A stretch of 64,000 nucleotides of DNA, taken from Minisyncoccia bacterium (lineage in GTDB: Bacteria > Patescibacteriota > Minisyncoccia > UBA6257 > 2-01-FULL-56-20). Below are positions 1-64,000 of the stretch, one piece after another (within the stretch, counting starts at the first letter, position 1; the number at the start of each line of letters is the position of its first letter). The stretch lies in assembly GCA_050008535.1 (NCBI GenBank), contig JBEKML010000002.1, positions 24,732 to 88,731 on the forward strand, in the 5' to 3' direction. Position numbers and translations under genes: made by a program. Under the pieces are notes generated by a model. The model did no database searches. It saw only the letters and a program-made list of their open reading frames with translations, and was not told where the DNA came from.

Positions 1-567
1 CAAGACGGTGGCATACACAAGCCCCAGCGAAAGATTCAGCGCTATCTTTTTGCGGGCGACGCCGAGCGCCCAATGGTAGCCGACGATCCCCGAGGTAAGG
101 GAATGGAGCAGGGTGGCGCCTACGAAGCGGAGTGAATCCATTTGGAATACGCTTGAAATGAAGGCGGTCCCGGAAAAGGCGGCGGGAAGGTTCGAGATCG
201 CGCCTATGTTCTCGAGCGTGGCAAAACCCAGAGCCGCCACGATCAGGTAGATCATCCGGTCAAGAGGGTCGTTAAGGATCGGACTTTTGCCGACCGCGAA
301 GTACGCCGCACCGAATTTCATCAGTTCCTCAATAAGGGCGAACACGAGAAGAGAGAAAATAGAGAGCTCCGCAATGCCCCACCCGGTTGCGGCGTGGTTG
401 AACATCTGCTCAAGGGCGATCGCGAAGAAGCCGAAGGCAACGCCGGCGAAAAAGGCGAGCACAATAAGACGCTTTGGTTCGGGGTGCGGGTCCTCGCTCA
501 AGTAAAAAATAAGCCACGCGAATCCCGGCAGGAGGCCGAAAACGAGCGCAATTACGAGCAGCGGCAT
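1..567 (-). CDS. membrane protein, PrsW-like intramembrane protease family (5' part only; runs off window start)
   Basis: Minus-strand ORF starting at 567 (MPLLVIALVFGLLPGFAWLIFYLSEDPHPEP...), multiple hydrophobic helices, EELMK (EExxK-like) motif; continues past position 1. Confidence 0.45.
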   Translation of the reverse strand, partial: MPLLVIALVFGLLPGFAWLIFYLSEDPHPEPKRLIVLAFFAGVAFGFFAIALEQMFNHAATGWGIAELSIFSLLVFALIEELMKFGAAYFAVGKSPILNDPLDRMIYLIVAALGFATLENIGAISNLPAAFSGTAFISSVFQMDSLRFVGATLLHSLTSGIVGYHWALGVARKKIALNLSLGLVYATVL

Positions 568-571
568 GTTT

Positions 572-2743
572 TTATTTTACCATTCCATCGCCCCGCCATG
601 CCTCTACCATAAGCATCGTTCCCGGACGGAAGATGCCGTAGATCTCTTCTGTCACGAACGGCATGAAGGGATGGAGCATTTTGAGCGATGCCAAGAGCAG
701 ATATTCAAGAAGAGCGTAGGATCCGGCTTTTTGCGCGGCATCTCCGTCGCGCAAAGCGATCTTTTCCGCTTCTACAATTTTGTCCGCAAGCGTGTGCCAG
801 ATATAGTGGTAGAGCTTTTCCGCGGCAAGATGGAATTCAAACGCCTCAAGATGCGCCGTTACTTCTGTTTTGAGCGCATCAAGCGCTTCTATCTCCATGC
901 GCCTCTCAATGGTGAATTTTTCCGGGTCCACGGGCGCTCCCTCCGCTGGTTTGTTCATATTGATGAACCGCGCGATGTTCCATATCTTTGTTGAGAAGTT
1001 CCGGTAGCCCCGGATGCGGTCTTCGGAAAGCTTAATGTCGCTTCCGGCCGAGGCGCCGATCACGAGCGAGAGCCGCGTAGCATCCGCGCCATATTTCTCC
1101 GCCATTGCGAGGGGGTCAATGCCATTGCCGAGCGACTTGGACATTTTCCGCCCCTTTGCATCGCGCACGAGGCCGTGCAAATATACTTCGCGGAAGGGGA
1201 CCGTGCCCATAAGACACGTGGACATAAGGATCATCCGCGCGACCCAGAAGAAGAGAATGTCATAGCCCGTTTCCAACAGTGAGTTCGGGAAATAAGTTTT
1301 AAGGTCTTTCGTTTTGTCCGGCCAACCGAAGACCGAGAACGGCCAGAGTCCGGAGGAAAACCAGGTGTCCAGAGTGTCGGGGTCCTGTGTCCATTTGTCG
1401 CCACGCGGCGGTTCAGTGCCAACGTAAACTTCTTCGCCCTTGTACCACACCGGGATCCGGTGCCCGAACCAGATCTGGCGCGAGATGCACCAGTCGTGCA
1501 AATGATCTATCCAGTTGAAATAGATCTTCCCGAAGCGGTCGGGGGTGATCTTCACGGCGCCGCTCGCTACGGCTTCACGCATGAGCTCTTTTGGTGTTTT
1601 TTCTTCGCCGTCCGCTGCCTTGAATTTTCTCTCGACTGCCACGAACCACTGTTTCAAGATCTGCGGCTCAATGATGCCTCCGCCGCGGTTGTTCGTCGCA
1701 ACGCGGTGGGCGTAATGCTCATCCACTTTTTCTATAAGCCCCTTCTTTTTTAATTTCTGGACGATGAGCGGCCGCGCTTTTTTGATGTGCATTCCGGCGA
1801 ACTCGCCTGCGATGGGGAGTAGCTTTCCGTTCAGATCAATGATTTGTTCCGTATCAAGATGGTGCCGTTCGGCGATCTCGAAGTCCGTCGTGTCGTGCCA
1901 CGGCGTGATGGTCATCACGCCCGTCCCGAACGCCATGTCAATTGACGGATCTTTCACGATCGTCGCCTTCACGGGGCCATTGATCCACTCAAGATCAATC
2001 ATTGCGCCGTGCTGGTATTTCTCGTACCGCTTGTCGTCGGGATGCATCACAACGTACTTGTCGCCGAATTTCGTCTCCGGCCGCGCCGTGGCGATCGTGA
2101 ACGGGCCGTATTTCAAGTAATAAAAAGGAGCCGTTTCTTCAATCCACTCCACTTCGTCATCCGAGACCGTCGTTTGCAACTGCGGATCCCAGTTCACGAT
2201 CCGGTCGCCGCGGTAGATAAGGCCCGTTTCGTACATCTTCTGGAATGCCGCGCGGACGGCGCGCTCGCGCGTGGCGTCGAGCGTATACGTTTCGCGGCTC
2301 CAATCAAGCGACGCACCCATCCGTTTCACCTGCTTCACGATCGTATCGTGGCTCTTTTTTGCGTACTCATGCACGCGCCGCAAAAATTCCTCCCGGCCGA
2401 GATCGTAGCGGCTTTTCTTTTCTTCTTTTGCGATCATTTTTTCCACGCGCGATTGCGTGGCGATCGCCGCATGGTCCGTGCCTGGGACCCAGAGCGTTCG
2501 CTTGCCGCGCATGCGATTCCATCGGACGAGAATATCTTCGATCACAAGCATCGCCGCATGTCCCATATGCAATTCTCCCGTCACATTCGGCGGGGGAAGT
2601 ATTATAGAGAATGGTTCCGCGTCCGCGGCCGTCACGCCTTTTTCCACGCATACATCCGGATTGAAATATCCCGACCGCTCCCATGCGGCCGCAATGCGGG
2701 ACTCCACTTCTTTTATGTCATAGCGCGGTTCCATGGCTGGCAT
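572..2743 (-). CDS. valS: valyl-tRNA synthetase (short form, 723 aa)
   Basis: PPPNVTGELHMGHA (HIGH-type) and KMSKSLGNGIDP (KMSKS) class I motifs in ValRS-typical context. Confidence 0.88.
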   Translation of the reverse strand: MPAMEPRYDIKEVESRIAAAWERSGYFNPDVCVEKGVTAADAEPFSIILPPPNVTGELHMGHAAMLVIEDILVRWNRMRGKRTLWVPGTDHAAIATQSRVEKMIAKEEKKSRYDLGREEFLRRVHEYAKKSHDTIVKQVKRMGASLDWSRETYTLDATRERAVRAAFQKMYETGLIYRGDRIVNWDPQLQTTVSDDEVEWIEETAPFYYLKYGPFTIATARPETKFGDKYVVMHPDDKRYEKYQHGAMIDLEWINGPVKATIVKDPSIDMAFGTGVMTITPWHDTTDFEIAERHHLDTEQIIDLNGKLLPIAGEFAGMHIKKARPLIVQKLKKKGLIEKVDEHYAHRVATNNRGGGIIEPQILKQWFVAVERKFKAADGEEKTPKELMREAVASGAVKITPDRFGKIYFNWIDHLHDWCISRQIWFGHRIPVWYKGEEVYVGTEPPRGDKWTQDPDTLDTWFSSGLWPFSVFGWPDKTKDLKTYFPNSLLETGYDILFFWVARMILMSTCLMGTVPFREVYLHGLVRDAKGRKMSKSLGNGIDPLAMAEKYGADATRLSLVIGASAGSDIKLSEDRIRGYRNFSTKIWNIARFINMNKPAEGAPVDPEKFTIERRMEIEALDALKTEVTAHLEAFEFHLAAEKLYHYIWHTLADKIVEAEKIALRDGDAAQKAGSYALLEYLLLASLKMLHPFMPFVTEEIYGIFRPGTMLMVEAWRGDGMVK

Positions 2744-2855
2744 CGATAATATCTGGATTATAGGGGATTTTTTTGCGGAAGGGAAACTATTTCGCGCCGG
2801 ACAGCGTATACTATATAATAGGTAAACTACAAAGGTCGTTTTAATTTCTCATTTT

Positions 2856-3164
2856 ATGGAAGAACAAAAAGATAAGAAGGTTTGCGGGTGCGGCGGGTGT
2901 ACCTGTATGAGCGGGTGCGGATGTGGGTGCGGGTGCGGTATGAGCGGGTGCGGCCATCGGCATGGCCGGATCATCCTGCGGATCGTGATTGCGATCATCG
3001 TAGTCGTCGTGGCGTTTTCGATCGGCGTAAAGCTCGGCGAACTCCGAGGGGCGTACAATGGTGGCTACTACGGGGAATACGGCCGTGGCTACCGGATGAT
3101 GGGGTACCCGATGATGAATGGTTACTACGGGGCGCCGACGGCAACGTCGACACCGACGAAGTAG
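2856..3164 (+). CDS. small Cys/Gly-rich membrane protein (N-terminal CGCGGCTC..GCGCGCGCG..GCGH cluster, one TM helix, Gly/Tyr-rich tail)
   Basis: 102-aa ORF; repetitive GC codon tract; followed by clean rho-independent terminator at 3185-3217; upstream TATACT/TATAAT box. Confidence 0.5.
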   Translation: MEEQKDKKVCGCGGCTCMSGCGCGCGCGMSGCGHRHGRIILRIVIAIIVVVVAFSIGVKLGELRGAYNGGYYGEYGRGYRMMGYPMMNGYYGAPTATSTPTK

Positions 3165-3184
3165 GCGGGCGAGCAAGGCAAGCC

Positions 3185-3217
3185 AAAAAACCGGAGCTTC
3201 ACGCTCCGGTTTTTTGT
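3185..3217 (+). terminator. rho-independent terminator (ccggagc-ttcac-gctccgg + T7)
   Basis: Perfect 7-bp GC stem followed by TTTTTTG directly after stop of 2856..3164 ORF. Confidence 0.75.
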
Positions 3218-3245
3218 TGCGCCACTGTGTTATATAATAAAGGCA

Positions 3246-4082
3246 ATGGCAGACGAGGCCCCGAAAGCGGCAAAAATAGCGATGGATCCGGTCGGTGCGC
3301 TCTTTACGGGCGCGTGGCGGCGCTATGGAGAGCGTTTCTGGACGCTCGTGTGGATATTTTTCATACCAAGCATCCTCCTTTTATTAGGACGATTGTTTTT
3401 GGAAGGAGGAACGCCGCCGCGGATACTTGTGGGCGGTATTCTTTCATTGATTGGTTCGCTCGTCTCCATCCCGGCTTCACTTGCACTTGTGAACGCTCTC
3501 GCGCACGGGACGGATTTTACGATGTCGTATCGCGTGGGGCTGAAGCTTTTCTGGCCGGCGGTGTGGATATGCATACTAGACGCTCTCGCGGTCGTCGGCG
3601 GGTTTGCGCTTTTGATCGTTCCCGGTATCATCTTGAGCGTCGCGCTTATGTTCGCGAATTACACGCTCGTCGTTGAAGACAAGCGCGGAATGCATGCGCT
3701 CATGCAAAGCAGGGGATACGTAAAAGGATATTGGTGGGCGATCTTGGGGAGGGGTATCCTCCTCGGCGCGATCTTTTTGGGCGTGCTCCTCCTTGTGTAT
3801 CTGCCGCTCGCCCTGCTTCTCGGCAAAACGATCGGCAACGTGATATACCTCGTCCTCCTTTTATGCTTTACGGCGTTCGGCGTTTGCTACTCCTACGAAA
3901 TGTACGCAAATCTAAGGAGGCTCAAAGCGGGCGCAATGGAGGAGGCAGTAAAAGGCAAAAATGGATTTTTGAAGGTCTGCATGGCGGTCGGTGTTCTTGT
4001 TGTCCTCGTTATTCTTTTTCTCGTCGTCATCGGGGTGTTGTGGACTGGCGTGCCACAATCATCAAACGTCATCAAATCGTAA
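3246..4082 (+). CDS. polytopic membrane protein, unknown function
   Basis: 278-aa ORF with ~6 hydrophobic segments; extended -10 (TGTGTTATATAAT) ending 7 nt before ATG (leaderless-type). Confidence 0.6.
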   Translation: MADEAPKAAKIAMDPVGALFTGAWRRYGERFWTLVWIFFIPSILLLLGRLFLEGGTPPRILVGGILSLIGSLVSIPASLALVNALAHGTDFTMSYRVGLKLFWPAVWICILDALAVVGGFALLIVPGIILSVALMFANYTLVVEDKRGMHALMQSRGYVKGYWWAILGRGILLGAIFLGVLLLVYLPLALLLGKTIGNVIYLVLLLCFTAFGVCYSYEMYANLRRLKAGAMEEAVKGKNGFLKVCMAVGVLVVLVILFLVVIGVLWTGVPQSSNVIKS

Positions 4083-5151
4083 GATCTCCCCGGGCCGCAA
4101 GGCGGAATCGTTTCTTTCTAAGATGCGCCAGGTAGCCGGCGGCGCCGATCATTGCGGCGTTGTCCATGTTGTATTTAAAGTCGGGGACGAAAAATCCGGC
4201 GCCCACGAGGCCTGCCGCGCGGGCAAGGGCTTTTCGAAGGTGCTTGTTCGCCGCCACGCCGCCAGAAAGGAGAATTGATTCCGCTCCGCGTTCCTGCGCG
4301 GCCCTCTTTGTTTTTGCGACCAAGACGTCCACTGCCGCCTGCTCGAATCCCGCGGCCACATCCGCTTTTTCCTTCGCACTCGGTGCGCGCTTCATGTCCC
4401 GGAGATAATAGAGGACCGCGGTTTTCAAGCCGGAGAAACTGAAGTCGTAGTTCTTGTCGGTAAGCATCGGCCGCGGGAAGGTGATGGTAAAAGGATTTCC
4501 CCGCGCGGAAAGCTTCTCTATTTCCGGGCCGCCGGGGTAGGGGAGACCGAGCAGCCGCGCCACTTTATCGAATGCTTCGCCCGCCGCGTCGTCGCGCGTT
4601 TCGCCGAGCCGCCGCCATTTTGCGAGAGATTCCACTTCCAAGAGGATCGTGTGTCCGCCTGAAACGATGAGCGCGACGGCGGGGAAGATCACCTTCTGAA
4701 TAAGGGCCGACGAGTAGGCGGTGGACGATCGGGAGGGCAAGAGGAAGCTATAGAGGTGCCCCTCAAGATGGTTTGCGCCGACAAGCGGTTTCTTATGTTT
4801 TTTTGCGAGTTCTTTTGCAAAGCCGATACCCGTCCAGAGCGCCGGTTCGAGTCCGGGGCCGACGGTCACCGTAATAAGATTTATCGAGCGCCACAGGCGC
4901 GCTTCCTGCGCGGATCCCGGCGCTCCAAACATCTTTTTATAGAGCACGGGAAGATTTTTGAGATGTTCGCGCTTCGCGAGGTTCGGCACCACGCCGCCGA
5001 ACGGCCGGTGGATCTTTATCTGCGACGCGACCAGGTTTTTATCTATTATAAAACGCGGCATGGCACCGCCCCGCGCGTGCAAGCCGCCCGTCGCGCGGAG
5101 GAGCGCAATGCCGGTCTCATCACAAGAAGTTTCGATCGCAAGAATTCTCAT
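4072..5151 (-). CDS. tsaD: tRNA N6-adenosine threonylcarbamoyltransferase TsaD (Kae1/YgjD family)
   Basis: MRILAIETSCDETGIALL N-terminus and SGGVAANKHLR motif typical of TsaD. Confidence 0.9.
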   Translation of the reverse strand: MRILAIETSCDETGIALLRATGGLHARGGAMPRFIIDKNLVASQIKIHRPFGGVVPNLAKREHLKNLPVLYKKMFGAPGSAQEARLWRSINLITVTVGPGLEPALWTGIGFAKELAKKHKKPLVGANHLEGHLYSFLLPSRSSTAYSSALIQKVIFPAVALIVSGGHTILLEVESLAKWRRLGETRDDAAGEAFDKVARLLGLPYPGGPEIEKLSARGNPFTITFPRPMLTDKNYDFSFSGLKTAVLYYLRDMKRAPSAKEKADVAAGFEQAAVDVLVAKTKRAAQERGAESILLSGGVAANKHLRKALARAAGLVGAGFFVPDFKYNMDNAAMIGAAGYLAHLRKKRFRLAARGDLTI

Positions 5152-5280
5152 GGTTCTGTTTTTATATCATGCGGCAGGAGGGGACGGACCGCAACCGGCT
5201 ACTTGACAAAATGGACATTTATATGTTAAAATAACAGTAGCGGTAAGCATTCAAAATCCAACGATTTCCAGTGAGGCGAC

Positions 5281-5910
5281 ATGAAAAACATAGTGATGGT
5301 TCTCTTGTTGGCGGCGGCATCGCTGTCCGCCCAACACACGATTTCGGTGTTCGGGCACACGCCCGGAATCGATCTCCGTATCCTCAACGACACAACAGAC
5401 AAAGCTCCGCTCCAACTCACGGTGAACAGCCGTGATGTCCGTGGGTTCCTGCTTCCCGGCATGGACCCGTGGAGAGGCCACTACGGATCAGGCTACGGGG
5501 ACGTCCCGATCGTGATCCGTGCGTGCGCGGCGATCGCGGAACGCACCGTCAATCTTGCCCCGCCACGGTGGGCAGCGGACGAGGGGTTGGTGGGCGGACT
5601 TGCACTGACCAAGGAGTATCTTGCAGGTCAACCATCCGAACCGGACCTGAAGAAACGGGTTGAGCAACTCGAAAAGAAGCTCAGCAAGCGCCTCGGCCAC
5701 AGGGAGATGATCGCAGAGCTTCACGACTGGTTCAATGCCGTGAAGCATCTCGGCATCAACCGCAGTGTCCAAGTTTGCGGGAACCCCGTGACCCTCACGG
5801 CCTTAGTGCATGTCCAATACAACCTGTACGAGCGTCGCACTGTGATGCTCGTGGTCCGTGGAGATCGCAAGCACGGCTACCGGGTGAATGGACCCAGGGA
5901 CGCCTATTAG
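5281..5910 (+). CDS. secreted hypothetical protein (N-terminal signal peptide)
   Basis: MKNIVMVLLLAAASLSAQ signal-like N-terminus; no recognisable family. Confidence 0.5.
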   Translation: MKNIVMVLLLAAASLSAQHTISVFGHTPGIDLRILNDTTDKAPLQLTVNSRDVRGFLLPGMDPWRGHYGSGYGDVPIVIRACAAIAERTVNLAPPRWAADEGLVGGLALTKEYLAGQPSEPDLKKRVEQLEKKLSKRLGHREMIAELHDWFNAVKHLGINRSVQVCGNPVTLTALVHVQYNLYERRTVMLVVRGDRKHGYRVNGPRDAY

Positions 5911-6040
5911 GCAATACGCGCGATCGACCCCAGAAGGCGATCGCGCGAACACTTGAGTTTAGTACTTGGGTAGTAAACTGAAGTGTTCAAGAGGAAATAT
6001 ATAAATAAATATGTGAATGGGCAGCTCGCGGTGTCCACTA

Positions 6041-6069
6041 TTGACAAGCTTATATATCTATGATAATAT
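6041..6069 (+). promoter_or_regulatory. sigma70-like promoter TTGACA-N17-TAATAT (TG-extended) for 6145 gene
   Basis: Consensus -35 at 6041-6046, 17-nt spacer, -10 at 6064-6069 in an AT-rich intergenic stretch; AGGAG SD at 6134-6138. Confidence 0.55.
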
Positions 6070-6144
6070 TTCAATTAGAACGTATCGCGGGCCGATGGTG
6101 AGTAAAACTTACCACGCTACCCAGCGAACGAACAGGAGACTGAC

Positions 6145-6615
6145 ATGTACATATGGTTGACGGCCAAAGGCGAAGAGACGCTTCGGCAACTCAAGACGGA
6201 AGGCAGAATCGGGGAGCTGAAAATCGAGACTCACAGGAACTCGGGCCTGCGATATGTCCCGGTTTCAGACGAGATCACGGATCCGACCGCTACGCTGATC
6301 CCGCAAAGCGTGATTGATCACGTGACGCTGGACGGAAGAATCCAAGAGGATCTCCGGCCGCAAGGAATCTACGTGCGGGGCGGCGCGACGGCGCAGGTGG
6401 AGACCGTAAGGAACGTTGTTGGGGGCTACGGCAACAATTCGCCTATGGTTGATCGCTACCAGATGGTCCGCGTTGTCGCCAAAACCGTGAGGGCGGCGAG
6501 GGCGATTTATTCGAAGGTCCGCTCCGGAGAACTCAAGCCGAAGCACAACTGGACGGCGGGTGCTGACCGCTCGGGGGTCACCGACGCTGCTGGTGCCGAG
6601 ATCGGCGATCAGTAA
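6145..6615 (+). CDS. hypothetical protein
   Basis: 156-aa ORF with strong promoter and AGGAG Shine-Dalgarno 6 nt upstream of ATG; no family recognised. Confidence 0.55.
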   Translation: MYIWLTAKGEETLRQLKTEGRIGELKIETHRNSGLRYVPVSDEITDPTATLIPQSVIDHVTLDGRIQEDLRPQGIYVRGGATAQVETVRNVVGGYGNNSPMVDRYQMVRVVAKTVRAARAIYSKVRSGELKPKHNWTAGADRSGVTDAAGAEIGDQ

Positions 6616-6796
6616 CCGCAAGCAGAAGGGTTAGCTCAGAGGAGCTAACCCTTCCAAATATGAGTTTATAATTATTTGTAATTTCATATTTGGACTGAAT
6701 GTTGGTGTACTACGTCTCCATCAGATCTTCCGGCGACCAGGTGATCTTCTCGCCGTCGACCCACCCCTCCGTTCGATTCCCCGTGAGCGCCAACGG

Positions 6797-6870
6797 CAAG
6801 AAAAATACAGAGGGGCTTTGAAGAGAGCCCTTCTGAGTACTCGATTCAAAGCCCCTCTGTATTTTTCTTG
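6797..6870. repeat. 26-bp-stem hairpin element with conserved loop (GAGCCCTTCTGAGTACTCG), copy 1; abuts 3' end of tRNA-Glu
   Basis: Perfect inverted repeat caagaaaaatacagaggggctttgaa / ttcaaagcccctctgtatttttcttg; loop nearly identical to copy at 14415-14484. Confidence 0.65.
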
Positions 6871-6945
6871 TGGTAGCCCCACCGGGAATCGAACCCGGAT
6901 TTACGCCGTGAAAGGGCGCCGTCCTAGCCATTAGACGATGAGGCC
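6871..6945 (-). tRNA. tRNA-Glu (UUC), CCA encoded
   Basis: Reverse complement GGCCTCATCGTCTAATGGCTAGGACGGCGCCCTTTCACGGCG...TTCGATTCCCGGTGGGGCTACCA folds as cloverleaf; anticodon loop CTTTCAC. Confidence 0.85.
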
Positions 6946-7008
6946 ATCGCAGCAGAGTGCCGCATCCTTGCTATAATATAATAGAGTCGTATATTTTGAA
7001 AGGTCGGT

Positions 7009-7434
7009 TTGCTTCATTCGTTAAAATCTATGCTTTCTGTCTTCTTTTTTTACGGCGGCTTGGGAGTGCTTGCGTTGCGTCTTGCGCTCGGCGTGATTTT
7101 CCTTGCGCATGGGTGGCCGAAGCTTCGGCATCTGCAACAGACGGCAGTTGAGTTCGACGGGCTGGGCTTCAAGCCGGGCAGGTTCTGGGGGACGCTCGTC
7201 GCGCTCCTTGAATCTTTCGGCGGCATCGCGCTTATCCTTGGATTCTACACACAGACCTTCGCGGTGCTTTTCGCGCTCGAGTTTATCGCGATTGTCGTGC
7301 GGAAGCTTATAAAGAAACAGCCGTTCGTCGGCGGCTGGGAGCTTGACCTCCTTGTCCTTACCGCATTCCTCGTGCTCGCCCTGAACGGCGGCGGCGCCTA
7401 CTCGTTTGACCGGGCTTTCTTCCTTGGATGGTAA
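7009..7434 (+). CDS. DoxX-family membrane protein
   Basis: 4 hydrophobic helices, DoxX-like sequence (GGLGVLALRLALGVIFLAHGWPKL); TTG start at 7009 after GAAAGG, alternative ATG at 7030. Confidence 0.7.
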   Translation: MLHSLKSMLSVFFFYGGLGVLALRLALGVIFLAHGWPKLRHLQQTAVEFDGLGFKPGRFWGTLVALLESFGGIALILGFYTQTFAVLFALEFIAIVVRKLIKKQPFVGGWELDLLVLTAFLVLALNGGGAYSFDRAFFLGW

Positions 7435-8957
7435 AACGGTTTTTTGAGATCCTGCCTGGGGCGCTCGCTTGGGCAACGATCATCTTCATGTTTTTGTTTT
7501 CGTGGCTTCTCCCCGCGTGGGTTTCGATTTTCATCATCCTTTTCGACGTCTACTGGCTTTTGAAGACCATCTATCTTTCGCTCCATCTTCGCGCGACGTT
7601 TTCGCAGATGAAGAAAAACATGGCGGTGGATTGGCTTCTGCGCCTAAACGAATCGAAGGGCGTTCCCCGATGGGAAAATATTTATCACCTCGTGATCCTC
7701 CCGATGTATCACGAACCGTACGAAGTGGTGAAAGAGAGCTTTGCGCGCCTTTTTGAAACGCATTATCCGAAAGAAAAATTATTGGTGGTGCTTGCGCTTG
7801 AGGGGCGCGCGGGCAGGGCGGCGGAGGAGGTGGGAGAGCGGATCAAAAAAGAGTTCGGCGGAAAATTTTTCCGCTTTCTTGTAACGACTCATCCTGCGGA
7901 CCTCCCCGGCGAGATCCCAGGCAAGGGATCCAACGAAACCTGGGCGGCGCTGCGGGCGAAGGAAATCCTGCTTGATCCGTTGCACATTCCCGCGGAAAAC
8001 ATTCTTGTTTCGGTCTTTGACGTGGATACGCAGGTCTTTACTGAATATTTCAGCCGGCTCACCTACGTGTTTCTCACAGCGCAGAATCGCTTGCGCGCCA
8101 TCTATCAGCCGATCCCGCTCTTTACGAACAACATCTATGAGGCGCCGGCATTGGCGCGGGTGGTCGCATTCTCCACGACCTTTTGGCAAATGATGCAGCA
8201 AGCGCGCCCGGAACGCCTGACCTCTTTTTCTTCCCAATCCGTGCCGCTCAAGGTATTGCTTGATATCGGATTTTGGCAGAAGGATATTGTCTCAGAGGAT
8301 TCGCGGGTTTTTTGGCAATGCTATTTGCGCTATCACGGCGACTTCCGCGTGGAGCCGCTCTTATATCCCTTGTCCATGGACGCGAACGTGGCGCCCACCT
8401 TTTGGGCTACCATGAAAAATCTTTACAAGCAGCAGCGGCGGTGGGGATGGGGGTGTGAGAACATTCCGTACATGCTTCAGGGGTTCCGGCGCGATCCGCA
8501 GATCCCGTCCGGGAAGAAACGCTACTGGAGGTTCAACGTACTGGAAGGATTCCATTCGTGGGCGACAAATGCACTTATGATCTTTGCCCTGGGGTGGCTT
8601 CCGCTTTTTCTTGGCGGCCGACATTTTACCGATACGCTTCTTTCTTACAACTTGCCGCGGATCACGCGGTTCATCATATCGCTTTCCATGATCGGTATCG
8701 TGAGCTCCGCGATCTTGGGCATCCTTCTTTTGCCGCCAAAAACAAAAGGGCTGCGCGCCCGCAATTATCTTGTCTATTTTTTACAATGGGCCCTTATGCC
8801 TCTTACGCTCATCATCTTCGGCGCCTTCCCCGGGCTTGAAGCGCAGACGCGGCTCATGCTCGGCGGTCGCTTCCGCCTGGGCTTTTGGGTTACGCCCAAG
8901 GGGCGTAACCCAAAAGGGGAAGAGGGACCGGGGAAACATGATAAAATAAAGCAATGA
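7428..8957 (+). CDS. membrane-embedded processive family-2 glycosyltransferase (cellulose/chitin-synthase-like; DxD, SED, QQRRW motifs)
   Basis: N- and C-terminal TM segments, VFDVDT, VSEDSRVFW and KQQRRWGWG motifs. Confidence 0.8.
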   Translation: MVKRFFEILPGALAWATIIFMFLFSWLLPAWVSIFIILFDVYWLLKTIYLSLHLRATFSQMKKNMAVDWLLRLNESKGVPRWENIYHLVILPMYHEPYEVVKESFARLFETHYPKEKLLVVLALEGRAGRAAEEVGERIKKEFGGKFFRFLVTTHPADLPGEIPGKGSNETWAALRAKEILLDPLHIPAENILVSVFDVDTQVFTEYFSRLTYVFLTAQNRLRAIYQPIPLFTNNIYEAPALARVVAFSTTFWQMMQQARPERLTSFSSQSVPLKVLLDIGFWQKDIVSEDSRVFWQCYLRYHGDFRVEPLLYPLSMDANVAPTFWATMKNLYKQQRRWGWGCENIPYMLQGFRRDPQIPSGKKRYWRFNVLEGFHSWATNALMIFALGWLPLFLGGRHFTDTLLSYNLPRITRFIISLSMIGIVSSAILGILLLPPKTKGLRARNYLVYFLQWALMPLTLIIFGAFPGLEAQTRLMLGGRFRLGFWVTPKGRNPKGEEGPGKHDKIKQ

Positions 8958-10093
8958 AAGTCCGCCGGGGGTTTACTATCATTGAACTTCTGATTTTTGC
9001 CGCTATTTTTTCTTCTATCATGGCGGGGCTTATCACCGTGCTTATTACCATGACGCGCGTGCAGAGCCGCCAATCGTCGGCGACCGACGTGGAAACACAG
9101 GGACAATTCTTGCTCCAGCAATTTCAGTATTACATACAAACGGCACGGCTGGTCGATATGGTGCAGGATGCCGCGGCGGGGACGCTCAAGCTCCGGGAGC
9201 TAACCTTGGCACCCGATCCCACCTTCGTTACGCTTGCCACGGGGACAGTATATCTTCAGCAGGGCCTTGGCGGAGCGCTCCAGCCCTTGACCTCGAACAA
9301 GGTGACGGTATCCAACCTTTCGTTTATAAGGCATTACAATCTCAATAGTTCCTCAACGGCGTACGGCGTCGATTCGGCATCGTACTCTTTCACGGTATCA
9401 GCGAATACTTCAAATACTACTCAGCAATATTTCCAAAAGTTCCAATCGTCTGCGGCGGTTACGGCGCCCGTTCCCAAAATTGCCCTTATGCAGCAGACGA
9501 GCACGCTTGTTTACGGAACGAGTACGAACATGGCGGGGACCTATATAGGCAATAATGCCACGGGGAGTTTGCTCGTTGCGGTCGTTGTGAACACTAATCT
9601 CGTTTCTATTTCGATCGGGGACACCGCGGGCAATGCATGGAGCAACATAGCGAGCACGACGTACGCGGCATACAATCAGAAGATCACTATTTTTGCCGCG
9701 GCCAATGCGCGCAACAGCTCGAACACGGTTACGGCAACCCTCGGGGGAAGCGGCGGGTATAATCCTTCACTTTTTCTCTATGAATATCGCAGTGCGTCGA
9801 CCTCTTCTTTGGTCGATGCTTCCTCTACCCAGACGCAGTCAAACGCGACGGCCATATCGAGCGGTCCGGCGACGCCGACCTCGAATGTCGAGCTTGTCTT
9901 CGGCGTGATGTACCTGAACACGTGGCCGGCAACCCCGCCCGTAGCCGGATCGGGGTTCACCATAAAATCCTCCTCAAGCGCGAGCAATACCTTTATTGAA
10001 GATAAAAATGTTTACGTGACTGGCCCTGTGGTTGCCGACTGGGCGCTCTCGCAGGCGGCAAGTTCGTCCGCGACCGTCGTCACGTTCAAGTAA
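8954..10093 (+). CDS. large type IV pilin/pseudopilin-like protein with Ser/Thr-rich C-terminal domain
   Basis: Class III signal MKVRRG|FTIIELLIFAAIF (G-1, F+1, E+5); start overlaps stop of GT2 gene (ATGA). Confidence 0.8.
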   Translation: MKVRRGFTIIELLIFAAIFSSIMAGLITVLITMTRVQSRQSSATDVETQGQFLLQQFQYYIQTARLVDMVQDAAAGTLKLRELTLAPDPTFVTLATGTVYLQQGLGGALQPLTSNKVTVSNLSFIRHYNLNSSSTAYGVDSASYSFTVSANTSNTTQQYFQKFQSSAAVTAPVPKIALMQQTSTLVYGTSTNMAGTYIGNNATGSLLVAVVVNTNLVSISIGDTAGNAWSNIASTTYAAYNQKITIFAAANARNSSNTVTATLGGSGGYNPSLFLYEYRSASTSSLVDASSTQTQSNATAISSGPATPTSNVELVFGVMYLNTWPATPPVAGSGFTIKSSSSASNTFIEDKNVYVTGPVVADWALSQAASSSATVVTFK

Positions 10094-10098
10094 GGCAA

Positions 10099-10254
10099 GC
10101 GCCAGGCCGCAATGGTCTTTGCGGGTACGGGTGTCGGCGTGCTCCAGCGGCACGCCGCACCCTGCTCTCTCGGCGCGGCGACTCCGCGCAGACGCGGAGA
10201 CCAAGCTCGCCGCGCCTCCGAGAGCCCCCGCCAAGACCATTGCGGCCTGGTGCT
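10099..10254. repeat. GC-rich structured palindromic element (28-bp imperfect outer stem enclosing nested hairpins)
   Basis: gcgccaggccgcaatggtctttgcggg ... cccgccaagaccattgcggcctggtgc outer arms; internal stems ggcgtgc/gcacgcc and ctccgcg/cgcggag. Confidence 0.5.
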
Positions 10255-10288
10255 TGCCCCATGTACGATTCTGTAAGATAATCCCAGC

Positions 10289-11149
10289 ATGAAAGATTAT
10301 TCTAAAAAGTTAAAAGAATACGACAAAGAAAAGATCACGCTCATTAAACATCAGTGGGGTCAAAACGCGACTTCTCTCTATAACCAAGTTGTTCAAGCTT
10401 GGGACCATATTCCTTTTGGCAAAAAAATTGCTATTATTTCCTATAAAAAATTTGGGATGAAAAGTGCCCTAACCTTTTTCAAAAAGAACGGCTTAGTATG
10501 TGAGGTTGTGGGCAAAGGACCCGACGGCCTAAGGCTCGTTGAATGCGAAAAGAAGGAACATAACCATTTAAAACCTATAGAAATATCAAATATAGTGAAG
10601 TTTGATTTTCTCGGGAAAAGTTATAAAGCTGACGTTGGAAGCTCCATCTTTTCTAAAACAGGTCTTGATAAAGGAACAAGATTTCTTCTGGAATCATTCT
10701 TTTCTTGGGATATTGATCTCAATGGAAAAGAAGTCGTCGATATGGGAACGGGGTGGGGCGCAATATCTATAATCATCGCCAATGAATTTCCAAAAGCTCG
10801 AATTACCGCATATGAAAAGGATGATGCATCTTTCGAGGCGGCCAAAGAAAATCTTTCAGGATTTTCGCAAGTAAACGTAAAGCAAGTCGATCTTGCTCAA
10901 AATATCAAACGGCAACGTGGGACATTCGATTATATTTTATCCAACCCTCCGTTTCATGTTACCACCGAAGAGAGGCATAGGATTTTTAAATATGCAGATA
11001 GTTTATTAAAAAAGAAGGGTGAGATGATCTTTGTCGTAGAAAATTCTTTTACTAATCGATTTGCCCTCACCGCAAAATCTTTTTTTGACATCCTGCAAGA
11101 AGAGAAAAACGCTGATTATAGTGTACTCAGATGTAGGAAGTTTGATTAG
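10289..11149 (+). CDS. class I SAM-dependent methyltransferase, RsmC/RlmG-like (rRNA guanine-N2 MTase family)
   Basis: DMGTGWGAISI SAM-binding motif and NPPFH catalytic motif; gene visibly A+T-richer than all neighbours. Confidence 0.75.
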   Translation: MKDYSKKLKEYDKEKITLIKHQWGQNATSLYNQVVQAWDHIPFGKKIAIISYKKFGMKSALTFFKKNGLVCEVVGKGPDGLRLVECEKKEHNHLKPIEISNIVKFDFLGKSYKADVGSSIFSKTGLDKGTRFLLESFFSWDIDLNGKEVVDMGTGWGAISIIIANEFPKARITAYEKDDASFEAAKENLSGFSQVNVKQVDLAQNIKRQRGTFDYILSNPPFHVTTEERHRIFKYADSLLKKKGEMIFVVENSFTNRFALTAKSFFDILQEEKNADYSVLRCRKFD

Positions 11150-11320
11150 TGTCTCCGCTTGTGCTTGCGAAACCACGCGGGAGGGCGAGGGAGAAATCCG
11201 CGAGCGAATAGAAAATCCGCCGGGTACCCGGGAGCGGCGACCAGGGTGGCGGATTTTCGTATATGAGCGAGCTGGATTTCCCGAGTCCGAAGCAGGTTTC
11301 GCAAGCACAAGCGGAGACAC
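11149..11320. repeat. GC-rich palindromic element: perfect 26-bp terminal inverted repeat with nested 11-bp stem
   Basis: gtgtctccgcttgtgcttgcgaaacc ... ggtttcgcaagcacaagcggagacac; inner gaaaatccgcc...ggcggattttc; lies between convergent MTase and recG. Confidence 0.55.
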
Positions 11321-11324
11321 TAAC

Positions 11325-13511
11325 TTACTCCAAGTGGATATCTTTCTGGAACTCGGCGAGTTTTGCTTTGAGCGGGAGATAGGTTTTGAGCGAGGGATCG
11401 CTTTGGACGAGCACAAGGGCGGCTTCGCGGCTCGCCTTCACGAGTTCGGGGTCCTGGAGCGCGCCCATCGCAACATCGGGAAGCCCCGTTTGTATTTCGC
11501 CGAAGAATTGGCCGGGACCGCGGAGCGCAAGGTCTTTTTCGGCCAGTTCAAAACCGTTCTTCGCTTCAAGGATCGCTTTGAGCCGCGCATTCGCCGCCTT
11601 CGCATCAGAATCCGCCATGAGGAAGCAATATGATTGATATTCGCCGCGGCCGACGCGCCCGCGGAACTGGTAGAGCTGGGCAAGCCCGAACCGTTCGGCG
11701 CCCTCGATCATCATAATAGAGGCGTTCGGCACGTCCACGCCGACCTCCACGACCGACGTTGCGACCATGATGTCAAATTCCCGCGCCTTGAACTTTTTCA
11801 TGACATCCTCTTTTTCTTTGCCCTTCATCTGGCCGTGGAGCATGGCAATCTTAAGATCGGGAAAAATTTTCGTACGCAATTTTTCGTATTCTTCTTTCAC
11901 CGATTTCATTTCCAGATTTGCAATGGTCCGCTTGTCTATTTTCGCTACGGTATCTGGTTGGCCGTTATTCTGCGCTTCGCTTTTTTCTATCCGCGGGCAG
12001 ATGACGAACACCTGCCGTCCTTCGCCGATCTCTCGTTTCACGAATGCGTAGGTTGCCTGCCGCCCGATCGGCAGGACGATTTTTGTTTCGATGGGCTTCC
12101 GCCCACCCGGGAGTTCGGTGATGAGCGAAAGGTCGAGGTCGCCGAACACCGTGAGCATAAGCGTGCGCGGAATGGGCGTGGCTGACATGCTCAAGAAGTG
12201 GGGGATGAATCCGCCTTTTTTCTTCGCAAGTTCCGCGCGCTGGCGCACGCCGAAGCGGTGTTGTTCATCAATGATGACCAAGCCGAGATTTTTGAACGCC
12301 ACGGTTTTTTCTATAAGCGCGTGCGTGCCAAAAACGATCGCAATCTCGCCTGCGGCCACTTTTTTGCTCATTTCCGGTTTTGTGACGGGCGCCGCGACAT
12401 CATTTTCATAAAACACCGTGGCACCGCTTCCCGTCACGAGTCCGATCGCTGGCTGGTATTCGGCCGGCATCCGGGCGAGCAGTTCCTTCATCGTTTCAAA
12501 ATGCTGGCGCGCAAGGATCTCGGTCGGCGCCATAAATGCCGTCTGGCAGCCGTTCTCCGCTGTCGTCATCGCGGCCACTGCCGCAACGACCGTTTTCCCC
12601 GATCCCACGTCCCCTTGAAGCAGCCGGTTCATCGGCCGCGGTTTTGCGAGGTCCTTCATGATCTCCCATAGCGATTTCTTTTGCGAAACCGTGAGTTCGA
12701 ACGGCAGCGCGGCAAGGATCGTTTTCACTTTTTCTATGTCCGCCGTGATGACGGGCGCTTTCTCCTCTGCGAGTTTGAGCTTCTGTTTCAGATTCACGAT
12801 CTGGAGAAGGAAGAGGTCTTCAAAAGAAAACCGCTTCTGCGCCGCGGCGGCATCCGCGAGCTGCTTCGGGAAATGGATCGTGCGGATCGCCTGGTTGATC
12901 TCCGGGAAATTGAGCTTTGCGAGCGTGGGCTGCGGGATCCATTCTTTGAGCGGGAGCGCGCGCTTGATAATGGACTGCATAATGAAGCGCAGGCCGCGCG
13001 ACGTGAGGCCGCGCGTTTCGGGATAAACGGGAACGAGCCGCGCCGTGTGGGTGGTTTCCCGGGGAGCCGCAGCTTCGTTCCCGCGGAGCACTTCGTACGC
13101 TGGATGGCTCAAGTACCGCTCACCATCGTCCGCAAGAGAAACTTTTCCGGCAAAATTCGCGCGCCTGCCCACTTTCAAAATATTCGCCACGTACGGCTGG
13201 TTGAACCAAATTGCGCGGATCACACCGCTCTCATCCGCGATCATCGCTTCAACAATGCTCATGTGCCTGCGCCAGCTCTGGCTCGCGTGCACCTCTTCAA
13301 TGATGCCTTGGACGGTCGCCTGTTGGCCGGGTTCCAGATCGGCGATGGAATATATTTTTGAGAAATCCTCGTAGCGGGAAGGGAAGTGCCAAAGGAGATC
13401 GCGGATATTTTTAATGCCGAGCTGTTCAAGCCGCCGCAAGAACGCGGACTTCGCGCCAAGCACTTCATACAACGGGGTATCAAGCGCAACCTGCGGCATA
13501 GTTTTGCCCAT
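11325..13511 (-). CDS. recG: ATP-dependent DNA helicase RecG
   Basis: N-terminal wedge region, GDVGSGKT Walker A, DEQHRFG motif II, helicase C-terminal motifs. Confidence 0.9.
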   Translation of the reverse strand: MGKTMPQVALDTPLYEVLGAKSAFLRRLEQLGIKNIRDLLWHFPSRYEDFSKIYSIADLEPGQQATVQGIIEEVHASQSWRRHMSIVEAMIADESGVIRAIWFNQPYVANILKVGRRANFAGKVSLADDGERYLSHPAYEVLRGNEAAAPRETTHTARLVPVYPETRGLTSRGLRFIMQSIIKRALPLKEWIPQPTLAKLNFPEINQAIRTIHFPKQLADAAAAQKRFSFEDLFLLQIVNLKQKLKLAEEKAPVITADIEKVKTILAALPFELTVSQKKSLWEIMKDLAKPRPMNRLLQGDVGSGKTVVAAVAAMTTAENGCQTAFMAPTEILARQHFETMKELLARMPAEYQPAIGLVTGSGATVFYENDVAAPVTKPEMSKKVAAGEIAIVFGTHALIEKTVAFKNLGLVIIDEQHRFGVRQRAELAKKKGGFIPHFLSMSATPIPRTLMLTVFGDLDLSLITELPGGRKPIETKIVLPIGRQATYAFVKREIGEGRQVFVICPRIEKSEAQNNGQPDTVAKIDKRTIANLEMKSVKEEYEKLRTKIFPDLKIAMLHGQMKGKEKEDVMKKFKAREFDIMVATSVVEVGVDVPNASIMMIEGAERFGLAQLYQFRGRVGRGEYQSYCFLMADSDAKAANARLKAILEAKNGFELAEKDLALRGPGQFFGEIQTGLPDVAMGALQDPELVKASREAALVLVQSDPSLKTYLPLKAKLAEFQKDIHLE

Positions 13512-13553
13512 AGTATACCATGCCGTGTATGATTAGGGAAAACACGACGCACG

Positions 13554-14411
13554 ATGGGCATTCTTCTTGCCATAACGGCGCTCTTCTCCTGGGGCTTGGG
13601 AGATTTTCTGATAGAAAAAAGCACGCGGAAGTTCGGCGATTGGATCGCGCTCTTTTATATCACCGCGTTCGGGGCGGTCATCCTCTTTCCGTTCGTCTAC
13701 CGCGACATTATCCCTGCGTTCACGGCGAACAGTTTTATTCTTTGGATAACCAGCCTTGTCATCTTCCTTGCCGCGCTTTTCAATCTTCACGCGTTGCGGG
13801 TGGGGAAGATATCCGTGGTGGAACCGATATTCGCCTTTGAGGTGCCCGTCGCTGGATTTCTGGCCGCTTTTCTCCTTAATGAGCGATTGAGCTTCGCCCA
13901 GATCTTTTTCATCGCAGCGCTCGTCATCGGCATTATCCTCGTTTCCACGCGCTCGTTCAGCCATTTCAAAAACATCCGCACGGAAAAAGGCGTGGGATAT
14001 GCGGTCGTCGGCACGATCGGCTTGGGCATTTCCGGCTTCCTCTACGGTCTCGGTTCGCGGGAAACAAGTCCGCTCATGATCAACTGGGTGAGCAATGCTT
14101 TCATGGCCGTCATCACTTTCTTTTACCTCACCGCGACCGGGAAACTTGCGGGGATCGCGGGGGACTTCAAAGAGAACAAACGCCTGATCCTGAACGTCAG
14201 TTTTTTTGATAACCTCGCGTGGATCACGTTCTCGTATGCGACGCTTTACATCCCCATTGCGATCGCGATGGGCGTGAGCGAGGGATACATTGCCTTCGCG
14301 GGAGGATTAGGGCTGCTTTTCAATAAAGAGAAACTGAAAGTCCACCAGTGGGTCGGCTTCTGCCTTGCCGCGGTGGCCGTCGTCGTGCTCGCGGTGATTA
14401 CAGACAAATAA
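13554..14411 (+). CDS. EamA/DMT-family transporter (10 TM)
   Basis: Two repeated EamA-like halves with ~10 hydrophobic helices. Confidence 0.75.
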   Translation: MGILLAITALFSWGLGDFLIEKSTRKFGDWIALFYITAFGAVILFPFVYRDIIPAFTANSFILWITSLVIFLAALFNLHALRVGKISVVEPIFAFEVPVAGFLAAFLLNERLSFAQIFFIAALVIGIILVSTRSFSHFKNIRTEKGVGYAVVGTIGLGISGFLYGLGSRETSPLMINWVSNAFMAVITFFYLTATGKLAGIAGDFKENKRLILNVSFFDNLAWITFSYATLYIPIAIAMGVSEGYIAFAGGLGLLFNKEKLKVHQWVGFCLAAVAVVVLAVITDK

Positions 14412-14414
14412 AAC

Positions 14415-14484
14415 GCAGCAACGCCAGAGGGTTTTGAAACGAGCCCTTCTTAGTACTCGTTTCAAAACCCTCTGGCGTTGCTGC
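14415..14484. repeat. 27-bp-stem hairpin element with conserved loop (AGCCCTTCTTAGTACT), copy 2; 8 nt from 3' end of tRNA-Lys and just after EamA stop
   Basis: gcagcaacgccagagggttttgaaacg / cgtttcaaaaccctctggcgttgctgc perfect inverted repeat; loop matches copy 1. Confidence 0.65.
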
Positions 14485-14491
14485 TGTCTTG

Positions 14492-14564
14492 TGCCCCCAC
14501 CAGGACTCGAACCTGGAACCTTCTCCTTAAGAGGGAGCAGCTCTGCCAATTGAGCTATAGGGGC
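14492..14564 (-). tRNA. tRNA-Lys (CUU)
   Basis: Reverse complement GCCCCTATAGCTCAATTGGCAGAGC...CTCTTAA...CCAGGTTCGAGTCCTGGTGGGGGCA; anticodon loop CTCTTAA. Confidence 0.8.
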
Positions 14565-14629
14565 GACAATCACTCCCATTTTATGGGGAGCGCGAAAAAA
14601 ATGCAATTACTGCTTCTTCTTTCTTGCTG

Positions 14630-14703
14630 TGCGCCCGTGAGGAGTTGAACCTCAAACCTCGTGGTTCGAAGCCACGCGCTCTATCCAGTTGAGCTACGGG
14701 CGC
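14630..14703 (-). tRNA. tRNA-Arg (UCG)
   Basis: Reverse complement GCGCCCGTAGCTCAACTGGATAGAGCGCGTGGCTTCGAACCACG...GGTTCAACTCCTCACGGGCGCA; anticodon loop CTTCGAA. Confidence 0.8.
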
Positions 14704-14751
14704 AGAGGGGTGAACCGCCCCGCTTCCACTTCCAATGGTACAATGAGTGTT

Positions 14752-15393
14752 ATGAATGTTGCAATCGTCATTTTTGAATTTATCGTTTTGATCTTTTCCG
14801 CGGTGCTGCATGAGATAGCGCACGGTTACGAGGCCGAACGGCTGGGAGATCCCACGGCGCGGAACGCCGGGCGGCTGACGATCAATCCCTTAGTACATCT
14901 TGATCCTTTTGGCTCTGTCCTCCTGCCGCTCCTTTTGTATCTCGCTTCGGGCGGCGCGTTCTTTTTTGCCGTTGCGAAGCCCGTGCCCTATGATCCGCGC
15001 AATCTGAAAGATCCGCGAAGCGGTTCCGCAAAGATCGCGCTTGCGGGGCCGGGCACGAATTTTCTTCTCGCAATCGTCTTCGGCATCGCGATCCGCATTC
15101 TTGCCTATATCCCCGCCGTGCCGGATGCTTTCCTCTCGCTTCTCGCCGTCATCGTATTTATCAATATTCTTCTCGGTATTTTCAATCTGGTGCCCATTCC
15201 GCCACTCGACGGTTCGCGCGTGCTCTTCGCCGCGCTCCCGCAGACGCAGAGAACGTTCCGCGCGATGTATTTCTTGGAGCGCTGGGGATTGGTGCTTGTA
15301 CTCGTTTTTGTGTTCTTCGGATTCGGCGTGCTGATGCCGATGGTGAATTTTCTCTTTCAGCTTTTTACCGGACAGTCGCTCGGGTTATCTTAG
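14752..15393 (+). CDS. site-2 protease family (peptidase M50) membrane metalloprotease
   Basis: HEIAHG zinc motif in TM helix; TGGTACAAT extended -10 ends 7 nt before ATG at 14752 (alternative ATG 14743). Confidence 0.75.
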   Translation: MNVAIVIFEFIVLIFSAVLHEIAHGYEAERLGDPTARNAGRLTINPLVHLDPFGSVLLPLLLYLASGGAFFFAVAKPVPYDPRNLKDPRSGSAKIALAGPGTNFLLAIVFGIAIRILAYIPAVPDAFLSLLAVIVFINILLGIFNLVPIPPLDGSRVLFAALPQTQRTFRAMYFLERWGLVLVLVFVFFGFGVLMPMVNFLFQLFTGQSLGLS

Positions 15394-15449
15394 AAATTTG
15401 ACAGATATTGGGCGCGTGTAGTAGGAATAATTCAGTTGGAGGGGAAGGC

Positions 15450-15989
15450 ATGATCAACATTCCCAACCTGTTGTCCGGCCTGCGGCTGGTTCTTGCCCCG
15501 TTCATCGTCTACGGTATCGCGACGGGACGGAACGCTCTGGCGCTTGTACTTTTCGCGATTGCCGCCATCACAGATCTTCTGGACGGCATGATCGCACGGA
15601 GGTTCAACCTTGCTACGGTTTTCGGGGAGCGGCTGGACCCGATCGCCGACAAAGCGCTCATGAGTAGCATCATTCTCGCGCTGGGATTTTCCGGCGCGGC
15701 GCCGTGGTGGTTCGTCACGATCGTCCTTGGCCGCGACGTCTTGATACTCATTGCGGTTGGGATATTCCTTGTTTTCGCGCAGGCACAGCGATTCCGGCCG
15801 AGCGTGTGGGGCAAGGCATCAACTCTTTTCCAGATCGTGGTCGTGGCGCTGCTTATGTGCGCGAAAGCTTTTCGGTGGACGGGGCTTTCTTCGTTCGTCG
15901 CTGCGGCAATCGTGGCATCGGCGGCGCTCACGGCGTGGAGCGGCATCCACTACGCGTGGCGTGGCGTTGCCATGATCAAAAAGCGCTAA
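15450..15989 (+). CDS. pgsA: CDP-diacylglycerol--glycerol-3-phosphate 3-phosphatidyltransferase (CDP-alcohol phosphatidyltransferase family)
   Basis: DLLDGMIARR...GERLDPIADK CDP-OH_P_transferase signature; GGAGGGG SD 7 nt upstream of ATG. Confidence 0.8.
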   Translation: MINIPNLLSGLRLVLAPFIVYGIATGRNALALVLFAIAAITDLLDGMIARRFNLATVFGERLDPIADKALMSSIILALGFSGAAPWWFVTIVLGRDVLILIAVGIFLVFAQAQRFRPSVWGKASTLFQIVVVALLMCAKAFRWTGLSSFVAAAIVASAALTAWSGIHYAWRGVAMIKKR

Positions 15990-16113
15990 AACAATCCCCT
16001 GGCCGTCTCGGCGGTCGGGGGATTCGCATTGTAAAACCAAGAGGTTTACATTGGCCGCTCGTCCGCGGAGCCGCTCGGAGGTGTTATAATGGGAACACGA
16101 TTTAATTTCTCAA

Positions 16114-16611
16114 ATGGACGTAGTAAGCCATATCTTAATAGGAACGGTTTTGGGATCGGCCTCGGCAGCATCTCCGGGAGATATCGCGACCATAACACTC
16201 TTCTCTTTATTGCCTGATTTGTTTCAAATACCCTTATATCTGCGCGTTGGGGAAGAATACCACCGCTATTTCTGGATATCTCACGATAAAGATTGGCGGG
16301 GCTTCAGGGGGCATCATCCTTTCTGGTCCGACCTATGGGAAATTCCTCATAGCTTGCTTTTTCTCGTTTTTATAATCACTCCTTTTGTGCTCTATTTCCA
16401 TCTCCCGCGCATGGCGATCGCCGCATATTTTTCGCATATTTTTATGGACATCTGGACCCATAAAGGCGAGTGGCGCATGAAGCCGTTTTATCCGTTCCGT
16501 TGGGAGATCAATGGGCTTACCAATATGTGGGCTTGGTCCTGGAGAAAGATGCTTGTTTCGTGGGCCGTCCTTGTAGCGCTTCTGATGATGGTGAACCGCC
16601 TTATAATATGA
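16114..16611 (+). CDS. membrane-bound metal-dependent hydrolase-like protein (YdjM/DUF457-like)
   Basis: MDVVSHILIG N-terminus, His-rich TM protein; extended -10 TGTTATAAT upstream; visibly lower GC. Confidence 0.55.
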   Translation: MDVVSHILIGTVLGSASAASPGDIATITLFSLLPDLFQIPLYLRVGEEYHRYFWISHDKDWRGFRGHHPFWSDLWEIPHSLLFLVFIITPFVLYFHLPRMAIAAYFSHIFMDIWTHKGEWRMKPFYPFRWEINGLTNMWAWSWRKMLVSWAVLVALLMMVNRLII

Positions 16612-16877
16612 ACGATCAGCATTCGCCGATAATCGACAAGCTCATTTATCTCGGGGGCATATTGGGTCCTCTTATGACCCTGCCGCAGCTTCTAAAAATT
16701 TGGATCGGGAAAAATGCCGTGGGCGTTTCCGCGATTTCGTGGTTCGCTTATGCCGTAGGTTCTTCCTTCTGGATCTGGTATGGATTACACCACAAACAAA
16801 AGCCGATCGTTTTTACCTACACCATTTTTCTTGTGATCGAAGTCCTTATTATCATTGGAACTTTCGTTTACGGCTAG
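16610..16877 (+). CDS. SemiSWEET / PQ-loop sugar transporter (3-TM, 89 aa)
   Basis: LGPLMTLPQLLKIW PQ motif in TM1, three hydrophobic helices, typical SemiSWEET size; start overlaps upstream stop (ATATGA). Confidence 0.65.
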
Positions 16878-16915
16878 GCGAGCAAAATGGGCTTCAAAAC
16901 ATATATCTCTTGCGC

Positions 16916-16988
16916 GGTGGACCTGAGGGGAATCGAACCCCTATCTGCCGGATGCAAACCGGCTGCTCTGCCACTAAGCTACAGGCCC
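16916..16988 (-). tRNA. tRNA-Ala (UGC) with G3:U70 identity pair
   Basis: Reverse complement GGGCCTGTAGCTTAGTGGCAGAGCAGCCGGTTTGCATCCGGC...GGGTTCGATTCCCCTCAGGTCCACC; anticodon loop TTTGCAT. Confidence 0.8.
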
Positions 16989-17013
16989 TATCGCTCCGAT
17001 AATAGCGTTTTAT

Positions 17014-17042
17014 TTGACACAAATCAATCTTTCGTCTACTAT
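17014..17042 (+). promoter_or_regulatory. sigma70-like promoter TTGACA-N17-TACTAT upstream of rpsL
   Basis: Consensus -35 and near-consensus -10 with 17-nt spacing, 10 nt before rpsL ATG. Confidence 0.45.
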
Positions 17043-17052
17043 TCTTTAACGT

Positions 17053-17463
17053 ATGCCGACCATCGGACAGCTTATCAAGCGTGGAAGGAAGTCCCAGAAG
17101 GCGAAGACCAAGTCGCCTGCGTTGTCGTACTATTTTAATTCGATCAAGAATCGGCCGGTGGACTCGGGGTCGCCCTTCAAGCGCGGCGTATGCGTGAAGG
17201 TGTTTACGACGACGCCGAAGAAGCCGAACTCGGCCCTGCGGAAAGTGGCGCGCGTGCGGCTCACGAACGGCATGGAGATCACCGCCTATATTCCAGGCGA
17301 GGGGCATGCGTTGCAGGAGCACTCCATTGTGATGGTGCGTGGCGGGCGCGTGAAGGACCTTCCGGGCGTGCGGTACCATGTGGTGCGCGGCGTACTGGAT
17401 ACGACGGGCGTGGAGAACAGGAAACAGCAGCGGTCGAAGTATGGAGCGAAGAGACCCAAATAA
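17053..17463 (+). CDS. rpsL: 30S ribosomal protein S12 (with ~12-residue N-proximal insertion)
   Basis: ...[67 protein letters not shown]... Confidence 0.92.
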
Positions 17464-17466
17464 TCA

Positions 17467-17933
17467 TGAGAAAAAAGCGCGTATATAAAAAGTATCATAA
17501 AGCAGATGCCATGCATGGCCGTGTTGAGCTCGGCCGGTTCATAAATTATGTAATGAAGGACGGGAAAAAGTCCGTGGCCGAACGCGTGGTCTACGGCGCA
17601 CTGGAGAAAGTGAGGGCGGTGACCAAGGAAGACCCGATCGTGGTTTTTGATAAAGCGATTGAAAATGCATCGCCCTTGCTCGAGGTGGCGTCCAAGCGCG
17701 TGGGCGGCGCGAACTACCAGGTACCCCGCGAGGTGCGTCCCGAACGGAGATTTATTTTGGCCGTACGCTGGATCATCGGCGCCGCCCGTTCAAAAAAGGG
17801 AAAACCGATGGCGGAGAAACTCGCAGATGAACTTATCGCCGCCTCAAAGAACGAAGGCGCCGCGATCAAAAAGAAACAGGACACGCACCGGATGGCCGAG
17901 GCGAACCGCGCCTTTGCGCACTTCGCGAGATAA
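17467..17933 (+). CDS. rpsG: 30S ribosomal protein S7
   Basis: MRKKRVYKKYHKADAMHGRVELGRFINYVMKDGKKSVAERVVYGAL... S7 signature; ATG at 17467 (ORF-track start at 17190 is upstream read-through). Confidence 0.9.
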
Positions 17934-17934
17934 G

Positions 17935-18159
17935 ATGTATATCTTTGAGACTTTTTGGGCAATAAGTATCGTTTTTATCGTTGCGGGGACAATTATTTTC
18001 CGCAGGAATCAGCCCGTGGATGGCAAGATAACGTGGGCCAGAGACGCCGGATCATTTTTAATTGCCGCGGGAATAGTGTTGGGCTTTTATACTAGCCTCT
18101 TGTTTCTGCATGAATGTTGGAATGCGTGGGTGGATTTGCGAGCATTTGAATCAAGTTAA
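17935..18159 (+). CDS. small 2-TM membrane protein inserted between rpsG and fusA (hypothetical)
   Basis: 74-aa ORF starting 1 nt after rpsG stop; two hydrophobic helices; A+T-richer codon usage; no homology recognised. Confidence 0.35.
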   Translation: MYIFETFWAISIVFIVAGTIIFRRNQPVDGKITWARDAGSFLIAAGIVLGFYTSLLFLHECWNAWVDLRAFESS

Positions 18160-18173
18160 ATTATCATTAAATC

Positions 18174-20279
18174 ATGCAGAGAGCTTATCCAATTGAAAAA
18201 GTCAGAAATATTGGCATTATAGCGCATATTGACGCCGGAAAAACCACGGTCTCGGAGCGCGTGCTTTTTTACACGGGCGTGAGCCACAAGATCGGCGAGG
18301 TGCATACGGGCGATACGGTGATGGACTGGATGGAGCAGGAGCGCGAGCGTGGCATTACGATCACCTCGGCTGCGACGACCGCGTTCTGGATCCCAACCGA
18401 AAAGAACCACGACAAAAAATTTGAGCATCAGATCAACTTGATCGACACCCCCGGACATATTGACTTCACTGTTGAGGTGAAGCGGTCGCTCCGCGTTCTG
18501 GACGGCGCCGTTGTCGTCTTTGACGGTGTCGCGGGCGTGGAGCCGCAGTCGGAAACGAACTGGCGCTATGCGGACGAATACAACGTGCCGCGCGTCTGCT
18601 TCATCAATAAACTGGATCGCATGGGCGCGAATTTCACGGGCAGCTTCCAGTCGATCCTCGATCGCCTCACAACGCACGCGCTCCCGGTGCAGCTTCCGAT
18701 AGGCTTGGAAGGGGACTTCAAGGGAGTGGTGGACCTTCTGTTGAACAAGGCGTACGCCTTTGAGGGCGAGCACGGCGAAAAGATCGTGGAAATTCCGGTT
18801 CCCGACGACATGAAGGCGGACGTCGCAAAGCACCGCCACGAATTGATTGAGAAAATTGCGGAGAATGACGATCGCGTGATGGCGGCATATTTGGAGGGGA
18901 AGGAGATCGGCATCGACGATCTGCGGAAGACACTCCGCAAAGCGGTCATCGCGAACAAGATCGTGCCGGTCCTTTGCGGGTCGGCGCTCAAGAACAAGGG
19001 CGTGCAGTTCGTCCTTGATGCGGTTGTCGAATATTTGCCTGCGCCGACGGACCTCCCCGCGGTCAAAGGGCACGATCTGAAAACAGGAGAGGAGGTGGAG
19101 CGGCACGCGACCGACGATGAACCGTTCACCGCGCTCGCGTTCAAGATCGCAACCGATCCTTATGTGGGCACGCTCACCTTTTTCAGGAATTATTCGGGCG
19201 TTCTGAAGCGCGGCTCGTACGTTTTGAATTCAGTGAAAAATTCGCAGGAGCGCATCGGCCGCGTGGTTCGTATGCATGCGAATGACCGCGAGGAAGTGGA
19301 AGAGGTCTACGCCGGCGAGATCGCGGCGATCGTCGGCCTCAAGAACACGACGACGGGGGATACGCTTTGCGATCCGAACGCGGCGATTATTTTGGAAAAG
19401 ATCACTTTCCCCGAACCCGTGATCGGCATCCGCATCGAACCGAAAACGAAAGCCGACCAGGAAAAAATGGGCACGGCCCTGCACCGCCTGGCCGAAGAGG
19501 ACCCGACCTTCCGCGTTGCGGGGGATCCCGATACCGGCGAAACGATTATCTCGGGCATGGGTGAATTACACCTGGAGATCATCGTAGACCGCATGAAGCG
19601 CGAATTCGGCGTTGAGGCGAACGTGGGCCGGCCGCAGGTGGCGTACAAAGAAACCGTGACGGGCGAAGCGGAGGCTGAAGGGAAATACATCCGCCAGTCC
19701 GGCGGCCGCGGTCAGTATGGCCATGTCTGGCTTCGCGTGAAAGCGCTTCCGCGCGGAACCGGTTTTGTATTTTTGGACGAGATCAAGGGAGGCGTGATCC
19801 CGCGCGAGTTTATTCCTGCGACCGAGAAAGGCGTGAAGGAAGCGCTTGATAAGGGTATTCTTGCGCACTATCCCGTGACGGACGTGGAGGTGGCTTTGTA
19901 CGACGGTTCGTTCCACGAGGTGGACTCTTCGGAAGCGGCGTTCAAGATCGCAGGATCTATCGCGTTCCAGGAAGCCGCGAAGCGCGCGAAGCCGGTCATT
20001 TTGGAGCCGATCATGAAATTGCAGATCCTTGTTCCGCCGGATTTTCTGGGCGAGGTGACGGGGCAATTGAATGCCAAACGCGGCCGCATTGAAAACCTCG
20101 GCGACCGGCCGAACCTGAAGGTGATTGATGCGAAAGTGCCTCTTTCTGAAATGTTCGGCTACGCGACCGAGCTCCGCTCCATGTCCCAGGGCCGCGGCAG
20201 TTTCACGATGGAATTTGACCACTACGAGCCGACGCCCGCGAACGTGGCGCAGCTCATCATAGAAGGGAAGAAAAGATAG
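18174..20279 (+). CDS. fusA: elongation factor G
   Basis: [15 protein letters not shown]1 motif, full EF-G domain order. Confidence 0.95.
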
Positions 20280-20350
20280 GCTGATACAGTTGCTTTTTTT
20301 CTGAAGAATCCGCATAATGTTTGCGGTTCGTTAAGGTTTTGGAGGACGCA

Positions 20351-21166
20351 ATGAAGCCCTGTTTAGCGTTGTTTTTTGCAATTTTTTTCTTCACGCCGGG
20401 ACTTCTTGCCGAGAAACGACCGGAAGTTCGGAGTGAAGACGGTATTCTTGTTTTCATGAGGGGGATCGCCCTCTCCTACTCTGGCCGCCACGCGGAAGCA
20501 CAGAAGGAATTCGAGGAATACCGCAGGGCGCACCCCGATGACCTTCTGGTTTATCTGCGGATCGGCTACGACCGCTTTCTCGGTAGGCGCTCCGAGGATA
20601 TTTCCCGCGACGAATACCGACGGCTTGTGGACTTCATGAACGAGGCCATTGGAAAGTACGAAAAGATTGGTTGTTCGGGCACCGATCTGAAGTCGCTTGC
20701 CGGCAGCACGCTCGATTGTCCCTACATCGGCGCGGCGCTCTACTCGCTCCGGATGACGCTTGTGGGTAAGAGCGATTCGTGGCGGAAGGTCGGGAAGGAC
20801 AGGGACAGGTTCCTACAGTGCGCGAAACAATCCAGATCGCACCAGGCCTTGTTCCTTCTCGGCGTCTATGAGTACGAGCCGAGCCGGCAGGTATGGCCCA
20901 TCCGGTTTGCGCTTCAGAGGTTTGCCCACGTGCCGACGGACCACGCGCACGCAGTCGCAACGATCTTCCGGTCACTTGAAGGGGAGCCGAGCCCCTTCGC
21001 AGACGACATTTGGTTTTTCGTCTTCGATGCCGAATGCGCCTGCGATGGGATGAGTGGGAAGGCCGACAATGCCTTTGTGGAGAAGTATCCTCTAAAGCAG
21101 GTGTTCGAGTACCTCCACGCGAGATACCCAGGAAACAACAAACTGAAACAGTTCAGAAATAAGTAG
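20351..21166 (+). CDS. secreted hypothetical protein inserted between fusA and tuf
   Basis: GGAGG SD 6 nt upstream of ATG 20351; MKPCLALFFAIFFFTPGLLA signal peptide; own terminator downstream. Confidence 0.55.
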   Translation: MKPCLALFFAIFFFTPGLLAEKRPEVRSEDGILVFMRGIALSYSGRHAEAQKEFEEYRRAHPDDLLVYLRIGYDRFLGRRSEDISRDEYRRLVDFMNEAIGKYEKIGCSGTDLKSLAGSTLDCPYIGAALYSLRMTLVGKSDSWRKVGKDRDRFLQCAKQSRSHQALFLLGVYEYEPSRQVWPIRFALQRFAHVPTDHAHAVATIFRSLEGEPSPFADDIWFFVFDAECACDGMSGKADNAFVEKYPLKQVFEYLHARYPGNNKLKQFRNK

Positions 21167-21167
21167 C

Positions 21168-21208
21168 CCGCCGAAGGAGAGATCTCCTTCGGCGGCGCTT
21201 TCTTTTCC
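21168..21208 (+). terminator. rho-independent terminator (ccgccgaaggaga/tctccttcggcgg + T-rich tail)
   Basis: 13-bp stem immediately after stop of 20351..21166 followed by cgctttcttttcc. Confidence 0.65.
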
Positions 21209-21212
21209 CCAT

Positions 21213-21242
21213 TTGACAAAAACGGCGAAATTGCCCTACAAT
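21213..21242 (+). promoter_or_regulatory. sigma70-like promoter TTGACA-N18-TACAAT for tuf-rpsJ
   Basis: Consensus hexamers between terminator and tuf. Confidence 0.5.
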
Positions 21243-21370
21243 AGCATGGTACGCATCCCTGACCAAGGGTAAAAAACAGGTCGATTGGTTAAGGTTTTCC
21301 ACAGCTTTACAAGCTGTTTTTATTGGAAGGGGAGGCACAATACAAATAAAAATAAAATAAATAAAAACAA

Positions 21371-22570
21371 ATGGCAGAAAAAGAAAAATTTGACCGGTCC
21401 AAGCCGCACGTCAACGTCGGCACGATCGGGCACGTGGATCACGGAAAGACGACCTTGACCGCCGCGATCACACACATTTTGTTCAAAAAGGGTTTGGCGA
21501 AGAAAGAAGAGGGCGTTGATCAGATCGACAACGCGCCGGAAGAGAAAGCGCGCGGCATTACGATCGCGCTGCACCACTCGGAATATTCTTCCGAGAAGCG
21601 CCACTATGCGCACATTGACGCGCCGGGGCATGCGGACTACATCAAAAATATGATCACGGGTGCCGCCCAGATGGACGGTGCGATCCTCGTGGTCGCCGCG
21701 ACCGACGGCCCGATGCCGCAGACGCGGGAGCACATTCTTTTGGCATACCAGGTGGGTGTGCCGAAGATCGTTGTATTCTTGAACAAGTGCGACCAGGTGG
21801 ACGATCCGGAGCTCATTGACCTCGTGGAATCCGAAGTGCGCGAGCTTTTGAAGAAGTATCACTTTGACGGTGATAACGCCCCCGTGATCCGCGGTTCGGC
21901 GCTGAAAGCATTGAACGTGACTTCCGTCGACGATCCCGATGCAAAGCCGATACTGGACCTCGTGAAGGCGTTGGACGACTATATTCCTACGCCGGTCCGC
22001 GAAGTCGACAAGCCGTTCCTTATGCCGATCGAAGACATCTTCTCGATCGAGGGCCGCGGCACGGTCGTGACCGGCCGCGTGGAGCGTGGAAAGGTGAAAG
22101 TGAACGAAGAAGTGGAGATCGTTGGATTGAAACCGACGACAAAGACGGTCGTTACGGGCATTGAAATGTTCAACAAGCTTTTGGACGAAGGCATTGCGGG
22201 CGACAATATCGGCGCCCTGCTCCGTGGCTTGAAGAAAGAAGACGTGGAGCGCGGCCAGGTGATCGCAAAGCCCGGCACGGTGACGCCCCACTCCGAATTT
22301 TCCGCCGAGGTGTACGTGCTTTCCAAAGAGGAAGGCGGACGCCACTCGCCGTTCTTTACCGGTTACAAGCCGCAGTTCTATATCCGCACGACCGACGTGA
22401 CGGGCGAAGTGACCTTGCCCACGGGAACCGAAATGGTGATGCCTGGCGACACCGTGACGATCACCGTGAAGCTTATCTCACCGGTTGCGCTTGAGGACAA
22501 ACAGCGCTTTGCCATCCGCGAGGGCGGCAAGACCGTTGGTGCGGGTGCGGTTACGAAGATCGTAAAATAA
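21371..22570 (+). CDS. tuf: elongation factor Tu
   Basis: [44 protein letters not shown] motifs. Confidence 0.97.
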
Positions 22571-22572
22571 TC

Positions 22573-22902
22573 ATGGCAAAAAAGGAATCGGAAACACCGC
22601 AAAAAGTCCGGTTGAGGATAAAGTCCTACGACCACAAGTTGATTGATAATTCGGCACGCCAGATCATTGAGGCGGCCGAGCGGAACGATGCGAAGGTGGT
22701 CGGTCCGATTCCCTTGCCGACGGAGATCAAACACTACACCGTGAACCGTTCCACGTTCGTCCATAAGGACTCGCGCGAACAGTTCGAACTCCGGGTGCAC
22801 AAGCGCCTAGTGGAGATCCTGAACCCCAGCCAGAAGATTATTGAATCGCTTTCTAATCTGAATCTTCCGGCAGGCGTGGATGTGGAAGTGAAAATGGTAT
22901 AG
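22573..22902 (+). CDS. rpsJ: 30S ribosomal protein S10
   Basis: [71 protein letters not shown]. Confidence 0.92.
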
Positions 22903-22924
22903 AAGCGGTCTGAAAGAAATTGCA

Positions 22925-22950
22925 AAAACCGCCCGCAAGGGCGGTTTTTG
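22925..22950 (+). terminator. rho-independent terminator after rpsJ (aaaaaccgcccgcaagggcggttttt)
   Basis: Perfect 7-bp GC stem + T5, bidirectional A/T flanks. Confidence 0.75.
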
Positions 22951-22958
22951 ATTTGGCC

Positions 22959-22986
22959 TTGACGCTTCGCCCCGTTTTGCTATACT
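22959..22986 (+). promoter_or_regulatory. sigma70-like promoter TTGACG-N16-TATACT for rplC operon
   Basis: Hexamers at 22959-22964 and 22981-22986. Confidence 0.5.
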
Positions 22987-23152
22987 CTCCTCAAGGTTTC
23001 CTCGGACGTTTTATGCCAATATTTACCTATCTCGGAAGACGAATTTCGTTATTTCTGAGCGATCCCGTGTAAAACACGGGTTCATGGGTTAGATTGCGTA
23101 AGGGTCCGGGGGCAGCCCGGATTTTTTAATCCGCAAGACATTATTCAAAGCG
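22987..23152 (+). promoter_or_regulatory. structured 5' leader of rplC operon with terminator-like hairpin (gggtccgggggcagcccgga + T6): candidate L4-type attenuator
   Basis: ~165-nt untranslated leader with hairpins cccgtgtaaaacacggg and tccgggggcagcccgga followed by TTTTTT 25 nt before rplC ATG. Confidence 0.35.
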
Positions 23153-23710
23153 ATGTCCTTCATTCTTGGAAAAAAAGTGAAAATGACGCAGATCTGGAAG
23201 GATGGGAAAGTGGTCCCCGTGACCGTGGTTCGCGCGGAAGCGAATGCGGTGACGACCATTCGGACCAAAGAGAAGGACGGATACGAAGCCGTCCAGGTTT
23301 CGCTTGGGAAGACAAAGCACGAATTCCGCAATCGCGCGGCGCATCCGATTGAAATGGGGAAGTTCAAAGCAGGGGATGCGGTGACCGTCGATGCGTTCAA
23401 AGAGGGCGAGAAAGTTTTGGTGAGCGGGATCACGAAGGGCCGCGGATTCCAGGGCGTTGTGAAACGGCACGGCTTCAGCGGGGGGCCGAAGACGCACGGC
23501 CAAAAGAACCGTTTCCGCGCGCCGGGGTCCATCGGTTCCACCGCGTTTCAGCGTGTGGTGCCCGGCCGCCGCATGGCGGGGCATATGGGTACGGACCGCG
23601 TGACGATAAAGAATTTGGTCGTTGCCGAGATTGATAAGGAAAAAAATCTGATCTTTTTGCGCGGCGCGGTGCCGGGCGCGCGCGGCGGCCTGCTCGAGAT
23701 CAGAAAATAA
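23153..23710 (+). CDS. rplC: 50S ribosomal protein L3
   Basis: L3 signature (KVKMTQIWKDGKVVPVTVV...GITKGRGFQGVVKRHGF). Confidence 0.92.
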   Translation: MSFILGKKVKMTQIWKDGKVVPVTVVRAEANAVTTIRTKEKDGYEAVQVSLGKTKHEFRNRAAHPIEMGKFKAGDAVTVDAFKEGEKVLVSGITKGRGFQGVVKRHGFSGGPKTHGQKNRFRAPGSIGSTAFQRVVPGRRMAGHMGTDRVTIKNLVVAEIDKEKNLIFLRGAVPGARGGLLEIRK

Positions 23711-23714
23711 GAAA

Positions 23715-24359
23715 ATGAACGCCGACGTCTACAATTTGAAGAACGAAAAAGTGGGGACGGTGGAATTGCCGGAGAGCGTTTTCGGCGCGCGCTGGAACCC
23801 GGTTTTGATAAAACAGGTTTTGGAGGCGCAACAGGCGAATGCGCGCGACCCGTGGGCGCACGCGAAGGATCGCAGCGAAGTGCGTGGCGGCGGCAGAAAG
23901 CCGTGGCGCCAGAAGGGGACCGGCCGCGCGCGGCACGGTTCCATCCGGTCACCCTTGTGGGTGGGCGGCGGTAAGGCGCACGGACCGCGCAAGGAACGCG
24001 ATTATTCCCAAAAAGTGAACAAGAAAATGAAACACTCGGCGCTTTTCTCCGCGCTTTCGCGGAAGATGAAAGACGGCGAGGTGAAGGTATTTGAAAATTT
24101 TGCGCTTTCGGCCCCAAAGACGAAAATACTGGCATCGGTGCTCGCCGCGCTTTTGAATATGAAGAAGACCGCGAAACGGTACGACGTGCTGCTTGTGGAA
24201 AACGCAGCGAACAAGAACTTGTTCCGCGCTTCCTCCAATTTGCAGAAAGCAAAGGCGGTTGACGCCGCATCGCTCAATGTTCTGGATGTGTTGAATTACA
24301 AAAACCTTTTCCTTGATAAAGAAGCGATTGCCCTGATCGAGAAACATTACAAAGGATAA
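23715..24359 (+). CDS. rplD: 50S ribosomal protein L4
   Basis: L4 signature (RGGGRKPWRQKGTGRARHGSIRSPLWVGGGKAHGP). Confidence 0.92.
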   Translation: MNADVYNLKNEKVGTVELPESVFGARWNPVLIKQVLEAQQANARDPWAHAKDRSEVRGGGRKPWRQKGTGRARHGSIRSPLWVGGGKAHGPRKERDYSQKVNKKMKHSALFSALSRKMKDGEVKVFENFALSAPKTKILASVLAALLNMKKTAKRYDVLLVENAANKNLFRASSNLQKAKAVDAASLNVLDVLNYKNLFLDKEAIALIEKHYKG

Positions 24360-24363
24360 AATC

Positions 24364-24642
24364 ATGACCAGCGTCTTTCTTATTAAAAAACCCTGGGTGA
24401 CGGAAAAATCCACCGAACTCTCCGCGCTCGGTAAGTATGTTTTCATTGTGGAGCCCGGAGCGACAAAGCAAGAGATCAAAAAGGCGGTGAAGGCGGTCTA
24501 TAAAGTGGATGCGGTCGCCGTGAATGTCGTGAATCGTCCGGCAAAACGGAAGCGGTTCGGCGCAAACATCAAGGGAGCGCAGAAGGGATACCGGAAAGCG
24601 ATCGTCACCCTGAAGGCCGGCCAAAAAATAGACATCCAATAA
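24364..24642 (+). CDS. rplW: 50S ribosomal protein L23
   Basis: L23 signature (KPWVTEKSTELSALGKYVFIVEPGATKQEIKKAVKAVYKVDAVAVNVVN). Confidence 0.9.
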   Translation: MTSVFLIKKPWVTEKSTELSALGKYVFIVEPGATKQEIKKAVKAVYKVDAVAVNVVNRPAKRKRFGANIKGAQKGYRKAIVTLKAGQKIDIQ

Positions 24643-24643
24643 T

Positions 24644-25468
24644 ATGAAGATATATAAACCAACCACGCCATCGCGGCGCAGTATGACGGGCTCCGATTAT
24701 CGGGGGCTCTCCGGCGTGCGCCCGTGGAAGCCGCTCCTTACACAATTAAAATCCAATGCCGGCCGCAACTCGCAGGGCCGCATCACCGTGCGCCACCAGG
24801 GCGGCGGGAACAAGAAACGGTACCGCATGATTGATTTCAAACAGGATCGTTTGGGCGTAAAGGCGCTTGTGGAGACCCTGGAATACGATCCGTACCGCAC
24901 GGCGTTCATTGCGCGCGTGAAATATGCGGATGGGAACCGCGCCTATGTTTTGGCGCCGGAAGGCATGAAGGTAGGCACGGAGATCATGACGGCGGAATCG
25001 GCGCCGCTCGCGATCGGCAATCGCATGAAATTAAAGAACATTCCGGTTGGCTACCAGGTGCACAATATAGAGCTTTCTCCCGGCCGCGGCGGACAGCTCG
25101 CGCGCTCGGCGGGTTCGTATGCGGAAGTGCTTGCGAATGCCGATGGCTACACCGATCTGAAGCTTTCTTCGGGCGAAGTGCGGCGCGTGCTTTGGAATGG
25201 GCTTGCAACCATTGGCCAGCTCTCGAACGCCGAATGGAACCTGGTTTCGATCGGGAAAGCAGGCCGCTCGCGGTGGCTTGGCATCCGGCCGACCGTCCGC
25301 GGCAAGGCAATGAATCCGGTGGATCACCCGTACGGCGGCGGCGAAGGTAGCCAGCCGCGCGGCACGAGAAAGCCGAAGACCCTGTGGGGGAAGATAACCG
25401 GCGGCCACAAGACCCGCAATCGAAAGAAACGGTCGAGTAAATTCATTCTCCAGCGGAGGAAGAAATAA
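24644..25468 (+). CDS. rplB: 50S ribosomal protein L2
   Basis: L2 signature (GRNSQGRITVRHQGGGNKKRYRMIDF...VDHPYGGGEG). Confidence 0.95.
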   Translation: MKIYKPTTPSRRSMTGSDYRGLSGVRPWKPLLTQLKSNAGRNSQGRITVRHQGGGNKKRYRMIDFKQDRLGVKALVETLEYDPYRTAFIARVKYADGNRAYVLAPEGMKVGTEIMTAESAPLAIGNRMKLKNIPVGYQVHNIELSPGRGGQLARSAGSYAEVLANADGYTDLKLSSGEVRRVLWNGLATIGQLSNAEWNLVSIGKAGRSRWLGIRPTVRGKAMNPVDHPYGGGEGSQPRGTRKPKTLWGKITGGHKTRNRKKRSSKFILQRRKK

Positions 25469-25480
25469 ATCATTACTCTT

Positions 25481-25819
25481 ATGTCACGCTCCCTCAAAAA
25501 AGGCCCTTACGTTGACGCACGGCTTTTGAAGAAAATTGCAAAAATAAAACCGGAGAGCGCGTCGGTCATAAAGACCTGGTCGCGGGCTTCGGAGATAGCG
25601 CCAGAAATGGTAGGCTATACGTTCGGCGTGCACAACGGAAAGATCTTCATTGAAGTGAAGATCGCCGAAGAAATGGTAGGGCACCGTTTGGGCGAATTTT
25701 CGCCGACGCGAAAGTTCACGAGGCACGGCGGCAAGATACAGAAGGAATTGGAGATCAAAGCCGCAGAAACGCAGAAAGCCCAGGCCGCTGCGGCAAAGAC
25801 GGAACCGGCAAAAAAATAA
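25481..25819 (+). CDS. rpsS: 30S ribosomal protein S19 (C-terminal Ala/Lys-rich extension)
   Basis: [19 protein letters not shown]...[12 protein letters not shown]...[18 protein letters not shown]. Confidence 0.92.
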
Positions 25820-25822
25820 ACC

Positions 25823-26344
25823 ATGGAACAACAGATCGCAAAATTGAACTATTTGAAGATCGCGCCGCGGAAAGTGCGAAGCGTGGCAGATCTGGTGAAG
25901 GGGCTTTCGGCGAACGATGCCGAAGCGCAACTTTTAGTGCAGCGTCGCCGCCCGGCAAAGCCGCTTTTGAAACTTTTGCGTTCTGCGGTGGCAAACGCCA
26001 AAAGCAACAAGCGGTGGAATCCCGACCATCTTTTCATTGCGGACCTCCGCGTTGACCAGGGGCCGATGATCAAGCGGTTCCTGCCCCGTGCGCGCGGTTC
26101 GGCATCGCCGATCCAGAAAAAAATGAGCAACGTGACGCTGGTCTTGGGCTTGAACGAGAACCTCACGCCGAAATACAAGATCGTCGTACCGAAGAAGGTG
26201 AAATTGCCGCCGGGCAGCGAGAAACCCGCGAAGAACAAGCGGGTGAAGCCGGAAGTAAAACCCAAAGAAGAGACCAGCGAAAAAAAGAAAGGCGGCGGAT
26301 TCTTCAAGCGGATGTTCAATCCAAAATCAAGAGCATCTAAATAA
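25823..26344 (+). CDS. rplV: 50S ribosomal protein L22 (long Lys-rich C-terminal extension)
   Basis: L22 core (LKIAPRKVRSVADLVKGLSANDAEAQL) plus ~60-aa basic tail. Confidence 0.88.
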   Translation: MEQQIAKLNYLKIAPRKVRSVADLVKGLSANDAEAQLLVQRRRPAKPLLKLLRSAVANAKSNKRWNPDHLFIADLRVDQGPMIKRFLPRARGSASPIQKKMSNVTLVLGLNENLTPKYKIVVPKKVKLPPGSEKPAKNKRVKPEVKPKEETSEKKKGGGFFKRMFNPKSRASK

Positions 26345-26346
26345 CC

Positions 26347-27027
26347 ATGGGACAGAAAATACATCCAATTTCATTTCGGTTGGGGATCACGAAGAACTGG
26401 CCAGTGCGCTGGTTCATTAAGGGCAGCTATGCAAAATATCTGGAGGAGGACGAAGCGATCCGGAAAGTGATCAAGAAAAAGATCGGTCTCGCGGGCATTT
26501 CCGCGGTGGAGATCGAACGCACGCAGAGCACCCTCCGCGTGTTCGTGAAGGCGGCCCGGCCGGGGCTTGTGATCGGCCGCGGCGGGAAGGGGGTGGAAGA
26601 GCTGAACAAGGCGATCGCCGATGCGATCCGGAAGGTGCGCAAGAACAAAGCGCCAGTGGTGCTTTCGGTGAACGTTGAGGAGTTGAAGCGTTCGGAGATC
26701 TCGGCGCCGTACGTGGCCCAGCAGATCGCCTGGGACCTTGAAAAGCGGATGTCCTTCCGCCGCACCATGAAGAAATATCTTGAACAAGTGGCGCAAAACA
26801 AGGACGCGAAAGGGGTAAAAATATTCTTGGGCGGCCGGTTGGACGGGAACGAGATCGCGCGCCACGAATGGCTCTCGCGCGGTTCGCTGCCGCTCCAGAC
26901 CCTGCGCGCCGACATTGATTACGGGAAAGCGACCGCCTACACTACCTATGGCACGATCGGCATCCGCGTCTGGATCTATAAAGGAGAAATATTCAACAAG
27001 AAAAAACAGGACGAGAGCAACCAATAA
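26347..27027 (+). CDS. rpsC: 30S ribosomal protein S3
   Basis: [25 protein letters not shown] domain, [31 protein letters not shown]. Confidence 0.95.
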
Positions 27028-27029
27028 CC

Positions 27030-27440
27030 ATGCTTATCCCTAAAAAAGTCAAACATCGTAAATGGCAAAAGGGGCGCTCGCGGAGCCGCCAAGTCGAAAC
27101 GCGCGGGCTTGGCCTTGCCTACGGCGAGTACGGTATAAAGGCGCTCGAGGCGACGTGGCTCACGTCGCGCCAGATCGAGGCGGCGCGGAAGGCCATCACG
27201 AACTTCATGAAACGCAGTGGACGGGTGTGGATCCGCGTTTTTCCCGACAAGCCGGTCACGCTCCGGCCGCCCGAGACCACGATGGGCGGCGGCAAGGGGA
27301 GCGTGGACCATTATGTATTCCCCGTGCGTCCGGGCCGCGTACTTTTTGAAGTTGACGGCGTTCCAGAGGAGACCGCGCGGGAAGCGCTCCGTCTTGCCTC
27401 TTTCAAATTGCCGGTCAAGACCAGAGTTATCAAAAAATAA
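27030..27440 (+). CDS. rplP: 50S ribosomal protein L16
   Basis: [19 protein letters not shown]...[19 protein letters not shown]. Confidence 0.93.
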
Positions 27441-27442
27441 CC

Positions 27443-27649
27443 ATGAAAAAGAAAGACGTCCAGGAATTAAAACATCGGCCGATCGAAGAACTTGTCCACC
27501 TCATCACGGATGCCAACGAGAAACTGCGGGCGCTCAAATTCGATCTTGCTGCCGGCAAGGTCAAGGACATCACCGAGATCAAGGAGCTCAAGAAAAAAGT
27601 CGCAAGAATAAAAACCTTCATCCATGAACGCGCAAACGAAACAAAATAA
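27443..27649 (+). CDS. rpmC: 50S ribosomal protein L29
   Basis: 68-aa helical protein, [51 protein letters not shown]. Confidence 0.85.
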
Positions 27650-27884
27650 AAAACGAAGGATCGCGGGCGTCGTCGTTTCCGACAAGATGCAGAAGACGCG
27701 CGTCGTTGCCGTTGACCGCCTGAAAAAGCATCCGAAGTACCTTAAATATTACCGCGTGACGACGAAATTCAAGGCGCACGACGAGAACAACGAATATAAA
27801 AAAGGCGACAAGGTGGTGATCGAAGAAACGAGGCCGCTCTCGCGGGAGAAGCGGTGGAAGATCGTCGGAAAAGTTTCAAAATAA
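27624..27884 (+). CDS. rpsQ: 30S ribosomal protein S17
   Basis: [71 protein letters not shown]; overlaps rpmC by 26 nt. Confidence 0.9.
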
Positions 27885-27887
27885 CCC

Positions 27888-28256
27888 ATGATCCAGGAAC
27901 GCTCCATATTAAAAGTGGCAGACAACTCCGGCGCAAAAACGGTCCGTTGTTTTCGGATCCTCGGCGGCACGCGTCACCGCTATGCGGGCGTTGGCGACGT
28001 CATCGTTACGTCCGTGCAGGCGGCGGAGCCGCGGAAGAGCGTGAAGAAAAAGGATGTGGTCAAAGTGCTTGTCGTCCGCACCAAAAATGCGATCCACCGC
28101 CGCGACGGTTCCTATGTCCGCTTTGACGAAAATGCGGTCGTTCTGATCGATGCCAAAAAAGAACCGATTGCGACCCGCATTTTCGGCCCGCTCCCGCGCG
28201 AACTTAAGGAAAAAGGGTACGAAAAATTAATGACGATGGCGGAAGAGATCGTCTAA
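27888..28256 (+). CDS. rplN: 50S ribosomal protein L14
   Basis: MIQERSILKVADNSGAKTVRCFRILGG... Confidence 0.95.
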   Translation: MIQERSILKVADNSGAKTVRCFRILGGTRHRYAGVGDVIVTSVQAAEPRKSVKKKDVVKVLVVRTKNAIHRRDGSYVRFDENAVVLIDAKKEPIATRIFGPLPRELKEKGYEKLMTMAEEIV

Positions 28257-28269
28257 ATTATTTATTGCC

Positions 28270-28575
28270 ATGAACATAAAAAAGGGAGATCAAGTAAAAA
28301 TAATGAGCGGCATGGATCGCGGGAAGATCGGGACCGTTTTACATGCGCTTCCCGACGAAGGACGAGTGGTCATCGAAGGGTTGAACGTGTTCAAGAAGCG
28401 TTCACGCCCGAAAAAGCAGGGACAAAAAGGGGAAACGGTGCTTGTGCCCCGTCCGATGCCGGTCTCGAAGGTGATGCTCGTCTGCTCGAACTGTAAGAAT
28501 CCGACGCGCGCGGGCTTCCATATGGACGGTCCGCGAAAGGTTCGTTACTGCAAGAAATGCAAAGTTAACACCTAA
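28270..28575 (+). CDS. rplX: 50S ribosomal protein L24 (KOW domain + C-terminal Cys4 zinc-ribbon)
   Basis: KKGDQVKIMSGMDRGKIGTV KOW motif; CSNCKN...CKKCK. Confidence 0.9.
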   Translation: MNIKKGDQVKIMSGMDRGKIGTVLHALPDEGRVVIEGLNVFKKRSRPKKQGQKGETVLVPRPMPVSKVMLVCSNCKNPTRAGFHMDGPRKVRYCKKCKVNT

Positions 28576-28577
28576 CC

Positions 28578-29069
28578 ATGGACAAGAAGAAAATTAAAGC
28601 ATTTTTAGAGAAGATCGTGGTTGATGCGGGTGTCGGCCGCTTAAGCCAGACGCCGAATTTTGAGGAAAAAGCGCTGGCGCAGGTTTCGCGCGACCTCGCT
28701 TTGATCACCGGCCAGAAGCCGCAGGTGCGGAAGGCGAAGAAATCCATCGCCGGATTCAAGGTGCGCGAAGGGCAGATCGTGGGGCTTCGGGTAACGCTCC
28801 GCAGCGATAAAATGGTTGATTTTTTTGGGCGATTGATTACCATAGTATTGCCTCGCGTGAGAGACTTCAATGGTCTGGATCTCAGGAACATCGACCAGGG
28901 CGGCGCGCTGAATGCGGGCATTCGGGAACAGTTCGTCTTTCCGGAGATCGCGCCGGAAGAATCGCCGGTTTCCTTCTCTCTCGGGATCGCCCTGGTGCCC
29001 CGGAGGAAGAATCGCGCACAAGCGCTCCAAACTTTTCGAACGCTCGGCGTTCCCTTAAAGAAGCAATAA
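28578..29069 (+). CDS. rplE: 50S ribosomal protein L5
   Basis: L5 signature ([33 protein letters not shown]...FVFPEI). Confidence 0.93.
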
Positions 29070-29070
29070 C

Positions 29071-29256
29071 ATGGCAAAAGAATCCGTCATTGCACGCAGC
29101 AAAAAGCAGCCGAAGTTTTCCTCCCGCATCGTGCGGCGCTGTTTCCGTTGCGGTCGCAAGCGCGGGTATATGCGCACCTTCGGCATCTGCCGGATCTGTT
29201 TTCGCGAGATGGCGACCAACCAGGAAATTCCGGGAATAAAAAAAGCAAGCTGGTAA
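29071..29256 (+). CDS. rpsN: 30S ribosomal protein S14 type Z (zinc-binding)
   Basis: 61 aa, [24 protein letters not shown] Cys4 motif. Confidence 0.93.
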
Positions 29257-29269
29257 CCACAATGTACTA

Positions 29270-29642
29270 CCATTTTTTGTCGGAAATCAAAAATGCAATG
29301 CAGGCGCACAAGGAGAAGCTTGCCCTTCCTTTTTCCAAAATGGATTTTGCGGTCTTGAAATTGCTTGTGGAAGCGGGCTATCTGAAAAGCGTGGAGCGGG
29401 AGACGATCGGCAAAAGGAGCATGGTGGTGGTCCGCTTATCGTACCGCGACAAAAAGAGCGCTATGAACGATTTCAAGATCATAAGCAAGCCAAGCCGGCA
29501 CCAGTATATGGATTATCGCAGTTTGCGCCGCGTGAAACAGGGGTATGGCATTGGCGTCCTCTCGACCTCAAGGGGGATCATGACCGAAAGAGAAGCCAAA
29601 AAGAACAAGGTCGGCGGAGAATATCTGTTCGAGATCTGGTAA
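29270..29642 (+). CDS. rpsH: 30S ribosomal protein S8
   Basis: S8-like (LKLLVEAGYLKSVE...GIGVLSTSRGIMTEREAKKNKVGGEYLFEIW); ATG at 29270. Confidence 0.9.
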
Positions 29643-29644
29643 CT

Positions 29645-30172
29645 ATGAGCAGACTGGTCAAAAAACCGATAAAAATAGTGAGCGGGGTGACCGTGCGCAT
29701 TGACGGCGGTTTTTTGACGGTGAAGGGGCCGAAGGGCGAAGAAAGGGTGAAGATCGCGCCCACGGTCACGGCAAAAATAGAAGGAGAAAATCTTTGGATG
29801 AGCGGGGCCGACGCAGGAACAACCTGGGCGCTCGCAAGGAATGCCGTGCAGGGAGTGACGGAAGGTTTTTTGAAGATATTGGAAGTTGAAGGCGTGGGTT
29901 ATCGCGCGGTGCTTGAGGGGAAAGACCTCATATTTTATCTTGGCTACGCAGAGCCGGTCCGCATGAAAATTCCCGAAGGCGCCTCCGTTACGCTCGAGAA
30001 GAGTACGATTAAGGTAGCGGGTCTTAATAAGGACCTGGTGGGCCGGGTGGCCGCAGAGATCCGTGCCCTGAAGAAGCCGGAACCATATAAGGGGAAAGGT
30101 ATTCATTATCGGGGGGAGGTGATCCAAAGGAAAGTCGGAAAGAAGGCTGCCGCGACAGGGACGGCTGCCTAA
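29645..30172 (+). CDS. rplF: 50S ribosomal protein L6
   Basis: MSRLVKKPIKIVSGVTVRIDGGFLTVKGPKGE... Confidence 0.93.
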   Translation: MSRLVKKPIKIVSGVTVRIDGGFLTVKGPKGEERVKIAPTVTAKIEGENLWMSGADAGTTWALARNAVQGVTEGFLKILEVEGVGYRAVLEGKDLIFYLGYAEPVRMKIPEGASVTLEKSTIKVAGLNKDLVGRVAAEIRALKKPEPYKGKGIHYRGEVIQRKVGKKAAATGTAA

Positions 30173-30186
30173 TTACTACAAAGACC

Positions 30187-30549
30187 ATGAACGCAAGAAA
30201 GAAACTTAATCAAAAGAGAATACGCCGCGCGGCGCGGGTAAGCGCCCGTCTTTACGGCACCGCTTCGGTGCCTCGGTTGGTCGTAAGCCGCAGTAATCGC
30301 TATGTGTACGCCCAGCTTGTTGATGACGTAAAAAATCATACTATTGTGGCCGTTTCAAGCTTTGGCAAGGGTGGGGCGGCAGTGAAGGGGACGAAGAGCG
30401 TGCAGGCGTTCGCCACCGGCGAGGCGCTTGCCAAAAAAGCGCTGGAGAAGGGGATTGCGCGTGTTGTTTTTGACCGCCGATCGTCGAAATTCCATGGGAG
30501 AATACAACAATTTGCCGAAGGGGCGAAAAAAGGAGGGCTGAAGATGTAA
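30187..30549 (+). CDS. rplR: 50S ribosomal protein L18
   Basis: RLVVSRSNRYVYAQLVDDVKNHTIVAVSS... Confidence 0.92.
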   Translation: MNARKKLNQKRIRRAARVSARLYGTASVPRLVVSRSNRYVYAQLVDDVKNHTIVAVSSFGKGGAAVKGTKSVQAFATGEALAKKALEKGIARVVFDRRSSKFHGRIQQFAEGAKKGGLKM

Positions 30550-30556
30550 TACTTTT

Positions 30557-31048
30557 ATGCCACAACCACAACAGCATAACCGGCGGCCGGATCGCGGCCC
30601 AAAGATCGTAAAAAAAGAGGAATTCAAAGAGCGCGTGCTTGACATGCGCCGCGTGACACGCGTCGTGGCCGGAGGCAAACGCTTCCGTTTCCGCTGCACG
30701 ATTGTCCTGGGTGACGAGCGGGGCCGCGTCGGCATCGGCGTTGCAAAGGGATTGGATGTCCAGCAGGCGGTTGCGAAGGCAAAGACCGATGCGAAGAAGA
30801 ATATTATGACGGTCAACTTGAAGGATGGCCGCACTATCGCGCACGAAGTGATCGCGAAATACAGCGCGGCGAAGGTGCTGGTAAAGCCCGCGAGCCCCGG
30901 GCATGGTCTCCGGGCAGGCGGCGCCGTCCGCTTTGTGCTTTCTTTTGCGGGTATCAAGGACGCGACAGCGAAGTGCCTGGGGCGGACACCGAACAAGCTC
31001 ACGAACGCCATGGCGACCATTGAAGCACTCAAAAAACTGAAAGCCTAA
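30557..31048 (+). CDS. rpsE: 30S ribosomal protein S5
   Basis: RVTRVVAGGKRFRFRCTIVLGDERGRVGIGVAKGLDVQQAVAKA... Confidence 0.93.
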   Translation: MPQPQQHNRRPDRGPKIVKKEEFKERVLDMRRVTRVVAGGKRFRFRCTIVLGDERGRVGIGVAKGLDVQQAVAKAKTDAKKNIMTVNLKDGRTIAHEVIAKYSAAKVLVKPASPGHGLRAGGAVRFVLSFAGIKDATAKCLGRTPNKLTNAMATIEALKKLKA

Positions 31049-31049
31049 C

Positions 31050-31487
31050 ATGCAGCTCCACGAAATTCCTTCAATTAAAAAGAAGACACAGCGGATCGGG
31101 CGAAGCGGCAAGCGCGGCAGTTATTCCGGCCGCGGCGTGAAGGGGCAGAAATCCCGCGCCGGGCGGCGGCTCTATCCCGCCGAGCGCGATCTGATCATGC
31201 GGCTGCCGAAGCGCCGCGGTTTCAGGAATATTCCAAAAACCGAGAAGAACACGGTTCTTAATCTGGGAGATCTTTCCCTGAAGATCAAATCGTTTACACG
31301 GGGGAAAGGGCCTCTCTCGCTCAATCAAGAATTACTTAAGGTTGCCGGTCTCGTGGGAAAAAACTTCAAGGGTGAGATAAAGCTGCTTGGCGGCGGGGAG
31401 ATCGCTTTCCCTGTGGACGTGCAGGGCCTTAAGGTTTCCAAAAGCGCGAAAATAAAAATTGAAAAAGCAGGCGGGAGCGTGAAATAA
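31050..31487 (+). CDS. rplO: 50S ribosomal protein L15 (immediately follows rpsE; no rpmD/L30 between)
   Basis: RIGRSGKRGSYSGRGVKGQKSRAG...; 1-nt gap after rpsE. Confidence 0.9.
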   Translation: MQLHEIPSIKKKTQRIGRSGKRGSYSGRGVKGQKSRAGRRLYPAERDLIMRLPKRRGFRNIPKTEKNTVLNLGDLSLKIKSFTRGKGPLSLNQELLKVAGLVGKNFKGEIKLLGGGEIAFPVDVQGLKVSKSAKIKIEKAGGSVK

Positions 31488-31490
31488 TTT

Positions 31491-32768
31491 TTGCCCATGA
31501 ACCGGTTCCTTCAAATCTTCAAAGTCAAAGACCTGCGCAACAAGATATTGATCGTTGCGGGGCTGCTCGTCGCGTACCGCGTGTTCGCGGCGATCCCGAT
31601 CCCGGGCGTGGATGCCGCGCGGCTCGCGACCTATTTCAATTCCAACCAGCTCTTCGGCTTTTTGAACTTCTTTTCCGGCGGCGGCTTGTCCAATCTTTCA
31701 GTGATGATGCTGGGAGTCGGTCCCTATATCACGGCGACGATCATCATGCAGCTTTTGACCATCATCTTTCCGAAGTTCAAAGAAATGTACTACGAAGAGG
31801 GCGCGCGCGGCCAGGCGAAGTTCAACCAATATTCGCGGCTCTTAACGGTGCCGCTCGCTATTGTGAACGGCTACGGTTTTTTGACTCTTCTCATTTCGCA
31901 GGGCGTGATCGACCGGCCGGCCGCGTTCGCGTTCGTGACGAACGTGATCGTGATCGCGTGCGGCTCCATGATCGCACTGTGGCTGGGAGAACTTATTACG
32001 GAACAGAAGGTGGGGAACGGGGTTTCGCTCATCATCTTGGCCGGTATTCTTGCCCGCATACCGTCCTTCGTCGGAACCGCCGTCGTTTCGTACACGCCGA
32101 CGTTGCTCACGACCTATTTGGGCTTCGCGGTGGTAGCCGTGTTCTTGATCGCGGGCATCGTTTATTTGAATGAGGGCGAGCGGAAGATCCCTGTGGCCTA
32201 TGCGCGGCGCGTGCGCGGGAATAAGATGTACGGCGGCGCGCAGAGCTACCTGCCGCTCAAGGTGAACCAGGCGGGCATGATCCCGTTGATCTTCGCGATT
32301 TCGGTCTTGCTTTTTCCGCAGTTCGCGGCCTGGATCGTTTCTATCTTTTCGCCGACGTGGGGATTGAAGGTCAACGCCTTCGCGGCGGCCTTCGTCAGTA
32401 ATCAGCTTTGGTACGGCATCTTCTATTTCTTGCTGGTCTTTGTATTCACGTATTTCTATACCTCTATTACGTTCAATCCCGAGGAAGTGGCGAAAAACTT
32501 GCAGCGGAGCGGCGGGTTCGTGCCGGGCATCCGTCCAGGCGAGAGTACGGAGAAGTTCTTCGGGAGCATCGTGAATCGCATCACGTTCTGGGGAGCGATT
32601 TTCCTCGGTCTTGTGGCGATTTTGCCGATCATCGTGCAGGCCGTTACGGGTGTCGCGGTTTTGACGATCAGCGGCACGGCAATTTTGATCGTGGTCGCGG
32701 TGGCTTTGGAGACGATGAGGCAGGTGGATTCGCAATTGACCGTTCGCGAGTATGAGGGGATAGAATAG
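31491..32768 (+). CDS. secY: preprotein translocase subunit SecY
   Basis: 10-TM protein with SecY signature. Confidence 0.95.
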   Translation: MPMNRFLQIFKVKDLRNKILIVAGLLVAYRVFAAIPIPGVDAARLATYFNSNQLFGFLNFFSGGGLSNLSVMMLGVGPYITATIIMQLLTIIFPKFKEMYYEEGARGQAKFNQYSRLLTVPLAIVNGYGFLTLLISQGVIDRPAAFAFVTNVIVIACGSMIALWLGELITEQKVGNGVSLIILAGILARIPSFVGTAVVSYTPTLLTTYLGFAVVAVFLIAGIVYLNEGERKIPVAYARRVRGNKMYGGAQSYLPLKVNQAGMIPLIFAISVLLFPQFAAWIVSIFSPTWGLKVNAFAAAFVSNQLWYGIFYFLLVFVFTYFYTSITFNPEEVAKNLQRSGGFVPGIRPGESTEKFFGSIVNRITFWGAIFLGLVAILPIIVQAVTGVAVLTISGTAILIVVAVALETMRQVDSQLTVREYEGIE

Positions 32769-32789
32769 GCCTGCGCCATGAGGTTTGCA

Positions 32790-32822
32790 AGACCGCCTCG
32801 CAGGGGGCGGTTTTGAATTTCC
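32790..32822 (+). terminator. rho-independent terminator after secY (ccgcctcgcagggggcgg + TTTTGAATTT)
   Basis: GC stem-loop followed by T-rich tract. Confidence 0.65.
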
Positions 32823-32841
32823 TCCGGTTTTTTGTTACAAT
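32813..32841 (+). promoter_or_regulatory. promoter TTGAAT-N17-TACAAT for leaderless adk mRNA
   Basis: -10 ends 6 nt before adk ATG (32848), so TSS coincides with start codon; -35 overlaps terminator tail. Confidence 0.5.
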
Positions 32842-32847
32842 CACTTC

Positions 32848-33525
32848 ATGAGAAAAATCGTTGTGGTCTTGTATGGGCCGCCGGGGGCGGGGAAGGGGAC
32901 GCAGGCAAATCTTTTGGCTACCAAATTGGGCAGCATTCACTTTGATACGGGGAAATTTTGTGAGTCGGTGGTGCATGATCCGGGGCGCCAAAAAGAAAAG
33001 GTGATTCAGCGGGAGCGGAAGCTGTTTGAAAGCGGGAAGTGGATGACGCCGAGCTTTGTAACACGCGAGGTTGTGAAACAGATCAAGCAGGTGGCTGCGG
33101 CGAACATGGGAATTATTTTCAGTGGTTCGCCGCGGACGATATATGAGGCGGAGCGGGAATTTCCTGCTTTGGAAAAAGCATACGGCAAGAAGAATATCTT
33201 TGTATTTTCTCTTGAAATTCCTGCGGAGTTTTCCTTGCGCAGGAACGGCGGGCGCATGGTGTGCCCCGTCTGCGGTTATTTCCTCCTTGTGGCGTTTTAC
33301 CCTAAAGTAAAGGCAAAGTGGTGCCCCGTTTGTGGAAGTCCTCTTTATCGACGGAGCTTGGATACGCCGGAGACCACCAAGCGCCGTCTTCGTGAGCACA
33401 ACGAGCGGACATTGCCGGTTCTTGATTTTGCGAAAAAGCGTGGCTACAAGATATTTCACATTGACGGCCGTCCCGCACCATACAAAGTGATGGGGCGCAT
33501 CTATGCTCATATTAAAAACGTCTGA
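32848..33525 (+). CDS. adk: adenylate kinase (zinc-ribbon lid type)
   Basis: GPPGAGKGTQ P-loop; CPVCG...CPVCG Cys4 lid. Confidence 0.93.
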   Translation: MRKIVVVLYGPPGAGKGTQANLLATKLGSIHFDTGKFCESVVHDPGRQKEKVIQRERKLFESGKWMTPSFVTREVVKQIKQVAAANMGIIFSGSPRTIYEAEREFPALEKAYGKKNIFVFSLEIPAEFSLRRNGGRMVCPVCGYFLLVAFYPKVKAKWCPVCGSPLYRRSLDTPETTKRRLREHNERTLPVLDFAKKRGYKIFHIDGRPAPYKVMGRIYAHIKNV

Positions 33526-34264
33526 AGAAATAGGGGTTATGGCGGAGGGCGGGCGGCGGCTTGCGGCGGTGCTTGCGCGGCTTGCGGAGGAAACGCGCGC
33601 GGGCGTCACTACGAAATCGCTTGATCGCCTGGCCTATCAATTGATCCATAAATCCGGCGCGAAGCCGGCGTTCTTGCATTATCGCCCTGCGGGCGCGCAG
33701 CGGGCGTATCCCTATTCCTTATGCGCTTCAGTGAACAGCGTTGTTGTGCACGGCCAGCCGTCGGAATACGTGATCAAAGACGGGGATCTTATAAAGCTTG
33801 ACCTCGGCCTTTTGTACAAAGGATTTTATTCGGATGCAGCGCTTACGGTGGGGGTAGGAAAGATCAGCAAGGAAGCGAAGCGACTTATGACAACAACGGA
33901 AGAAGCGCTCCGCGCGGCGATTGCGGAGACCAAGGTTGGAAAAACGCTTGGCGACATTGGATATGTGATTACGAAAGGAGCGAAAAAAAGCGGGTATGTT
34001 GTGGCTGAAGGACTTACGGGACACGGCATCGGCCGCACGCTTCACGAAGACCCGACCGTTTGGAATGTTGGGCAGAAGGGCGGCGGTGAGGAATTGCGCG
34101 AGGGCGTGGTCCTTGCCATAGAGCCGATGTTTGCGGCGGGCAAGCCCGCCCTGCGGCAGCTGCGCGATGAAAGCTGGGCGACGGCCGATGGCTCGCTTTC
34201 GGCGCATTTTGAGCACACCGTGGCGGTCACAAAGAACGGCCCCTTGGTCTTAACCTTTTTATAA
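33503..34264 (+). CDS. map: methionine aminopeptidase type I
   Basis: MetAP pita-bread fold motifs (VVHG, D..K.D.G, HGIG, EPM). Confidence 0.92.
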   Translation: MLILKTSEEIGVMAEGGRRLAAVLARLAEETRAGVTTKSLDRLAYQLIHKSGAKPAFLHYRPAGAQRAYPYSLCASVNSVVVHGQPSEYVIKDGDLIKLDLGLLYKGFYSDAALTVGVGKISKEAKRLMTTTEEALRAAIAETKVGKTLGDIGYVITKGAKKSGYVVAEGLTGHGIGRTLHEDPTVWNVGQKGGGEELREGVVLAIEPMFAAGKPALRQLRDESWATADGSLSAHFEHTVAVTKNGPLVLTFL

Positions 34265-34266
34265 TC

Positions 34267-35010
34267 ATGGCAAAACCATATCTCTCCATCATCATTCCGG
34301 CCTATAACGAGGCGGAACGGGTTCCTGCGACACTTTTAGACATAGATAGGCATTTGGCGAGCGCGCCATATTCCTACGAAATTTTGGTGGTGAACGACGG
34401 CTCAAAAGATAATACGGCAGAGGTCGTGCGGAACATGACGAAAGCAGTGAAGAACTTGAAGCTGATCGATAATGTTGAAAACAAAGGGAAGGGCGGCGTG
34501 GTGCGGCAGGGGATGCTGCTTGCGAATGGCGCGATCCGGCTTTTCACCGACGCCGACAATTCCACGTCAATTGACCAGTTTGACCAGATGATACCCTTCT
34601 TCAAGGAGGGATACGAAGTGGTGATCGGCTCGCGGGCGGTCGCGGGGGCAAAGCTTGATCCGCCGGAGCCGCTCTATAAACAAATCCCCGGGAAAATGGG
34701 GAATCTTTTCATACAGCTTTTACTGCTACCGGGATTATGGGATACGCAGTGCGGATTCAAAGCGTTTACGGAAGAAGCGGCAAGGAAAGTGTTTGAAGGG
34801 TCGCGCATAGCGGGGTGGGGGTTTGATGTGGAGACCCTTTCGCTCGCCAAAAAAGCAGGATACCGGATCAAAGAGGTCCCCGTGCACTGGGTGAACGATA
34901 TCCGTTCCCACGTGAAGGCATCAGCCTATGTGAAGGTACTATGGGAGACCATCGCCATCCGCTGGTGGCTCTGGACAGGAGCATACAAAGAGAGTATCCT
35001 TAGGAACTAA
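34267..35010 (+). CDS. family-2 glycosyltransferase, dolichyl/polyprenyl-phosphate sugar transferase-like (DPM1/GtrB-like)
   Basis: LSIIIPAYNEAERVPATL...VNDGSKDNT...TDADNS motifs. Confidence 0.8.
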   Translation: MAKPYLSIIIPAYNEAERVPATLLDIDRHLASAPYSYEILVVNDGSKDNTAEVVRNMTKAVKNLKLIDNVENKGKGGVVRQGMLLANGAIRLFTDADNSTSIDQFDQMIPFFKEGYEVVIGSRAVAGAKLDPPEPLYKQIPGKMGNLFIQLLLLPGLWDTQCGFKAFTEEAARKVFEGSRIAGWGFDVETLSLAKKAGYRIKEVPVHWVNDIRSHVKASAYVKVLWETIAIRWWLWTGAYKESILRN

Positions 35011-35468
35011 TGGCCAAACAATATCTTACGAAGGAGCGGCTCGAAGAGCTCACAGTGGAACTCGCAACGCTAAAAAATAAAAAGCGGGTTGAGGTGGCGG
35101 AGCGGTTGAAGCAGGCGAAAGAATACGGCGACCTTTCGGAGAATTCCGAATACGTGGAGGCGCGCGAAGAGCAGGCGAGCGTTGAGATGCGGATCGCCGA
35201 GCTCGAAGACCTCTTGAAGGAGGCGGTGACGATCAAAAAATTGGAGGGCGGCGATACGGTTACGGTCGGTTCTACCGTGGTGGTTCGCAAAGGCGAAAAA
35301 ACAATGAGCTACACGATCATGGGTTCGCACGAGGCGAAACCGGAAGAAGGCAAGATATCCGACGAATCGCCGCTCGGAAGGGCGTTTTTGAAGAAAAAGG
35401 CAGGGGAGACGGTTGAGGTTACGACGCCGGCGGGGATTGCGACGTTTGAGATTTTGAAGATAGAATAG
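35010..35468 (+). CDS. greA: transcription elongation factor GreA
   Basis: N-terminal coiled coil with EYGDLSENSEY acidic tip, C-terminal FKBP-like domain. Confidence 0.9.
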   Translation: MAKQYLTKERLEELTVELATLKNKKRVEVAERLKQAKEYGDLSENSEYVEAREEQASVEMRIAELEDLLKEAVTIKKLEGGDTVTVGSTVVVRKGEKTMSYTIMGSHEAKPEEGKISDESPLGRAFLKKKAGETVEVTTPAGIATFEILKIE

Positions 35469-35543
35469 TGCTGATTTTTATGAAAAAGGGGAGCGTGCGT
35501 CGCGCACACGCCCCCCTCCGGCGCGGGACAGGGTTTTCCCCCG

Positions 35544-35930
35544 TCACGCCCCGCTGCCGTTGCTGGGCTGACAGCCACAATACCAGCACTGCACGGTGCC
35601 AGGGGGTGCCTCGGGGTTGACCGACGGCACCATCCACCCGACGTTCAACGCCGGGACGGCCGCGCATTTTCGTGCGCACGGCTCGAGCGAGAGTCGCTCA
35701 CGGATGTGCTGGAACATTCTCACAGCGGCTTTCTCTCCGTTGCCCACCCTGGCGAGCGCATAGAGATTCAACAAGGCATAGCGGTTGTGCGGGCCAATCT
35801 TGGGATCGAGAGGAAACGCCCGCCGACGGAACTCGGTTCTGGGAGTTTCGCCTAGGGGTATCGGAACTAACGCCCCCCTTCTTACTGCAATATCGAACCG
35901 AACATGAGGAATTGATCGCATCCTCATCAC
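35544..35930 (-). CDS. hypothetical protein with C-terminal Cys-rich tail (weak call)
   Basis: 128-aa ORF in 536-nt gap between greA and lysS; ends ...TVQCWYCGCQPSNGSGA; could be a high-GC chance ORF. Confidence 0.3.
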   Translation of the reverse strand: MMRMRSIPHVRFDIAVRRGALVPIPLGETPRTEFRRRAFPLDPKIGPHNRYALLNLYALARVGNGEKAAVRMFQHIRERLSLEPCARKCAAVPALNVGWMVPSVNPEAPPGTVQCWYCGCQPSNGSGA

Positions 35931-36004
35931 CTCCTTTGGCTACCTAAGATATAGAATACGGCGATGAAAATGTCAATTTTCGTAATACTAAACGTGATGG
36001 TATC

Positions 36005-37477
36005 ATGAGGGGGATGCTTGAAGAGATAATCAAGGAGCGGCGGAAAAAATTAGAACTGATCCGTAAGGCGGGGATTGATCCGTATCCGGCGCGGGTGCCG
36101 CGGAGCCATGCGATCGGCGAGGCGTTGGACGGTTTTGCGAAGCTTGCCGAGGCGGGCAAAACGGTTTCGCTTGCGGGGCGGCTGCGGAGCATGCGTGACC
36201 AGGGAAAGATCATCTTCGCGGACCTTGCGGACGAAAGCGGGCAGATCCAGATCGTGCTGAAAGATGATGTCTTGAAGGATGTGAAAGGCCTGGAATTTTG
36301 GCGGTCGGTTTTGGACCTCGGCGATTTTGTTTCGGCGACGGGCGTTCTTTTTGAAACGAAGCGGGGCGAGAAAAGCTTGGAGGTGCGGGGATTGCAAATG
36401 GCGGCGAAAAGCTTGCTCCCGTTGCCGGACAAGTGGGCGGGGCTTGAGGACGAAGATATCCGCCTGCGCAAGCGCTATTTGGATTTGATCGCGACGCCGG
36501 AACTGCGTGAGCTTTTCCATAAAAAAACGATTTTTTGGGAGACATTTCGCGCGGTATTCAAGAAAGAAGGATTTTTGGAAGTGGAAACGCCGGTTTTAGA
36601 AGCTCTACCGGGCGGCGCGGAAGCGGAGCCGTTCAGGACGCACCACAACACACTTGACGAAGATTTTTATCTGCGCATCTCGCTTGAACTGCCATTGAAG
36701 CGCTTGCTTGTGGGTGGTTTTGACAAGGTCTTTGAGATCGGCCGCATCTTCCGCAACGAAGGCATTGACCGCGAGCACCTGCAGGATTACACGCAGCTCG
36801 AGTTCTATGCCGCGTACAGCGACTACAACGACATCATGGACCTTACCGAGCGGGCGTATAAGAAGGTTATCGAGAAAACCTGCGGTGGATTCGTCACGGA
36901 GCGCGATGGGAAAAAGATCGACTGGTCAAAAAAATGGAAAAAGGTGGATTATGTGGAGCTGTGGAAAAAAGCGAACGGCATGGATCCGACGGAGGCGACC
37001 CCTGATGAATTATTTAAGAAGGCGAAGGAGTTGAAATTGGAGCCGGCAAAAAATTTCGGCAAAGGGCGGCTTATCGACCTTATTTATAAAAAGACCGTGC
37101 GGCCGCATTTGGTGGAACCATGTTTCTTGGTAGATCCGCCGGTGGAAGTAGAACCGCTTGCAAAACGGAAGCCCGGGAATCCGAAGGTGGTGGAACGGTT
37201 CCAGGTGATGGCGGCGGGCACGGAGCTCGGCAAAGGCTTTTCGGAATTGAATGACCCGCTTGACCAGCGCGCGCGGTTTGAGGAGCAGATGAAGCTGCGC
37301 GAGGCGGGGGATAAAGAAGCACAATTTCTGGACGAGGATTTTCTGGAAGCGCTTGCCTGCGGCATGCCGCCCGCCGGCGGCTTCGGCGTTTCCGAACGGC
37401 TCTTTGCGGTCCTTATGGACCGCCCCATGCGCGAATGCGTGTTCTTCCCCCTCATGCGGGGAAAGAAGGGGAAGTAA
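36005..37477 (+). CDS. lysS: lysyl-tRNA synthetase (class II)
   Basis: N-terminal OB anticodon-binding domain, class II motifs 1-3 (FRNEG, GGFGVSERL). Confidence 0.93.
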   Translation: MRGMLEEIIKERRKKLELIRKAGIDPYPARVPRSHAIGEALDGFAKLAEAGKTVSLAGRLRSMRDQGKIIFADLADESGQIQIVLKDDVLKDVKGLEFWRSVLDLGDFVSATGVLFETKRGEKSLEVRGLQMAAKSLLPLPDKWAGLEDEDIRLRKRYLDLIATPELRELFHKKTIFWETFRAVFKKEGFLEVETPVLEALPGGAEAEPFRTHHNTLDEDFYLRISLELPLKRLLVGGFDKVFEIGRIFRNEGIDREHLQDYTQLEFYAAYSDYNDIMDLTERAYKKVIEKTCGGFVTERDGKKIDWSKKWKKVDYVELWKKANGMDPTEATPDELFKKAKELKLEPAKNFGKGRLIDLIYKKTVRPHLVEPCFLVDPPVEVEPLAKRKPGNPKVVERFQVMAAGTELGKGFSELNDPLDQRARFEEQMKLREAGDKEAQFLDEDFLEALACGMPPAGGFGVSERLFAVLMDRPMRECVFFPLMRGKKGK

Positions 37478-37480
37478 GGT

Positions 37481-37882
37481 ATGAGAACCGTGATGGTTTT
37501 CGGGACATTCGACGGTATCCACGATGGCCACCGGGCTTTTTTGCGGCAGGCGCGGGAGCACGGCGACCATCTGATCGTGGCGGTCGCGCAAGATGCAGTC
37601 GTGGAACAATTAAAAAAACGCCCGCCGCAGAGGAACATTCAGGAACGGATAGGCGCACTCGCGGACGAGGCGCTTGCAGACCAGGTGGTCGCCGGAGACA
37701 CGGAGATTGGGACATATGCCGTTGTAAAGCGCTATCGGCCGGATGTGATCGCCCTCGGCTACGACCAGACGGCGCTTAAAAAAGACATCGAACAACACCT
37801 CTCTGATTTTGGATGGTATGTGGAAATGGTCACGCTCCGCCCGCACAAGCCGGAAATTCACCACACAAGCCTGCTGAAATAA
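37481..37882 (+). CDS. cytidylyltransferase-like nucleotidyltransferase (TagD / RfaE-domain-II family)
   Basis: FGTFDGIHDGHRAFLRQAREHGDHLIVAV matches (H/T)xGH nucleotidyltransferase signature, ~130 aa like TagD. Confidence 0.7.
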   Translation: MRTVMVFGTFDGIHDGHRAFLRQAREHGDHLIVAVAQDAVVEQLKKRPPQRNIQERIGALADEALADQVVAGDTEIGTYAVVKRYRPDVIALGYDQTALKKDIEQHLSDFGWYVEMVTLRPHKPEIHHTSLLK

Positions 37883-37891
37883 GCATGGCTC

Positions 37892-40800
37892 TTATCCGAG
37901 CCGCTTTGCGGCGTCGCAGATAAACTTGACCTCGCCGTCGCGCGGGGAAATATGGCCCTGCACGATCACGGGCGCGTTTTCGGCCCATACGGACGAGGTT
38001 TTCTCAAGGACGCTATTGAAGACCACGACTTCAAGCGGTTTCTGGGAAGCATCCTCGATGGTCGCAAAGATCATTGGTTGGCCGTTCTTTGTGAGGATCT
38101 TCCGCATTTTCGTCACAACGCCCGCCGCGCGCACGATAAGCCGTTCGTTCGTGACGGACATAAGCTCTGCGATCGGTCGCACGCCGGCATTCTTCAGTTT
38201 TTCCGCAAATGCCGCCAAAGGATGTTCCGAAAGATAGAACCCGATCAGCTCTTTTTCCCAGGCAAGCTTTTCGGCATTCGTCGCCGGCGGCGCGGGTTTG
38301 AGTTTCAAGGACGCCGCGGGCATGGTATCGCCAAAAAGCGATCCGCCATTCTGCATGCCTGTGCCACGCCGCGCCGCATTCGTGAAACGCAGGATGTCAT
38401 CCATGTTCGCGAGCGCTTGATTGCGTTCAATGCCAAGCGATTCAAATGCACCGGCCTTCACCAAACTTTCCAGCGATTTTTTGTTCAGGTCCTTGTGCTG
38501 GATGCGCATCAGGACGTCCTCAAAATTCTTGAACGGCCCGCGCCGTGTCCGTTCTTCAATGATGGCCTTCGTGATCTCCGTGCCGACGTTTTTCACCGCT
38601 TCAAGGCCAAACCGGATCTTTTCGCCTTCCGGCGTGAAGGCGACGAAGCTTTTGTTGATGTCGGGCGGGAGGATATCGATGCCGGATTGCTTCGCTTCTT
38701 GGATAAGGAACGAGATGCGCTCAATATCGCTTACCTCGGCGTTCAGGAGCGCCGCCATGAATTCTTCCGGATAGTGCGCTTTAAGATACGCTGTTTGGTA
38801 GCCGATCAGGGCGTAGCACGCAGCGTGCGATTTATTGAACCCGTAGCGCGCGAAGGGCGGAAAGAGCTCCCAAATGGCTTTTGCGGTGCGTTCCGGGATG
38901 CCGTTTTTGATCATGCCCTGCGTGAGCTTCACGCTTTGTTCGTCAAGCAGGGATTTTATCTTTTTCCCGATCGCTTTGCGGAGCGTATCGGCTTCGGGGA
39001 GCGTATAGCCGCCGAGGTCGCGGGCAATTTGCATCATCTGCTCCTGGTAGACGCCGATGCCATAGGTATTTTTCAAAATCGGCTCGAGCTTCGGATGGAG
39101 ATAGGTGATCTTTTCCTCGCCGTGCTTGCGCTTGATGAAAGAAGGAATAAGTTCCATGGGGCCCGGCCGGAAGAGCGCCACAAGCGCGATCAGGTCTTCA
39201 AGGACCGTAGGGCCGATGTCTTTCATGTAGCGCCGCATGCCGCTTGACTCAAACTGGAATACGCCCGTCGTGTCCGCTTTTTGAAGCAGCGCGAATGTTT
39301 TTTTGTCGTCCAATGGGATCTGGGAAATATTCACTGTTTCACCGTGGAGTTCCTTCACGAGGCGGACAGCATCTTCGATGATGGTCAGATTTTTGAGGCC
39401 CAAGAGGTCGATCTTCAGGAGGCCGAGGTCTTCCACGGCGTGCATTTCAAATTGCGTGATGATGATATCTTTTTCCTGCGGGGCGAATTGCACCGGCACA
39501 CGCTCAGTCAGGAGCTCCTTCGCGATCACGGTGCCGCAGGCGTGGACCGACGCGTGGCGTGCGACGCCCTCCAGGTGCCGCGCGGTGTCTATCAGTTTTT
39601 TTGCGTCGGGGTTCGCATCGTAGAGCGCTTTCAGTTCGGCGACTTTTTTCAGGCATTCATCGAGCCATCCTTCCTTCATGCCTTGCGTAGGATTGAAGGG
39701 GATGAGTTTCGCGATCTGGTCACAGAAAGCGTATGAATACCCCATCGCGCGGCCGGCGTCGCGGATCGCGGCGCGCGCCGCCATCGTCCCGAAGGTGATG
39801 ATGCGCGCTACGTGGTCCTCGCCGTACTTTTCGCGCGCATAGGCAAGCACTTCATCGCGCCGCGTGTCGGCAAAATCAATATCAATATCCGGCATCTGGA
39901 TACGCTCCGGGTTCAGGAACCGCTCGAAGAGCAGGCCATAGGTGAGGGGATTAATGTCCGTGATGCCGAGCACGTACGAGATCAAACTGCCCGCCGCCGA
40001 TCCTCTTCCGGGCCCCACGGCTATGCCATGCATTTTTGCCCAGGTAATAAGGTCCTGGACGATCAGAAAATAATCGGCGAAACCCGTTTTTTCGATGACG
40101 CCGAATTCATATTCCAGCCGATCGCGCACTTCTTTGGTTTGCGCCGCGGGAGGGAACCGTTCTGGCAGTCCCTCCTCCATGAGTTCGCGGAGGTAGGCGT
40201 TCGCGGTTTTCCCGTCGGGCTTCGGAAAGTCCGGCAGGAGCACCTTTCCGAGCTCCAGGTCAACATTGCAGCGTGCGGCGATCTCCGCCGTGCGCTCCAC
40301 GGCTTCGGCGCCGCCCGGGATCGCGGCGAATTTTTCCATCATTGCTTCTGGTGAGAGCACTGAAAAATCATCCTCCTTCATGGTCAGGCGGTCGTCGTCG
40401 GCAAGCCTGTTGCCGGTCTGGACGGCCAGGAGCACGTCGTGATATTCGTTGTCTTCGGAGTGGAGATAGTGGCTGTCTTGCGTTGCGACGAGCGGGATGC
40501 CGGTCGCAACGGAGAGCGCCACAAGCGGCGCTTCTATTTTTTCCGATTCGGGAACGTGCGGATGCTTTTGAATTTCCAAAAAATAATTTTCTTTGCCGAA
40601 AATGGACCGGTATTCCTCCGCGATCTTTTTTGCTTCTTCCGTCCGTCCCGCGGAGAGCGCCTGGCCGATCTCGCCGCCGAGGCATGCTGAAAGTGCGATC
40701 AATCCTTCGTGGTGCTCGCGGAGGAGATCTTTGTCCACGCGCGGGCGGTAATAAAACCCCTCAAGGTGAGCCTTGGAGACGAGCTTGATCAGATTTTTCC

Positions 40801-41089
40801 ATCCCGTTTCGTTCTCGCAGAGGAGGATAAGGTGATAGTATTTTTCGCTGGTCTCTTTTGAGAACCGATCGCGCGGCGCGACGTAGGTTTCCACGCCGAT
40901 GATCGGTCTTATGCCGTTCTTTTTCGCGGATTTATAAAACTCAACGACGCCGTAGAGCACGCCGTGATCGGTCAAGGCGACCGCATCCATGCCGAGCTCT
41001 TTTACGCGCTTTACGAGCGGATCTATCTTTGAAAGGCCGTCAAGGAGGGAATAGTGGGAATGCGTATGAAGGTGGACGAATTTAGGCAT
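37892..41089 (-). CDS. dnaE: DNA polymerase III alpha subunit
   Basis: N-terminal PHP domain (VHLHTHSHYSLLDG), polymerase core, C-terminal OB domain; 1065 aa. Confidence 0.95.
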   Translation of the reverse strand: MPKFVHLHTHSHYSLLDGLSKIDPLVKRVKELGMDAVALTDHGVLYGVVEFYKSAKKNGIRPIIGVETYVAPRDRFSKETSEKYYHLILLCENETGWKNLIKLVSKAHLEGFYYRPRVDKDLLREHHEGLIALSACLGGEIGQALSAGRTEEAKKIAEEYRSIFGKENYFLEIQKHPHVPESEKIEAPLVALSVATGIPLVATQDSHYLHSEDNEYHDVLLAVQTGNRLADDDRLTMKEDDFSVLSPEAMMEKFAAIPGGAEAVERTAEIAARCNVDLELGKVLLPDFPKPDGKTANAYLRELMEEGLPERFPPAAQTKEVRDRLEYEFGVIEKTGFADYFLIVQDLITWAKMHGIAVGPGRGSAAGSLISYVLGITDINPLTYGLLFERFLNPERIQMPDIDIDFADTRRDEVLAYAREKYGEDHVARIITFGTMAARAAIRDAGRAMGYSYAFCDQIAKLIPFNPTQGMKEGWLDECLKKVAELKALYDANPDAKKLIDTARHLEGVARHASVHACGTVIAKELLTERVPVQFAPQEKDIIITQFEMHAVEDLGLLKIDLLGLKNLTIIEDAVRLVKELHGETVNISQIPLDDKKTFALLQKADTTGVFQFESSGMRRYMKDIGPTVLEDLIALVALFRPGPMELIPSFIKRKHGEEKITYLHPKLEPILKNTYGIGVYQEQMMQIARDLGGYTLPEADTLRKAIGKKIKSLLDEQSVKLTQGMIKNGIPERTAKAIWELFPPFARYGFNKSHAACYALIGYQTAYLKAHYPEEFMAALLNAEVSDIERISFLIQEAKQSGIDILPPDINKSFVAFTPEGEKIRFGLEAVKNVGTEITKAIIEERTRRGPFKNFEDVLMRIQHKDLNKKSLESLVKAGAFESLGIERNQALANMDDILRFTNAARRGTGMQNGGSLFGDTMPAASLKLKPAPPATNAEKLAWEKELIGFYLSEHPLAAFAEKLKNAGVRPIAELMSVTNERLIVRAAGVVTKMRKILTKNGQPMIFATIEDASQKPLEVVVFNSVLEKTSSVWAENAPVIVQGHISPRDGEVKFICDAAKRLG

Positions 41090-41256
41090 AGGTGTTCTTT
41101 GTGTTGCCCCCGCAAGCGAGGATGCAGAACATTGAATTGCTCTTAAATGATACTAAAAAATTCATGAAAAAGACAGGGGCTATGTTGCTGCACGGCCCTA
41201 CCGTCATGTTTACAGAATGTTTATCGTCATATAATATAGGGGAGCCGCAAGGGACC

Positions 41257-41328
41257 GCCGGAGTAGCTCAATGGCAGAGCAGCGCTTTTGTAAAGCGAAG
41301 GTTGGAGGTTCGACTCCTCTCTCCGGCT
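41257..41328 (+). tRNA. tRNA-Thr (UGU)
   Basis: GCCGGAGTAGCTCAATGGCAGAGCAGCGCTTTTGTAAAGCGAAGGTTGGAGGTTCGACTCCTCTCTCCGGCT; anticodon loop TTTGTAA; TTTACA-N17-TAATAT promoter upstream. Confidence 0.8.
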
Positions 41329-41337
41329 CAATAAAAA

Positions 41338-41739
41338 TCAGAACCGGTTGCTATCAAGCAGTTCTTTGAAGTAGGCATCCAAGTTTTCCAGTTTTTTGAT
41401 TTCTTCTATTATGAACCAGCCGTATTCTGTGTGGTCGTCGTTCAGTTTTGGCTGTCCGTCAATATTTCCCGAATACGTTAATCTTACAACATGTCTGCCG
41501 GGGACTCGCAAAATGTCTTGGGCGGCCACGAGCTTTGGCGTTTCGGTCAGGTCCAGGTTTACTTCCTCTTTGATCTCGCGTTTTAGATTGAGAAGAAGCG
41601 GCGTACCGGGGATGATCCTGCCGCCAACGATGTCCCATTTTGCTCCGACCTCCGGATATTTTTCCGACGAGCGCCGTACTAAAAGATATTTTCCATCTTT
41701 ATTTTTGAGAAATGCTTTGACGCCGACTTGTAGTTCCAT
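41338..41739 (-). CDS. NUDIX hydrolase
   Basis: MELQVGVKAFL...GGRIIPG...REIKEEVNL Nudix-box-like; start chosen at Met 41739 so as not to overlap tRNA-Thr(GGU). Confidence 0.65.
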   Translation of the reverse strand: MELQVGVKAFLKNKDGKYLLVRRSSEKYPEVGAKWDIVGGRIIPGTPLLLNLKREIKEEVNLDLTETPKLVAAQDILRVPGRHVVRLTYSGNIDGQPKLNDDHTEYGWFIIEEIKKLENLDAYFKELLDSNRF

Positions 41740-41792
41740 GGAACCATTGTACCACTGGACTTTTTGGTTGAAAAACTTACTATATCTATAGT

Positions 41793-41865
41793 GCCGATGT
41801 AGCTCAGCTGGTAGAGCAACTCCATGGTAAGGAGTAGGTCGCCGGTTCAAATCCGGCCATCGGCT
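41793..41865 (+). tRNA. tRNA-Thr (GGU)
   Basis: GCCGATGTAGCTCAGCTGGTAGAGCAACTCCATGGTAAGGAGTAGGTCGCCGGTTCAAATCCGGCCATCGGCT; anticodon loop ATGGTAA. Confidence 0.85.
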
Positions 41866-41920
41866 CAAGAAGGGGAAAGGGCTTGATTAATGCCGTTCGG
41901 CGGGATATACTGTCTTCCAT

Positions 41921-42100
41921 ATGGCAAAAGTTAAATGGGCCGACAAATTGATCACTCTCCGCTGTTCCGTCTGCAAGCGGCGGAATTATTATACGACGAA
42001 GAACAAGAAAACCGTTGAGCGGAAAATAGAATTCAAGAAGTTCTGCAAGTGGTGCCGGAAGGCTACGTTACACAAGGAAGCGCGCATCACCGGGAAATAG
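41921..42100 (+). CDS. rpmG: 50S ribosomal protein L33 (zinc-ribbon)
   Basis: MAKVKWADKLITLRCSVCKRRNYYTTKNKKTVERKIEFKKFCKWCRKATLHKEARITGK; not in ORF track (59 aa); TTGATT-N17-TATACT promoter upstream. Confidence 0.85.
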   Translation: MAKVKWADKLITLRCSVCKRRNYYTTKNKKTVERKIEFKKFCKWCRKATLHKEARITGK

Positions 42101-42115
42101 TACAATATTCGTGAG

Positions 42116-42186
42116 GGGGGCATCGTTCAGTGGCAGGACAGCGGTCTCCAAAACCGCCAACCTGGGTTCGATTCCTAGTGCCCCCG
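42116..42186 (+). tRNA. tRNA-Trp (CCA)
   Basis: GGGGGCATCGTTCAGTGGCAGGACAGCGGTCTCCAAAACCGCCAACCTGGGTTCGATTCCTAGTGCCCCCG; anticodon loop CTCCAAA. Confidence 0.85.
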
Positions 42187-42201
42187 CAGTATACTTAGGT
42201 T

Positions 42202-42894
42202 ATGGGCATAGAAAACTTAGGGAATCTCGGCCATTGGATAAGAGATTATTTGCACGCTATTCATAAACAGAGCCTGGCTTTTATTTACAGAAAGCCGCCC
42301 CGGCATTATCTTGAACACATTATTGATGGCAAAAAGCCGGTTATTCTTATCCCGGGAATATTTGAAAAATGGCACTTTTTGAAAGCCGTCGCCGATCCAT
42401 TGTCTTTGCTGGGACATCCAATTTACGTGTTAGAGCGCATGGGGTACAACACGCGGGAAATTCCCCATTCGGCCAAGCTCATCCGGGAGCTTATTGAAGA
42501 AAGGAATCTGAGGCACGTTGTCATTGTTGCCCACAGCAAAGGCGGCCTCATCGGAAAATATGTTTTGGCGTTTTACAATCAAGACAAAAGAGTCGAGAAA
42601 GTTATTGCCATCGCAACGCCGTTCAAGGGGAGCGCTATGGCAACATTCATTCCCGGAAAAGCGGCGGAAGAACTTTCTCCGCGCAGTAAAATTATCGAAA
42701 CGCTATCCGAAAGGAAGGAGGTGAACCACAAGATCACCTCTGTTTTTGGTGTCTTTGATAATCATGTTTGGCCGGAATCCAGCTGCTCTCTCGAGGGAGC
42801 GAAAAATATTCAAGTCGAAGTACGCGGCCACCACAAAATCCTTTTTGACAAAAAAGTGAGAGAGATTGTGGTGTCCGAAATAGAAACCGCTTAG
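42202..42894 (+). CDS. alpha/beta-hydrolase, lipase/esterase-like (AHSKGG nucleophile elbow)
   Basis: GxSxG-type motif VAHSKGGLIG; visibly A+T-richer than flanks. Confidence 0.7.
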   Translation: MGIENLGNLGHWIRDYLHAIHKQSLAFIYRKPPRHYLEHIIDGKKPVILIPGIFEKWHFLKAVADPLSLLGHPIYVLERMGYNTREIPHSAKLIRELIEERNLRHVVIVAHSKGGLIGKYVLAFYNQDKRVEKVIAIATPFKGSAMATFIPGKAAEELSPRSKIIETLSERKEVNHKITSVFGVFDNHVWPESSCSLEGAKNIQVEVRGHHKILFDKKVREIVVSEIETA

Positions 42895-42897
42895 GGG

Positions 42898-45800
42898 CTA
42901 CGGGATCTCTATCCGATTGGATCCTGATACATTGACGCTCGTCGTGACATTCACGCTATTTAATGGTCCCGCGCCTCCTCCCTGGCACGAAAGATTGTAC
43001 GTCGCGGCTTGCGTCGGGGAGACCGACAAGGTTCCTCCTGCCGGGTTCACTGAAGTGCCGTTTATGGCGCATGAAACAGTGTTTGTGCAGCTCCACGAGA
43101 GTACTGATGATTGCGGCGGGACGATCAGCGTGGGGCTTGCGGAGAAGGTGCAACTCGGCGCAATAACGGTGATCAATACGGAGTCCGAGGCGCCGCAGGC
43201 ATCCGTCGCTGTTAGTTGGTATAAACCTGGCTGGGAATATGAGACGGACCACGAATCACCGGCACCCATAGACCATGATGGGTCCGTAGGCCCCGTCGAG
43301 GTCCATGAAAAGTCCCCACAGCCTCCTGAAGCGGTAGCGGTCACGATGCTGCCCACGGGCACGGTGGTGGCAGGAGTTATGGAAATAGAAGGAGGAGAGG
43401 GTGCGTTTACCGTTATTGGCGTGGCTCCTGATTTTGTCGGGTCCTGAACGCTCGTCGCTTTTATAACGGCCTGCATGGATCCCGCAGCCAGCGCGACCCT
43501 GGCGGGCAGCCACAGTTCTTTCGCGGCGCTTATGCTTGCGGGTGCGGTATAGACGCCGCTTGCGTTAATTGATCCGCCGCCACTCGCGACCGACCAGGTT
43601 ACCGCAGAACTGTAACTGCCAGTGCCGCTAACAGTCGCTGAGCACATCGAGGTTCCTTCGAGCGGGACCGAAGTCGGGCTACAGGAGACGGAGACGGAGC
43701 CTATTGTGGACGCGGGCGGCGCCGAAGAGACGGAAATATTGCACGTTTTCGAGCTCGCGCCGCTTGTCACCGTCGCTGAATAATCGCCGGATGTGTTGTA
43801 GGTCGTCTGGAAGAAAGATCCATTCCAGGTGGAGGGGCTCGCCCCGCTTGAGGTCCAGCTGTAGGTGCCGTTCCCGCCGCCGGCACTGAAGGAAACCATG
43901 TCGCCCGTCGCCGAGGATTGATCCGCAGGGCTGCAGGTGAGTGCCACCGGAGTAGGTGTGACCGAAAGGGTTGCACTGTCCGAGGCGCTCCCGCCGGGGC
44001 CGGTGCAGGTCAGGGTGTAGGTATGCGTGCCGACCGTTGAAGGAGAGATCACTCCTTGCTGGTTTGAACCCACCGATTGCGCACCCGACCAATCGCTCTC
44101 TGCGGGGGAGGCGGAGGCGGTACAAGCGGTTGCGTTCGTGGTGGTCCAGAAAAGCGAGGCCGATTGCCCCACAGTGATGGGAGAAGGAGAGACCGAAAGG
44201 GAAACGGCGGGGGTCGTGCCGGTGCTCACGGTAAAGTCAACGTCGTTGGACTGGACGTTCGGCGAAGAAAATTGCGCCCACTCCGTCCAGGAACCAATGG
44301 TTCGTCCCGAAGCCTAGAGCGGAGCAGTTGGTCGGTCCATTATGAGTGGCGCAGAACGAAAAGGGCGTATTGGGGATATTTGAAGTAAGGTTGAGCGTCC
44401 ATGCCTGTCCGACTGTGAAATTACCGCTTGTGCCGCCGTTGATAGTGAGCGATGCGGTCGCGGCCGGGCTTACTACAAGGGTTGCGTTACTCGAGGCGCT
44501 CCCGCCGGGGCCGGTGCAGGTCAGGGTGTAGGTGTAGCTGCCCGTGGCGGCGGGGGAGACCGAGGTGGAGCCGCTCGTTGATCGCGAACCGGACCAGGCA
44601 TTCGACGCGGTGCAGGCGGTTGTGTTCGCGCTTGACCAGGTGAGCGTTGCCGATTGCCCGGCGTTGATGGAGGAAGGAGAGACCGAAAGGGAAACGGCGG
44701 GTTGTCGTTTCGCCCTTAAAAGCGATGCTGGCAACGTATGTCCCTGCAGTACTGGGAGGAGTTGTAGATATCGTCACATTACTCGATAGCCCCTGGTTAA
44801 TTGGCGAAATATTGGATAAAGAAGTGGACAAAGAAGATTCCTGAATCCATCCGCTCGAGGGCCCGCTTATATAGGTTACGTTCGCGCTTAAGCCGCCCAA
44901 AGTTGATCCTTGTGTGCCGCTATTCGTGATCGTTACCTGCCCGCTTGTATCGGATGGACTCAAAGAAAGTGATTCGGGGCTTACCGCCATTTTTGCTAAG
45001 GGATCCCACGAAATAATAAAATTGGCGGTGAGTTGGGAAGGGGAAAGTGTTAAGGTGTCCGCCGGGGAAATACTTACCGCATTTGCGGTTGGGATCGAGG
45101 AAAGAACATTCTTCAAAAGAGCGAACGAACTTGGCGTGTGGGTATCGTGCAAAGCAACATCCCGGTTTTCTATTGAGTGCAATGTATACTGGGTTTGATC
45201 AGATGGCGTAGCGGCGTTTGCTGGCAGGGTATACTGGTCATTATTTGCCCTCAGGCCAGTGTAAGTTCCTTGATAAGCATTGTCGCAGGAACCACCGTGC
45301 CCGGAACAGGGATCGTTGCCGGTGGGAAAAGCTGTGAAGTGCCAACTTGCAGGTACCGACAGATCGGTTTTGGAGTTCTTCGAAGAAACGGTGATCGTTC
45401 CATTTGTGCCGCCGACCGGGTCACATGTGCCGGGCGTTGAACCGGGGGTGTACGTTATGCCGCCCGTGAGGCCCGTAGCTGCCGTGTAGCAATAGGTTGC
45501 ACTCTGGGCATCTACCCAAGCTGACCCGCCGCCCCATTTCCCCGAACCGTTTGGCTTACATGCATTTATTACCGTAACAACGAGCTGATCGCCGGGATTT
45601 ACAACTGCGCTCCCGCTGCCGCCATTCCCACTGCCCGCCCCTCCGCAGCCGGAACCGGCAACATCGTCCGGGCCGCACGTGCAACCATTATAAGAATAAT
45701 AAAAGGTCCCGATTTGTGCGGATCCATTATCATCAAACGCAGCAACGCCAACATCTGCGGTGGTATTTGGATAAATGCGAATATTTACATAACCGCCTGG

Positions 45801-46085
45801 ATCGAGCCATGTCCCGGCGGGGATGCCTACCTGCGTGGCCGTTTCGGTCCATCCCGCAGGCAATGAATCTCCCCCCGCAGAATGGCACGTTTCCCCGCCC
45901 TTGCTGTATCCTCCCCAGTAGAAAAGTGAACAAGTGGAATTCCACATATTGGCGTGACTTACGAATCCGCACATCGTAGCCCCGTCGGAGCATGTCGCCA
46001 ATGCCGCGAAGGAAATTGACGGCGAAACAAGCGCAAGGGTGAATGACGCGACTGTCAAAATAAAAATGGTTTTCTGTGGTTTCAT
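42898..46085 (-). pseudogene. giant secreted Ig-like-repeat surface protein, fragmented into three consecutive ORFs (46085-44487, 44734-44237, 44229-42898)
   Basis: Signal peptide at 46085 end; frame change between ...AFKGETTT and QPAVSLSVSPSS (~44715) and stop/restart at 44237/44229, both at boundaries of a repeated TTPAVSLSVSPS...YTLTCTGPGGSAS module; Big_2-like segment in last ORF. Confidence 0.5.
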
Positions 46086-46088
46086 TGT

Positions 46089-46910
46089 TTATGAATTGGG
46101 TACTTTTGAACTCACAATAATGTTTGTCTGCCCTTTCGCTTCTCCTTGGATCTGAACGTTTATCTGCTCCTTCGTTGAACTATTTTCCGCGAAGATGGTT
46201 GCAAGCGCGGAGGTGTTCGTCTTGGTCATGATCTGCCATGACGCGCCGGAGAAGAGACCAAGGTATTGGTTATAAAGTGTGCTTACCGATTCGCTGCTTT
46301 GGTATATCGCAGCGGTCGTGTGAACACCACTTGCGGGATCGGGATTGTCGCTTGAACTTAAAATTTTCGCCGAAGGATCAACGACAAGCTTTCTGGGGAA
46401 TCCTGTTACGAGCGTACCTTGCTGAACGGTCAGATGAGCGAATTGAGGCGTCGCGGTTCCCGCAATCCCCGTCCCGTAACTTACGGTGACCTGCGACCCC
46501 GACCCCTGGACGACGATTGCAACGCTCACCACGGAGGAAGCATTCTCCGCGTAGAGGCCCCGGGAGTTTTTATATTCCGTGACTTTGTTTGTGATCGGCC
46601 AGCCATTCGCTGGAAGGTATGCAAGATATTCATTATAGATGTCCGCGACAGAACTGGAGGAATTGAACGAAACGGTATACTGGTTCGTGCTCGTGCTGTA
46701 GTTTATACTATAACTTTGCGAAATGCGCGCGAGGGAATCAAGAACGAGCTCTTTCGGAAATCCGGGCGTGAGTTGGCCGCTCGGCGCAAAAGCGGGCGTG
46801 CCCATTGGCACCGGCCGCGTTGACGAGAAATACCACCAAAAAGCAAGAAGTATGACGATTACGACAGCGATCGCAATAAAGACAATTCGTGCTCGCTTGT
46901 CCATTTCCAT
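46089..46910 (-). CDS. membrane-anchored protein with internally duplicated domain
   Basis: N-terminal TM helix; two homologous halves (FPKELVLD...YNEYLAYL...GWPI / FPRKLVVD...YNQYLGLF...SWQI); 4 nt upstream of adhesin start. Confidence 0.6.
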   Translation of the reverse strand: MEMDKRARIVFIAIAVVIVILLAFWWYFSSTRPVPMGTPAFAPSGQLTPGFPKELVLDSLARISQSYSINYSTSTNQYTVSFNSSSSVADIYNEYLAYLPANGWPITNKVTEYKNSRGLYAENASSVVSVAIVVQGSGSQVTVSYGTGIAGTATPQFAHLTVQQGTLVTGFPRKLVVDPSAKILSSSDNPDPASGVHTTAAIYQSSESVSTLYNQYLGLFSGASWQIMTKTNTSALATIFAENSSTKEQINVQIQGEAKGQTNIIVSSKVPNS

Positions 46911-47024
46911 TAGACTTATTATACCAAATCCTCCAAAAAAGAAATAGTGTGGATAGAAAACGGCCCCAGCAGCGCACAGTGCGCACCGCTGGGGCCGAAG
47001 TTGGTTTGGTTCCCGCCAGGGAAC

Positions 47025-48980
47025 CTAGAAGAGCGTAACGGTCAGCGACACCGGTTGTGAGGTCGTGCCGCCGGGACCCTTGCATTTCAGGGTCCCTTTG
47101 AGGGTCATTGGAGGCGTCCAGAGAGGTACCGCAATCGTCACGGAGTTGTTGACGGGTTGCTTGCCCTCGATGTCGCCCGACGCAACGCAGGAATCTGCAT
47201 CGGTCGTTTTCCACGTGATGGTCGCTGTCTCTCCTGCGCGAACTTTCTCGGGGGAGACGGAAAGGGTGATCGTCGGCTTTGGCGAAGCGGATTCTGATCC
47301 GACATCCGCGGGAGCGTCATCAGTAGGGTTCCTCGCGATGAAGATCATATTCCCATCAGAGCCGGGACGGGGACGACGGGAAACGTTTGCCATCTGCCCG
47401 CTACTGCCGCCACCGCTCATCAGAAGCGCTTGGCACTCGTTCGCCGCACACGCATACATCTGTGTGCCATCGGGCGAGACACCAAACCCAACTGCGAGCA
47501 GGTTGCTCGTTACTGACAGGTTCGTGGCCGTACCGGTCTTCGCGTCCACCGAGATGAACCGCGAGAGGCCGGCGACGGGGTCGGCGATAGCAACAAGAAT
47601 ACTGCCGTGCGTTTCGTCCGCTGCGATCCGGATAGGGGACAGTCCATCCCCCAGGATCGCACGGAGATCCACACGCTTGGTCTCCTTCATCGTCGCGATG
47701 TCAAAGATGACCAGTTGCTTGTCGGGCTGGGCAAGGAACGCCCCAGTGCCGACCGCGGGTCCCGAATTGAAGGCGGCGAGTTGCCATCCGCCAGCAGTCG
47801 CGCTGGCATCGGCTCCTACCTGGGTGATCCCGGGGAGGAACAGAAATCCCTTGGTGCTCATGTCGGGAACCGAGATTCGCCAAAGGGTTGAATCCCCGCG
47901 CGAGTAGACGATAGCATCCAGCTCTTTGCCGAGTTGCGCCATCGTGAGCGACCACGGATAGCTGCCGACCGACGTTGAGATCATCGATGGCGTGTCTTGG
48001 GCTAGATCAAAACTCGATACTAGCCCATCTTTGGGTTGAGTGACGCAGGCATAACCACTTCTGGCCGCTACGGCCATGGTCTGCTTACCATTGTATGCCG
48101 TGTGCACTCCGCTGGCGTTCGTCCAATCAACCACCATACTGCCAGCGCCCGCGCGTACGATTGACTTCGTTGTTTCGTCGTATGCTATGCCGCTGCCCCC
48201 TTCCGTCAAAAACCCATTCGGGGTCACGGTGGTTCCCGGGCCGACCAGGAATTTCCAGATATGCTGTTGCTTGTCGTCGGTGAGTGTTCCCTGTTGCAGT
48301 TGGAATAGCTTTCCTGACGAATCAAGCGCGAGTGTGTTCTGGTTCCCCTGGTAGCCGAAACTCATCGAGTTCGAGGTGCCTGCCGGACACTTCACTGACC
48401 AGCGGTAGAACTGCGGCGGCGACCAGCTAAAACTGAGGGTCACCCAGATTTTGTTGGGGGCCGTTCCTTCCAAGAGGGTCAGATCCACCCATGGATCTGC
48501 CAGGTGCAGCACGCACCCTGCGGCGAACCCAGACCCGTTGATCTGGATATTGCCGATGACCGATCCCCCGTCATCAAGATAGACCACATTCGGCGTGATC
48601 GAACTGATTACTGGGACCGGTGGCGTCACCGTGAGTGTCATTGAGGCGCTCTTTGTCGGGTCTTGCGTGGATGTCGCTGTTACCACGACCGTCATTGACG
48701 TCGTCGTGGACGGGGGGGTGAACAGCCCGCTTCCGGTGATCGTGCCCGCGCTCGCGGACCATGTCACCGCGGAACTGTAATTCCCCGTACCCGTTACTGA
48801 CGCCGAACATTGGGATGTCGCACCGCTTACGATCGTCGCCGGTGAGCACGTGATGCCCACCGATGTGATGGTAATGGGCGTGGGGGTGACTCCGCCGCTG
48901 GAACTTCCACCACCACTGGGGCAACCCGTCCCTGCCACGATGGCAAGGACGAGGATAGTCCAAAGAACACTCGTTTTCAT
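47025..48980 (-). CDS. lipoprotein-like surface protein: Big_2 Ig-like domain + beta-propeller-like region + C-terminal Ig-like domain
   Basis: Signal + LAIVAGTGC lipobox-like Cys; ITCSPATIVSGATSQCSASVTGTGNYSSAVTWSAS Big_2 motif; C-terminal domain resembles adhesin repeat. Confidence 0.65.
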   Translation of the reverse strand: MKTSVLWTILVLAIVAGTGCPSGGGSSSGGVTPTPITITSVGITCSPATIVSGATSQCSASVTGTGNYSSAVTWSASAGTITGSGLFTPPSTTTSMTVVVTATSTQDPTKSASMTLTVTPPVPVISSITPNVVYLDDGGSVIGNIQINGSGFAAGCVLHLADPWVDLTLLEGTAPNKIWVTLSFSWSPPQFYRWSVKCPAGTSNSMSFGYQGNQNTLALDSSGKLFQLQQGTLTDDKQQHIWKFLVGPGTTVTPNGFLTEGGSGIAYDETTKSIVRAGAGSMVVDWTNASGVHTAYNGKQTMAVAARSGYACVTQPKDGLVSSFDLAQDTPSMISTSVGSYPWSLTMAQLGKELDAIVYSRGDSTLWRISVPDMSTKGFLFLPGITQVGADASATAGGWQLAAFNSGPAVGTGAFLAQPDKQLVIFDIATMKETKRVDLRAILGDGLSPIRIAADETHGSILVAIADPVAGLSRFISVDAKTGTATNLSVTSNLLAVGFGVSPDGTQMYACAANECQALLMSGGGSSGQMANVSRRPRPGSDGNMIFIARNPTDDAPADVGSESASPKPTITLSVSPEKVRAGETATITWKTTDADSCVASGDIEGKQPVNNSVTIAVPLWTPPMTLKGTLKCKGPGGTTSQPVSLTVTLF

Positions 48981-49179
48981 TATTTGTCCGTCCTTTCAAG
49001 TGGCAGGGGCTTGATGTCCCTGCTTCTAACCACAATTATACTACATACAACCCTATCTTGTCAAATCGGCAAAAATGTGTGAATATGTGGGCAAAACTTG
49101 AACTCGCAAACGCACGCGCTTCTTTTCAAACCCCGTGGAATCTGCTAGATTTTCATTGGAGCGCAGGCGTTACGGGCGC

Positions 49180-49251
49180 GCCGGAGTAGCTCAATGGCAG
49201 AGCAATGCTTTCGTAAAGCAGAGGTTGGAGGTTCGACTCCTCTCTCCGGCT
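49180..49251 (+). tRNA. tRNA-Thr (CGU)
   Basis: Identical to tRNA-Thr(UGU) at 41257 except anticodon arm (...GAGCAATGCTTTCGTAAAGCAGAGG...); anticodon loop TTCGTAA. Confidence 0.8.
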
Positions 49252-49259
49252 CCACTATA

Positions 49260-49622
49260 ATGAAGATAATGCGAGGAAGAGATGTTTCGAGCGGTAGTCT
49301 TTTTGGCGAATCGGGGCCGGGAGAAGGAGGCCCTTTGGCGCCAGGGTACCACTTCAACGAGGGGGGAGAAATAATTGATGATAAGGGGGATGTCTATAAC
49401 GGTGACTATACGCTGAAGCGCAAGGCGCTCGATCCGTATTTCGAAAAGGCGCTTAACTCGGTTCGCGAGAATCTTCAGAACGAAGGAAGAAATGAGCCGG
49501 AAGAATTTGTGAGACAACTTGCCCGCATAGAAGCGGCGCAAGCGAGGGCGGAAGATAAGAGAAAAGAAAAGGAACAGAAACGCGCGGAAAGGGCAAGAGC
49601 GCGGGAAGCGAAGCAGAATTAA
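49260..49622 (+). CDS. hypothetical protein with Lys/Glu/Arg-rich C-terminal tail
   Basis: 120-aa ORF starting 9 nt after tRNA; ORF-track start 49194 lies inside the tRNA. Confidence 0.45.
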   Translation: MKIMRGRDVSSGSLFGESGPGEGGPLAPGYHFNEGGEIIDDKGDVYNGDYTLKRKALDPYFEKALNSVRENLQNEGRNEPEEFVRQLARIEAAQARAEDKRKEKEQKRAERARAREAKQN

Positions 49623-49630
49623 AGATAACC

Positions 49631-50702
49631 ATGAAAGAAATCGAGAACCTTGAAGCATTGCAGTCCGAAGCCCGCCGGCTGGGCGGGCGTCTTTGACCTT
49701 GCGGCAAAAGAAAAAAGAATAGGGGAGTTGGAGGCGGAGATGGCGTCCACAGTGTTTTGGAAAAATCGCGAGGCGGCGGATGAAAAGATCCGCGAACTCG
49801 GCATTCTCAATGACGTCGTAAAACGCTACCGTGAAATTGAGAGCGGCATCGCCGCGCTTGAACGCGGACGCACGGCGGGCGCGGGCGCCGACTCCGGTGC
49901 CGCCGGCAATCTTGACGAAGGAACATTCTACGAGCTTAAAAAGAAATTCAGGGACTTTGAACTGAAGCAGCTTTTCACGGGACGGTACGATGCGCAAGCG
50001 GCGGTGCTTTCTATCTATCCGGGCGCGGGCGGCGAGGATGCGGAAGATTGGGCGCGGATGCTCGGCCTCATGTATGAAAATTACGCGAAGCGGCGCGGAT
50101 GGAAAATACGGGTGGTCGACGACAATATCCGTTCGCGCACGATCGAAATAAAAGGGGAGCATGCCTATGGGTATCTAAAAAAAGAATCCGGCGTGCACCG
50201 GCTCGTGCGCATCTCCCCGTTCTCGCCGAAAAAACTGCGGCATACTTCATTCGCGCTTATTGAAGTAGTTCCCGACCTGCCGCCGCTTGAAGAGTCAAAA
50301 TTGCAGATCCCCGAAAAGGACCTGAAAGTTGAATTTTATCGTTCGGGCGGTCCCGGCGGACAGAACGTGAACAAGGTGGAAACGGCCGTGCGCGTGGTGC
50401 ATGTGCCGACCGGACTCGCCGTGAGCTCGCAGGCGCAGCGGTCACAGGCCCAGAACCGCGAATATGCGCTGAAACTTCTGAAAGCGAAACTTTTCCACCT
50501 CATGGAAAAAGAAAAAGTGAGCGAGATCAGCGCCCTGCGTGTGAAGGTGAAGCCGGAATGGGGGAACCAGATCCGTTCCTACGTATTAAACCCCTATCAA
50601 TTGGTAAAAGACCACCGCACCGAAGTAGAAACAGCGAAGGTAGAAGGTGTTTTGGCGGGCGATCTGGACCTTTTCATTGAAGCGGAACTGGAAATGTTAT
50701 AG
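49631..50702 (+). CDS. prfB: peptide chain release factor 2 with programmed +1 frameshift (frame 0: 49631-49693, shift at CTT TGA C 49691-49697, frame +1 to 50702)
   Basis: Frame-0 MKEIENLEALQSEARRLGGRL then in-frame TGA at 49694; +1 frame continues DLAAKEKRIGEL...SGGPGGQNVNKVETAVR (GGQ motif); GGGCGGG upstream of CTTTGAC. Confidence 0.9.
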
Positions 50703-50725
50703 AATATGAACAAAAGGCAAATTTC

Positions 50726-51415
50726 ATGATCGTTTTTCAGGGAGTTTCAAAACATTATGGCAACGGGATGCCAAGCGTTGCGCTTGAAGATGTGACGTTC
50801 CAGGTTGATCCCGGGGAGTTTGTGTCCCTCGCGGGGAGATCGGGCGCGGGGAAATCAACCGTCATCAAGCTTCTGATCGGCGAGGAAAAACCTTCCAAGG
50901 GACGGGTGTTTTTCGGCCAATACGAGGTGAACAAGCTTGAAGACAAGGATTTGCCTGCTTTCCGCCGGCACATCGGCGTGGTATTCCAGGATTTCCGGCT
51001 TCTCCCTATGAAAAACGCTTACGAGAACGTAGCATTCGCGCTTGAAGTGGCGGGGCGGCCCCAGCGGGAGATCGCGGAACTCGTTCCCCAAGTTCTGGAT
51101 ATGGTCGGCTTAGGCGATAAAATGAAGAATTTCCCAAGCGAGCTTTCAGGCGGCGAACGGCAACGGGTTGCGATCGCGCGCGCGATGGTCCATCGGCCGG
51201 AGGTTGTGATCGCGGATGAGCCGACGGGCAACCTTGATCCGTTCCATACATTCGAGATCGTAAAGCTTTTGGAGAAGATCAATCAGCTGGGCACGACCGT
51301 TGTCCTTGCGACGCACGACAAGGAAGTAATCAACAGTTTGGAACGGCGGGTGATCACGCTGGACCGCGGCAGGGTCATCCGCGACGAGGCAAAAGGAAAG
51401 TATGTTTTAATATAA
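50726..51415 (+). CDS. ftsE: cell division ATP-binding protein FtsE
   Basis: ABC ATPase with GRSGAGKST Walker [15 protein letters not shown] signature, short FtsE length. Confidence 0.88.
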
Positions 51416-51417
51416 CC

Positions 51418-52329
51418 ATGTTCACCGTTGTCTCGCGCATTTTCCAATTTGGGTTCAAGAATTTCTGGCGGAACGGCTGGCTTTCCACGGCGACCGTGGC
51501 GATCATGACGCTTGCGCTCCTTGTGTTCGTGTCGCTCATCATGTTCGGGGTGGTCACTGACCGGGCGGCGGCCTCCATCCAGGATAAGATAGACATCAGC
51601 GCCTATTTCAGCACGAACACTTCCGAAGACCAGATTTTGAATATCAAGCAGTCGCTTGAAGGATTGCCCGAGGTGCAGAGCGTGCAATACATTTCCCGCG
51701 ACCAGGCGCTCGAGATCTTCAAACAGAACCACGCGAACGATCCGACGGTGAGCCAGGCGATCAACGAATTGAACACGAATCCTCTTGAAGCGTCGCTCAA
51801 TGTCAAGGCAAAAGACCCGAGCCAGTATGCGGCGATCGCCCAACACTTGAGTTCGCCGGACATCGCGCAATATCTTGATGGGCAGCCGAGCTATTACGAC
51901 AATCAGAGCGTCATTGACCGCCTGGCAAAGATCGTGAAAGGGGTGGAAACCGGCGGCTTGGTCGTCACCTTCTTTCTTGCGCTCATCGCCGGACTTGTTG
52001 TTTTCAATACCGTCCGCCTTGCGATCTATTCCAACCGCGACGAGATCGGGGTCATGCGCGTCGTCGGCGCTTCCAATAGTTTGGTGCGGGGACCGTACGT
52101 GGTGGAAGGCATGATCTGCGGCACGATCGCGGCCGTGATCAGTTTGATCATCGCGGCGCCGGTGCTCTATGTCGTTTCGCCTTATCTCAATATTTTCATC
52201 CCCAACCTCAACATTTTTGAATATTTCTCCGCGCACATTGTCCGCCTGTTCGTTTACGAGCTGCTCTTCGGGATAATAATCGGTGCTTTCTCGGGTTTCA
52301 TTGCCGTGAAGCGGTACCTGAAGAACTAA
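51418..52329 (+). CDS. ftsX: cell division permease FtsX
   Basis: 4-TM FtsX topology with large periplasmic loop; follows ftsE. Confidence 0.85.
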   Translation: MFTVVSRIFQFGFKNFWRNGWLSTATVAIMTLALLVFVSLIMFGVVTDRAAASIQDKIDISAYFSTNTSEDQILNIKQSLEGLPEVQSVQYISRDQALEIFKQNHANDPTVSQAINELNTNPLEASLNVKAKDPSQYAAIAQHLSSPDIAQYLDGQPSYYDNQSVIDRLAKIVKGVETGGLVVTFFLALIAGLVVFNTVRLAIYSNRDEIGVMRVVGASNSLVRGPYVVEGMICGTIAAVISLIIAAPVLYVVSPYLNIFIPNLNIFEYFSAHIVRLFVYELLFGIIIGAFSGFIAVKRYLKN

Positions 52330-52332
52330 AGG

Positions 52333-52875
52333 CTAAAACCGCATATCGTACCAATCCAATCCGTAGATTTCTTGGATGAGGATTCTCTCGCCCTTGGCCC
52401 ACGTCCGATTTTTTTCTAGGCCGAGCAGTGTCACGCCCTCTTTTACGTGTTCTTCGCTTTTGCCCTCTATTTCCAAATACGGTGGCATTTTGGGGTAGAG
52501 GTCTATTTCAAAGACCCAATCTTTCAGCGCGAACGACGTTCGTTCTTTGTCCTGGTGCGCATATTTTTCAAGTCCGATCATCAAAAAAAGATCGGCTAGT
52601 TTCTCCGGCTCTGCGACCGTAAAATTTATTTCCTTATGCGTCCGTGCGGTGCCCAGGATGTCCGACTTTCCCTTCCACGTGACCTCATGTTTTCCGGCGC
52701 TATTGGAACGGATGCGCAAAAACCATGGATCTTTTCCCTCCTTCACTCCTATCGTCCGATACCAATCCACCCGCAAAACGGTTTCCTGTGTTTTTTGGGC
52801 CCCAAGCGCCGCGAGTTTTTCCTTTACCGCATCGGCGTCGATGTCCAGAACTGTCGTTTCGGTTTCGTGTGCCAT
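52333..52875 (-). CDS. CYTH-domain protein (triphosphate tunnel metalloenzyme family), paralog 1, degenerate N-terminal ExExK (ETETT)
   Basis: LRIRSNSAGK, YLEIEGKSEE motifs shared with paralogs 2 and 3. Confidence 0.65.
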   Translation of the reverse strand: MAHETETTVLDIDADAVKEKLAALGAQKTQETVLRVDWYRTIGVKEGKDPWFLRIRSNSAGKHEVTWKGKSDILGTARTHKEINFTVAEPEKLADLFLMIGLEKYAHQDKERTSFALKDWVFEIDLYPKMPPYLEIEGKSEEHVKEGVTLLGLEKNRTWAKGERILIQEIYGLDWYDMRF

Positions 52876-52953
52876 TTCGTCTTGTGTTGCTATTTTAACA
52901 AGTTTATACTTGAAGTAAAATCTTTACTTTTGCGGTCGGTATATAATAAATCC

Positions 52954-53469
52954 ATGGAGGAAATTGAATTGACGTATCTTGCGCGGGCGCTGCCTCCGGG
53001 CATTCTAAGTGCTCCGCGCAAAGAAATGCTTGATATTTATATTCCCGCGTCGGCGGAGCATCCTGATCTGCGGATACGGAGGGTCGGCGAAAAGTGCGAG
53101 ATCACCAAAAAGCGGCCGATCAAAGATGGGGATGCCTCCCATCAAATGGAAAACACCATTCCGCTCACGAAAGAAGAATACGAAGAGATGAGCCAGCTGA
53201 AAGGGAAGCGGACCAGAAAAACCCGCTACTATTACGAAGAAGGCGGAGCGCGGTATGAAGTTGATATATTTCGGGACGATCTTGCAGGGCTTGTGCTTGT
53301 TGATATTGAATTTGATTCACTGGAAAAGAAAAAGAGTTTTCATCCGCCAGCATGGTGCCTTGCGGAGGTGACGCAGGAGAAATTCCTTGCGGGCGGGATG
53401 GTTTGCGGGAAGCGGTATGCGGACATTGAGCCGCAGCTCGCCAAGTTCAACTATAAAAAGATCCTGTGA
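52954..53469 (+). CDS. CYTH-domain protein, paralog 2 (EIELT in place of ExExK)
   Basis: LRIRRVGEK, VDIEFDSLEKK; TATAAT ends 6 nt before ATG (leaderless-type). Confidence 0.65.
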   Translation: MEEIELTYLARALPPGILSAPRKEMLDIYIPASAEHPDLRIRRVGEKCEITKKRPIKDGDASHQMENTIPLTKEEYEEMSQLKGKRTRKTRYYYEEGGARYEVDIFRDDLAGLVLVDIEFDSLEKKKSFHPPAWCLAEVTQEKFLAGGMVCGKRYADIEPQLAKFNYKKIL

Positions 53470-53624
53470 AAAATTACGCAAAGGTAGGCAACCGCGCCGG
53501 ACGGCCCGCGTACCGCACCGCCTCGCAATTTCGATACAAGAAACAGGCAACCGTTTTAAAAACCAAAGCGGCAGAACGTAAACGGTTCAAACCCGGCCGC
53601 GGATGAATTTGATATACTCAACGG

Positions 53625-54215
53625 ATGAATATTGAATACGAAGCGAAGTTCTTAGACGTTGACAAGGATGAAATCAGGGGGCGTCTAAGGAATGCGGGAG
53701 CTGACCTCGTGCGGCCTGAATACCTGCAAAAAAGAATCCCGTTTCATCTTCCTAAAAACAAACGCTCAAAAGACGCCTGGCTTCGCGTTCGAGACGAGGG
53801 TGACAAAATAACCCTAAGCCTGAAAGTAGTAGACGGCGAAAAGATAGAAAACCAAAAGGAAATTTGCCTTAATGTCAGCAGTTTTGACGACGCCGTAAAA
53901 CTACTTGAAGCTATCGGTTGTGAACCGAAATCGTATCAGGAAACAAAGCGAGAGCTGTGGAAACTTGACGGAGTTGATATTACTATCGACGAATGGCCTT
54001 TTCTTGAGCCGTTCGTTGAAGTTGAAGGCTCGTCGGAGGAAGTAGTGAAAAGAGTTTCAGAAAAGATCGGATTCAATTATACTGACGCTCTCTTCTGCGC
54101 TGTCGGCAAGCTGTATCAAATGAAATACCATATTCATCCGGACGAAATAAACACTGCGTCAAAAATAGTTTTTGATATGGAAAATCCGTTTAGACGGCCT
54201 TCGGCCGGGTTCTAA
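53625..54215 (+). CDS. CYTH-domain protein, paralog 3 (canonical EYEAKFL ExExK motif)
   Basis: IEYEAKFLDVD, LRVRDEGDK, FVEVEGSSEE; TATACT ends 6 nt before ATG. Confidence 0.7.
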   Translation: MNIEYEAKFLDVDKDEIRGRLRNAGADLVRPEYLQKRIPFHLPKNKRSKDAWLRVRDEGDKITLSLKVVDGEKIENQKEICLNVSSFDDAVKLLEAIGCEPKSYQETKRELWKLDGVDITIDEWPFLEPFVEVEGSSEEVVKRVSEKIGFNYTDALFCAVGKLYQMKYHIHPDEINTASKIVFDMENPFRRPSAGF

Positions 54216-54261
54216 CGTTATCCATACCCGAAAAGGCAATTTCGTGTTATTATCTCCTCGT

Positions 54262-55020
54262 ATGCCGCAAATTTCCCTTCGCGCGGAAGAGATTTTTCAC
54301 ATCGGGAGCTTCCCGGTGACGAACGCAGTCCTTTTATCCACGATCGTACTGGTACTCCTTGCGGTGTTCGCCGTAGCGCTGCGGCGGAAACTTTCCTTCA
54401 TACCGGGCATGGTCCAGAACGTGATGGAGCTTATTATAGAGGGGGCGCTCTCGCTCATGGACTCGGTGCTTGGCAACCGGAAAACCTCCGAAAAATATAT
54501 GCCGATCGTTTTTACGGTATTCCTTTTCGTCCTGTGCTCCAATTGGCTCGGCCTGTTCCCGGGCGTGAGTTCGGTCGTAGTGCGTGAGGGAGCGGAAAGC
54601 GTGCCGCTCCTGCGCTCTCCCGCGAGCGACCTGAACTTCACCTTGGCGCTCGCCTTGATCGTGGTCACCTTCGTGAATGCGTTCGGCGTGGCGGCGGTCG
54701 GCCTGCGGAAGCGCCTCTCGGTATTCTTCAATTTCAAGGGGCCGATAGATTTTTTCATCGGCATCCTTGAACTTATCTCGGAATTTGCTAAAATTATCTC
54801 GTTCTCGTTCCGTCTCTTCGGGAACGTATTCGCGGGCGAGGTGCTCCTGGCCATCATGTCGTTCCTCGTGCCATACCTCGTGCCGCTCCCTTTTATGTTC
54901 CTGGAAATCTTCGTGGGGTTCATTCAGGCATTCATCTTCGGGATGCTCACGCTGGTCTTCGTCGCTATGGCGGTGGCCGAGCATGGCCACGAGGAAATAG
55001 AAACAGCAAAGGTCGGTTAA
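54262..55020 (+). CDS. atpB: ATP synthase F0 subunit a
   Basis: RLFGNVFAGE motif with essential Arg; 5-6 TM; ATG at 54262 (ORF-track start 54172 is upstream extension). Confidence 0.9.
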   Translation: MPQISLRAEEIFHIGSFPVTNAVLLSTIVLVLLAVFAVALRRKLSFIPGMVQNVMELIIEGALSLMDSVLGNRKTSEKYMPIVFTVFLFVLCSNWLGLFPGVSSVVVREGAESVPLLRSPASDLNFTLALALIVVTFVNAFGVAAVGLRKRLSVFFNFKGPIDFFIGILELISEFAKIISFSFRLFGNVFAGEVLLAIMSFLVPYLVPLPFMFLEIFVGFIQAFIFGMLTLVFVAMAVAEHGHEEIETAKVG

Positions 55021-55047
55021 ATCTTTATTAAAAACACATTAAAAGAA

Positions 55048-55278
55048 ATGGATATCAATAGCATTCGGTTACTCGCTACGTTCGGCGCCATCGGCATGGG
55101 CACCGTGGTCCCCGCGCTTGCGATCGGTTTGATCGGTGCGAAGGCGGTGGAAGCGATCGGGCGGAATCCCGAGGCGGCTTCCAAGGTGCAGACGATGGCA
55201 ATTTTGGCCATCGCTTTCGCGGAAGCCATCGCGATCTACGCGCTCGTCATCGCGCTCATCATTAAATTCGTACAATAA
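55048..55278 (+). CDS. atpE: ATP synthase F0 subunit c
   Basis: 76-aa hairpin proteolipid with conserved carboxylate (AFAEAIAIYALVIA). Confidence 0.92.
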   Translation: MDINSIRLLATFGAIGMGTVVPALAIGLIGAKAVEAIGRNPEAASKVQTMAILAIAFAEAIAIYALVIALIIKFVQ

Positions 55279-55289
55279 ATTATTGAGTC

Positions 55290-55793
55290 ATGCAGCAGCT
55301 TTTCGATCAATTGGGCATAGATTGGCACCTGCTTTTGAGCCAGGCGGTCAATTTTTTCTTGCTGCTCGTTGTGCTGCGGATTTTCGTGTATAAACCGCTC
55401 TTGAAGCTTTTGCATGACCGGCGCAGGAGGATTGAAGAGGGACTCGTGAAGGCCGACGAGGCGGACAAACGCCTTCTTGAGGTTGAAGAGATCGGGAAGG
55501 GGAAGATAAAAGAAGCGGAAATGCAGGCGGTGGGTATTCTAAGGAAGACCGAGGGCGACGCGAAGGAGCTTGAGGCGCGGCTGCTCGCGGAGGCGAAACG
55601 GAAGGAGGCGGAGGAACTTGCGAACGCTGCGGTAAGGCTCAAGGCGCAGGAAGCGGACTCGCGGCGGGCAACAGAGAAGGAAGCGGCCGCGATGGTGAAG
55701 CGGGCGATTGCAAAAACGGTAGAGCTTTCGCCGGAAAAAATAGACGACGCCCTGATCGCGAAAGCGGTGAAGGAGGCGGGACAAAGCGCATGA
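55290..55793 (+). CDS. atpF: ATP synthase F0 subunit b
   Basis: N-terminal TM then long charged coiled coil. Confidence 0.88.
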   Translation: MQQLFDQLGIDWHLLLSQAVNFFLLLVVLRIFVYKPLLKLLHDRRRRIEEGLVKADEADKRLLEVEEIGKGKIKEAEMQAVGILRKTEGDAKELEARLLAEAKRKEAEELANAAVRLKAQEADSRRATEKEAAAMVKRAIAKTVELSPEKIDDALIAKAVKEAGQSA

Positions 55794-56176
55794 AGTATCC
55801 AGCGCACATATATGCAAAAGCGCTTGCGGAAGCGATTACGGCGCCCGGAGCGGGCGGCGACGTCATCGCAAAGAACTTTCAGGCGCTCCTTCTGCGGAAC
55901 GGGGACGAAGCTCATGCGCGGAAGATCGTGGAGGAAGCGGCGCGGTTCGTCCGCGGGAAGCACGGAATACGGAAGGTAACGATCGAATCGGCGCGGAAAC
56001 TCGGTGCGGCGCAGCGCAAGATCGTCGCCGTGCTCACGAAGCCGGGCGACATCGTTGAATCGCGGATCGACCCGGAGCTCGTGGCGGGGATCCGGCTCAT
56101 CGTGAACGACGAACTGCAGTTTGATGGATCACTTAAGGGGAAGCTGGACAAGATTTTTGAAATATCTCATCTCTAA
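55790..56176 (+). CDS. atpH: ATP synthase F1 delta subunit (short, 128 aa)
   Basis: Position between atpF and atpA; OSCP-like C-terminal motif. Confidence 0.75.
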
Positions 56177-57702
56177 TGGCATATGAAATCATAGAAAAAT
56201 TAAAAAGGGAGATCGAAGGATACAAAGAAAAGCCCGAATGGGCCGAGGTCGGCCGCGTGCTTGAAGTGGGCGACGGCATCGTGAAGATCACCGGCTTGCG
56301 GAACGCCGTGAGCCAGGAAATTTTGACGATCGAGACGCCGAAAGGCGCCCGCGCGGCGCTGGCGTTGAGCCTTGAAGAAGAATCCATAGGCGCTTTGGTC
56401 CTTGACGATTATTTGGCGATAGAGGTCGGCAATACCGTGAAGCGTACGGGCAAAGTGCTTTCGCTGCCGGTGGGCGAGGAGCTTATCGGCCGTGTCGTTG
56501 ACCCCTTGGGCAATCCGCTGGACGGCAAGGGCCCCATTTTCAAAACCGGCGTGGAGCCGCAACGGAATCCGTTGGAAGCCAAGGCGCCCTCCGTTTTGGA
56601 GCGCGAATCGGTGAATACGCCTTTACACACCGGCCTCAAGGCCATTGATTCCATGATTCCGATTGGCCGCGGCCAGCGCGAACTTATCATCGGCGACCGA
56701 CAGACCGGGAAGACCGCGGTGGCCCTGGACGCCATTTTAAATCAATTGAACGACGGCGGCCGGCGGACGCCTGTCTGTATTTATGTTGCGATCGGGCAGA
56801 AGGAATCCAAGATCGTAAGGATCGCGGAGACGCTCAAAAAGTTTGACGCATTGAAATACAGCATCATTGTTTCGGCATCCGCATCGTCCCCGGCGGCCTT
56901 GTGGTACTTGGCGCCGTATGCCGGCTGCGCGATCGGTGAATATTTCCGCGACAAAGGCAAGGATGCGCTTGTGATCTACGACGATCTTTCGAAGCACGCA
57001 TGGGCTTACCGGCAGATCTCGCTTTTGCTCCGGCGCCCGCCGGGCCGCGAGGCATATCCGGGCGACATTTTCTATCTGCACTCGCGTTTGCTTGAACGCG
57101 CCGCAAAGCTTTCCAAAGAAAAAGGCGGCGGATCCCTGACTGCGCTCCCGATCGTGGAAACGCAGCTCGGCGACGTTACGGCCTATATTCCGACGAACAT
57201 CATCTCCATCACGGACGGGCAGATCTATCTGGAAAGCGACTTGTTCTACCAGGGCCTGCGTCCGGCATTGAACGTCGGTATTTCCGTGTCGCGCGTGGGT
57301 TCCGCCGCACAGACGAAGGCGATGAAAAAAGTGGCAGGCAAGCTGCGCCTTGCGCACGCGCAGTTCCGCGAGCTGCAGGCATTCGTCCAGTTCGCGACGG
57401 ACGTTGACGAAACGACGAAGAAGCGCATCGCGCAGGGGCAGAAGATCAACGAGGTCCTGAAGCAGGACGACCTCGCGCCGCTGCCGGTGGAAAAACAGGT
57501 CTGCATCTTCTACGCGGTCCTTAATAATTATTTTGAAAGCGTGGAAGTGGCCGACATCAAAAAGACCGAGGCCGGGCTTTTGGAATATCTGGGGCGGCTC
57601 CACGAGAAAGATATCCTTGCGCCCATCCGCGAGACGGGGGAGTTCACAGAGGCGGTGGAAAATAAACTAAAAGAGGCCGTCGCCCGATTTTTGGAGAAAT
57701 AA
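56176..57702 (+). CDS. atpA: ATP synthase F1 alpha subunit
   Basis: GDRQTGKTA Walker A, full alpha-subunit domains. Confidence 0.97.
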
Positions 57703-57713
57703 AATGAAATAGC

Positions 57714-58649
57714 ATGGAATCCGCGCAAAATCTCAGGCGACGCATAAAGAGCGTCCAAAATATCGGGCAGATCACAAAGGCGATGGAGCTCGTGGCGGCC
57801 ACAAAGATGCGCCGCGCGCAGGAATCCGCGCTCACTTCGCGGCCGTATTCCTATACCGCGCTTGAACTTTTGGGGATCCTCTCCGATCTGAAAGAGGTGC
57901 CGCTTCCGGAAATTTTGCGTGCGCGGCCCGTCACGAAAAAACTGTTCCTCCTCATGACCTCCGATAAAGGCCTTGCGGGTTCATTCAACAGTGCGGTGAT
58001 CCGCAAATTCGAACAGTATGTGAAAGAGGAACATCTTGACATGCAAGACCCGCGCTATTCGTTCATCGCGGTCGGCCAGAAGGCCAAGAATTATCTTGAA
58101 CGGCGGAAGCTTCCGGTCGTTGCGGCTTTCACGCGCGTTGGCGACTTTATGAAGCCGGCGGAGGCGGAACCTATCGCGAATTTTCTGATCAACGGCTACA
58201 CGAAGCACGAATTTGACGGCGCGGTCGCGTTCTTCACCACGTTCGTCACTGCCCTGCGGCAGGACGCCGTTGCGCGCGAATTTTTGCCGGTGAACTACGA
58301 GATGATCAAGCGTTCCATTGAAGACACCATCCCGCGCGCCGGCCGCTATTCCAATTATGCGAAGGCGGAGTCGTTCTTTGAAACGCGCGAGCGGGATTAT
58401 TTGATAGAACCCTCGCCCGCGGAAGTGCTTGCGGAACTCGCGCCCACGCTTTTGAAGACCCGCATCTATCACATGATCCTTGAGGCGAACGCATCGGAGC
58501 ACTCCGCGCGCCGCGTGGCCATGAAGAACGCTTCGGAGAATGCAAGCGACCTTTCGGGGAATTTGAATATGGAATATAATAAGTCGCGCCAGGCGGCGAT
58601 CACGCGTGAGCTGATCGAGGTCACATCGGGTGCGCAGGCGCTCAATTAA
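57714..58649 (+). CDS. atpG: ATP synthase F1 gamma subunit
   Basis: IKSVQNIGQITKAMELVAATKMRRAQ N-terminus; ITRELIEVTSGAQAL C-terminus. Confidence 0.93.
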   Translation: MESAQNLRRRIKSVQNIGQITKAMELVAATKMRRAQESALTSRPYSYTALELLGILSDLKEVPLPEILRARPVTKKLFLLMTSDKGLAGSFNSAVIRKFEQYVKEEHLDMQDPRYSFIAVGQKAKNYLERRKLPVVAAFTRVGDFMKPAEAEPIANFLINGYTKHEFDGAVAFFTTFVTALRQDAVAREFLPVNYEMIKRSIEDTIPRAGRYSNYAKAESFFETRERDYLIEPSPAEVLAELAPTLLKTRIYHMILEANASEHSARRVAMKNASENASDLSGNLNMEYNKSRQAAITRELIEVTSGAQALN

Positions 58650-58652
58650 TAA

Positions 58653-60041
<1,389 letters not shown>

Positions 60042-60052
60042 TTTTCACTCAC

Positions 60053-60304
60053 ATGACCCTCGGCGTTTACTCATTGCAAAAAGTGCTCTACCAGGGCGAA
60101 GCGTCCCTGGTGAATTGCGCGACAAGGAACGGCGAGATCACGATCCTTGATCATCACCGGCCGCTTATTTCCGTTCTCGCGCGCGGCACGATGAAAATCG
60201 TTGACAAAGAGCAAAAAGAACATTATATTCCGGTAAGCTCCGGGTTTTTAGAAGTGCGGAGCGGGAACGAAGCAAGATTTCTTGTTGAGGAGGAAAAAGC
60301 TTGA
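60053..60304 (+). CDS. atpC: ATP synthase F1 epsilon subunit (short, beta-sandwich only)
   Basis: Position after atpD; epsilon N-domain-like sequence. Confidence 0.8.
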   Translation: MTLGVYSLQKVLYQGEASLVNCATRNGEITILDHHRPLISVLARGTMKIVDKEQKEHYIPVSSGFLEVRSGNEARFLVEEEKA

Positions 60305-60324
60305 CGGCAACTTTAGTTTCGAGC

Positions 60325-60735
60325 ATGACAAAGATTCTGGATTTCCGATCGCCGCAAGAGCATTACCACAACCAAGAAGCATTCCTCTGGTGCCCCGATC
60401 AGCGGTTCGAGGATGTCCGGCATGCATTTGCGAAAGCAGGCAACTTTACCAAGCCGGATCCCATTCTCATACCGGGCGGGGTGAAAGCGCTCGTTGCGCC
60501 GAAGGATCCCCGCGACCGGGAGTTCATCCTGGAACAGATAGAGGTCCTCATGGGGCACGGTTTTACCACGCTCTACGCCATGGCGCACATGAACTGCGCC
60601 GCATGCGGCGGGAACACCGACCGGGCGTTCTACGAAGAGATGCTCAAAACCGCGGGCGAGATCATCCGCGCTCGCATCCCGAACCTCAACGTGCGGCTCA
60701 TCTTCGCCGACTACGACGGGTTATACGAGGTGTAA
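60325..60735 (+). CDS. hypothetical protein with CxDxR ... HxxCxxCGG motifs (beta-carbonic-anhydrase-like metal site?) at end of atp operon
   Basis: LWCPDQRF and HMNCAACGG; ATG 60325 (TTG 60301 would overlap atpC stop); followed by terminator. Confidence 0.35.
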   Translation: MTKILDFRSPQEHYHNQEAFLWCPDQRFEDVRHAFAKAGNFTKPDPILIPGGVKALVAPKDPRDREFILEQIEVLMGHGFTTLYAMAHMNCAACGGNTDRAFYEEMLKTAGEIIRARIPNLNVRLIFADYDGLYEV

Positions 60736-60756
60736 GCAATCACTGCAATTATCGTT

Positions 60757-60796
60757 CACAGGTTGGGGAAATTTTCCCAACCTGTTTCGTTTTTCG
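60757..60796 (+). terminator. rho-independent terminator closing atp operon (acaggttggggaaattttcccaacctgt + TTTCGTTTTT)
   Basis: 11-bp stem, T-rich tail. Confidence 0.75.
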
Positions 60797-60809
60797 GTAT
60801 ACTATAACT

Positions 60810-61319
60810 ATGCCCGCCCAAAAAATCTCTCTTGAACACGCAAAACAAGACAAATTGTTCTATTTTGTTGCGAATGTTTTGGTCTATCGTCCAAGCGACG
60901 GCCGGTGCCTTATTCTGAAGCGGGATGAGCGGGAAAAAGTGCATCCGGGGAAATGGGCGACGCCTGGCGGGAAGCTGGAATGGAACGACATGGACCTTGC
61001 GCGTCCCACGCGCATGAACGGCGACGTGGTCGATTTCGAGAACGCGGTGGAAAATTTGATCGCCCGCGAAACAAAGGAAGAAGCGGGGATTGAGATCCTG
61101 TCGGAACTGAAATACATCAACAGCAATGCCTTTGTGCGGCCGGACGGGATCCCGGTGGTGCTCGTGAAATTCGCGGCGGAATATAAAAGCGGCGAGGTGA
61201 AACCGGAAGAGGGGTCCTTTACGGAATATGCCTGGGTGAATGCGGAGGAAGTGAAAAAATATGATTGCATAGAAGGCATACCGGAGGAGGTTCGCCGCGC
61301 CATAGCATTATTTTCATGA
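60810..61319 (+). CDS. NUDIX hydrolase
   Basis: GGKLEW...ENLIARETKEEAGI Nudix box; TATACT ends 6 nt before ATG; ORF-track N-terminal extension from 60282 discarded. Confidence 0.75.
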   Translation: MPAQKISLEHAKQDKLFYFVANVLVYRPSDGRCLILKRDEREKVHPGKWATPGGKLEWNDMDLARPTRMNGDVVDFENAVENLIARETKEEAGIEILSELKYINSNAFVRPDGIPVVLVKFAAEYKSGEVKPEEGSFTEYAWVNAEEVKKYDCIEGIPEEVRRAIALFS

Positions 61320-61567
61320 AAACATTCATGGAAAAGGTGTACACGGTCGTGGCGAAGATCCCGCGCGGGAAGACGATGACGTACCGCGAGGTCGCGCGGC
61401 GGGCGGGGAATCCGCGCGCCTATCGCGCGGCAGGGAATATTCTCAATAAAAACCGGAGTCCGTTAGTGCCGTGCCATCGCGTGGTGCGCTCGGACGGCGA
61501 TCCGGGCGGCTTTGCGCGGGGACGCAAAAAGAAGATAATGATATTGAAGCGCGAAGGCGCGATCTAA
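61316..61567 (+). CDS. methylated-DNA--protein-cysteine methyltransferase (MGMT/Ogt DNA-binding catalytic domain, stand-alone)
   Basis: IPRGKTMTYREVARRAGNPRAYRAAGNILNKNRSPLVPCHRVV; PCHR active-site Cys present. Confidence 0.8.
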   Translation: MKTFMEKVYTVVAKIPRGKTMTYREVARRAGNPRAYRAAGNILNKNRSPLVPCHRVVRSDGDPGGFARGRKKKIMILKREGAI

Positions 61568-61569
61568 AA

Positions 61570-62028
61570 ATGAACGCACTCAAGCTTTTGAAGATCATCG
61601 TTATAGCATTCGCGATTATCATCGTGGTTCTTTTGGGGGTGTTGATTTTCGTGAAGCCCGTGCAGGGGCCCGGGCCCGACGAATTCCCCGTTGCTGTTTC
61701 TCACGACGGTCGCCTGGTGGTTATGCAACCGCGGCCGGGCACCTTTATCGCTTCGCCCGTCGCCTTGCATGGTTCCGTGACCGGCGGCGGATGGTTTTTT
61801 GAAGCCGTATTCCCCGTGAAAGTTTTGGATGGCGATGGGACGGTGCTCGGGCAGGGCCAGGCGCAGGCAGAGAGCGACTGGATGACGACCGGCACGGTGC
61901 CTTTTTCCGCGAGCATATCGTTCAGTGCGCCGCGCTATGCGACCGGCACCGTCGTGTTCACGCAAGATACCCCTCGCGCTTTGACGCAGAACGGCGAGAA
62001 ACTCAGCGTGCCCGTGAGGTTTAGATAA
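61570..62028 (+). CDS. membrane-anchored protein with Ig-like (Gmad2-like) domain
   Basis: N-terminal TM helix; GSVTGGGWFFEAVFPVKVLDGDGTVLGQGQAQAESDWMTTGTVPFSASISF. Confidence 0.55.
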   Translation: MNALKLLKIIVIAFAIIIVVLLGVLIFVKPVQGPGPDEFPVAVSHDGRLVVMQPRPGTFIASPVALHGSVTGGGWFFEAVFPVKVLDGDGTVLGQGQAQAESDWMTTGTVPFSASISFSAPRYATGTVVFTQDTPRALTQNGEKLSVPVRFR

Positions 62029-62032
62029 AGCC

Positions 62033-62060
62033 GTGCCACCCGGGAGGGGGTGGCACATAA
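62033..62060. terminator. bidirectional terminator hairpin between convergent genes (gtgccaccc-ggga-gggggtggcac)
   Basis: 9-bp GC stem between 61570..62028(+) and 62074..62637(-). Confidence 0.55.
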
Positions 62061-62073
62061 ATGGAGCGAAACT

Positions 62074-62637
62074 TCAGACAAGCACGATTTCCGAAGCGCG
62101 TTGCACGACTTCGGGAATGGAGTTGTAGATGGTGAAAGAGGGCACGCCGAGTGCGCGCTTGAAATTCTCCTGGATCTGGTTCAGTCCGGGGAAGTCCGGC
62201 TCTGCGCCGATGACGAGGCGGATCGCTTTGTCGTGCATCATTCGTCCGCGCCATTCACCGAGCTCGCCACGGGTATCCCTTGCATATGATTGTCCGTCCG
62301 TGCGGGGACACGTCTTGCTTTCACAAGGGAGCCAGAAAATGATACAGCTCCGTAGACATGGAGACTGTGCGGCGACAGCGAGATAGTGCCGTTCCCACAG
62401 CAGCTGCCGCGAGAAGAACTCGCCCCCAGACAACTGACGCGCGACGAGAGGGTGATTGTTTTCGTACCGGCAGGGGATCGCGGCGACGAAATTGTCTTCA
62501 CCGAGGCGCTCCGCGAGCGCTTGATACATGGTATGCTGCCAATCTCCTCCGCCGAGAACCGGGCCAGCGAGGAAGAAGAAAGGTTGCGATACGACCTCAT
62601 CGGATCTAATGAGTGTTTTGGGCAAGATTACACTCAT
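62074..62637 (-). CDS. nucleoside 2-deoxyribosyltransferase-like protein
   Basis: PFFFLAGPVLGGGDW resembles YLAGP(F) motif of NDT/Rcl-type folds. Confidence 0.45.
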   Translation of the reverse strand: MSVILPKTLIRSDEVVSQPFFFLAGPVLGGGDWQHTMYQALAERLGEDNFVAAIPCRYENNHPLVARQLSGGEFFSRQLLWERHYLAVAAQSPCLRSCIIFWLPCESKTCPRTDGQSYARDTRGELGEWRGRMMHDKAIRLVIGAEPDFPGLNQIQENFKRALGVPSFTIYNSIPEVVQRASEIVLV

Positions 62638-62748
62638 GCCTACCTCCCTTTTTGATAGTTGCTGCGGGTAATATACCTATAAGAATGGGAAATGTCCAAT
62701 TGTAGAAGTGTATACTATATAAAAGGCCGAGAGCCGATATTTACCTCC

Positions 62749-62901
62749 ATGAAACATTATATTTGTACCGGGGAATGTGCGGGGGCTTCGGAAAAACCGG
62801 GCGTATGCCAATCGCAGATGTGCTCCAAGCACGGCCAGCCGCTTAGCGAGTGCGAGTGCCCCGACGGGAAGCACGGGAAGAAGGACGAGAAGAAAAAATA
62901 G
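62749..62901 (+). CDS. small Cys-rich protein (7 Cys in 50 aa)
   Basis: MKHYICTGECAGASEKPGVCQSQMCSKHGQPLSECECPDGKHGKKDEKKK; TATACT box upstream; 3' end overlaps 3' end of convergent Mpg ORF by 59 nt. Confidence 0.4.
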   Translation: MKHYICTGECAGASEKPGVCQSQMCSKHGQPLSECECPDGKHGKKDEKKK

Positions 62902-63451
62902 GCAGTCGGAGCGCGAAGTTATATTTTTTGTTTGCCCATAGAGGTCCGGCGTAGTCCACGCCGATGCGCTTCCGGGCGATGATCGCTGAAGGGGGGATTT
63001 TTACGCCTCGGTCCTCAAACCAGAGGCCGTTCTTTTTTAAAGTGTACATGCCATTTTGTGCGCTGCCGATGCGCAAAAATTTCGTGAGGCGCGCGGGGCC
63101 TTGGACGTATTCCGCCTTGCCCGTACGTGGGTCTTTATAGATGCCTGCGCGGAGAAGCACCGCGGCGGGGTAGCCATGCGGCCCCGTCACGATGTTTGCG
63201 AGCCAGTGCATACCGTAGGTGAAATAAACATAGAATTTGCCCGCCCTGCCGAACATCGGCCGGTTCCGCAGCGTGAGCCCGCGGCTCGCGTGGGAGGCCT
63301 TATCGCACGGCCCGTCATAGGCCTCTACTTCGGTGATCATGAGTGCAAGCGTCCGCCCGCGCCACCGCCGCACGAGATATTTCCCAAGAAGCCCGCGCGC
63401 GACCACAACGGTCGGCCGATCAAAGAATGTCATGGCGAATGCCTTTTTCAT
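62843..63451 (-). CDS. DNA-3-methyladenine glycosylase (Mpg/AAG family)
   Basis: EVEAYDGPCDKASHASRGLTLRNRPMFGRAGKFYVYFTYGMHWLANIV signature; start at Met 63451 (or 63433). Confidence 0.8.
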   Translation of the reverse strand: MKKAFAMTFFDRPTVVVARGLLGKYLVRRWRGRTLALMITEVEAYDGPCDKASHASRGLTLRNRPMFGRAGKFYVYFTYGMHWLANIVTGPHGYPAAVLLRAGIYKDPRTGKAEYVQGPARLTKFLRIGSAQNGMYTLKKNGLWFEDRGVKIPPSAIIARKRIGVDYAGPLWANKKYNFALRLPIFSSRPSSRASRRGTRTR

Positions 63452-63487
63452 GTAGTATCTTATACATGGTATTATGGGAGAAACAAA

Positions 63488-64000
63488 ATGAATAATCCAT
63501 TCCAAAACGCGCAGATACAGCTTTCCCGGGCGGCGGCTATAAAGTCTTTCCCCGAGGACTTTCTTGTTCGCTTAAGGTCGCCGGAGCGCGAGATAAAGGT
63601 CTTTATCCCGCTCAAGATGGACGACGGCAGCACAAAAATTTTCGAGGGGTACCGCGTTCAGTACTCAAATGCGCGCGGACCCTACAAGGGCGGCATCCGC
63701 TATCATCCCGCTACGGACGTTGACGAAGTTCGCGCGTTGGCATTTTGGATGACAATAAAGTGCGCGGTCGCGGGAATACCGATGGGCGGCGCAAAAGGAG
63801 GAATAACCGTGGACCCGAAGAAACTTTCAAAGAGCGAGCTCGAACAACTTTCCCGCGGGTGGGTTCGCATGCTCTATCCCGTTTTGGGCCCCCAGGTTGA
63901 TGTTCCTGCGCCGGACGTCAATACGACGCCCGAAATAATGGTGTGGATGGCCGACGAATACGAGCGCCTCACCGGAGATAAAAGTTGGGCGACCTTTACC
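63488..64000 (+). CDS. glutamate dehydrogenase (Glu/Leu/Phe/Val dehydrogenase family), 5' part; continues beyond window
   Basis: KGGIRYHP...KCAVAGIPMGGAKGG signature; open to window end (absent from ORF track). Confidence 0.8.
   Translation, partial: MNNPFQNAQIQLSRAAAIKSFPEDFLVRLRSPEREIKVFIPLKMDDGSTKIFEGYRVQYSNARGPYKGGIRYHPATDVDEVRALAFWMTIKCAVAGIPMGGAKGGITVDPKKLSKSELEQLSRGWVRMLYPVLGPQVDVPAPDVNTTPEIMVWMADEYERLTGDKSWATFT

Follow-up and report, generated by a model that had tools for sequence, protein, structure and literature searches.

A widespread family of small membrane-anchored, Cys-rich or metal-binding-like proteins, represented in a Minisyncoccia genome

A stretch of 64,000 nucleotides from a Minisyncoccia bacterium (contig JBEKML010000002.1), hereafter the window, encodes a small membrane-anchored protein, Cys-rich or metal-binding-like in character, that is real, widespread and cleanly defined, and whose function we infer. 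The gene is a 102-codon ORF with an ATG start on the forward strand (2856..3164, stop codon at 3162-3164), and its bitopic, 102-aa product carries a Cys/Gly belt, a His/Arg belt, one transmembrane (TM) helix and a Gly/Tyr-rich tail with two Met-Met pairs. Tentatively, at a probability of about 35%, this design points to an N-in/C-out, self-associating, membrane-anchored buffer, sensor or hand-over protein for soft metals (Cu(I)/Zn(II)). Given the family-wide partition of Cys to the inside and Met to the outside, metal handling appears to be the best available idea among the functions first considered, namely metal sequestration, redox and low-complexity assembly.

The translation is exactly the sequence quoted in a preliminary description of this DNA, and the parts named there are all present: 9 Cys and 11 Gly among the 24 positions of residues 10-33, one hydrophobic helix (residues 37-70 in AlphaFold), and a Gly/Tyr/Met-rich tail, found in the translation as GGYYGEYGRGYRMMGYPMMNGYYG. 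An antisense frame (2841..3176, 111 aa) and a +2 frame (2882..3676, 264 aa) are likewise open, here and in all homologs, in what looks like an effect of composition, so that an open frame alone is no proof of coding at this locus. The gene is counted as real because it has full-length homologs and pairwise dN/dS values of 0.16, 0.07 and 0.09, with synonymous sites near saturation (pS 0.57-0.72); strong purifying selection acts on the 102-aa protein. The N-terminus (MEEQKDKKVC-C--C-C), helix and tail are all retained in two full-length relatives, at 61% and 50% identity. The public gene call (P0001, 74 aa) begins at the internal Met29 and loses the Cys tract. The MEEQK start is kept in relatives, and because the first codons differ only synonymously between genomes, the true start is 2856 and not Met29.

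The search for homologs that the preliminary description had proposed was productive. An alignment-seeded indexed search yielded 27 proteins, and a profile search run exhaustively over 1.84 billion cluster representatives yielded 1,294 clusters at E<=0.001 and 621 at E<=1e-10, with members nearly all of 90-140 aa that are unnamed or labelled 'hypothetical protein' and have no Pfam domain and no fusion. The family was given a working definition from alignment A3: 90-140 aa; R42, F54, G57xxxG61 and K59/E62/[KR]64; Cys/His ahead of the helix; and at least one MM in a Gly/Tyr tail. All residues of this definition are present in the window protein, which matches the family HMM at 8.9e-23, and the same HMM run over the 64 kb finds the gene in single copy. 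The window protein matched no Pfam family at E<=10, Pfam and NCBIfam searches over 150 members gave nothing beyond noise (0/150 matched metallothionein Pfam models at E<=0.1), PHROGs and PADLOC yielded no family for the window protein or the members searched, and a PDB profile search returned TM-helix noise alone (e.g., chemokine receptors at E>0.2). These results agree with the earlier statement that the protein resembles neither classical metallothioneins nor bacteriocins. What matches there were in the family scans, such as SGP, CoxIIa and CYYR1, were rejected as weak TM or low-complexity noise.

GTDB species representatives were scanned with a degenerate DNA pattern covering ~38% of the family, and matches were then checked with the HMM, giving a sample of members and not a census. 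Among the 120 pattern matches listed, 7 were confirmed as family members (one each in Paceibacteria, Doudnabacteria, Azambacteria, an 827-kb 'uncultured bacterium' chromosome and an unclassified MAG, and 2 in 'Patescibacteria group' MAGs), and of the ~113 matches listed from other phyla none was confirmed by the HMM. So far, among members confirmed in named genomes, the family is seen only in the ultra-small Patescibacteria/CPR or in unclassified MAGs. Genome contigs gave no match to peptide patterns of the three closest sequences, and 0/26 pattern matches on viral contigs were family members. The family is unannotated and, as far as our literature searches reach, undescribed; it fits the known pattern that protein families enriched in CPR are for the most part membrane or surface proteins whose function is unknown (PMC6744442).

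The gene forms a conserved monocistronic unit that has a promoter-like box and a terminator to itself, as follows from its upstream boxes and from the hairpin and U-tract found at all seven loci tested. It and valS (572..2743, -) are arranged head-to-head, and the 112 nt between them contain, on the forward strand and recognized from sequence only, the -10-like boxes TATACT (2807-2812) and TATAAT (2814-2819); an equivalent hexamer is present at six homologous loci (L001, L003, L004, L007, L009 and L042). A leader box, AAAGGTCG (2831..2838, +), is located 11 nt past the -10 box and 17 nt ahead of the ATG. This 8-mer precedes the family gene without a change in at least 9 genomes, including one in which the gene is not adjacent to valS (L010), with a spacing of 6-12 nt from the -10-like hexamer across genomes. 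It also precedes atpE and DoxX within the window and is common to the family gene and atpE in two genomes, and is a candidate lineage-specific leader motif common with atpE. Its place ahead of atpE raises the suspicion that it may promote translation. No conserved pairs were detected in RNA folds of the leaders, no operator-like palindrome was found upstream of the gene beyond the AT-rich -10 region, and Rfam detected only tRNAs over the whole window; neither the gene nor valS is preceded by an Rfam riboswitch or leader.

At the 3' end, the strong intrinsic terminator reported earlier was confirmed by folding: A6-CCGGAGC-TTCAC-GCTCCGG-T6 (AAAAAACCGGAGC-TTCAC-GCTCCGGTTTTTT; 3185..3215, +), 21 nt past the stop, forms a hairpin with a perfect 13-bp stem and a U-tract (z = -3.5; 0/200 shuffles equally stable) and, being symmetric, is possibly bidirectional. 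A hairpin and U-tract come right after the stop in 7/7 homologous loci (L001, L004, L006, L007, L009, L010 and L131), with sequences unrelated among them, so that the function is conserved and the sequence is not. Together with purifying selection, more than 1,000 homolog clusters and the upstream -10-like box, this upholds the proposal that the gene is probably a real transcription unit. A simple pattern scan for terminators overlooked the hairpin at 3185-3215.

Family members begin with a polar N-terminus (M-[E/D]-E-x-K-[K/N]). The Cys/Gly belt that follows in the window protein (codons 10-33; 2883..2954, +) has its 9 Cys arranged as C-x-C-x-x-C-x-C and then CGCGCGCG, and contains an in-frame repeat, (GCGGGT)x4.7, at 2911-2938, with an 11-mer in four copies. 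In close relatives, indels fall exactly at this hexanucleotide repeat and give 9, 7 and 5 Cys, so the repetitive GC tract is a coding microsatellite that alters the number of Cys-Gly units. The window protein lies at the upper extreme in Cys count, with 9 compared to a family median of 4 (mode 3-5, range 0-10). Across the family, Cys is found at 16-39% per position between -10 and -24 from R42, and CxC, CxxC and CxCxxC are present in 120, 93 and 49 of the 150 members, respectively; a regular subfamily has G-C-x-C-x-x-C, and a few members have no Cys belt (P0113 and the member at L069). Cys counts are even in 82 proteins and odd in 92 (p = 0.50), and this lack of an even-number bias argues against structural disulfides. 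Column frequencies then define a His/Arg juxtamembrane belt and a conserved Arg (H34-R-H-G-R38 ... R42; 2955..2981, +), corresponding in the family to a His/Gly/Trp belt with His at 24-46% per position between -4 and -8 from R42. R42 itself is present in 144/150 sequences, with basic residues alongside. The Cys and His belts are layered in order beside the membrane, and no Cys/His compensation is detected across the family (rho = -0.02).

The TM helix and its interfacial motif (codons 39-64; 2970..3047, +) were delimited by AlphaFold and column counts, and comprise F54, G57xxxG61, K59, E62 and R64. The AlphaFold model of the window protein, built with 150 sequences, places the helix at residues 37-70, with pLDDT >90 for about residues 41-60, and the column counts (n=150) are 146 for F54, 150 each for G57 and G61, 112 for K59, 128 for E62 and 127 for K/R64; the family layout includes a juxtamembrane K-x-G-E-x-K/R motif. 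Within the helix, conserved positions recur with a periodicity of 95 degrees per residue (p about 0.008) and define one conserved face made up of R42, G/A46, I49/L50, V53/F54, G57 and G61, and the helix is uniformly hydrophobic, with Cys at 1.0% and Met at 2% of TM residues. The Gly/Tyr-rich tail (3048..3131, +) is predicted to be disordered (pLDDT <50) and carries two Met-Met pairs, MM1 at 3096-3101 and MM2 at 3111-3116. MM dipeptides number 328 in the family vs 67±8 in shuffles, a five-fold enrichment in the tail, where methionines occur almost only as adjacent pairs, usually R-MM and P-MM, the first ~19 residues past G61 and the second ~13 further. The protein ends in a Ser/Thr/Pro/Ala-rich segment (APTATSTPTK; 3132..3161, +), in which P94 is at least 90% conserved in alignments A2 and A3. 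Over 161 sequences, the N side is 12.4% Cys, 8.2% His and 7.5% Met and the tail 8.8% Met, 9.1% Tyr and 19% Gly, with 4.5 Cys per protein on the N side vs 0.04 in the tail. For the whole family and for the G-C-x-C-x-x-C subfamily, AlphaFold is confident of the helix alone, and the Cys belt and tail are predicted to be disordered.

These features suggest how the protein may work. Its N-terminus would be cytoplasmic and its tail outside, a topology favored by the positive-inside rule (net flank charge of +1.9 plus about 2 His on the N side vs +0.55 on the C side) and in agreement with the one-sided confinement of Cys and with the Ser/Thr/Pro-rich end. The conserved helix face with its invariant GxxxG suggests self-association or docking to a partner. 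By self-association, a number of thiolate/imidazole belts would come together on the inner face of the membrane and could there form a metallothionein-like cluster that binds the soft metals Cu(I) or Zn(II); outside the cell, the tail with its thioethers (MM), its Tyr and an occasional His may bind the same metals more weakly. Such a protein would buffer, sense or hand over metal while anchored in the membrane; it would be neither an enzyme nor, because the helix is uniformly hydrophobic, a pore by itself. Cytoplasmic Cu(I)/Zn sites use thiolates and extracytoplasmic ones use Met and His, and the partition of thiolates inside and thioethers outside appears to mirror this known Cu(I) biology. 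CxC, CxxC and CxCxxC motifs are common in metallothioneins, and with an adjacent His belt they look typical of thiolate/imidazole metal sites. Apo-metallothioneins are disordered without metal, and so, as predicted by two independent models, are the Cys tract and tail. Met-rich domains are described as periplasmic Cu(I) binders in a paper that also describes the Met motifs of Ctr1 (PMC11840665), and PacL1 is a precedent for a small bitopic metal-binding membrane protein (PMC9374683).

By analogy, the family would be closest to a membrane-tethered metallothionein in its working, nearest to CYSTM and PacL1 in architecture and nearest to Ctr1 in spatial logic; the window protein belongs to none of these known systems. 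Metallothioneins (SmtA/BmtA and the Neurospora-type Cu(I) proteins) likewise have a Cys/Gly-rich tract free of aromatics with CxC and CxCxxCxC motifs, and C10-G-C12-G-G-C15-T-C17 of the window protein matches the C-x-C-x-x-C-x-C motif of SmtA. Against what we take to be the Neurospora Cu-MT sequence, the window protein has 50% identity over 22 aa, a compositional resemblance. Metallothioneins are soluble with a Zn4 thiolate cluster fold, whereas the window protein has a central TM helix; unlike them, the typical family member has 3-5 Cys, and a His belt, TM helix and Met-pair tail are added. CYSTM proteins are small, stress-associated, tail-anchored membrane proteins of eukaryotes that form dimers, have links to Cd/Cu tolerance, and contain a Cys-rich element, one TM helix and Gly/Tyr/Pro-rich low-complexity sequence, with 5-6 Cys inside the C-terminal helix and an acidic residue after it (PMC12853963). 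The window family likewise combines a Cys-rich element, one TM helix and a low-complexity region, with E62 in the place of the acidic residue, but it is found in CPR bacteria, its helix is central and nearly free of Cys, its Cys lie in a soluble belt ahead of the helix, and there is no match to the CYSTM Pfam model (PF12734).

PacL1 is a bitopic membrane metallochaperone/scaffold of about 90-100 aa, restricted to Actinobacteria and always encoded in a P1B-ATPase operon, with an N-terminal TM helix, Glu/Ala repeats and a disordered cytoplasmic part bearing a metal-binding motif (C-terminal DLHDHDH) (PMC9374683). Unlike PacL/DUF1490 (PF07371), the window family has no Pfam match, no adjacent P-type ATPase in 19 contexts, no N-terminal TM helix, no Glu/Ala repeats and no C-terminal D/H motif. 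Extracytoplasmic Met-rich segments, as in CueO, PcoE/SilE and CusF, act as a flexible low-affinity Cu(I) 'sponge' (PMC11840665). Those segments have MxM, MxxM and HxxM in soluble periplasmic proteins, whereas here two MM pairs sit at fixed offsets in a membrane-tethered Gly/Tyr matrix. MxM or MxxM is the canonical Cu(I) motif, from which adjacent MM pairs differ. Ctr1 follows the same spatial logic as the window family, with external Met motifs, GxxxG packing within the membrane and an internal Cys/His motif; unlike Ctr1 (PF04145), with its three TM helices, a pore-lining MxxxM in TM2 and GxxxG in TM3, the family has one uniformly hydrophobic helix, and the two have no sequence similarity. A more specific form of the metal model, which we regard as quite improbable, is a minimal single-helix, CPR-specific metal relay, in which a glycine-zipper-type homo-oligomer would couple external Met-Met capture of Cu(I) or another soft metal, by transfer or signalling, to a cytoplasmic Cys/His cluster. 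If true, the relay would be a functional Ctr1 analogue made from a ~100-residue protein; we know of no copper importer in CPR organisms.

Downstream of the gene are a UPF0259/YciC-like multi-pass membrane protein (3246..4082) and tsaD (4072..5151, -). With EF-G/EF-Tu, L2, SecY, ATP synthase, DnaE, RecG, a type IV pilin and a number of large ORFs that match nothing in Pfam, the window as a whole has the look of a CPR housekeeping core. Among 19 distinct contexts of the family gene, valS is head-to-head in 9, inside a VIT1-HSP20-PrsW-valS synteny block, and TGT follows the gene in 4; the remaining contexts adjoin FtsZ, MiaA, YceG, ApbE/MFS, XseB, a histidine kinase, a glycosyltransferase, HtrA and PBP1/YkuD/LemA. 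The valS adjacency looks like inherited synteny rather than functional linkage. No conserved operon partner was found across the 19 contexts, nor any adjacent metal transporter, metallochaperone or metal regulator, the neighbors being housekeeping or envelope genes, and guilt by association failed. This absence of adjacent metal genes counts against the metal model, as does conservation that is best in the helix and juxtamembrane motif and not in the putative ligands. The existence of Cys-less members means that the belt is perhaps accessory. Also on this side are the lack of Cys/His compensation, the non-canonical MM pairs and the AlphaFold models, which contain no preformed metal site.

Some of the same observations would suit an envelope or surface scaffold, a somewhat unlikely reading in which the conserved core of helix, K-x-G-E-x-K motif and Gly/Tyr/MM tail anchors at the cell surface a disordered Gly/Tyr segment of low complexity that possibly self-associates or interacts with the wall, and the Cys/His belt is an accessory oligomerization or stabilizing element. 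Conservation is highest in the helix and juxtamembrane motif, some members have no Cys, and neighbors other than valS are often envelope or division genes, namely FtsZ (L032), YceG/MltG (L069), PBP1/YkuD/LemA (L133), HtrA/PG_binding (L132) and a glycosyltransferase with an mraZ-PBP cluster (L006); this neighbor signal is weak, since envelope genes are common in small CPR genomes. There are also weak compositional matches to Gly/Tyr-rich families (sulphur globule protein, Fungus-induced protein), and CPR-enriched families are mostly membrane or surface proteins (PMC6744442). A scaffold would, however, not account for a tail from which Cys is strictly excluded, for Cys and His belts in layers or for the specific MM pairs.

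The single conserved helix face with its invariant GxxxG, in a small, single-copy protein, would also be expected of an accessory subunit or regulator that docks through this face to a larger membrane complex (transporter, protease, kinase or ATP synthase), as other bacterial small membrane proteins do. The AAAGGTCG leader held in common with atpE in two genomes fits as well, and may mean co-ordinated or high expression. We nevertheless consider such a subunit unlikely, for the 19 contexts reveal no operon partner that is conserved, the gene always forms a monocistronic unit ended by a terminator of its own, and the Cys/His and MM features are left without explanation.

Enrichment in Cys, Met and Tyr alike could instead mark a redox or oxidant sentinel whose oxidizable residues, Cys on the inner side and Met and Tyr on the outer, are sacrificed or used for signalling, in organisms lacking glutathione-type buffers. 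DoxX, a thiol-stress-linked membrane protein family, carries the same leader motif in the window, but no Msr, thioredoxin or peroxiredoxin partner is nearby, the family's sources appear to be mostly low-oxygen groundwater or sediment metagenomes, and the His belt and ordered layout suit coordination better than scavenging, which together make a sentinel improbable. A membrane-anchored Fe-S or single tetrahedral Zn site ([2Fe-2S], [4Fe-4S] or Zn(Cys)3-4), built per monomer or dimer from 3-5 Cys plus His, would match the modal Cys count and the regular G-C-x-C-x-x-C subfamily; it is highly improbable given Cys counts from 0 to 10 with unconserved spacing, no Fe-S assembly context, and AlphaFold models without knuckle or ribbon even in that subfamily. 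Finally, that the ORF is not a gene but a GC-rich non-coding repeat open by chance and without homologs, which the preliminary description had named as the way it could fail, is rejected, with next to no chance of being right: other frames are also open and the tract does hold a hexanucleotide repeat, but homologs exist, dN/dS is 0.07-0.16, the architecture is common to more than 1,000 homolog clusters, and start, promoter box and terminator are all conserved.

A considerable part of bacterial diversity belongs to the CPR/Patescibacteria, whose genomes measure 0.6-1 Mb, and to our knowledge almost none of their lineage-specific proteins has been experimentally characterized. The gene call at Met29, which loses the whole Cys belt, is a case of mis-annotation of a small protein, and alignment A3 with its HMM offers a ready family definition. 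As a single-copy protein under strong purifying selection, represented by more than 1,000 clusters and absent from Pfam, NCBIfam and PDB, it is probably important for CPR biology, and its Cys-inside/Met-outside design offers a concrete, cheaply testable metal-handling hypothesis for CPR membranes.

The gene at window positions 2856..3164 (+) encodes a 102-aa single-pass membrane protein, and conservation among its homologs shows that its true start is 2856. P0001, the JGI public gene call for exactly this locus (2940-3164, 74 aa), begins at internal Met29 and lacks the entire Cys belt, the Cys/Gly tract of codons 10-33. Within this tract lies an in-frame hexanucleotide microsatellite, (GCGGGT)x4.7 (2911-2938), that codes for Cys-Gly units, and indels here among close relatives (giving 9, 7 and 5 Cys) suggest that Cys number in the family protein varies by slippage. 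Two divergent proteins, P0113 and a member at about 1552-1890 (-) of locus L069 from another genome, retain the conserved helix, K-x-G-E-x-K motif and R-MM tail with no Cys belt; the His belt is also absent from the L069 member, and P0113 has His only. Two further ORFs overlap the family gene, one antisense (2841-3176 (-), 111 aa) and one in the +2 frame (2882-3676 (+), 264 aa). The equivalent frames are open in all homologs examined, which fits a composition artefact better than overlapping genes.

In loci L001, L003, L004, L007, L009 and L131 of other genomes, a synteny block made up of a VIT1-like gene, small ORFs, HSP20, PrsW protease and valS, noted upstream of valS, is conserved 5' of the family gene; the family proteins of these genomes are just 35-60% identical, and TGT or tsaD usually follows 3'. 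In L019, a 3.4-kb contig, the family gene adjoins a single 668-aa frame (1408-3411 (+)) in which the N-terminal part of a class-I tRNA synthetase (residues 14-473) is joined to a histidine-phosphatase domain (465-635); fusion, assembly chimera and frameshift are all possible explanations. Downstream in the window is a UPF0259/YciC-like gene (3246..4082), and because a perfect TATAAT (3233-3238; noted span, 3233-3248) stands just 7 nt 5' of its ATG, a leaderless or near-leaderless mRNA is suggested. Two nearby ORFs (5281-5910 (+), 209 aa; 6145-6615 (+), 156 aa) have no Pfam match. Elsewhere, an otherwise housekeeping region holds a run of large ORFs at 42898-48980 (-) and 49191-50162 (-) (443, 532, 273, 651 and 323 aa), which may be lineage-specific surface proteins; the four scanned against Pfam (443, 532, 651 and 323 aa) gave no match at E<=1e-5.

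The linear 8-mer AAAGGTCG stands 17-39 nt 5' of the start codons of several genes, with an A/U-rich leader after it. It occurs in the window at 2831-2838, 6999-7006 and 55008-55015 and outside it at L009 8493 and L006 8100, and precedes the family gene in L001, L003, L004, L007, L009, L010, L042 and L019. In all, it precedes the family gene in at least 9 genomes and atpE, within the atp operon, in 2; the other genes that have it encode DoxX and a signal-peptide protein. Family loci contain 14 sites versus ~4.4 expected, 11 of them 14-39 nt 5' of an ORF start, and no conserved RNA structure was found at these leaders. A possible role for the 8-mer is that of a translation or leader element, specific to the lineage, that serves abundant membrane proteins.

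What the first reader, a model, noticed from the sequence alone, without database searches (positions are those of the whole stretch)
6797..6870. Hairpin repeat family with conserved loop directly 3' of tRNA genes (second copy 14415-14484)
Two elements have long perfect stems (26 and 27 bp) of different sequence, which are compensatory and structure-preserving. Their loop is almost identical (GAGCCCTTCTGAGTACTCG vs GAGCCCTTCTTAGTACTCG). Copy 1 abuts the CCA end of tRNA-Glu. Copy 2 lies 8 nt from the 3' end of tRNA-Lys and directly after the convergent EamA gene. Neither has a classical U-tract. Conservation of the loop but not the stem argues for a functional RNA or protein-binding element rather than a generic terminator. 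Examples would be a bidirectional terminator with a recognition loop or a tRNA-processing signal.
Basis: seen in the sequence. Interest (0 to 1): 0.55.

Follow-up and report, generated by a model that had tools for sequence, protein, structure and literature searches.

The report
Conserved-loop palindromic hairpins after stable-RNA genes
The two hairpins are real members of an undescribed family in Patescibacteria (CPR bacteria): long, perfectly paired hairpins at gene ends, mostly just after tRNA genes, whose stems differ at every site but whose 16-base tip is kept unchanged, so something in the cell probably recognises that tip.

Summary
Both window hairpins (6797-6870 and 14415-14484) sit directly 3' of minus-strand tRNAs. 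They share the loop AGUACU[A/C]AGAAGGGCU, read on the tRNA strand.

Public scans found 33 distinct copies, all in Patescibacteria MAGs or metagenome contigs and none in viral contigs. The stems are 23-40 bp and almost strictly Watson-Crick (97% paired, 26 of 29 positions with double compensatory changes, essentially no G-U). The loop is invariant.

- 15 copies abut a tRNA 3' end, 13 in sense and 2 in antisense orientation.
- Two lie in a 23S-5S spacer, three lie just upstream of a tmRNA or tRNA, and the rest follow ORFs such as S1 and L31.
- Orthologous copies keep the loop, including its A/C variant, while the outer stems turn over.

Most copies look like bidirectional intrinsic terminators: an A-tract, a GC stem and a U-tract folded into the palindrome. 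The spacer copies have no U-tract and no room for a promoter, so the loop serves something other than termination.

Best reading (inferred, confidence about 0.5): an RNA end-forming or processing hairpin whose tip docks a trans-acting factor. There is no Rfam match and no paper was found.

Side finding: a tiny insertion at tRNA genes, bounded by repeats of the tRNA 3' end, that carries this hairpin plus a structured about 150-nt RNA ('X').

The parts
6797..6870 (-). Type-A hairpin copy 1. Read on the minus (tRNA) strand: CAAGAAAAAUACAGAGGGGCUUUGAA-UC-GAG-UACUCAGAAGGG-CUC-UC-UUCAAAGCCCCUCUGUAUUUUUCUUG.
   Evidence: scored 80.3 bits with covariance model R1
6826..6841 (-). Invariant 16-nt loop core AGUACUCAGAAGGGCU of copy 1 (variable position = C).
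6871..6945 (-). tRNA-Glu(UUC) with encoded CCA. Its 3' end abuts copy 1.
14415..14484 (-). Type-A hairpin copy 2: 29-bp perfect stem and 12-nt loop.
   Evidence: 89.1 bits with R1
14442..14457 (-). Invariant 16-nt loop core AGUACUAAGAAGGGCU of copy 2 (variable position = A).
14405..14414 (-). U-rich tail GUUUUAUUUG directly after copy 2 on the tRNA strand. It overlaps the EamA stop codon on the opposite strand.
14491..14564 (-). tRNA-Lys(CUU), with no encoded CCA. Its 3' end lies 6 nt from copy 2.
14629..14703 (-). tRNA-Arg(UCG), 64 nt upstream of tRNA-Lys with no hairpin between them. It is presumably in the same transcription unit, which ends at copy 2.
13554..14411 (+). EamA/DMT transporter gene, convergent with tRNA-Lys. 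It ends 3 nt before copy 2. It is 100% identical to a protein of a Minisyncoccia MAG.
6757..6796 (-). Short similarity (GGGGAAUCGAACGGAGGGGUGGGUCG) to the 5' end of element X, which follows the same hairpin in related genomes. It is a possible remnant and is not significant with model R2.

Best explanation
The hairpins belong to a Patescibacteria-specific family of RNA end-forming hairpins. Each is a long, perfectly palindromic helix placed right at the 3' end of a transcription unit, preferentially a stable-RNA gene.

Shown:
- Where the palindrome contains A- and U-tracts, as in both window copies, it has the anatomy of a bidirectional intrinsic terminator.
- Each hairpin is capped by a module under strong sequence selection: a UUUGAAA/UUUCAAA helix, one variable pair, GAG/CUC, and the 12-nt loop UACU[A/C]AGAAGGG. 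The module is orientation-biased, so that AGUACUMAGAAGGGCU is in the transcript of the adjacent tRNA.

Inferred:
- The tip is a docking site for a conserved trans-acting factor, either an RNA-binding protein or ribonuclease, or a pairing partner RNA.
- The perfect helix of 25 bp or more is the kind of substrate that a double-strand-specific nuclease such as RNase III cuts, and it also blocks exonucleases.
- Together these features would separate and define the ends of tRNA, rRNA, tmRNA and highly expressed mRNAs.
- The strict Watson-Crick pairing reflects the need to fold on both strands, probably helped by self-templated correction of the DNA palindrome.
For: Family and structure:
- 33 distinct copies share the identical 16-nt loop core.
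- 97.2% of cells are paired, 26 of 29 pairs show changes on both sides, and none of 500 shuffles reached the observed values.

Selection on the loop:
- In the orthologous EamA/tRNA-Lys site of a relative with 86% identical EamA, the loop and inner stem are the same. 8 of the 15 outer pairs have changed, and all 8 changes are compensated.
- The tRNA-Glu copies in the window, L003 and L025 all have C at the one variable loop position. The tRNA-Lys copies all have A. This indicates vertical descent with purifying selection.

Strand specificity:
- Orientation relative to the abutting tRNA is 13 sense to 2 antisense, binomial p = 0.007.
- Opposite orientations within 300 bp follow the local gene direction (L010 and L008). 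This argues against a replication-strand effect.

Terminator anatomy:
- The A-tract, GC stem and U-tract lie inside the palindrome. T content in the 10 nt downstream is 41% on the sense side and 30% on the antisense side.
- Ordinary terminators in the window have the same design with loops of 3-5 nt.

A role beyond termination:
- Two copies lie between the 23S 3' end and the 5S 5' end, with gaps of 13-15 nt, no U-tract and no room for a promoter.
- One copy lies 40 nt before a tmRNA gene.
- Element X follows the hairpin within 10-20 nt.

Upstream ORFs include ribosomal proteins S1 and L31 and a KH-domain protein.
Against: - No transcript ends, cleavage sites or binding partner are known.
- The distance from the loop to the tRNA end varies from 25 to 33 nt, so a strict ruler mechanism is unlikely.
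- Two tRNA-linked copies carry the loop in antisense orientation.
- The complete absence of G-U pairs is unusual for selection at the RNA level alone and suggests a DNA-level component.
- Whole hairpins are gained and lost between syntenic genomes.
- Some copies ride on small insertions bounded by direct repeats, as mobile DNA would.
- Other hairpins in the same genomes carry different loops.
Confidence: 0.5

Rival explanations
1. A selfish or mobile palindromic repeat of the REP, MITE or PATE kind spreads to gene ends, or into the loops of existing terminators. The conserved tip would be the recognition site of a transposase or recombinase that acts on a DNA hairpin. Any terminator activity would be a by-product.
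For: - Whole-hairpin presence or absence between the syntenic loci L047 and L048.
- Another perfect palindrome inserted between tRNA-Ile and its promoter in L047 only.
- Strict Watson-Crick palindromy without G-U pairs.
- A fairly sharp conservation boundary around a 34-nt core.
- Four type-A copies (L001, L003, L004, L025) lie inside insertions of about 200-240 bp bounded by repeats of the tRNA 3' end.
- The loop of a second hairpin type is inverted between orthologues.
- The family is patchy across classes: Minisyncoccia and a bin labelled Saccharibacteria.
Against: - Copies within one genome all have different stems: five copies on contig Ga0187886_1000292.
- Orthologous copies keep the loop while the stems diverge, so the loop is selected in resident, non-moving copies.
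- Orientation follows the local gene, not a global strand.
- No target-site duplications were seen.
- No associated transposase was found next to any copy.
- None of the 15 core-motif matches in viral contigs lies in a hairpin.
- A 34-nt unit is far smaller than any known mobile element.
Confidence: 0.2
2. These are ordinary bidirectional intrinsic terminators. The shared tip is an inherited or convergent feature with no partner of its own, for example a loop that merely favours folding.
For: - A-tract, GC stem and U-tract anatomy, and position at gene ends.
- Mycobacterial TRIT shows that lineage-specific, sequence-conserved palindromic terminators exist (PMC3152330).
Against: - A 12-nt loop on an A/U-rich apical helix is a poor design for a terminator. 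Normal terminators in the same window use loops of 3-5 nt.
- 16 invariant nucleotides are kept across many independent sites and lineages while adjacent stem positions turn over.
- The same loop occurs in spacer hairpins that have no U-tract and must be read through.
- The orientation bias has no explanation if the loop has no function.
Confidence: 0.15
3. A DNA-level protein-binding or cruciform site at the ends of highly transcribed genes, for example a site for a topoisomerase or nucleoid protein (as BIME/REP elements are for gyrase), or a DNA-uptake signal.
For: - The perfect palindrome would extrude as a cruciform.
- The loop contains the palindromic octamer GAGTACTC (C variant) or the hexamer AGTACT (A variant).
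- Copies are enriched next to highly transcribed stable-RNA and ribosomal-protein genes.
Against: - A duplex-DNA site has no need for the loop to be oriented with transcription (13:2).
- In these contigs the motif occurs only in a hairpin tip, and only about once per 13-30 kb, far below uptake-sequence densities.
- The conserved part is asymmetric.
Confidence: 0.08

Closest known systems
Bidirectional Rho-independent (intrinsic) terminators
   Same: Position at the 3' ends of genes and between convergent genes. An A-tract, GC-rich stem and U-tract arranged as a perfect palindrome. Both window copies fit this.
   Different: Stems of 23-40 bp instead of about 5-15 bp. A 12-nt sequence-invariant loop instead of 3-5 free nucleotides. 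Some members lack a U-tract and lie inside an rRNA spacer that must be read through.
TRIT, the Tuberculosis Rho-independent terminator motif of mycobacteria (Gardner et al. 2011, PMC3152330)
   Same: A lineage-restricted, palindromic, mostly bidirectional motif at gene termini. Its sequence conservation led its authors to propose an extra binding factor.
   Different: In TRIT the double-stranded stem sequence is conserved. Here the stem is free and the single-stranded tip is conserved. TRIT overlaps stop codons (around -8) and is not reported as tRNA-linked. The sequences and the phylum are unrelated.
REP/BIME elements and their RAYT transposases; Correia and other MITE-like palindromic repeats (from general knowledge)
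   Same: Multi-copy extragenic palindromes at the 3' ends of genes that can act as terminators or mRNA stabilisers. Correia elements are RNase III substrates.
   Different: In those families the copies share the stem sequence, and REPs share a 5' GTAG-type tetranucleotide at the foot of the stem. The stems are shorter and imperfect. Here every copy has its own stem and only the tip is shared. No RAYT-like gene was seen next to any copy.
RNase III processing stems and excised hairpin insertions (IVS) of rRNA operons (from general knowledge)
   Same: Long, near-perfect double-stranded RNA flanking stable RNAs. Two family members sit exactly at the 23S 3' and 5S 5' flanks.
   Different: Classical processing stems form by long-range pairing of 5' and 3' flanks and have no conserved loop. 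Loop-guided cleavage is known for yeast Rnt1p (AGNN tetraloops), not for bacterial RNase III.
tRNA 3' external transcribed spacer RNAs such as 3'ETS-leuZ of E. coli (from general knowledge)
   Same: A structured RNA released from the 3' trailer of a tRNA transcript, with a possible function of its own.
   Different: 3'ETS-leuZ is a single locus that acts through a single-stranded region and Hfq. Here many loci display one common loop.

Membership tests
Intrinsic (Rho-independent) terminator | Stable GC-containing hairpin at the 3' end of a transcription unit | tested here: met
   MFE -50 to -63 kcal/mol with z-scores of -8 to -14. All copies lie at gene ends.
Intrinsic (Rho-independent) terminator | U-rich tract of 7-9 nt immediately 3' of the hairpin | tested here: inconclusive
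   Copy 2 is followed by GUUUUAUUUG. Copy 1 and many others carry the U-tract as the outer 3' arm, paired to an A-tract. Mean T is 4.1 of the 10 nt downstream. The L008 spacer copies and L048 have none.
Intrinsic (Rho-independent) terminator | Transcripts actually end there | not testable with these tools
   No RNA-seq or Term-seq data are available. Contexts with no room for a promoter (23S-5S spacer, hairpin followed by X, hairpin followed by tmRNA) argue that at least some copies are read through.
REP/RAYT-type or MITE-type repeat | Copies share the whole element sequence, including stem or terminal inverted repeats | tested here: not met
   26 of 29 stem positions vary with double changes. 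The five copies on one contig all differ.
REP/RAYT-type or MITE-type repeat | Associated transposase (RAYT/TnpA) in the genome; target-site duplications for MITEs | tested here: inconclusive
   Pfam and PHROGs scans of five ORFs flanking copies or element X gave no transposase or integrase hit, and none is evident in the gene tables of L045-L048; most flanking ORFs were not scanned. No TSD is visible at the L048 and L047 indels. Whole genomes could not be scanned.
TRIT-like conserved terminator motif | Conserved double-stranded stem sequence; restricted to Mycobacterium | tested here: not met
   The stem is variable, the loop is conserved, and the hosts are Patescibacteria (PMC3152330).
Any Rfam family | Match to a curated covariance model | tested here: not met
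   Only tRNAs reached the gathering score. At relaxed E-values there were only spurious miRNA-precursor hits far below threshold.
RNase III processing hairpin | About 20 bp or more of uninterrupted double-stranded RNA flanking a stable RNA | tested here: met
   Stems of 23-40 bp, 97% Watson-Crick. The copies abut tRNA, 23S and 5S genes.
RNase III processing hairpin | Staggered double-strand cleavage by RNase III | not testable with these tools
   This needs an in vitro cleavage assay or 5'/3' end mapping.
DNA uptake sequence | Very high genomic density (about 1 per kb), with function independent of hairpin context and orientation | tested here: not met
   About 1 copy per 13-30 kb (2 in the 64-kb window, 5 on a 64.7-kb contig). 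In the Patescibacteria contigs the motif is always in a hairpin tip. Orientation is biased.

The most novel reading that the evidence does not exclude
The hairpins are released from dozens of tRNA, rRNA and mRNA precursors as a distributed population of small RNAs of about 70 nt. All display one identical recognition loop. In that loop C-U-[A/C]-A fits a YUNR U-turn, with the only variable base at N, presenting AGAAGGG. The loop would dock a dedicated, still unknown CPR factor or a partner RNA. This would be a new, loop-addressed system for stable-RNA end maturation or regulation in ultra-small bacteria. The system is also carried by tiny protein-less insertions at tRNA genes (hairpin + X RNA + a copy of the tRNA 3' end), which would then be a new class of miniature integrative element.
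Probability: 0.2. Interest if true: 0.8.

Novelty: new variant of a known kind. Interest (0 to 1): 0.55.

Why it matters
Patescibacteria (CPR) are a huge, mostly uncultured part of bacterial diversity with minimal genomes, and almost nothing is known about how they end and process transcripts.

This family combines a free stem with an invariant tip, enrichment at tRNA, rRNA and tmRNA genes, and orientation with transcription. That points to a specific recognition system for RNA 3'-end formation or processing that is absent from model bacteria.

It gives a concrete handle:
- a 16-nt bait for pull-downs;
- a covariance model for annotation;
- a testable prediction for RNA-seq ends.

It also improves terminator and operon annotation in CPR genomes. 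The absence of G-U pairs and the rapid, always-compensated turnover of the stems offer a clean natural case for studying how perfect palindromes are maintained.

Tried and rejected
- **Rfam.** Searches at gathering and relaxed thresholds on the window and loci gave no family for the hairpin or for X.
- **Viral contigs.** There were no hits with the 18-base loop. The 15-base core gave 15 hits, none in a hairpin, so they are chance matches.
- **Divergent copies.** Model R1 found only three variants with CAG/CUG-type closing pairs in about 390 kb, and no further copy in the window.
- **tmRNA or tRNA-like gene on the opposite strand next to copy 1.** Rejected. No T-arm can be drawn, and ARAGORN and Rfam are negative. 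G-U counts place the related X RNA on the tRNA strand.
- **Sarcin-ricin-loop mimic or bulged-G motif in the loop.** Threaded by hand. The key U-A trans pair cannot form, so it was rejected. The loop 8-mer GUACUAAG is complementary to CUUAGUAC in the 23S fragment, but this is expected by chance at roughly p = 0.1.
- **Promoter within the core.** The hexamer spacing does not fit (by inspection).
- **Anticodon-arm mimic.** CU-CAG/AAG-AA looks like a Leu anticodon loop, but there is no 5-bp stem. Rejected.
- **Attenuator-like alternative pairing** of the loop AAGAAGGG with the 3' arm. The loop 8-mer ranks first or second of 70 permutations, but by a negligible margin. The effect is compositional.
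- **Link to encoded CCA.** None. Most tRNAs in these genomes lack CCA whether or not they have the hairpin.
- **Integrase next to X.** The flanking ORFs have no Pfam or PHROG hits.
- **Literature.** Searches for a description of this motif in CPR bacteria found nothing.

Full report
**1.

The window has two long inverted repeats with 12 nt between the arms. One is at 6797-6870 (31-nt arms, 94% complementary). The other is at 14415-14484 (29-nt arms, 100% complementary).

Folded as RNA on the tRNA strand, they give -50.5 and -63.1 kcal/mol, with z-scores of -7.9 and -14.4 against shuffles. The 19-nt loop string occurs twice in the window, where 0.01 matches are expected by chance.

ARAGORN and Rfam place tRNA-Glu(UUC) at 6871-6945 and tRNA-Lys(CUU) at 14491-14564, both on the minus strand. 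Copy 1 therefore starts at the base after the encoded CCA. Copy 2 starts 6-7 nt after tRNA-Lys and 3 nt after the stop codon of the convergent EamA gene.

On the tRNA strand the loop reads CGAGUACU[C/A]AGAAGGGCUC.

- The inner stems are similar in the two copies (GGGGCUUUGAA and GGGUUUUGAA).
- U-tracts exist. GUUUUAUUUG follows copy 2 on the tRNA strand. AUUUUUCUUG is the outer 3' arm of copy 1, paired to an A-tract.

The other six tRNAs of the window have no such hairpin, and a covariance model finds no third copy.

**2. It is a family, and it belongs to Patescibacteria**

An exact-pattern scan of one genome per species gave three hits. Each lies directly 3' of a tRNA, and two of the three are in MAGs labelled Minisyncoccia or Saccharibacteria; the third is labelled only 'uncultured bacterium'.

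A scan of metagenome contigs gave 41 stretches, mostly from peatland samples. About nine matches are bare motif hits without any hairpin. The rest are hairpins of the same build.

Two scans of viral contigs gave nothing in a hairpin context.

The window itself comes from a Minisyncoccia MAG, because its EamA protein is 100% identical to a protein of that MAG.

Counting two variants found with model R1 in the first set of loci, and one more in an orthologue locus, there are 33 distinct hairpins.

**3. Anatomy**

Thirty copies align without gaps (alignment A1).
- The invariant part is AGUACU-M-AGAAGGGCU, where M is A or C.
- In three variants (two in L008, one in L048) the flanking G-C pair is swapped to C-G (CAG...CUG). 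That position is therefore a base pair and not part of the recognised sequence.
- Next to it comes one variable position that is often unpaired.
- Then comes a 7-bp helix, UUUGAAA/UUUCAAA, with 70-93% conservation per position.
- Beyond that, each copy has its own stem sequence, for a total arm length of 23-40 nt.

Across the 29 modelled pairs, 97.2% of cells are standard pairs and 26 pairs show changes on both sides. No shuffle or slid register comes close.

There are no G-U pairs in the inner 22 pairs of the 30 sequences. The neighbouring X RNA in the same genomes does use G-U pairs. The DNA is therefore a true palindrome, and both transcripts carry identical arms. Only the loop and the flanks are asymmetric.

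**4. Where the copies sit**

- 15 of the 33 abut the 3' end of a tRNA, with gaps of 0-7 nt. At least 11 different isoacceptors are involved.
- Two lie back to back in a 23S-5S spacer. The order is 23S 3' end, 15 nt, a sense hairpin, 22 nt, an antisense hairpin, 13 nt, 5S 5' end.
- Three lie 40-70 nt upstream of a tmRNA gene or a tRNA gene.
- The others follow ORFs within 0-18 nt. These include an S1-domain protein, ribosomal protein L31, a KH-domain protein, thioredoxin reductase and a nucleotidyl-transferase.

Relative to the abutting tRNA, the loop is in the sense orientation 13 times and antisense twice. That gives a two-sided binomial p of 0.007.

Two copies 150 bp apart in L010, and the two in L008, have opposite orientations that follow the local genes. 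The bias is therefore tied to transcription and not to replication direction.

**5. Evolution**

In a relative whose EamA is 86% identical, the hairpin at the same EamA/tRNA-Lys site has the same loop and inner stem. It differs at 8 of the 15 outer pairs, and every change is compensated on the other arm.

The tRNA-Glu copies of the window, L003 and L025 share the C variant. The tRNA-Lys copies share the A variant. Each hairpin is therefore inherited vertically and its loop is held by purifying selection. The loops are not homogenised among copies.

Five copies on one 64.7-kb contig all have different stems. This argues against recent transposition of whole units.

Hairpins also come and go. 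Two syntenic contigs, L047 and L048, differ by a whole type-A hairpin and by another perfect palindrome next to tRNA-Ile. They share a hairpin with a different 18-nt loop that is inverted between them.

**6. What the hairpins do**

*Shown by sequence.* Many copies, including both in the window, have the layout of a bidirectional intrinsic terminator, with an A-tract, a GC stem and a U-tract folded into the palindrome. The flank downstream on the sense side is T-enriched (41%, against 30% on the other side). Ordinary terminators in the window have the same design but loops of 3-5 nt.

*Also shown.* The same tip occurs on hairpins that have no U-tract and that must be transcribed through. These are the 23S-5S spacer copies, the copy before a tmRNA gene, and the copies before X.

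*Inferred.* The tip is not needed for termination. It is a sequence-specific docking site on a rigid double-stranded RNA helix. The helix is an ideal substrate for a double-strand-specific nuclease and a block to exonucleases. Together they would mark and help form the ends of stable RNAs and of some highly expressed mRNAs.

The factor is unknown. I could not find a convincing partner RNA or a known RNA motif in the loop. One structural note: C-U-M-A fits the YUNR U-turn consensus, with the only variable base at N. That would present AGAAGGG for pairing or protein contact. This is a reading from general knowledge, not a test.

**7. Rivals**

- **A mobile palindromic repeat** recognised as a DNA hairpin. 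This explains the indels, the strict palindromy and the presence on small insertions. It does not explain loop conservation in resident orthologous copies with diverging stems, the transcription-linked orientation, or the lack of any nearby enzyme.
- **A plain terminator with an accidental shared tip.** This fails on the spacer copies and on the orientation bias.
- **A duplex-DNA binding site or an uptake signal.** This fails on orientation, on density and on the strict restriction to hairpin tips.

I put the RNA recognition model at about 0.5, mobile DNA at 0.2, a plain terminator at 0.15 and a DNA site at below 0.1.

**8. Comparison with known systems**

The nearest published analogue is the mycobacterial TRIT motif. 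It is a conserved, palindromic, mostly bidirectional terminator motif, and its authors also suspected an extra factor (PMC3152330). In TRIT the stem is the conserved part. Here the stem is free and the tip is fixed.

REP/BIME, Correia and other palindromic repeats share position and possible function, but their copies share the stem sequence. RNase III processing stems share the long helix next to stable RNAs, but they have no conserved loop.

No Rfam family matches. No paper in the searchable library describes the motif.

I therefore class it as a new variant of a known kind: terminator or processing hairpins, with an unusual conserved-tip design and a bias towards stable-RNA genes.

**9. Side finding: element X**

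In six loci (L001, L003, L004, L025, L007 and L028), the hairpin after the tRNA is followed on the same strand by a conserved, structured region of about 150 nt, which I call X. In L028 the upstream tRNA is only inferred, because ARAGORN did not call it.
- It has four hairpins with compensatory changes.
- A closing helix, GGGAAUC/GAUUCCC, co-varies with the local tRNA.
- In five of the six loci it ends in an exact 14-18-nt copy of the 3' end of the adjacent tRNA, running from GAUUCC of the T-loop to position 74. No such copy could be checked in L028. The tRNAs are Gln, Glu (twice), Ile and Arg.
- In L007 the hairpin in front of X has a different 21-nt loop.
- L025 carries a third copy of the tRNA-Glu end 1.5 kb downstream.

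This is the signature of site-specific integration at the T-loop. The inserted unit is only about 200-240 bp and encodes no protein. In a circular form, X, the tRNA-end copy and the hairpin would be one contiguous unit.

The window has at most a 26-nt remnant at 6757-6782, and this is not significant with model R2. I did not resolve what X is.

Noticed in passing
L025 5498-5653 (+); L001 1092-1250 (+); L003 3267-3428 (+); L004 420-561 (+); L007 5175-5335 (-); L028 4073-4227 (-); possible remnant in the window at 6757-6782: Element X is a conserved, structured, RNA-like region of about 150 nt directly after the tRNA-3' hairpin, on the tRNA strand. In five of the six loci it ends in an exact 14-18-nt copy of the adjacent tRNA's 3' end, running from the T-loop GAUUCC to position 74. 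The whole unit looks like a protein-less insertion of about 200-240 bp at tRNA genes, bounded by attL/attR-like repeats. It has no Rfam match.
   Followed up: partly
L025 5352-6945: There are three copies of the tRNA-Glu 3' end: the tRNA itself, one at +206 and one at +1506. The last two share the flank GAAAAT. A 306-aa ORF with no Pfam or PHROG hit lies between them. This looks like tandem accretion at an integration hot spot.
   Followed up: partly
L047 7226-7292 and L048 5412-5475: A second hairpin type has 23-25-bp perfect arms and an 18-nt loop. The loop is GAGCTCGTCTGCACGCGA in L047 and TCGCGCGCAGACGAGTTC in L048. It lies between convergent genes, and the loop is inverted between the two syntenic genomes.
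   Followed up: partly
L047 7945-7983 compared with L048 6085-6100: A perfect 18-bp palindrome with a GGG loop lies between the 5' end of tRNA-Ile(tat) and its upstream flank in L047. It is absent from the otherwise alignable site in L048. Perfect palindromes appear to be gained and lost as units in these genomes.
   Followed up: no
L007 5347-5409 (-): Between tRNA-Arg(tcg) and X there is a 21-bp perfect hairpin with a different 21-nt loop, UCGUGCCAUAAGAAUGAAUUC. It shares only UAAGAA with the type-A loop.
   Followed up: no
L008 13904-14618: The 23S-5S spacer holds two type-A-loop hairpins in opposite orientation. Neither has a U-tract, and there is no room for a 5S promoter.
   Followed up: partly
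window 6620-6655 and 6653-6694: After ORF 6145-6615 there is a 13-bp hairpin, GAAGGGTTAGCTC-aga-GGAGCTAACCCTTC. Its 5' arm, with the preceding bases (CAGAAGGG..GCTC), resembles the 3' half of the type-A loop. It is followed by an AT-rich imperfect palindrome with 19-nt arms.
   Followed up: no
L046 3540-3810: In a relative whose EamA is 73% identical, the gene is followed by a tRNA-like sequence that ARAGORN does not call, a plain terminator (CAAAAAACCCGA-tctc-TCGGGTTTTTTG), a fragment resembling the 5' end of X, and prophage-type genes (M78 peptidase and an HTH_3 repressor).
   Followed up: no
window 41257-41329 and 49180-49254: tRNA-Thr(tgt) and tRNA-Thr(cgt) share an identical 22-nt 3' segment (GTTCGACTCCTCTCTCCGGCTC). 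They are ordinary paralogous tRNAs, not att repeats.
   Followed up: no

Follow-up and report, generated by a model that had tools for sequence, protein, structure and literature searches.

Are a membrane-embedded GT2 synthase and a type IV pilin-like protein, whose genes overlap, parts of one apparatus or simply neighbors? The question is raised by a locus in a Minisyncoccia (Patescibacteria/CPR) genome, considered here within a window of 64 kb, the whole stretch of DNA that was analysed. Patescibacteria/CPR cells are thought to live on hosts, and type IV pili are the best supported of their attachment organelles. To my knowledge, essentially nothing is known of their surface glycans or of how these are made, and searches of the literature found no relevant work on a link in CPR bacteria between GT2 and pilin or between DoxX and GT2.

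Genes and borders of the unit

A preliminary description of the locus reported the open reading frames of a GT2 and a 379-aa protein, an ATGA overlap between them, and QQRRW, SED and DxD motifs in the GT2, all of which were confirmed at exact coordinates. It treated the two genes as the unit. The pair is indeed tight, but the upstream DoxX gene, missed in that description, also overlaps the start of the GT2 gene, and the unit therefore counts three genes, not two: doxX, GT2 and a modular minor pilin, all on the (+) strand, as read from the ORF translations and overlaps. The features are these:

6968..6995 (+): sigma-70-like promoter candidate, TTGCTA-16-TATATT, upstream of DoxX (consensus scan, 9/12 matches)
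7030..7434 (+): DoxX-family small membrane protein, ~134 aa (PF07681 DoxX, 65.7 bits)
7428..8957 (+): membrane-embedded GT2 synthase, 509 aa (exact ORF coordinates)
8954..10093 (+): minor-pilin-like protein, 379 aa (exact ORF coordinates)
8954..8971 (+): class III (prepilin) leader MKVRRG, with cleavage ahead of F+1 and a Glu at +5 (translation, PF07963)
8972..9478 (+): predicted pilin module of the minor-pilin/pseudopilin GspJ type, a long alpha-1 helix (residues 9-62) plus beta-sheet
9479..10093 (+): predicted C-terminal beta-sandwich (jelly-roll) module, ~200 aa, S/T/N-rich, lineage-specific
10094..10258 (+): very stable hairpin of 165 nt with a three-way junction (32-nt arms, 94% complementary)

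The DoxX reading frame opens at TTG 7009, and its likely start is the ATG at 7030, homologs (L017) beginning at the equivalent Met. Its stop (7432-7434) overlaps the GT2 start at 7428 in the sequence ATGGTAA, and at the next junction the pilin start codon (ATG, 8954) shares letters with the GT2 stop codon (TGA, 8955-8957) in gcaATGAaa. The sigma-70-like sequence, situated between tRNA-Glu (6871-6945, minus strand) and the DoxX start, is a candidate, on weak evidence, for the promoter of DoxX. The hairpin begins at the first base past the pilin stop, and the region 10094-10288 has an MFE of -137 kcal/mol (z = -12.9 against shuffles); it is probably the 3' boundary of the operon, as terminator or stabiliser. 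It matched no Rfam family at gathering score, the scan of the whole window yielding tRNAs only. That the three genes form a single transcription unit is part of what I take to be the best explanation of the locus, weighed as a whole below.

Two predicted proteins: a divergent synthase and a modular pilin

The predicted layout of the GT2 begins with two TM helices and a GT-A domain (~86-320), continues with an interface helix that bears QQRRW and further TM helices, and closes with an FWVTPK loop at the C-terminus. Its motifs, PMYHEP (92), DVD (198-200), SED (289-291), QQRRW (335-339) and FWVTPK (486-491), the last not named in the preliminary description, are all invariant or nearly so in an alignment of 38 homologs. 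The catalytic residues, whose absence on closer alignment would have told against the preliminary description, are present. The GT-A fold with its DxD metal/nucleotide motif is as in processive GT2 synthases; S289, E290 and D291, conforming to the catalytic base motif (T/S/G)ED, are invariant in the 38 sequences, and Q335, R337, R338 and W339 of QxxRW are invariant too, lying inside a predicted helix (325-355). FWVTPK, also conserved, stands at the C-terminus, where no TM helix follows, and its cytosolic placement comes from a rough hydropathy count and a low-confidence region of the model. FxVTxK is the gating-loop motif of cellulose synthase (PMC10592267).

Family profiles capture this protein poorly. 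Its score against PF13632 (Glyco_trans_2_3) is borderline (28.5 bits, cut-off 27), several close homologs receive no Pfam call, and its sole NCBIfam match is a local one to PgaC_IcaA, scoring 20 bits where the cut-off is 422, for which reason it is not a member of that family. Since no synthase came up when PDB was searched by profile (E up to 1 and up to 10), kinship to solved synthases rests on fold and motifs only; by these, the modelled GT2 is of the membrane-integrated BcsA/CesA/hyaluronan-synthase type, very divergent in sequence. Among distant relatives (27-50% identity) none was found that is characterised or comes from another phylum, those carrying a label being Patescibacteria.

The textbook prepilin signal ascribed to the 379-aa protein stands. 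Its N-terminus, with a hyphen marking the cleavage site, is MKVRRG-FTIIELLIFAAIFSSIMAGL (PF07963, 21.6 bits, cut-off 21.2), and the class III signal MKVRRG-FTIIELLIFAAIFSSIMAGLITVL combines a short basic leader, G-1, a hydrophobic +1, E+5 and ~20 hydrophobic residues, G-1 and E+5 being conserved at 90% or above across 40 homologs. It is the sole prepilin motif that a motif scan found in the window. The predicted model (whole-protein pLDDT 88.8) has two modules, a pilin module in which a long N-terminal alpha-helix packs on a beta-sheet and a C-terminal module confidently predicted as a beta-sandwich. This fusion of a pilin module to a distinct module not specific to pilus biology is what defines a modular pilin (Raynaud et al. 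2021, PMC8179133). For modular minor pilins 379 aa is a normal size, and to call the protein giant was an overstatement. The long Ser/Thr/Asn-rich C-terminal domain is real in composition (37% Ser+Thr+Asn and 6% charged over residues 176-379, with 7 N-x-S/T sequons in the whole pilin) but not as a low-complexity or disordered region, the compact beta-sandwich prediction ruling out a disordered mucin-like stalk.

The C-module is exchangeable within the pilin family, which has ~270-aa, 379-aa and ~600-aa forms, some with PF13385. The notion that the 379-aa form arose by fusing a short pilin to the cupredoxin-like protein that follows it elsewhere was rejected (BLASTP E = 0.29). As to the question of a lectin-like fold, also posed in the preliminary description, the beta-sandwich is confidently predicted, but Foldseek with the pilin model found no PDB match at E <= 0.001, and the lectin idea therefore remains generic; the module is possibly an adhesin or lectin, judging from the model.

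Gene neighborhoods and competing explanations

The comparison covered 80 species, counts being taken over 74, 76 or 80 loci. DoxX lies directly upstream of GT2 on the same strand in 38 of 76 loci, and a prepilin gene follows GT2 in 23 of 74, an enrichment of ~18-fold over the rest of the loci (the local background). More than half of the loci of this pilin family have GT2 upstream, and one relative has the order PilB-PilC-x-x-DoxX-GT2-pilin. The family heads a conserved four-gene pilus-associated module, and its members in other genomes adjoin T2SSE/T2SSF genes. Linkage of DoxX-GT2 to type IV pilus genes recurs in this bacterial class. The recurrence of GT2 beside them in many related species hints, by gene neighborhood, at a possible link between sugar-polymer secretion and pili, and a connection of GT2 with type IV pili is plausible as a hypothesis. 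The claim that tight coupling marks a functional unit is supported in part; the ATGA overlap alone is weak evidence, because overlapping genes are routine in this compact genome. Genes for prepilin peptidase and pilus assembly (PilB/PilC/PilD), which the preliminary description proposed to look for, were absent from the 64 kb window by motif scan and by Pfam on 20 ORFs, and tblastn of the window with PilB, PilC, minor pilins and the three downstream proteins of the module gave no match.

Conserved gene order might by itself account for the arrangement. GT2, together with DoxX, would then be a housekeeping envelope enzyme and the pilin an occupant of a variable slot, flanked by GT2 and RecG, within a block conserved since the ancestor, compaction explaining the tight spacing with no functional tie. 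Genes of clearly unrelated function are co-conserved around GT2 (TsaD in 27, DoxX in 41 and RecG in 31 of 80 loci), most species have no pilin adjoining GT2, and the pilin family occurs without GT2 in other genomes, in canonical pilus operons and elsewhere. Unrelated genes overlap in this genome, and the GT2/pilin ATGA overlap is confined to the closest relatives. However, the linkage outlasts rearrangement: L049, L065, L066, L068, L099 and L145 have the pilin family upstream or on the opposite strand, L025, L045, L048, L060 and L078 have it displaced by 0.5-1.2 kb, and L012, L017, L051 and L058 carry pilus machinery to either side of DoxX-GT2. The same slot is filled by different pilin families, and the enrichment given above is measured against local background. 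I consider synteny without function possible, if doubtful. Were it correct, a large 'hypothetical/GT2' family would still be annotated as a cellulose-synthase-fold enzyme keeping the FxVTxK gating motif, and its neighbor as a modular GspJ-like minor pilin. It is rather unlikely that the GT2 is a non-processive membrane glycosyltransferase (of glycolipids or lipid carriers), essential for the envelope and built on a minimal cellulose-synthase-like fold.

The preliminary description also offered glycosylation of the pilin-like protein; the GT2 itself would then modify the Ser/Thr/Asn-rich domain, or it would supply a lipid-linked sugar donor for the purpose. The composition and sequons of the pilin favor this, as do the adjacent, co-translated genes; bacteria elsewhere commonly glycosylate their pilins, and such modification is predicted for those of Saccharibacteria (PMC11623550). 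Yet QxxRW and FxVTxK give the enzyme the architecture of synthases that polymerise at an active site in the cytoplasm, and the S/T-rich region is a compact beta-sandwich with no mucin-like linker. Known pilin O-glycosylation relies on PglL/PilO/TfpO- or TfpW-type transferases that act outside the cytoplasmic membrane, whereas the enzyme adjoining the pilin is a GT-A/GT2 synthase, not of the O-oligosaccharyltransferase type, and no Wzy_C-type or GT-C-like oligosaccharyltransferase was seen among the scanned neighboring ORFs. The pilin C-domain, moreover, is confined to 6 of the 80 loci, and many species that lack it conserve GT2. That this enzyme glycosylates the pilin looks very improbable.

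A proposed attachment apparatus and its known counterparts

The best explanation, to which I give a probability of about 0.5 as a whole, is a doxX-GT2-pilin unit in which a polymer synthase and a pilin tip module would serve one attachment apparatus. The GT2 would take up a UDP-sugar at its cytoplasmic GT-A site (DxD, SED base, QxxRW, FxVTxK loop), elongate a beta-linked glycan and thread it through its own putative transmembrane pore, possibly assisted by the co-translated DoxX membrane protein. The pilin would be processed by prepilin peptidase, built in at low copy, probably at the tip, by type IV pilus machinery encoded elsewhere, and display its beta-sandwich as a binding module. As co-expressed parts of one cell-surface apparatus, the two would most likely be connected by a secreted glycan that works with pili, the pilin module binding, for example, that glycan or host glycans; chemical modification of the pilin by the GT2 is less likely.

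A bolder proposal, which I regard as unlikely, would make DoxX-GT2 an accessory module, so far unrecognised, of the type IV pilus system in Minisyncoccia, its cellulose-synthase-like enzyme secreting a glycan functionally coupled to the pilus, and pilus and glycan together a combined attachment device of episymbiotic ultra-small bacteria. The glycan could then be caught or deployed by the beta-sandwich of the tip pilin, or it could be needed for passage or anchoring of the pilus through the envelope.

Judged by fold and motifs, the GT2 is a class-wide, highly conserved and previously uncharacterised BcsA/HAS-like synthase with a DoxX neighbor, repeatedly wired into pilus gene clusters. As a lead to a CPR surface polysaccharide, and to a connection between pilus and glycan, DoxX-GT2 is a concrete candidate. 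A small multi-TM protein encoded beside, and co-translated with, a membrane GT2 recalls PgaC-PgaD and IcaA-IcaD; unlike PgaD or IcaD, the neighbor here is an unrelated, upstream DoxX-family protein, and that it acts as a partner of the GT2 is pure conjecture.

The GT2 differs from BcsA and plant CesA in lacking a PilZ domain and a BcsB partner and in having fewer TM helices; its FxVTxK comes at the very C-terminal end, past the last TM helix, and the position of the first nucleotide-binding Asp appears, from the alignment, to be an invariant Glu (E125). Identity to class I hyaluronan synthases (Chlorella virus HAS, Xenopus HAS1) and to chitin synthases/NodC is only 14%, and where HAS and chitin synthases carry a WGTR/K-type loop, this protein has the cellulose-synthase-type FxVTxK instead.

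The pilin scores far below the family cut-offs of GspJ, XcpW and PilW, no GspI or GspK partner is adjacent in the window, and the host cell, a CPR bacterium, is presumably monoderm. Like S. sanguinis PilB/PilC, ETEC CofB and Saccharibacteria PilX1, the protein joins a prepilin signal and a small pilin module to a grafted C-terminal module, which is a beta-sandwich or jelly-roll in CofB and PilX1 as well, and some of its homologs add a ConA-like/LamG module, as PilC does. Unlike those modular minor pilins, it has a GspJ/XcpW-like pilin module and a C-module with no close solved relative, and its gene stands apart from the pilus machinery, in a GT2 operon.

Gene anatomy of the doxX-GT2-pilin region

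The features around the membrane glycosyltransferase (GT2) are, in window coordinates:

6968-6995: sigma-70-like site, upstream of doxX
7030-7434 (+): DoxX, small membrane protein (PF07681, 65.7 bits)
7428-8957 (+): GT2, 509 aa
8954-10093 (+): pilin, 379 aa
10094-10258: 165-nt hairpin starting at the first base past the pilin stop; 32-nt arms, 94% complementary

The preliminary description presented GT2 and pilin as a coupled pair. The ATG of the pilin gene does overlap the TGA of the GT2 gene (...gcaATGAaa...), and a further overlap upstream went unremarked, that of the doxX stop (7432-7434) with the GT2 start (7428), in the sequence ATGGTAA. Given this overlap, the sigma-70-like site and the hairpin after the pilin stop, the gene anatomy suggests a three-gene unit, doxX-GT2-pilin. 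By analogy with PgaD/IcaD, the translationally coupled DoxX may serve the synthase as an accessory subunit. The unit is flanked by genes for tRNA-Glu (-), TsaD (-), an RsmC-like methyltransferase (+) and RecG (-); elsewhere in the window are ORFs assigned by their N-terminal sequences to ribosomal-protein, EF-G/EF-Tu, SecY, DnaE-like and ATP-synthase types. Overlaps are commonplace in this genome. Adk and Map overlap by 23 nt, and a second GT2, small and of soluble type (PF00535, 247 aa, 34267-35010, between Map-like and GreA-like genes), shares 1 nt with the next gene, identified as GreA from its N-terminal sequence, an instance of unrelated genes overlapping here.

Folding of 10094-10288 gives an MFE of -137 kcal/mol (z = -12.9). 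The hairpin is perfect-stemmed with an internal three-way junction, matches no Rfam family and has no second copy elsewhere in the window. Another giant hairpin, at 11146-11323 in the gap where the methyltransferase and RecG genes converge, has perfectly complementary 29-nt arms 120 nt apart (MFE -110 kcal/mol) and no sequence relation to the first. There is also a family of perfect hairpins of 70-80 nt, at 6797-6870 and 14415-14484 of the window and, among the loci of relatives (denoted L001 and so on), at L004 8650-8730, L001 ~5280, L003 ~5390 and L140/L141 ~2840. Their stems differ (covarying) while the apical sequence, AGCCCTTCTKAGTACTC, is conserved. Both copies in the window abut tRNA 3' ends (tRNA-Glu, tRNA-Lys), and in L004 the copy comes after the pilin gene; only 5 of 160 loci contain the core motif GCCCTTCNNAGTAC, each with a 78-81% identical GT2. 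They may be lineage-specific terminators or protein-binding hairpins. Elsewhere, four consecutive large ORFs at 42898-48980 (-), of 443, 532, 273 and 651 aa, begin with sequences resembling signal peptides or TM segments, match almost nothing in Pfam (one PKD domain), and are candidate surface proteins.

The glycosyltransferase and the pilin

The GT2 carries PMYHEP (92), DVD (198-200), SED (289-291), QQRRW (335-339) and FWVTPK (486-491). The catalytic motifs read earlier from the sequence are thus present, and on alignment of 38 homologs they are invariant or almost so. Even so, the protein scores just 28.5 bits against Pfam Glyco_trans_2_3 (cut-off 27), its sole NCBIfam match is a local one of 20 bits to PgaC/IcaA in the ED-QxxRW region, and profile searches of all PDB sequences found no glycosyltransferase even at E <= 10; it is an outlier by sequence. 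Its family is large and highly conserved: a word-index search gave more than 6000 matches, those listed at the top being 65-86% identical and, where named, all Patescibacteria. In a library of 50%-identity representatives, 354 clusters lie below 1e-30, and sampled remote relatives (27-50% identity) are Patescibacteria where labelled. A 100%-identical GT2 bears the name Minisyncoccia (Patescibacteria/CPR), which identifies the window as part of a MAG of that class. The fold was likened to plant CesA and CslF6, among others. The top structural match, PcManGT, is described as a mannosyltransferase and not a polymer synthase, so that polymer synthesis is putative.

The pilin begins MKVRRG/FTIIELLIFAAIFSSIMAGL, and a six-frame scan of the whole 64 kb shows no other prepilin-type motif. 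The signal recognized earlier holds up: the protein passes the PF07963 cut-off, and an alignment of 40 homologs shows conservation at G-1 and E+5. The C-terminal domain, described as Ser/Thr/Asn-rich, is indeed so (37% S+T+N). AF2 predicts a two-part structure with good confidence (pLDDT 88.8, pTM 0.80), so this region is a module with a predicted fold and not a stalk of low complexity.

The family is defined by its N-terminal module. Full-length relatives are 43-73% identical, many relatives of ~270 aa match over the first ~165 residues only, and some members of ~600 aa have an extra ConA-like/LamG domain (PF13385), so the C-terminal module differs between lineages. It was found in only 6 of 80 GT2 loci.

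Conservation of the arrangement in relatives

I compared one GT2 locus per species from 80 species (L001-L080). Of 74 evaluable loci, 23 have a co-directional ORF with a prepilin signal that starts within 1.5 kb downstream of GT2; prepilin density in that slot reaches 0.21 per kb, ~18-fold above the 0.012 per kb found in the remainder of the same loci. The window's pilin family lies within ~3 kb of GT2 in 26/80 loci (tblastn), and unrelated pilins fill the slot downstream of GT2, co-directionally in L013 and L037 and on the other strand in L030. From the pilin side, 43 of 73 metagenome loci have at least 1.7 kb upstream; 24 of these contain GT2, in 22 cases upstream on the same strand, and several shorter contigs terminate within an upstream GT2. 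The pair therefore recurs, though not constantly: the ATGA overlap is limited to the nearest relatives, L002 and L004 (other loci have gaps of 4-100 bp), and the pairing is facultative, with RecG coming directly after GT2 in many species (L009-L012, L050, L057, L062, L069, L071, L072, L074). DoxX, immediately upstream on the same strand in 38/76 loci, is a more constant partner than the pilin. In L154 (4516-8371), DoxX is directly followed by a family pilin with its module and then RecG, an apparent loss of GT2 inside a conserved block.

In relatives, the pilin typically belongs to a conserved four-gene module, possibly pilus-associated:

Gene 1: family pilin, usually at the head
Gene 2: cupredoxin-like protein (PF13473)
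Gene 3: small TM protein, motif SPYSAVYLS
Gene 4: large protein, motif FxGPTxNPPxGxGAIG

Examples, among many, are L081 6001-9774, L095 4917-6962, L150 4995-8943 and L154 4968-8371; the window has none of the genes beyond the pilin. Upstream of the module lies either DoxX-GT2 or a canonical pilus operon, PilB (T2SSE)-PilC (T2SSF)-GspH-like pilin-second pilin-318-aa protein (seen in L095, L109, L123/124, L128, L129, L135 and L150, with support from Pfam). L012, L017, L024, L051 and L058 link the two contexts. L017 reads PilB-PilC-136aa-517aa-DoxX-GT2-pilin on one strand, then RecG (-), with a 375-aa pilin of the window's type; L024 has two further minor-pilin-cluster genes after the pilin module; PilB lies 3-4 kb downstream of GT2 in L051 and L058, as does PilC in L051. 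L012 reads PilC-pilin-pilin-[IS-like genes]-DoxX-GT2, and the IS-like or transposase-like ORFs at 2045-5302 suggest a once-contiguous cluster broken up by insertion. In all, 34/80 GT2 loci have a pilus gene of some kind within ~6 kb; a search of the window finds none of these further genes.

Readings of the association

I give a probability of about 0.5 to a real functional association, in which surface glycan synthesis is co-expressed with a pilus adhesin. It is favored because enrichment is strong from both sides, because the association outlasts rearrangements (cases where the pilin is encoded on the other strand, lies upstream or is shifted by 0.5-1.2 kb), because pilus machinery occurs on either flank of GT2 and different pilins in the same slot, and because the genes are co-directional and tightly spaced. 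Mere inherited synteny is a less probable but serious account. The TsaD/DoxX/GT2/RecG region is syntenic in the class, adjacency to clearly unrelated housekeeping genes being equally conserved; GT2/pilin adjacency is missing from two thirds of species; the pilin family works in ordinary pilus operons without GT2; and gene overlaps are routine here.

Two other readings concern what the GT2 makes. That it is a non-processive envelope glycosyltransferase on a minimal cellulose-synthase fold, a conjecture I hold at roughly one chance in four, accords with the match to PcManGT and with how extremely conserved the enzyme is, but QxxRW and FxVTxK favor polymer synthesis. Glycosylation of the pilin was raised in the preliminary description; in its direct form it is very improbable. 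Pilins are known to be glycosylated on the outer face by transferases of the PglL/PilO/TfpO or TfpW type, none of which is among the scanned neighbors, whereas this GT2 has synthase architecture with a cytoplasmic active site; moreover, the S/T-rich part of the pilin is a compact fold, and GT2 is kept in loci that lack the C-terminal module.

Each gene is a new and uncharacterized member of an established type, the GT2 having a BcsA/HAS fold and the pilin being a GspJ-like minor pilin of modular build, and the literature searched contains no description of a DoxX-GT2 pair recurrently wired into Minisyncoccia pilus gene clusters. I regard the finding as solid and testable and the functional coupling as inferential; it bears on how CPR bacteria construct their attachment surface. 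The pilin fits the published definition of modular pilins (PMC8179133), and it parallels PilX1 of Saccharibacterium TM7x, a beta-jelly-roll minor pilin (PMC11623550). The FWVTPK of the GT2 fits FxVTxK, the UDP-contacting gating-loop motif found essential by mutagenesis in BcsA and CesA8 (PMC10592267), but it stands at the extreme C-terminus with no subsequent TM helix, its cytosolic placement coming from rough hydropathy.

Follow-up and report, generated by a model that had tools for sequence, protein, structure and literature searches.

A small family of conserved three-way junctions at gene 3' ends in a subclade of Paceibacteria, with members behind a type IV pilin-like gene and a tRNA gene

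One of the questions that this locus raises is what a GC-rich, multiply palindromic stretch of non-coding DNA does between two genes that are read in the same direction. The flanks are as the initial annotation described them, with a pilin-like gene upstream and a low-GC methyltransferase gene downstream, both on the + strand. The window, by which we mean the whole 64-kb stretch of DNA that was analyzed, holds mostly housekeeping genes, as judged from translations read by eye. By its recG-based loci and by source names, it falls in the Minisyncoccia/Paceibacteria, within the Patescibacteria. The pilin-like gene family is central to the epibiotic lifestyle and the DNA uptake of these bacteria, and homologues of the ORF at 8954-10093 are named PulG or ComGC in their sources. 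The palindromic element is called E1 here, its helices P1 to P3, and the related loci are given L numbers. The features, with positions counted from the first letter of the window, are as follows.

8954-10093, + strand: type IV pilin-like (pseudopilin) gene with an N_methyl motif; E1 follows its 3' end.
10094-10258, + strand: E1, the complete three-way-junction element of 165 nt, in the orientation of the upstream pilin-like gene; based on fold, family membership, covariation and a leave-one-out model.
10094-10125, + strand: P1 5' arm, 32 nt, beginning 1 nt past the pilin stop codon TAA (10091-10093).
10113-10233, + strand: the 121 nt that are absent from the sister lineage L167, flanked by the direct repeats CCGCAA (10107-10112) and CCGCCAA (10228-10234).
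10126-10128, + strand: junction J1/2, TAC, of which AC is invariant in all three family members.
10129-10162, + strand: P2 hairpin, made of GGGTG, a bulged T (10134), CGGCGTGCT, the loop CCAGC, GGCACGCCG and CACCC.
10163-10226, + strand: the whole P3 arm. Its 5' half has TCTC (10166-10169), a TC bulge, GGCGCGGCGA and the apical hairpin CTCCGCG-CAGA-CGCGGAG; its 3' half has an ACCAAGC bulge (10200-10206), TCGCCGCGCC, a TCC bulge (10217-10219) and GAGA (10220-10223).
10227-10258, + strand: P1 3' arm, 32 nt.
10254-10282, + strand: promoter-like site TTGCCC-17-GATAAT, with its -35 within the end of the P1 3' arm and its -10 ending 6 nt before the methyltransferase ATG.
10289-11149, + strand: RsmC/RsmD-type SAM-methyltransferase gene, context outside E1, with 37% GC against 54.5% for the window.

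The inverted repeat that closes E1 had been noted as 28 bp and is slightly longer, with 32-nt arms (10094-10125 and 10227-10258) that are separated by 101 nt and are complementary at 30 of 32 positions (94%), the exceptions being one G.T and one T.C. The nested hairpins named earlier were all located in E1: CGGCGTGC/GCACGCCG at 10135-10142/10150-10157, GGCGCGGCGA/TCGCCGCGCC at 10172-10181/10207-10216 and, innermost, CTCCGCG/CGCGGAG at 10182-10188/10193-10199. The predicted fold of the 165 nt (10094-10258) is a three-way junction with an RNA MFE of -137.1 kcal/mol on the + strand (z -13.8) and -139.5 on the - strand (z -13.4); none of 200 shuffles matches this fold energy. Folded as DNA, the element reaches -85.8 (z -13.7). 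E1 ranks first in stability among all 180-nt windows of the 64 kb and is also the longest-armed inverted repeat found there. Its pairing is nearly pure Watson-Crick, with only 0-2 G.U pairs out of about 68, and both strands fold equally well.

Since the E1 sequence is identical in more than 10 independent assemblies, it is not an assembly artefact. The claim that it spawns spurious ORFs on both strands was borne out, with five ORFs of 54-92 aa crossing it, and public assemblies list some of these as genes (88 aa in L007 and L166; the 92-aa P0031). In the Logan short-read contigs of the same species (L005, L164, and L165), contig ends fall repeatedly inside E1. From these ends, together with the 88- and 92-aa 'proteins' called from E1, it follows that assemblies are degraded and protein databases polluted by the element.

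Another question is whether E1 belongs to a known family or has copies elsewhere. Both a comparison with Rfam and a search for further copies of the 28-bp arm had been proposed, and both came out negative. A scan of the window against Rfam 15 at gathering threshold gave 8 tRNAs only, and over 9900-10450 at E ≤ 10 there was no riboswitch and nothing beyond mir-3064 (E 4.9) and RNaseP-T (E 7), which are noise, so even at this level no family matches E1. The related elements described below had no Rfam match at E ≤ 1 (L168 and L011). No second E1 arm was found in the window when up to 3 mismatches were allowed, nor in a model search of the 64 kb with filters off, and no second copy was found by BLAST or covariance model in 1.1 Mb of related loci; E1 is thus single-copy in the searched sequence. 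An 18-mer of the arm was searched against IMG/VR and JGI metagenome contigs and gave 61 single-arm matches with no E1 copy, the species' own contig not being among the JGI returns. Each of the 61 is inside a coding gene of an unrelated bacterium, in several cases at the metallo-beta-lactamase motif HxHxDHCGL, and they are therefore coincidences. Phage and plasmid records gave no E1 match, and in the literature we found no description of such an element in Patescibacteria. Smith-Waterman scores of E1 and E2 (a second palindrome of the window, described below) against their flanks and against relatives' spacers were at null level, which rules out that either is a duplicate of neighbouring sequence.

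Elements of the same build were found in relatives. Locus L167 was found by a protein search with the spurious ORF that spans E1, and L168 was reached via the closest full-length pilin homologue. In L168 (7150-7305) a 156-nt three-way junction starts 9 nt past the stop codon of the orthologous pilin gene, with its modules in the order of E1: P1 (32 bp), the AC junction, P2 with its bulged T, and then P3, in which the TC bulge, apical hairpin, CAAGC bulge and TCC bulge follow as in E1. A shorter member without the apical hairpin lies in L011 (6843-6960), where it abuts a tRNA gene (6773-6844) and has a T-run behind it, 3' of P1 (TGTTTTTTGG). The P1 helix has 32 bp in E1, 32 bp in L168 and 29 bp in L011, is near-perfect, and encloses exactly two arms. 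Three unpaired elements are invariant in the three members, namely the AC of J1/2, the bulged T in P2 and the TC/TCC internal loop in P3; the CAAGC bulge and the apical hairpin are confined to the long form (E1 and L168). The core motif TCYCTCG...CTCCGRGA, searched on both strands of 1.6 Mb, occurs only in E1, L168 and L011, and in all three it is on the strand of the upstream gene. From the gene end to the element start there are 0-10 nt, on the same strand (1 nt for E1, 9 nt for L168, and abutting the tRNA in L011). The downstream genes differ among the window, L168 and L167.

Other relatives have less or nothing. L167, a sister lineage with 82.6% identity over the pilin 3' end, has no more than a perfect 14-bp hairpin behind the pilin stop codon. 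This hairpin is homologous to the outer 14 bp of E1 P1, with two compensatory pair changes and with homology on both flanks, and exactly 121 nt (10113-10233) are absent from L167 relative to the window. The three-way-junction element is absent, despite a pilin gene, from L011 (at its pilin locus), L014, L015, L052 and L019; L019 has no element, yet its downstream gene and promoter are the same as those of L168. Contigs of the same species are 100% identical at E1 and are thus uninformative for covariation, and among them there was no empty-site allele of E1.

Covariation in relatives had been set as a test of the element, and it is positive, as two relatives show compensatory helix changes together with conserved unpaired nucleotides. 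A MAFFT alignment of the members was structurally wrong, and the alignment that was used (A4) was therefore made by hand, module by module, with N as padding; each of its rows (E1, L168, and L011) was checked to reproduce the real sequence. In A4, 98.3% of the cells are in standard pairs and both sides have changed in 44 of 68 pairs (26 of 32 in P1, 9 of 14 in P2 and 5 of 8 in the apical hairpin). None of 500 shuffles reaches the observed pairing, and alignments slid out of register give 40-48% pairing with 4-8 double-changed pairs. RNAalifold on A4 gives the same structure. It should be kept in mind that A4 was fitted to the structure, and that covariation in P1 would arise trivially in palindromes of independent origin. 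The evidence that is not trivial in this sense is that the members have one architecture and invariant unpaired nucleotides, and that P2 and the apical hairpin show compensatory changes.

To avoid circularity, a leave-one-out model (R2) was built without E1, on the L168 and L011 sequences alone. With it, E1 reaches 97.2 bits (E 9e-21) on the + strand and 31.5 bits on the - strand. The same model gives E2 and two simple long hairpins 28-38 bits on both strands, which is the generic-stem signal. In control searches, unrelated contigs gave at most 34 bits. E1 is thus about 60 bits above the generic-stem score with a model that comes from the other two members. We conclude that E1 belongs to a small, undescribed family of conserved three-way junctions at gene 3' ends in a subclade of Minisyncoccia/Paceibacteria (ultra-small Patescibacteria). 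The family evidence consists of only three members and a structural alignment made by hand, but the structural conservation of the family is unusually clear. The description of E1 as a multi-stem palindromic non-coding element rather than a simple convergent terminator is supported, as relatives share the architecture.

How old the element is can be read from the relatives. By identity of the pilin 3' coding sequence, the window and L167 are sisters, each about 72% identical to L168 and L019. The window and L168 share the element at an orthologous site, so most parsimoniously their common ancestor had it. L167 has lost the 121-nt core, by what reads in the sequence as a deletion between the direct repeats CCGCAA and CCGCCAA, and it therefore keeps the outer stem only. 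The opposite course, in which an ancestral simple terminator hairpin gained 121 nt, was overturned by the full junction of L168 at the orthologous site together with the sister placement of L167. Because the same element is found at the same site in a relative with different downstream genes, E1 is a native element and part of the pilin gene's surroundings. The initial annotation is thus right in placing E1 between the pilin-like and methyltransferase genes, but as a marker of that boundary it does not hold, since the element goes with the pilin gene. Between the lineages P1 has turned over almost completely, with almost no G.U or mismatch intermediates. Such a turnover fits template switching from arm to arm, by which the pairing would be maintained; in documented cases, template switching has produced perfect stems and kept them so (PMC8794818, PMC5941160).

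The window holds other palindromes in addition to E1. E2 (11146-11323) has perfect 29-nt arms with 120 nt between them (MFE -112 kcal/mol, z -11.8) and reaches from the stop codon of the methyltransferase gene to 1 nt short of that of recG; in sequence it has no relation to E1, and it has no Rfam match and is outside the three-way-junction family. Two long simple hairpins with 31- and 29-bp stems (6797-6870 and 14415-14484) directly follow the 3' ends of tRNA-Glu and tRNA-Lys. The two are homologous: they have the 12-nt loop (CCCTTCTKAGTA) in common, and compensatory changes are seen in the inner stem. In the outermost 10 bp their sequences are unrelated, yet each is perfectly paired. Strain L002/L009, at 99.2-99.9% identity elsewhere, cleanly lacks the second of them (H2, 14415-14484) and has a SNP cluster at the junction. 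In the 7.7-kb stretch at 6.7-14.6 kb all four intergenic gaps of at least 70 nt have a palindrome with 26-32-nt arms. The probability of four palindromes so close by chance is 0.006, and the stretch surrounds recG, where relatives vary in gene content.

One explanation is that the element is a functionless by-product, i.e., nested perfect inverted repeats that were made or extended by replication template switching in a genome tolerant of long palindromes and that persist only until they are deleted. Such an origin would agree with a pairing that is nearly all Watson-Crick and equal on both strands, with the documented template switching (PMC8794818, PMC5941160), and with rapid turnover, as seen in the 121-nt core deleted in L167 between short repeats and in hairpin H2 missing in strain L002; it is also favoured by the clustering of all four long palindromes of the window within 7.7 kb of variable sequence. 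Nevertheless, the same architecture, bulges and junction nucleotides are kept across lineages whose pilin 3' coding sequences are only about 72% identical, the L011 member sits at a non-orthologous site, and chance palindromes would not share a core, while the two-member model finds E1 about 60 bits over a generic stem. We consider a by-product distinctly unlikely.

The gene that follows E1 has a different history. The methyltransferase gene is present at none of 80 related recG loci, and in L011, L014, L015 and L052 the pilin-like gene and recG are convergent, -9 to +33 nt apart, and nothing unusual in structure is found there. It follows that the gene is a lineage-specific acquisition. The homology between the window and L167 runs to about 10279, a point within the promoter-like site, and the methyltransferase reads as inserted downstream of E1, from about 10280 onward. 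Elsewhere, homologues of the methyltransferase are ordinary genes in tightly packed surroundings, often with a GC content below that of the host, and none of seven contexts examined has palindromic flanks. In the 10254-10291 region the gene has no Shine-Dalgarno sequence and its promoter-like -10, GATAAT, is at 10277-10282; the two together suggest that its mRNA may be leaderless or near-leaderless.

Where the pilin-like gene meets recG, there is a hotspot of variable cargo (window 10280-11324; L168 7306-8912; L019 2250-3740; L167, reverse strand, 350-678). In L168, and partly in L019, the cargo is three small genes of 274, 123 and 64 aa, of which the 274-aa one is sigma-factor-like by eye; in L167 it looks by eye like a secreted lectin-type protein, and in L011, L014, L015 and L052 the junction has no cargo. 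A promoter (TTGACA...TGTAATTT) lies behind the L168 copy of the element.

With a SAM-dependent methyltransferase gene directly downstream, it may be asked whether E1 is the 5' regulatory leader of that gene, for example a SAM/SAH-type riboswitch, or an integron attC that marks a methyltransferase cassette, the more so as E2 lies behind the gene and the acquired gene is thus bracketed by two palindromes. Like E1, attC sites are defined by structure more than by sequence, have extrahelical bases and in some cases branched tips, and lie next to acquired genes that look promoterless. Both versions are very improbable. In L168 the same element precedes unrelated genes and in L011 it follows a tRNA, the seven contexts of methyltransferase homologues are without such flanks, and there is no Rfam riboswitch match at E ≤ 10. 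E1 differs from attC in having no R''/R' core sites, no unpaired central spacer, its stem being continuous, no integrase in the ORFs examined and no cassette array, and in being tied to a pilin gene. The sites RYYYAAC (R'') and GTTRRRY (R') are absent from either strand of E1, E2, H1 and H2 with 20-nt flanks. The usual length of attC sites is 57-141 nt, against about 165 nt for E1. E2, for its part, has no sequence relation to E1 and falls outside the family. The idea that E1 and E2 are the two ends of one mobile cassette was likewise rejected, as their sequences are unrelated, E2 is outside the family and the methyltransferase homologues come without palindromes.

The surroundings of the L011 member show a different arrangement. 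In L011 (6828-7118) a 271-nt segment with the three-way junction and a further hairpin lies between 19-nt direct repeats of the tRNA 3' end. The further hairpin (GGGTCGGGRAAACG...GTTTYCCCGTGG) recurs in L026 (5085-5262), there between inverted copies of a tRNA 3' end, and in L029 (at about 99); by their sequence, these segments look like tiny tRNA-targeting integrative remnants. Just upstream of recG, L011 has a lower-GC ORF of 247 aa (7129-7953), DUF218/YdcF-like by eye, which is bracketed between the L011 elements and a hairpin with 33-nt arms (7880-7953) and so echoes the bracketed methyltransferase of the window. In two different Paceibacteria, L020 (1861-2130) and L044 (7709-7982) have palindromic elements of about 270 nt with 24-25-nt closing arms and two inner domains (z -13 and -19). 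These have common internal motifs, e.g., GTGCTTTAnnGCAC...GAGGAGCGAC, and no Rfam match, and may be another structured-element family.

Could the family itself be mobile? According to this explanation E1 would be a non-autonomous mobile or integrative DNA element, whose folded single strand is the substrate of a recombinase or transposase encoded elsewhere, with copies inserted at gene 3' ends. The att-like setting of the L011 copy, inside the 271-nt segment between the 19-nt repeats (AATTCCTCGCGAGGGCACA, at 6828 and 7099), is in its favour. So are the patchy distribution among close relatives, the presence or absence of another hairpin family of the window between strains more than 99% identical, the variable-cargo hotspot that adjoins E1, and a fold that is equally good as DNA and on both strands. 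Against it, the copies of the window and L168 are at an orthologous site with no flanking direct repeat longer than 7 nt, and there is no target-site duplication; at E1 the longest flanking direct repeat is 3 nt with the boundaries shifted by up to 6 nt either way. Unlike transposon ends, the outer ends of P1 are not conserved between members. The searches turned up a single copy in the 64 kb and no more than three across 1.1 Mb of relatives, and no Pfam domain of a recombinase, transposase, reverse transcriptase or integrase was matched in the part of the window's ORFs that was screened, i.e., those around the locus and ten otherwise unannotated ones. The explanation is, on balance, rather doubtful. 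The same points bear on MITEs (Correia, RUP, BOX, and IS630-derived), which are, like E1, small, non-coding, foldable and patchy, with terminal inverted repeats, and from which E1 differs by the lack of a target-site duplication, by termini that are unconserved between members and, within the window, the 1.1 Mb of relatives and the viral and JGI contigs, by the apparent lack of multiple copies.

The mechanism that we put forward starts from the position of the family, a conserved, strand-specific, branched structure 0-10 nt behind a gene end. We propose that E1 is a 3'-end module of the upstream transcript, which may act as terminator, insulator or processing site, and we hold this to have about an even chance of being right. 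The element would be transcribed as the 3' tail of the upstream pilin or tRNA RNA, and its very stable structure would stop or attenuate read-through into the next gene. That gene would then fire from its own promoter, as may be the case for the acquired methyltransferase here, with the -35 overlapping the right arm. The module would also define and protect the 3' end of the pilin or tRNA transcript, possibly with double-strand-specific cleavage in P1, and the near-perfect pairing of P1 would be kept at the DNA level by template switching between the arms. An insulator function would suit the position of the element in the window and in L168, where the gene that comes next has a promoter-like site of its own.

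A similar arrangement is known from Enterobacteria. The REP/BIME and ERIC sequences are, like E1, non-coding, GC-rich, strongly folding palindromes behind gene 3' ends, in tandem or convergent pairs, and their presence varies between strains or relatives. REPs were proposed to attenuate read-through and to stabilise the upstream mRNA, and they are thus a precedent for a dual role as terminator and stabiliser in 3' UTRs (bioRxiv 10.64898/2026.03.23.713779). Yet REPs are imperfect hairpins of about 35 nt with a conserved sequence, hundreds of copies and a link to the RAYT transposase, whereas E1 is a 165-nt three-way junction, single-copy in the searched sequence, with a variable outer stem and a conserved core, and no sequence similarity between them was found.

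Intrinsic or bidirectional terminators are also close to the family, as they place a GC-rich stem right behind a stop codon or a tRNA 3' end, and the L011 member has a T-run as well. In the intergenic DNA of these genomes, long inverted repeats are 10-18 times denser than in coding DNA and, as with such terminators, occur preferentially at convergent junctions (9.4% of such regions) and tandem ones (4.2%), against 2.9% of divergent regions, though this orientation statistic is weak, with p = 0.037 when the window's own four elements are included and 0.15 without them. E1 departs from an intrinsic terminator in several ways. There is no U-tract behind E1 on either strand, nor behind the L168 copy, and no terminator-like site was called at E1; its stem is three to four times longer and branched, and its bulges are conserved. 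A plain terminator needs no conserved bulges or junction nucleotides, so the core probably does something more specific. Three further observations speak against a 3'-end module: the pilin gene is without the element in several relatives, the equal fold on both strands with 0-2 G.U pairs has the look of a DNA-level palindrome, and the other 26 intergenic gaps of at least 70 nt in the window have no comparably long inverted repeat (arms of at least 17 nt). We would class E1 as a structured extragenic palindrome or 3'-end element, and its function as a 3'-end module is what we infer from this position and structure.

A further possibility is that E1 is a small RNA gene of its own or a self-processing RNA, where P1 is a processing stem that releases a core of about 100 nt and the loops bind a protein or catalyse. 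The processing stems of rRNA and tRNA precursors, which are RNase III substrates, are well-established examples of a long near-perfect helix around a structured RNA, and in this the E1 family is like them, with one member abutting a tRNA gene. RNase III-type double-strand-specific RNases need two helical turns, and P1 is longer than that. Further points for an RNA are that unpaired nucleotides are conserved while helices covary, that the model signal is strand-specific and that the element is absent from Rfam. A small RNA is nonetheless unlikely: the start 1 nt past the stop codon leaves no room for its own promoter, G.U pairs are nearly absent, permissive Rfam scans gave no likeness to a ribozyme or small RNA, L167 lost the core but kept the outer stem, and three members only are known. 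A kink-turn in the UC/UCC loop was considered and set aside, as the tandem G.A pairs appear to be missing when the sequence is read.

A last option goes beyond known classes, namely that E1 is a new Patescibacteria-specific structured nucleic acid. It might be a released RNA with the UC/UCC loop, the bulged U and the AC junction as a binding or catalytic core, or it might be the folded single-strand recognition site of a hairpin-targeting recombination system, which would also explain the strain-variable hairpins and the cargo around recG. We put this forward tentatively, with a modest chance of being right.

The Patescibacteria (CPR) are a large and almost uncultured diversity, whose non-coding elements and transcript ends are little known. 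In practical terms, E1 gives rise to false ORF calls in public protein collections, and short-read contigs break at it. The seed alignment and the covariance model can be run on all CPR genomes. The family also gives a natural example of a helix of about 30 bp in which the sequence was nearly replaced while the pairing stayed nearly perfect, and this bears on the maintenance of stems by template switching. The result for these bacteria is a concrete and testable conserved structured element that is tied to the 3' end of a pilin-like gene.
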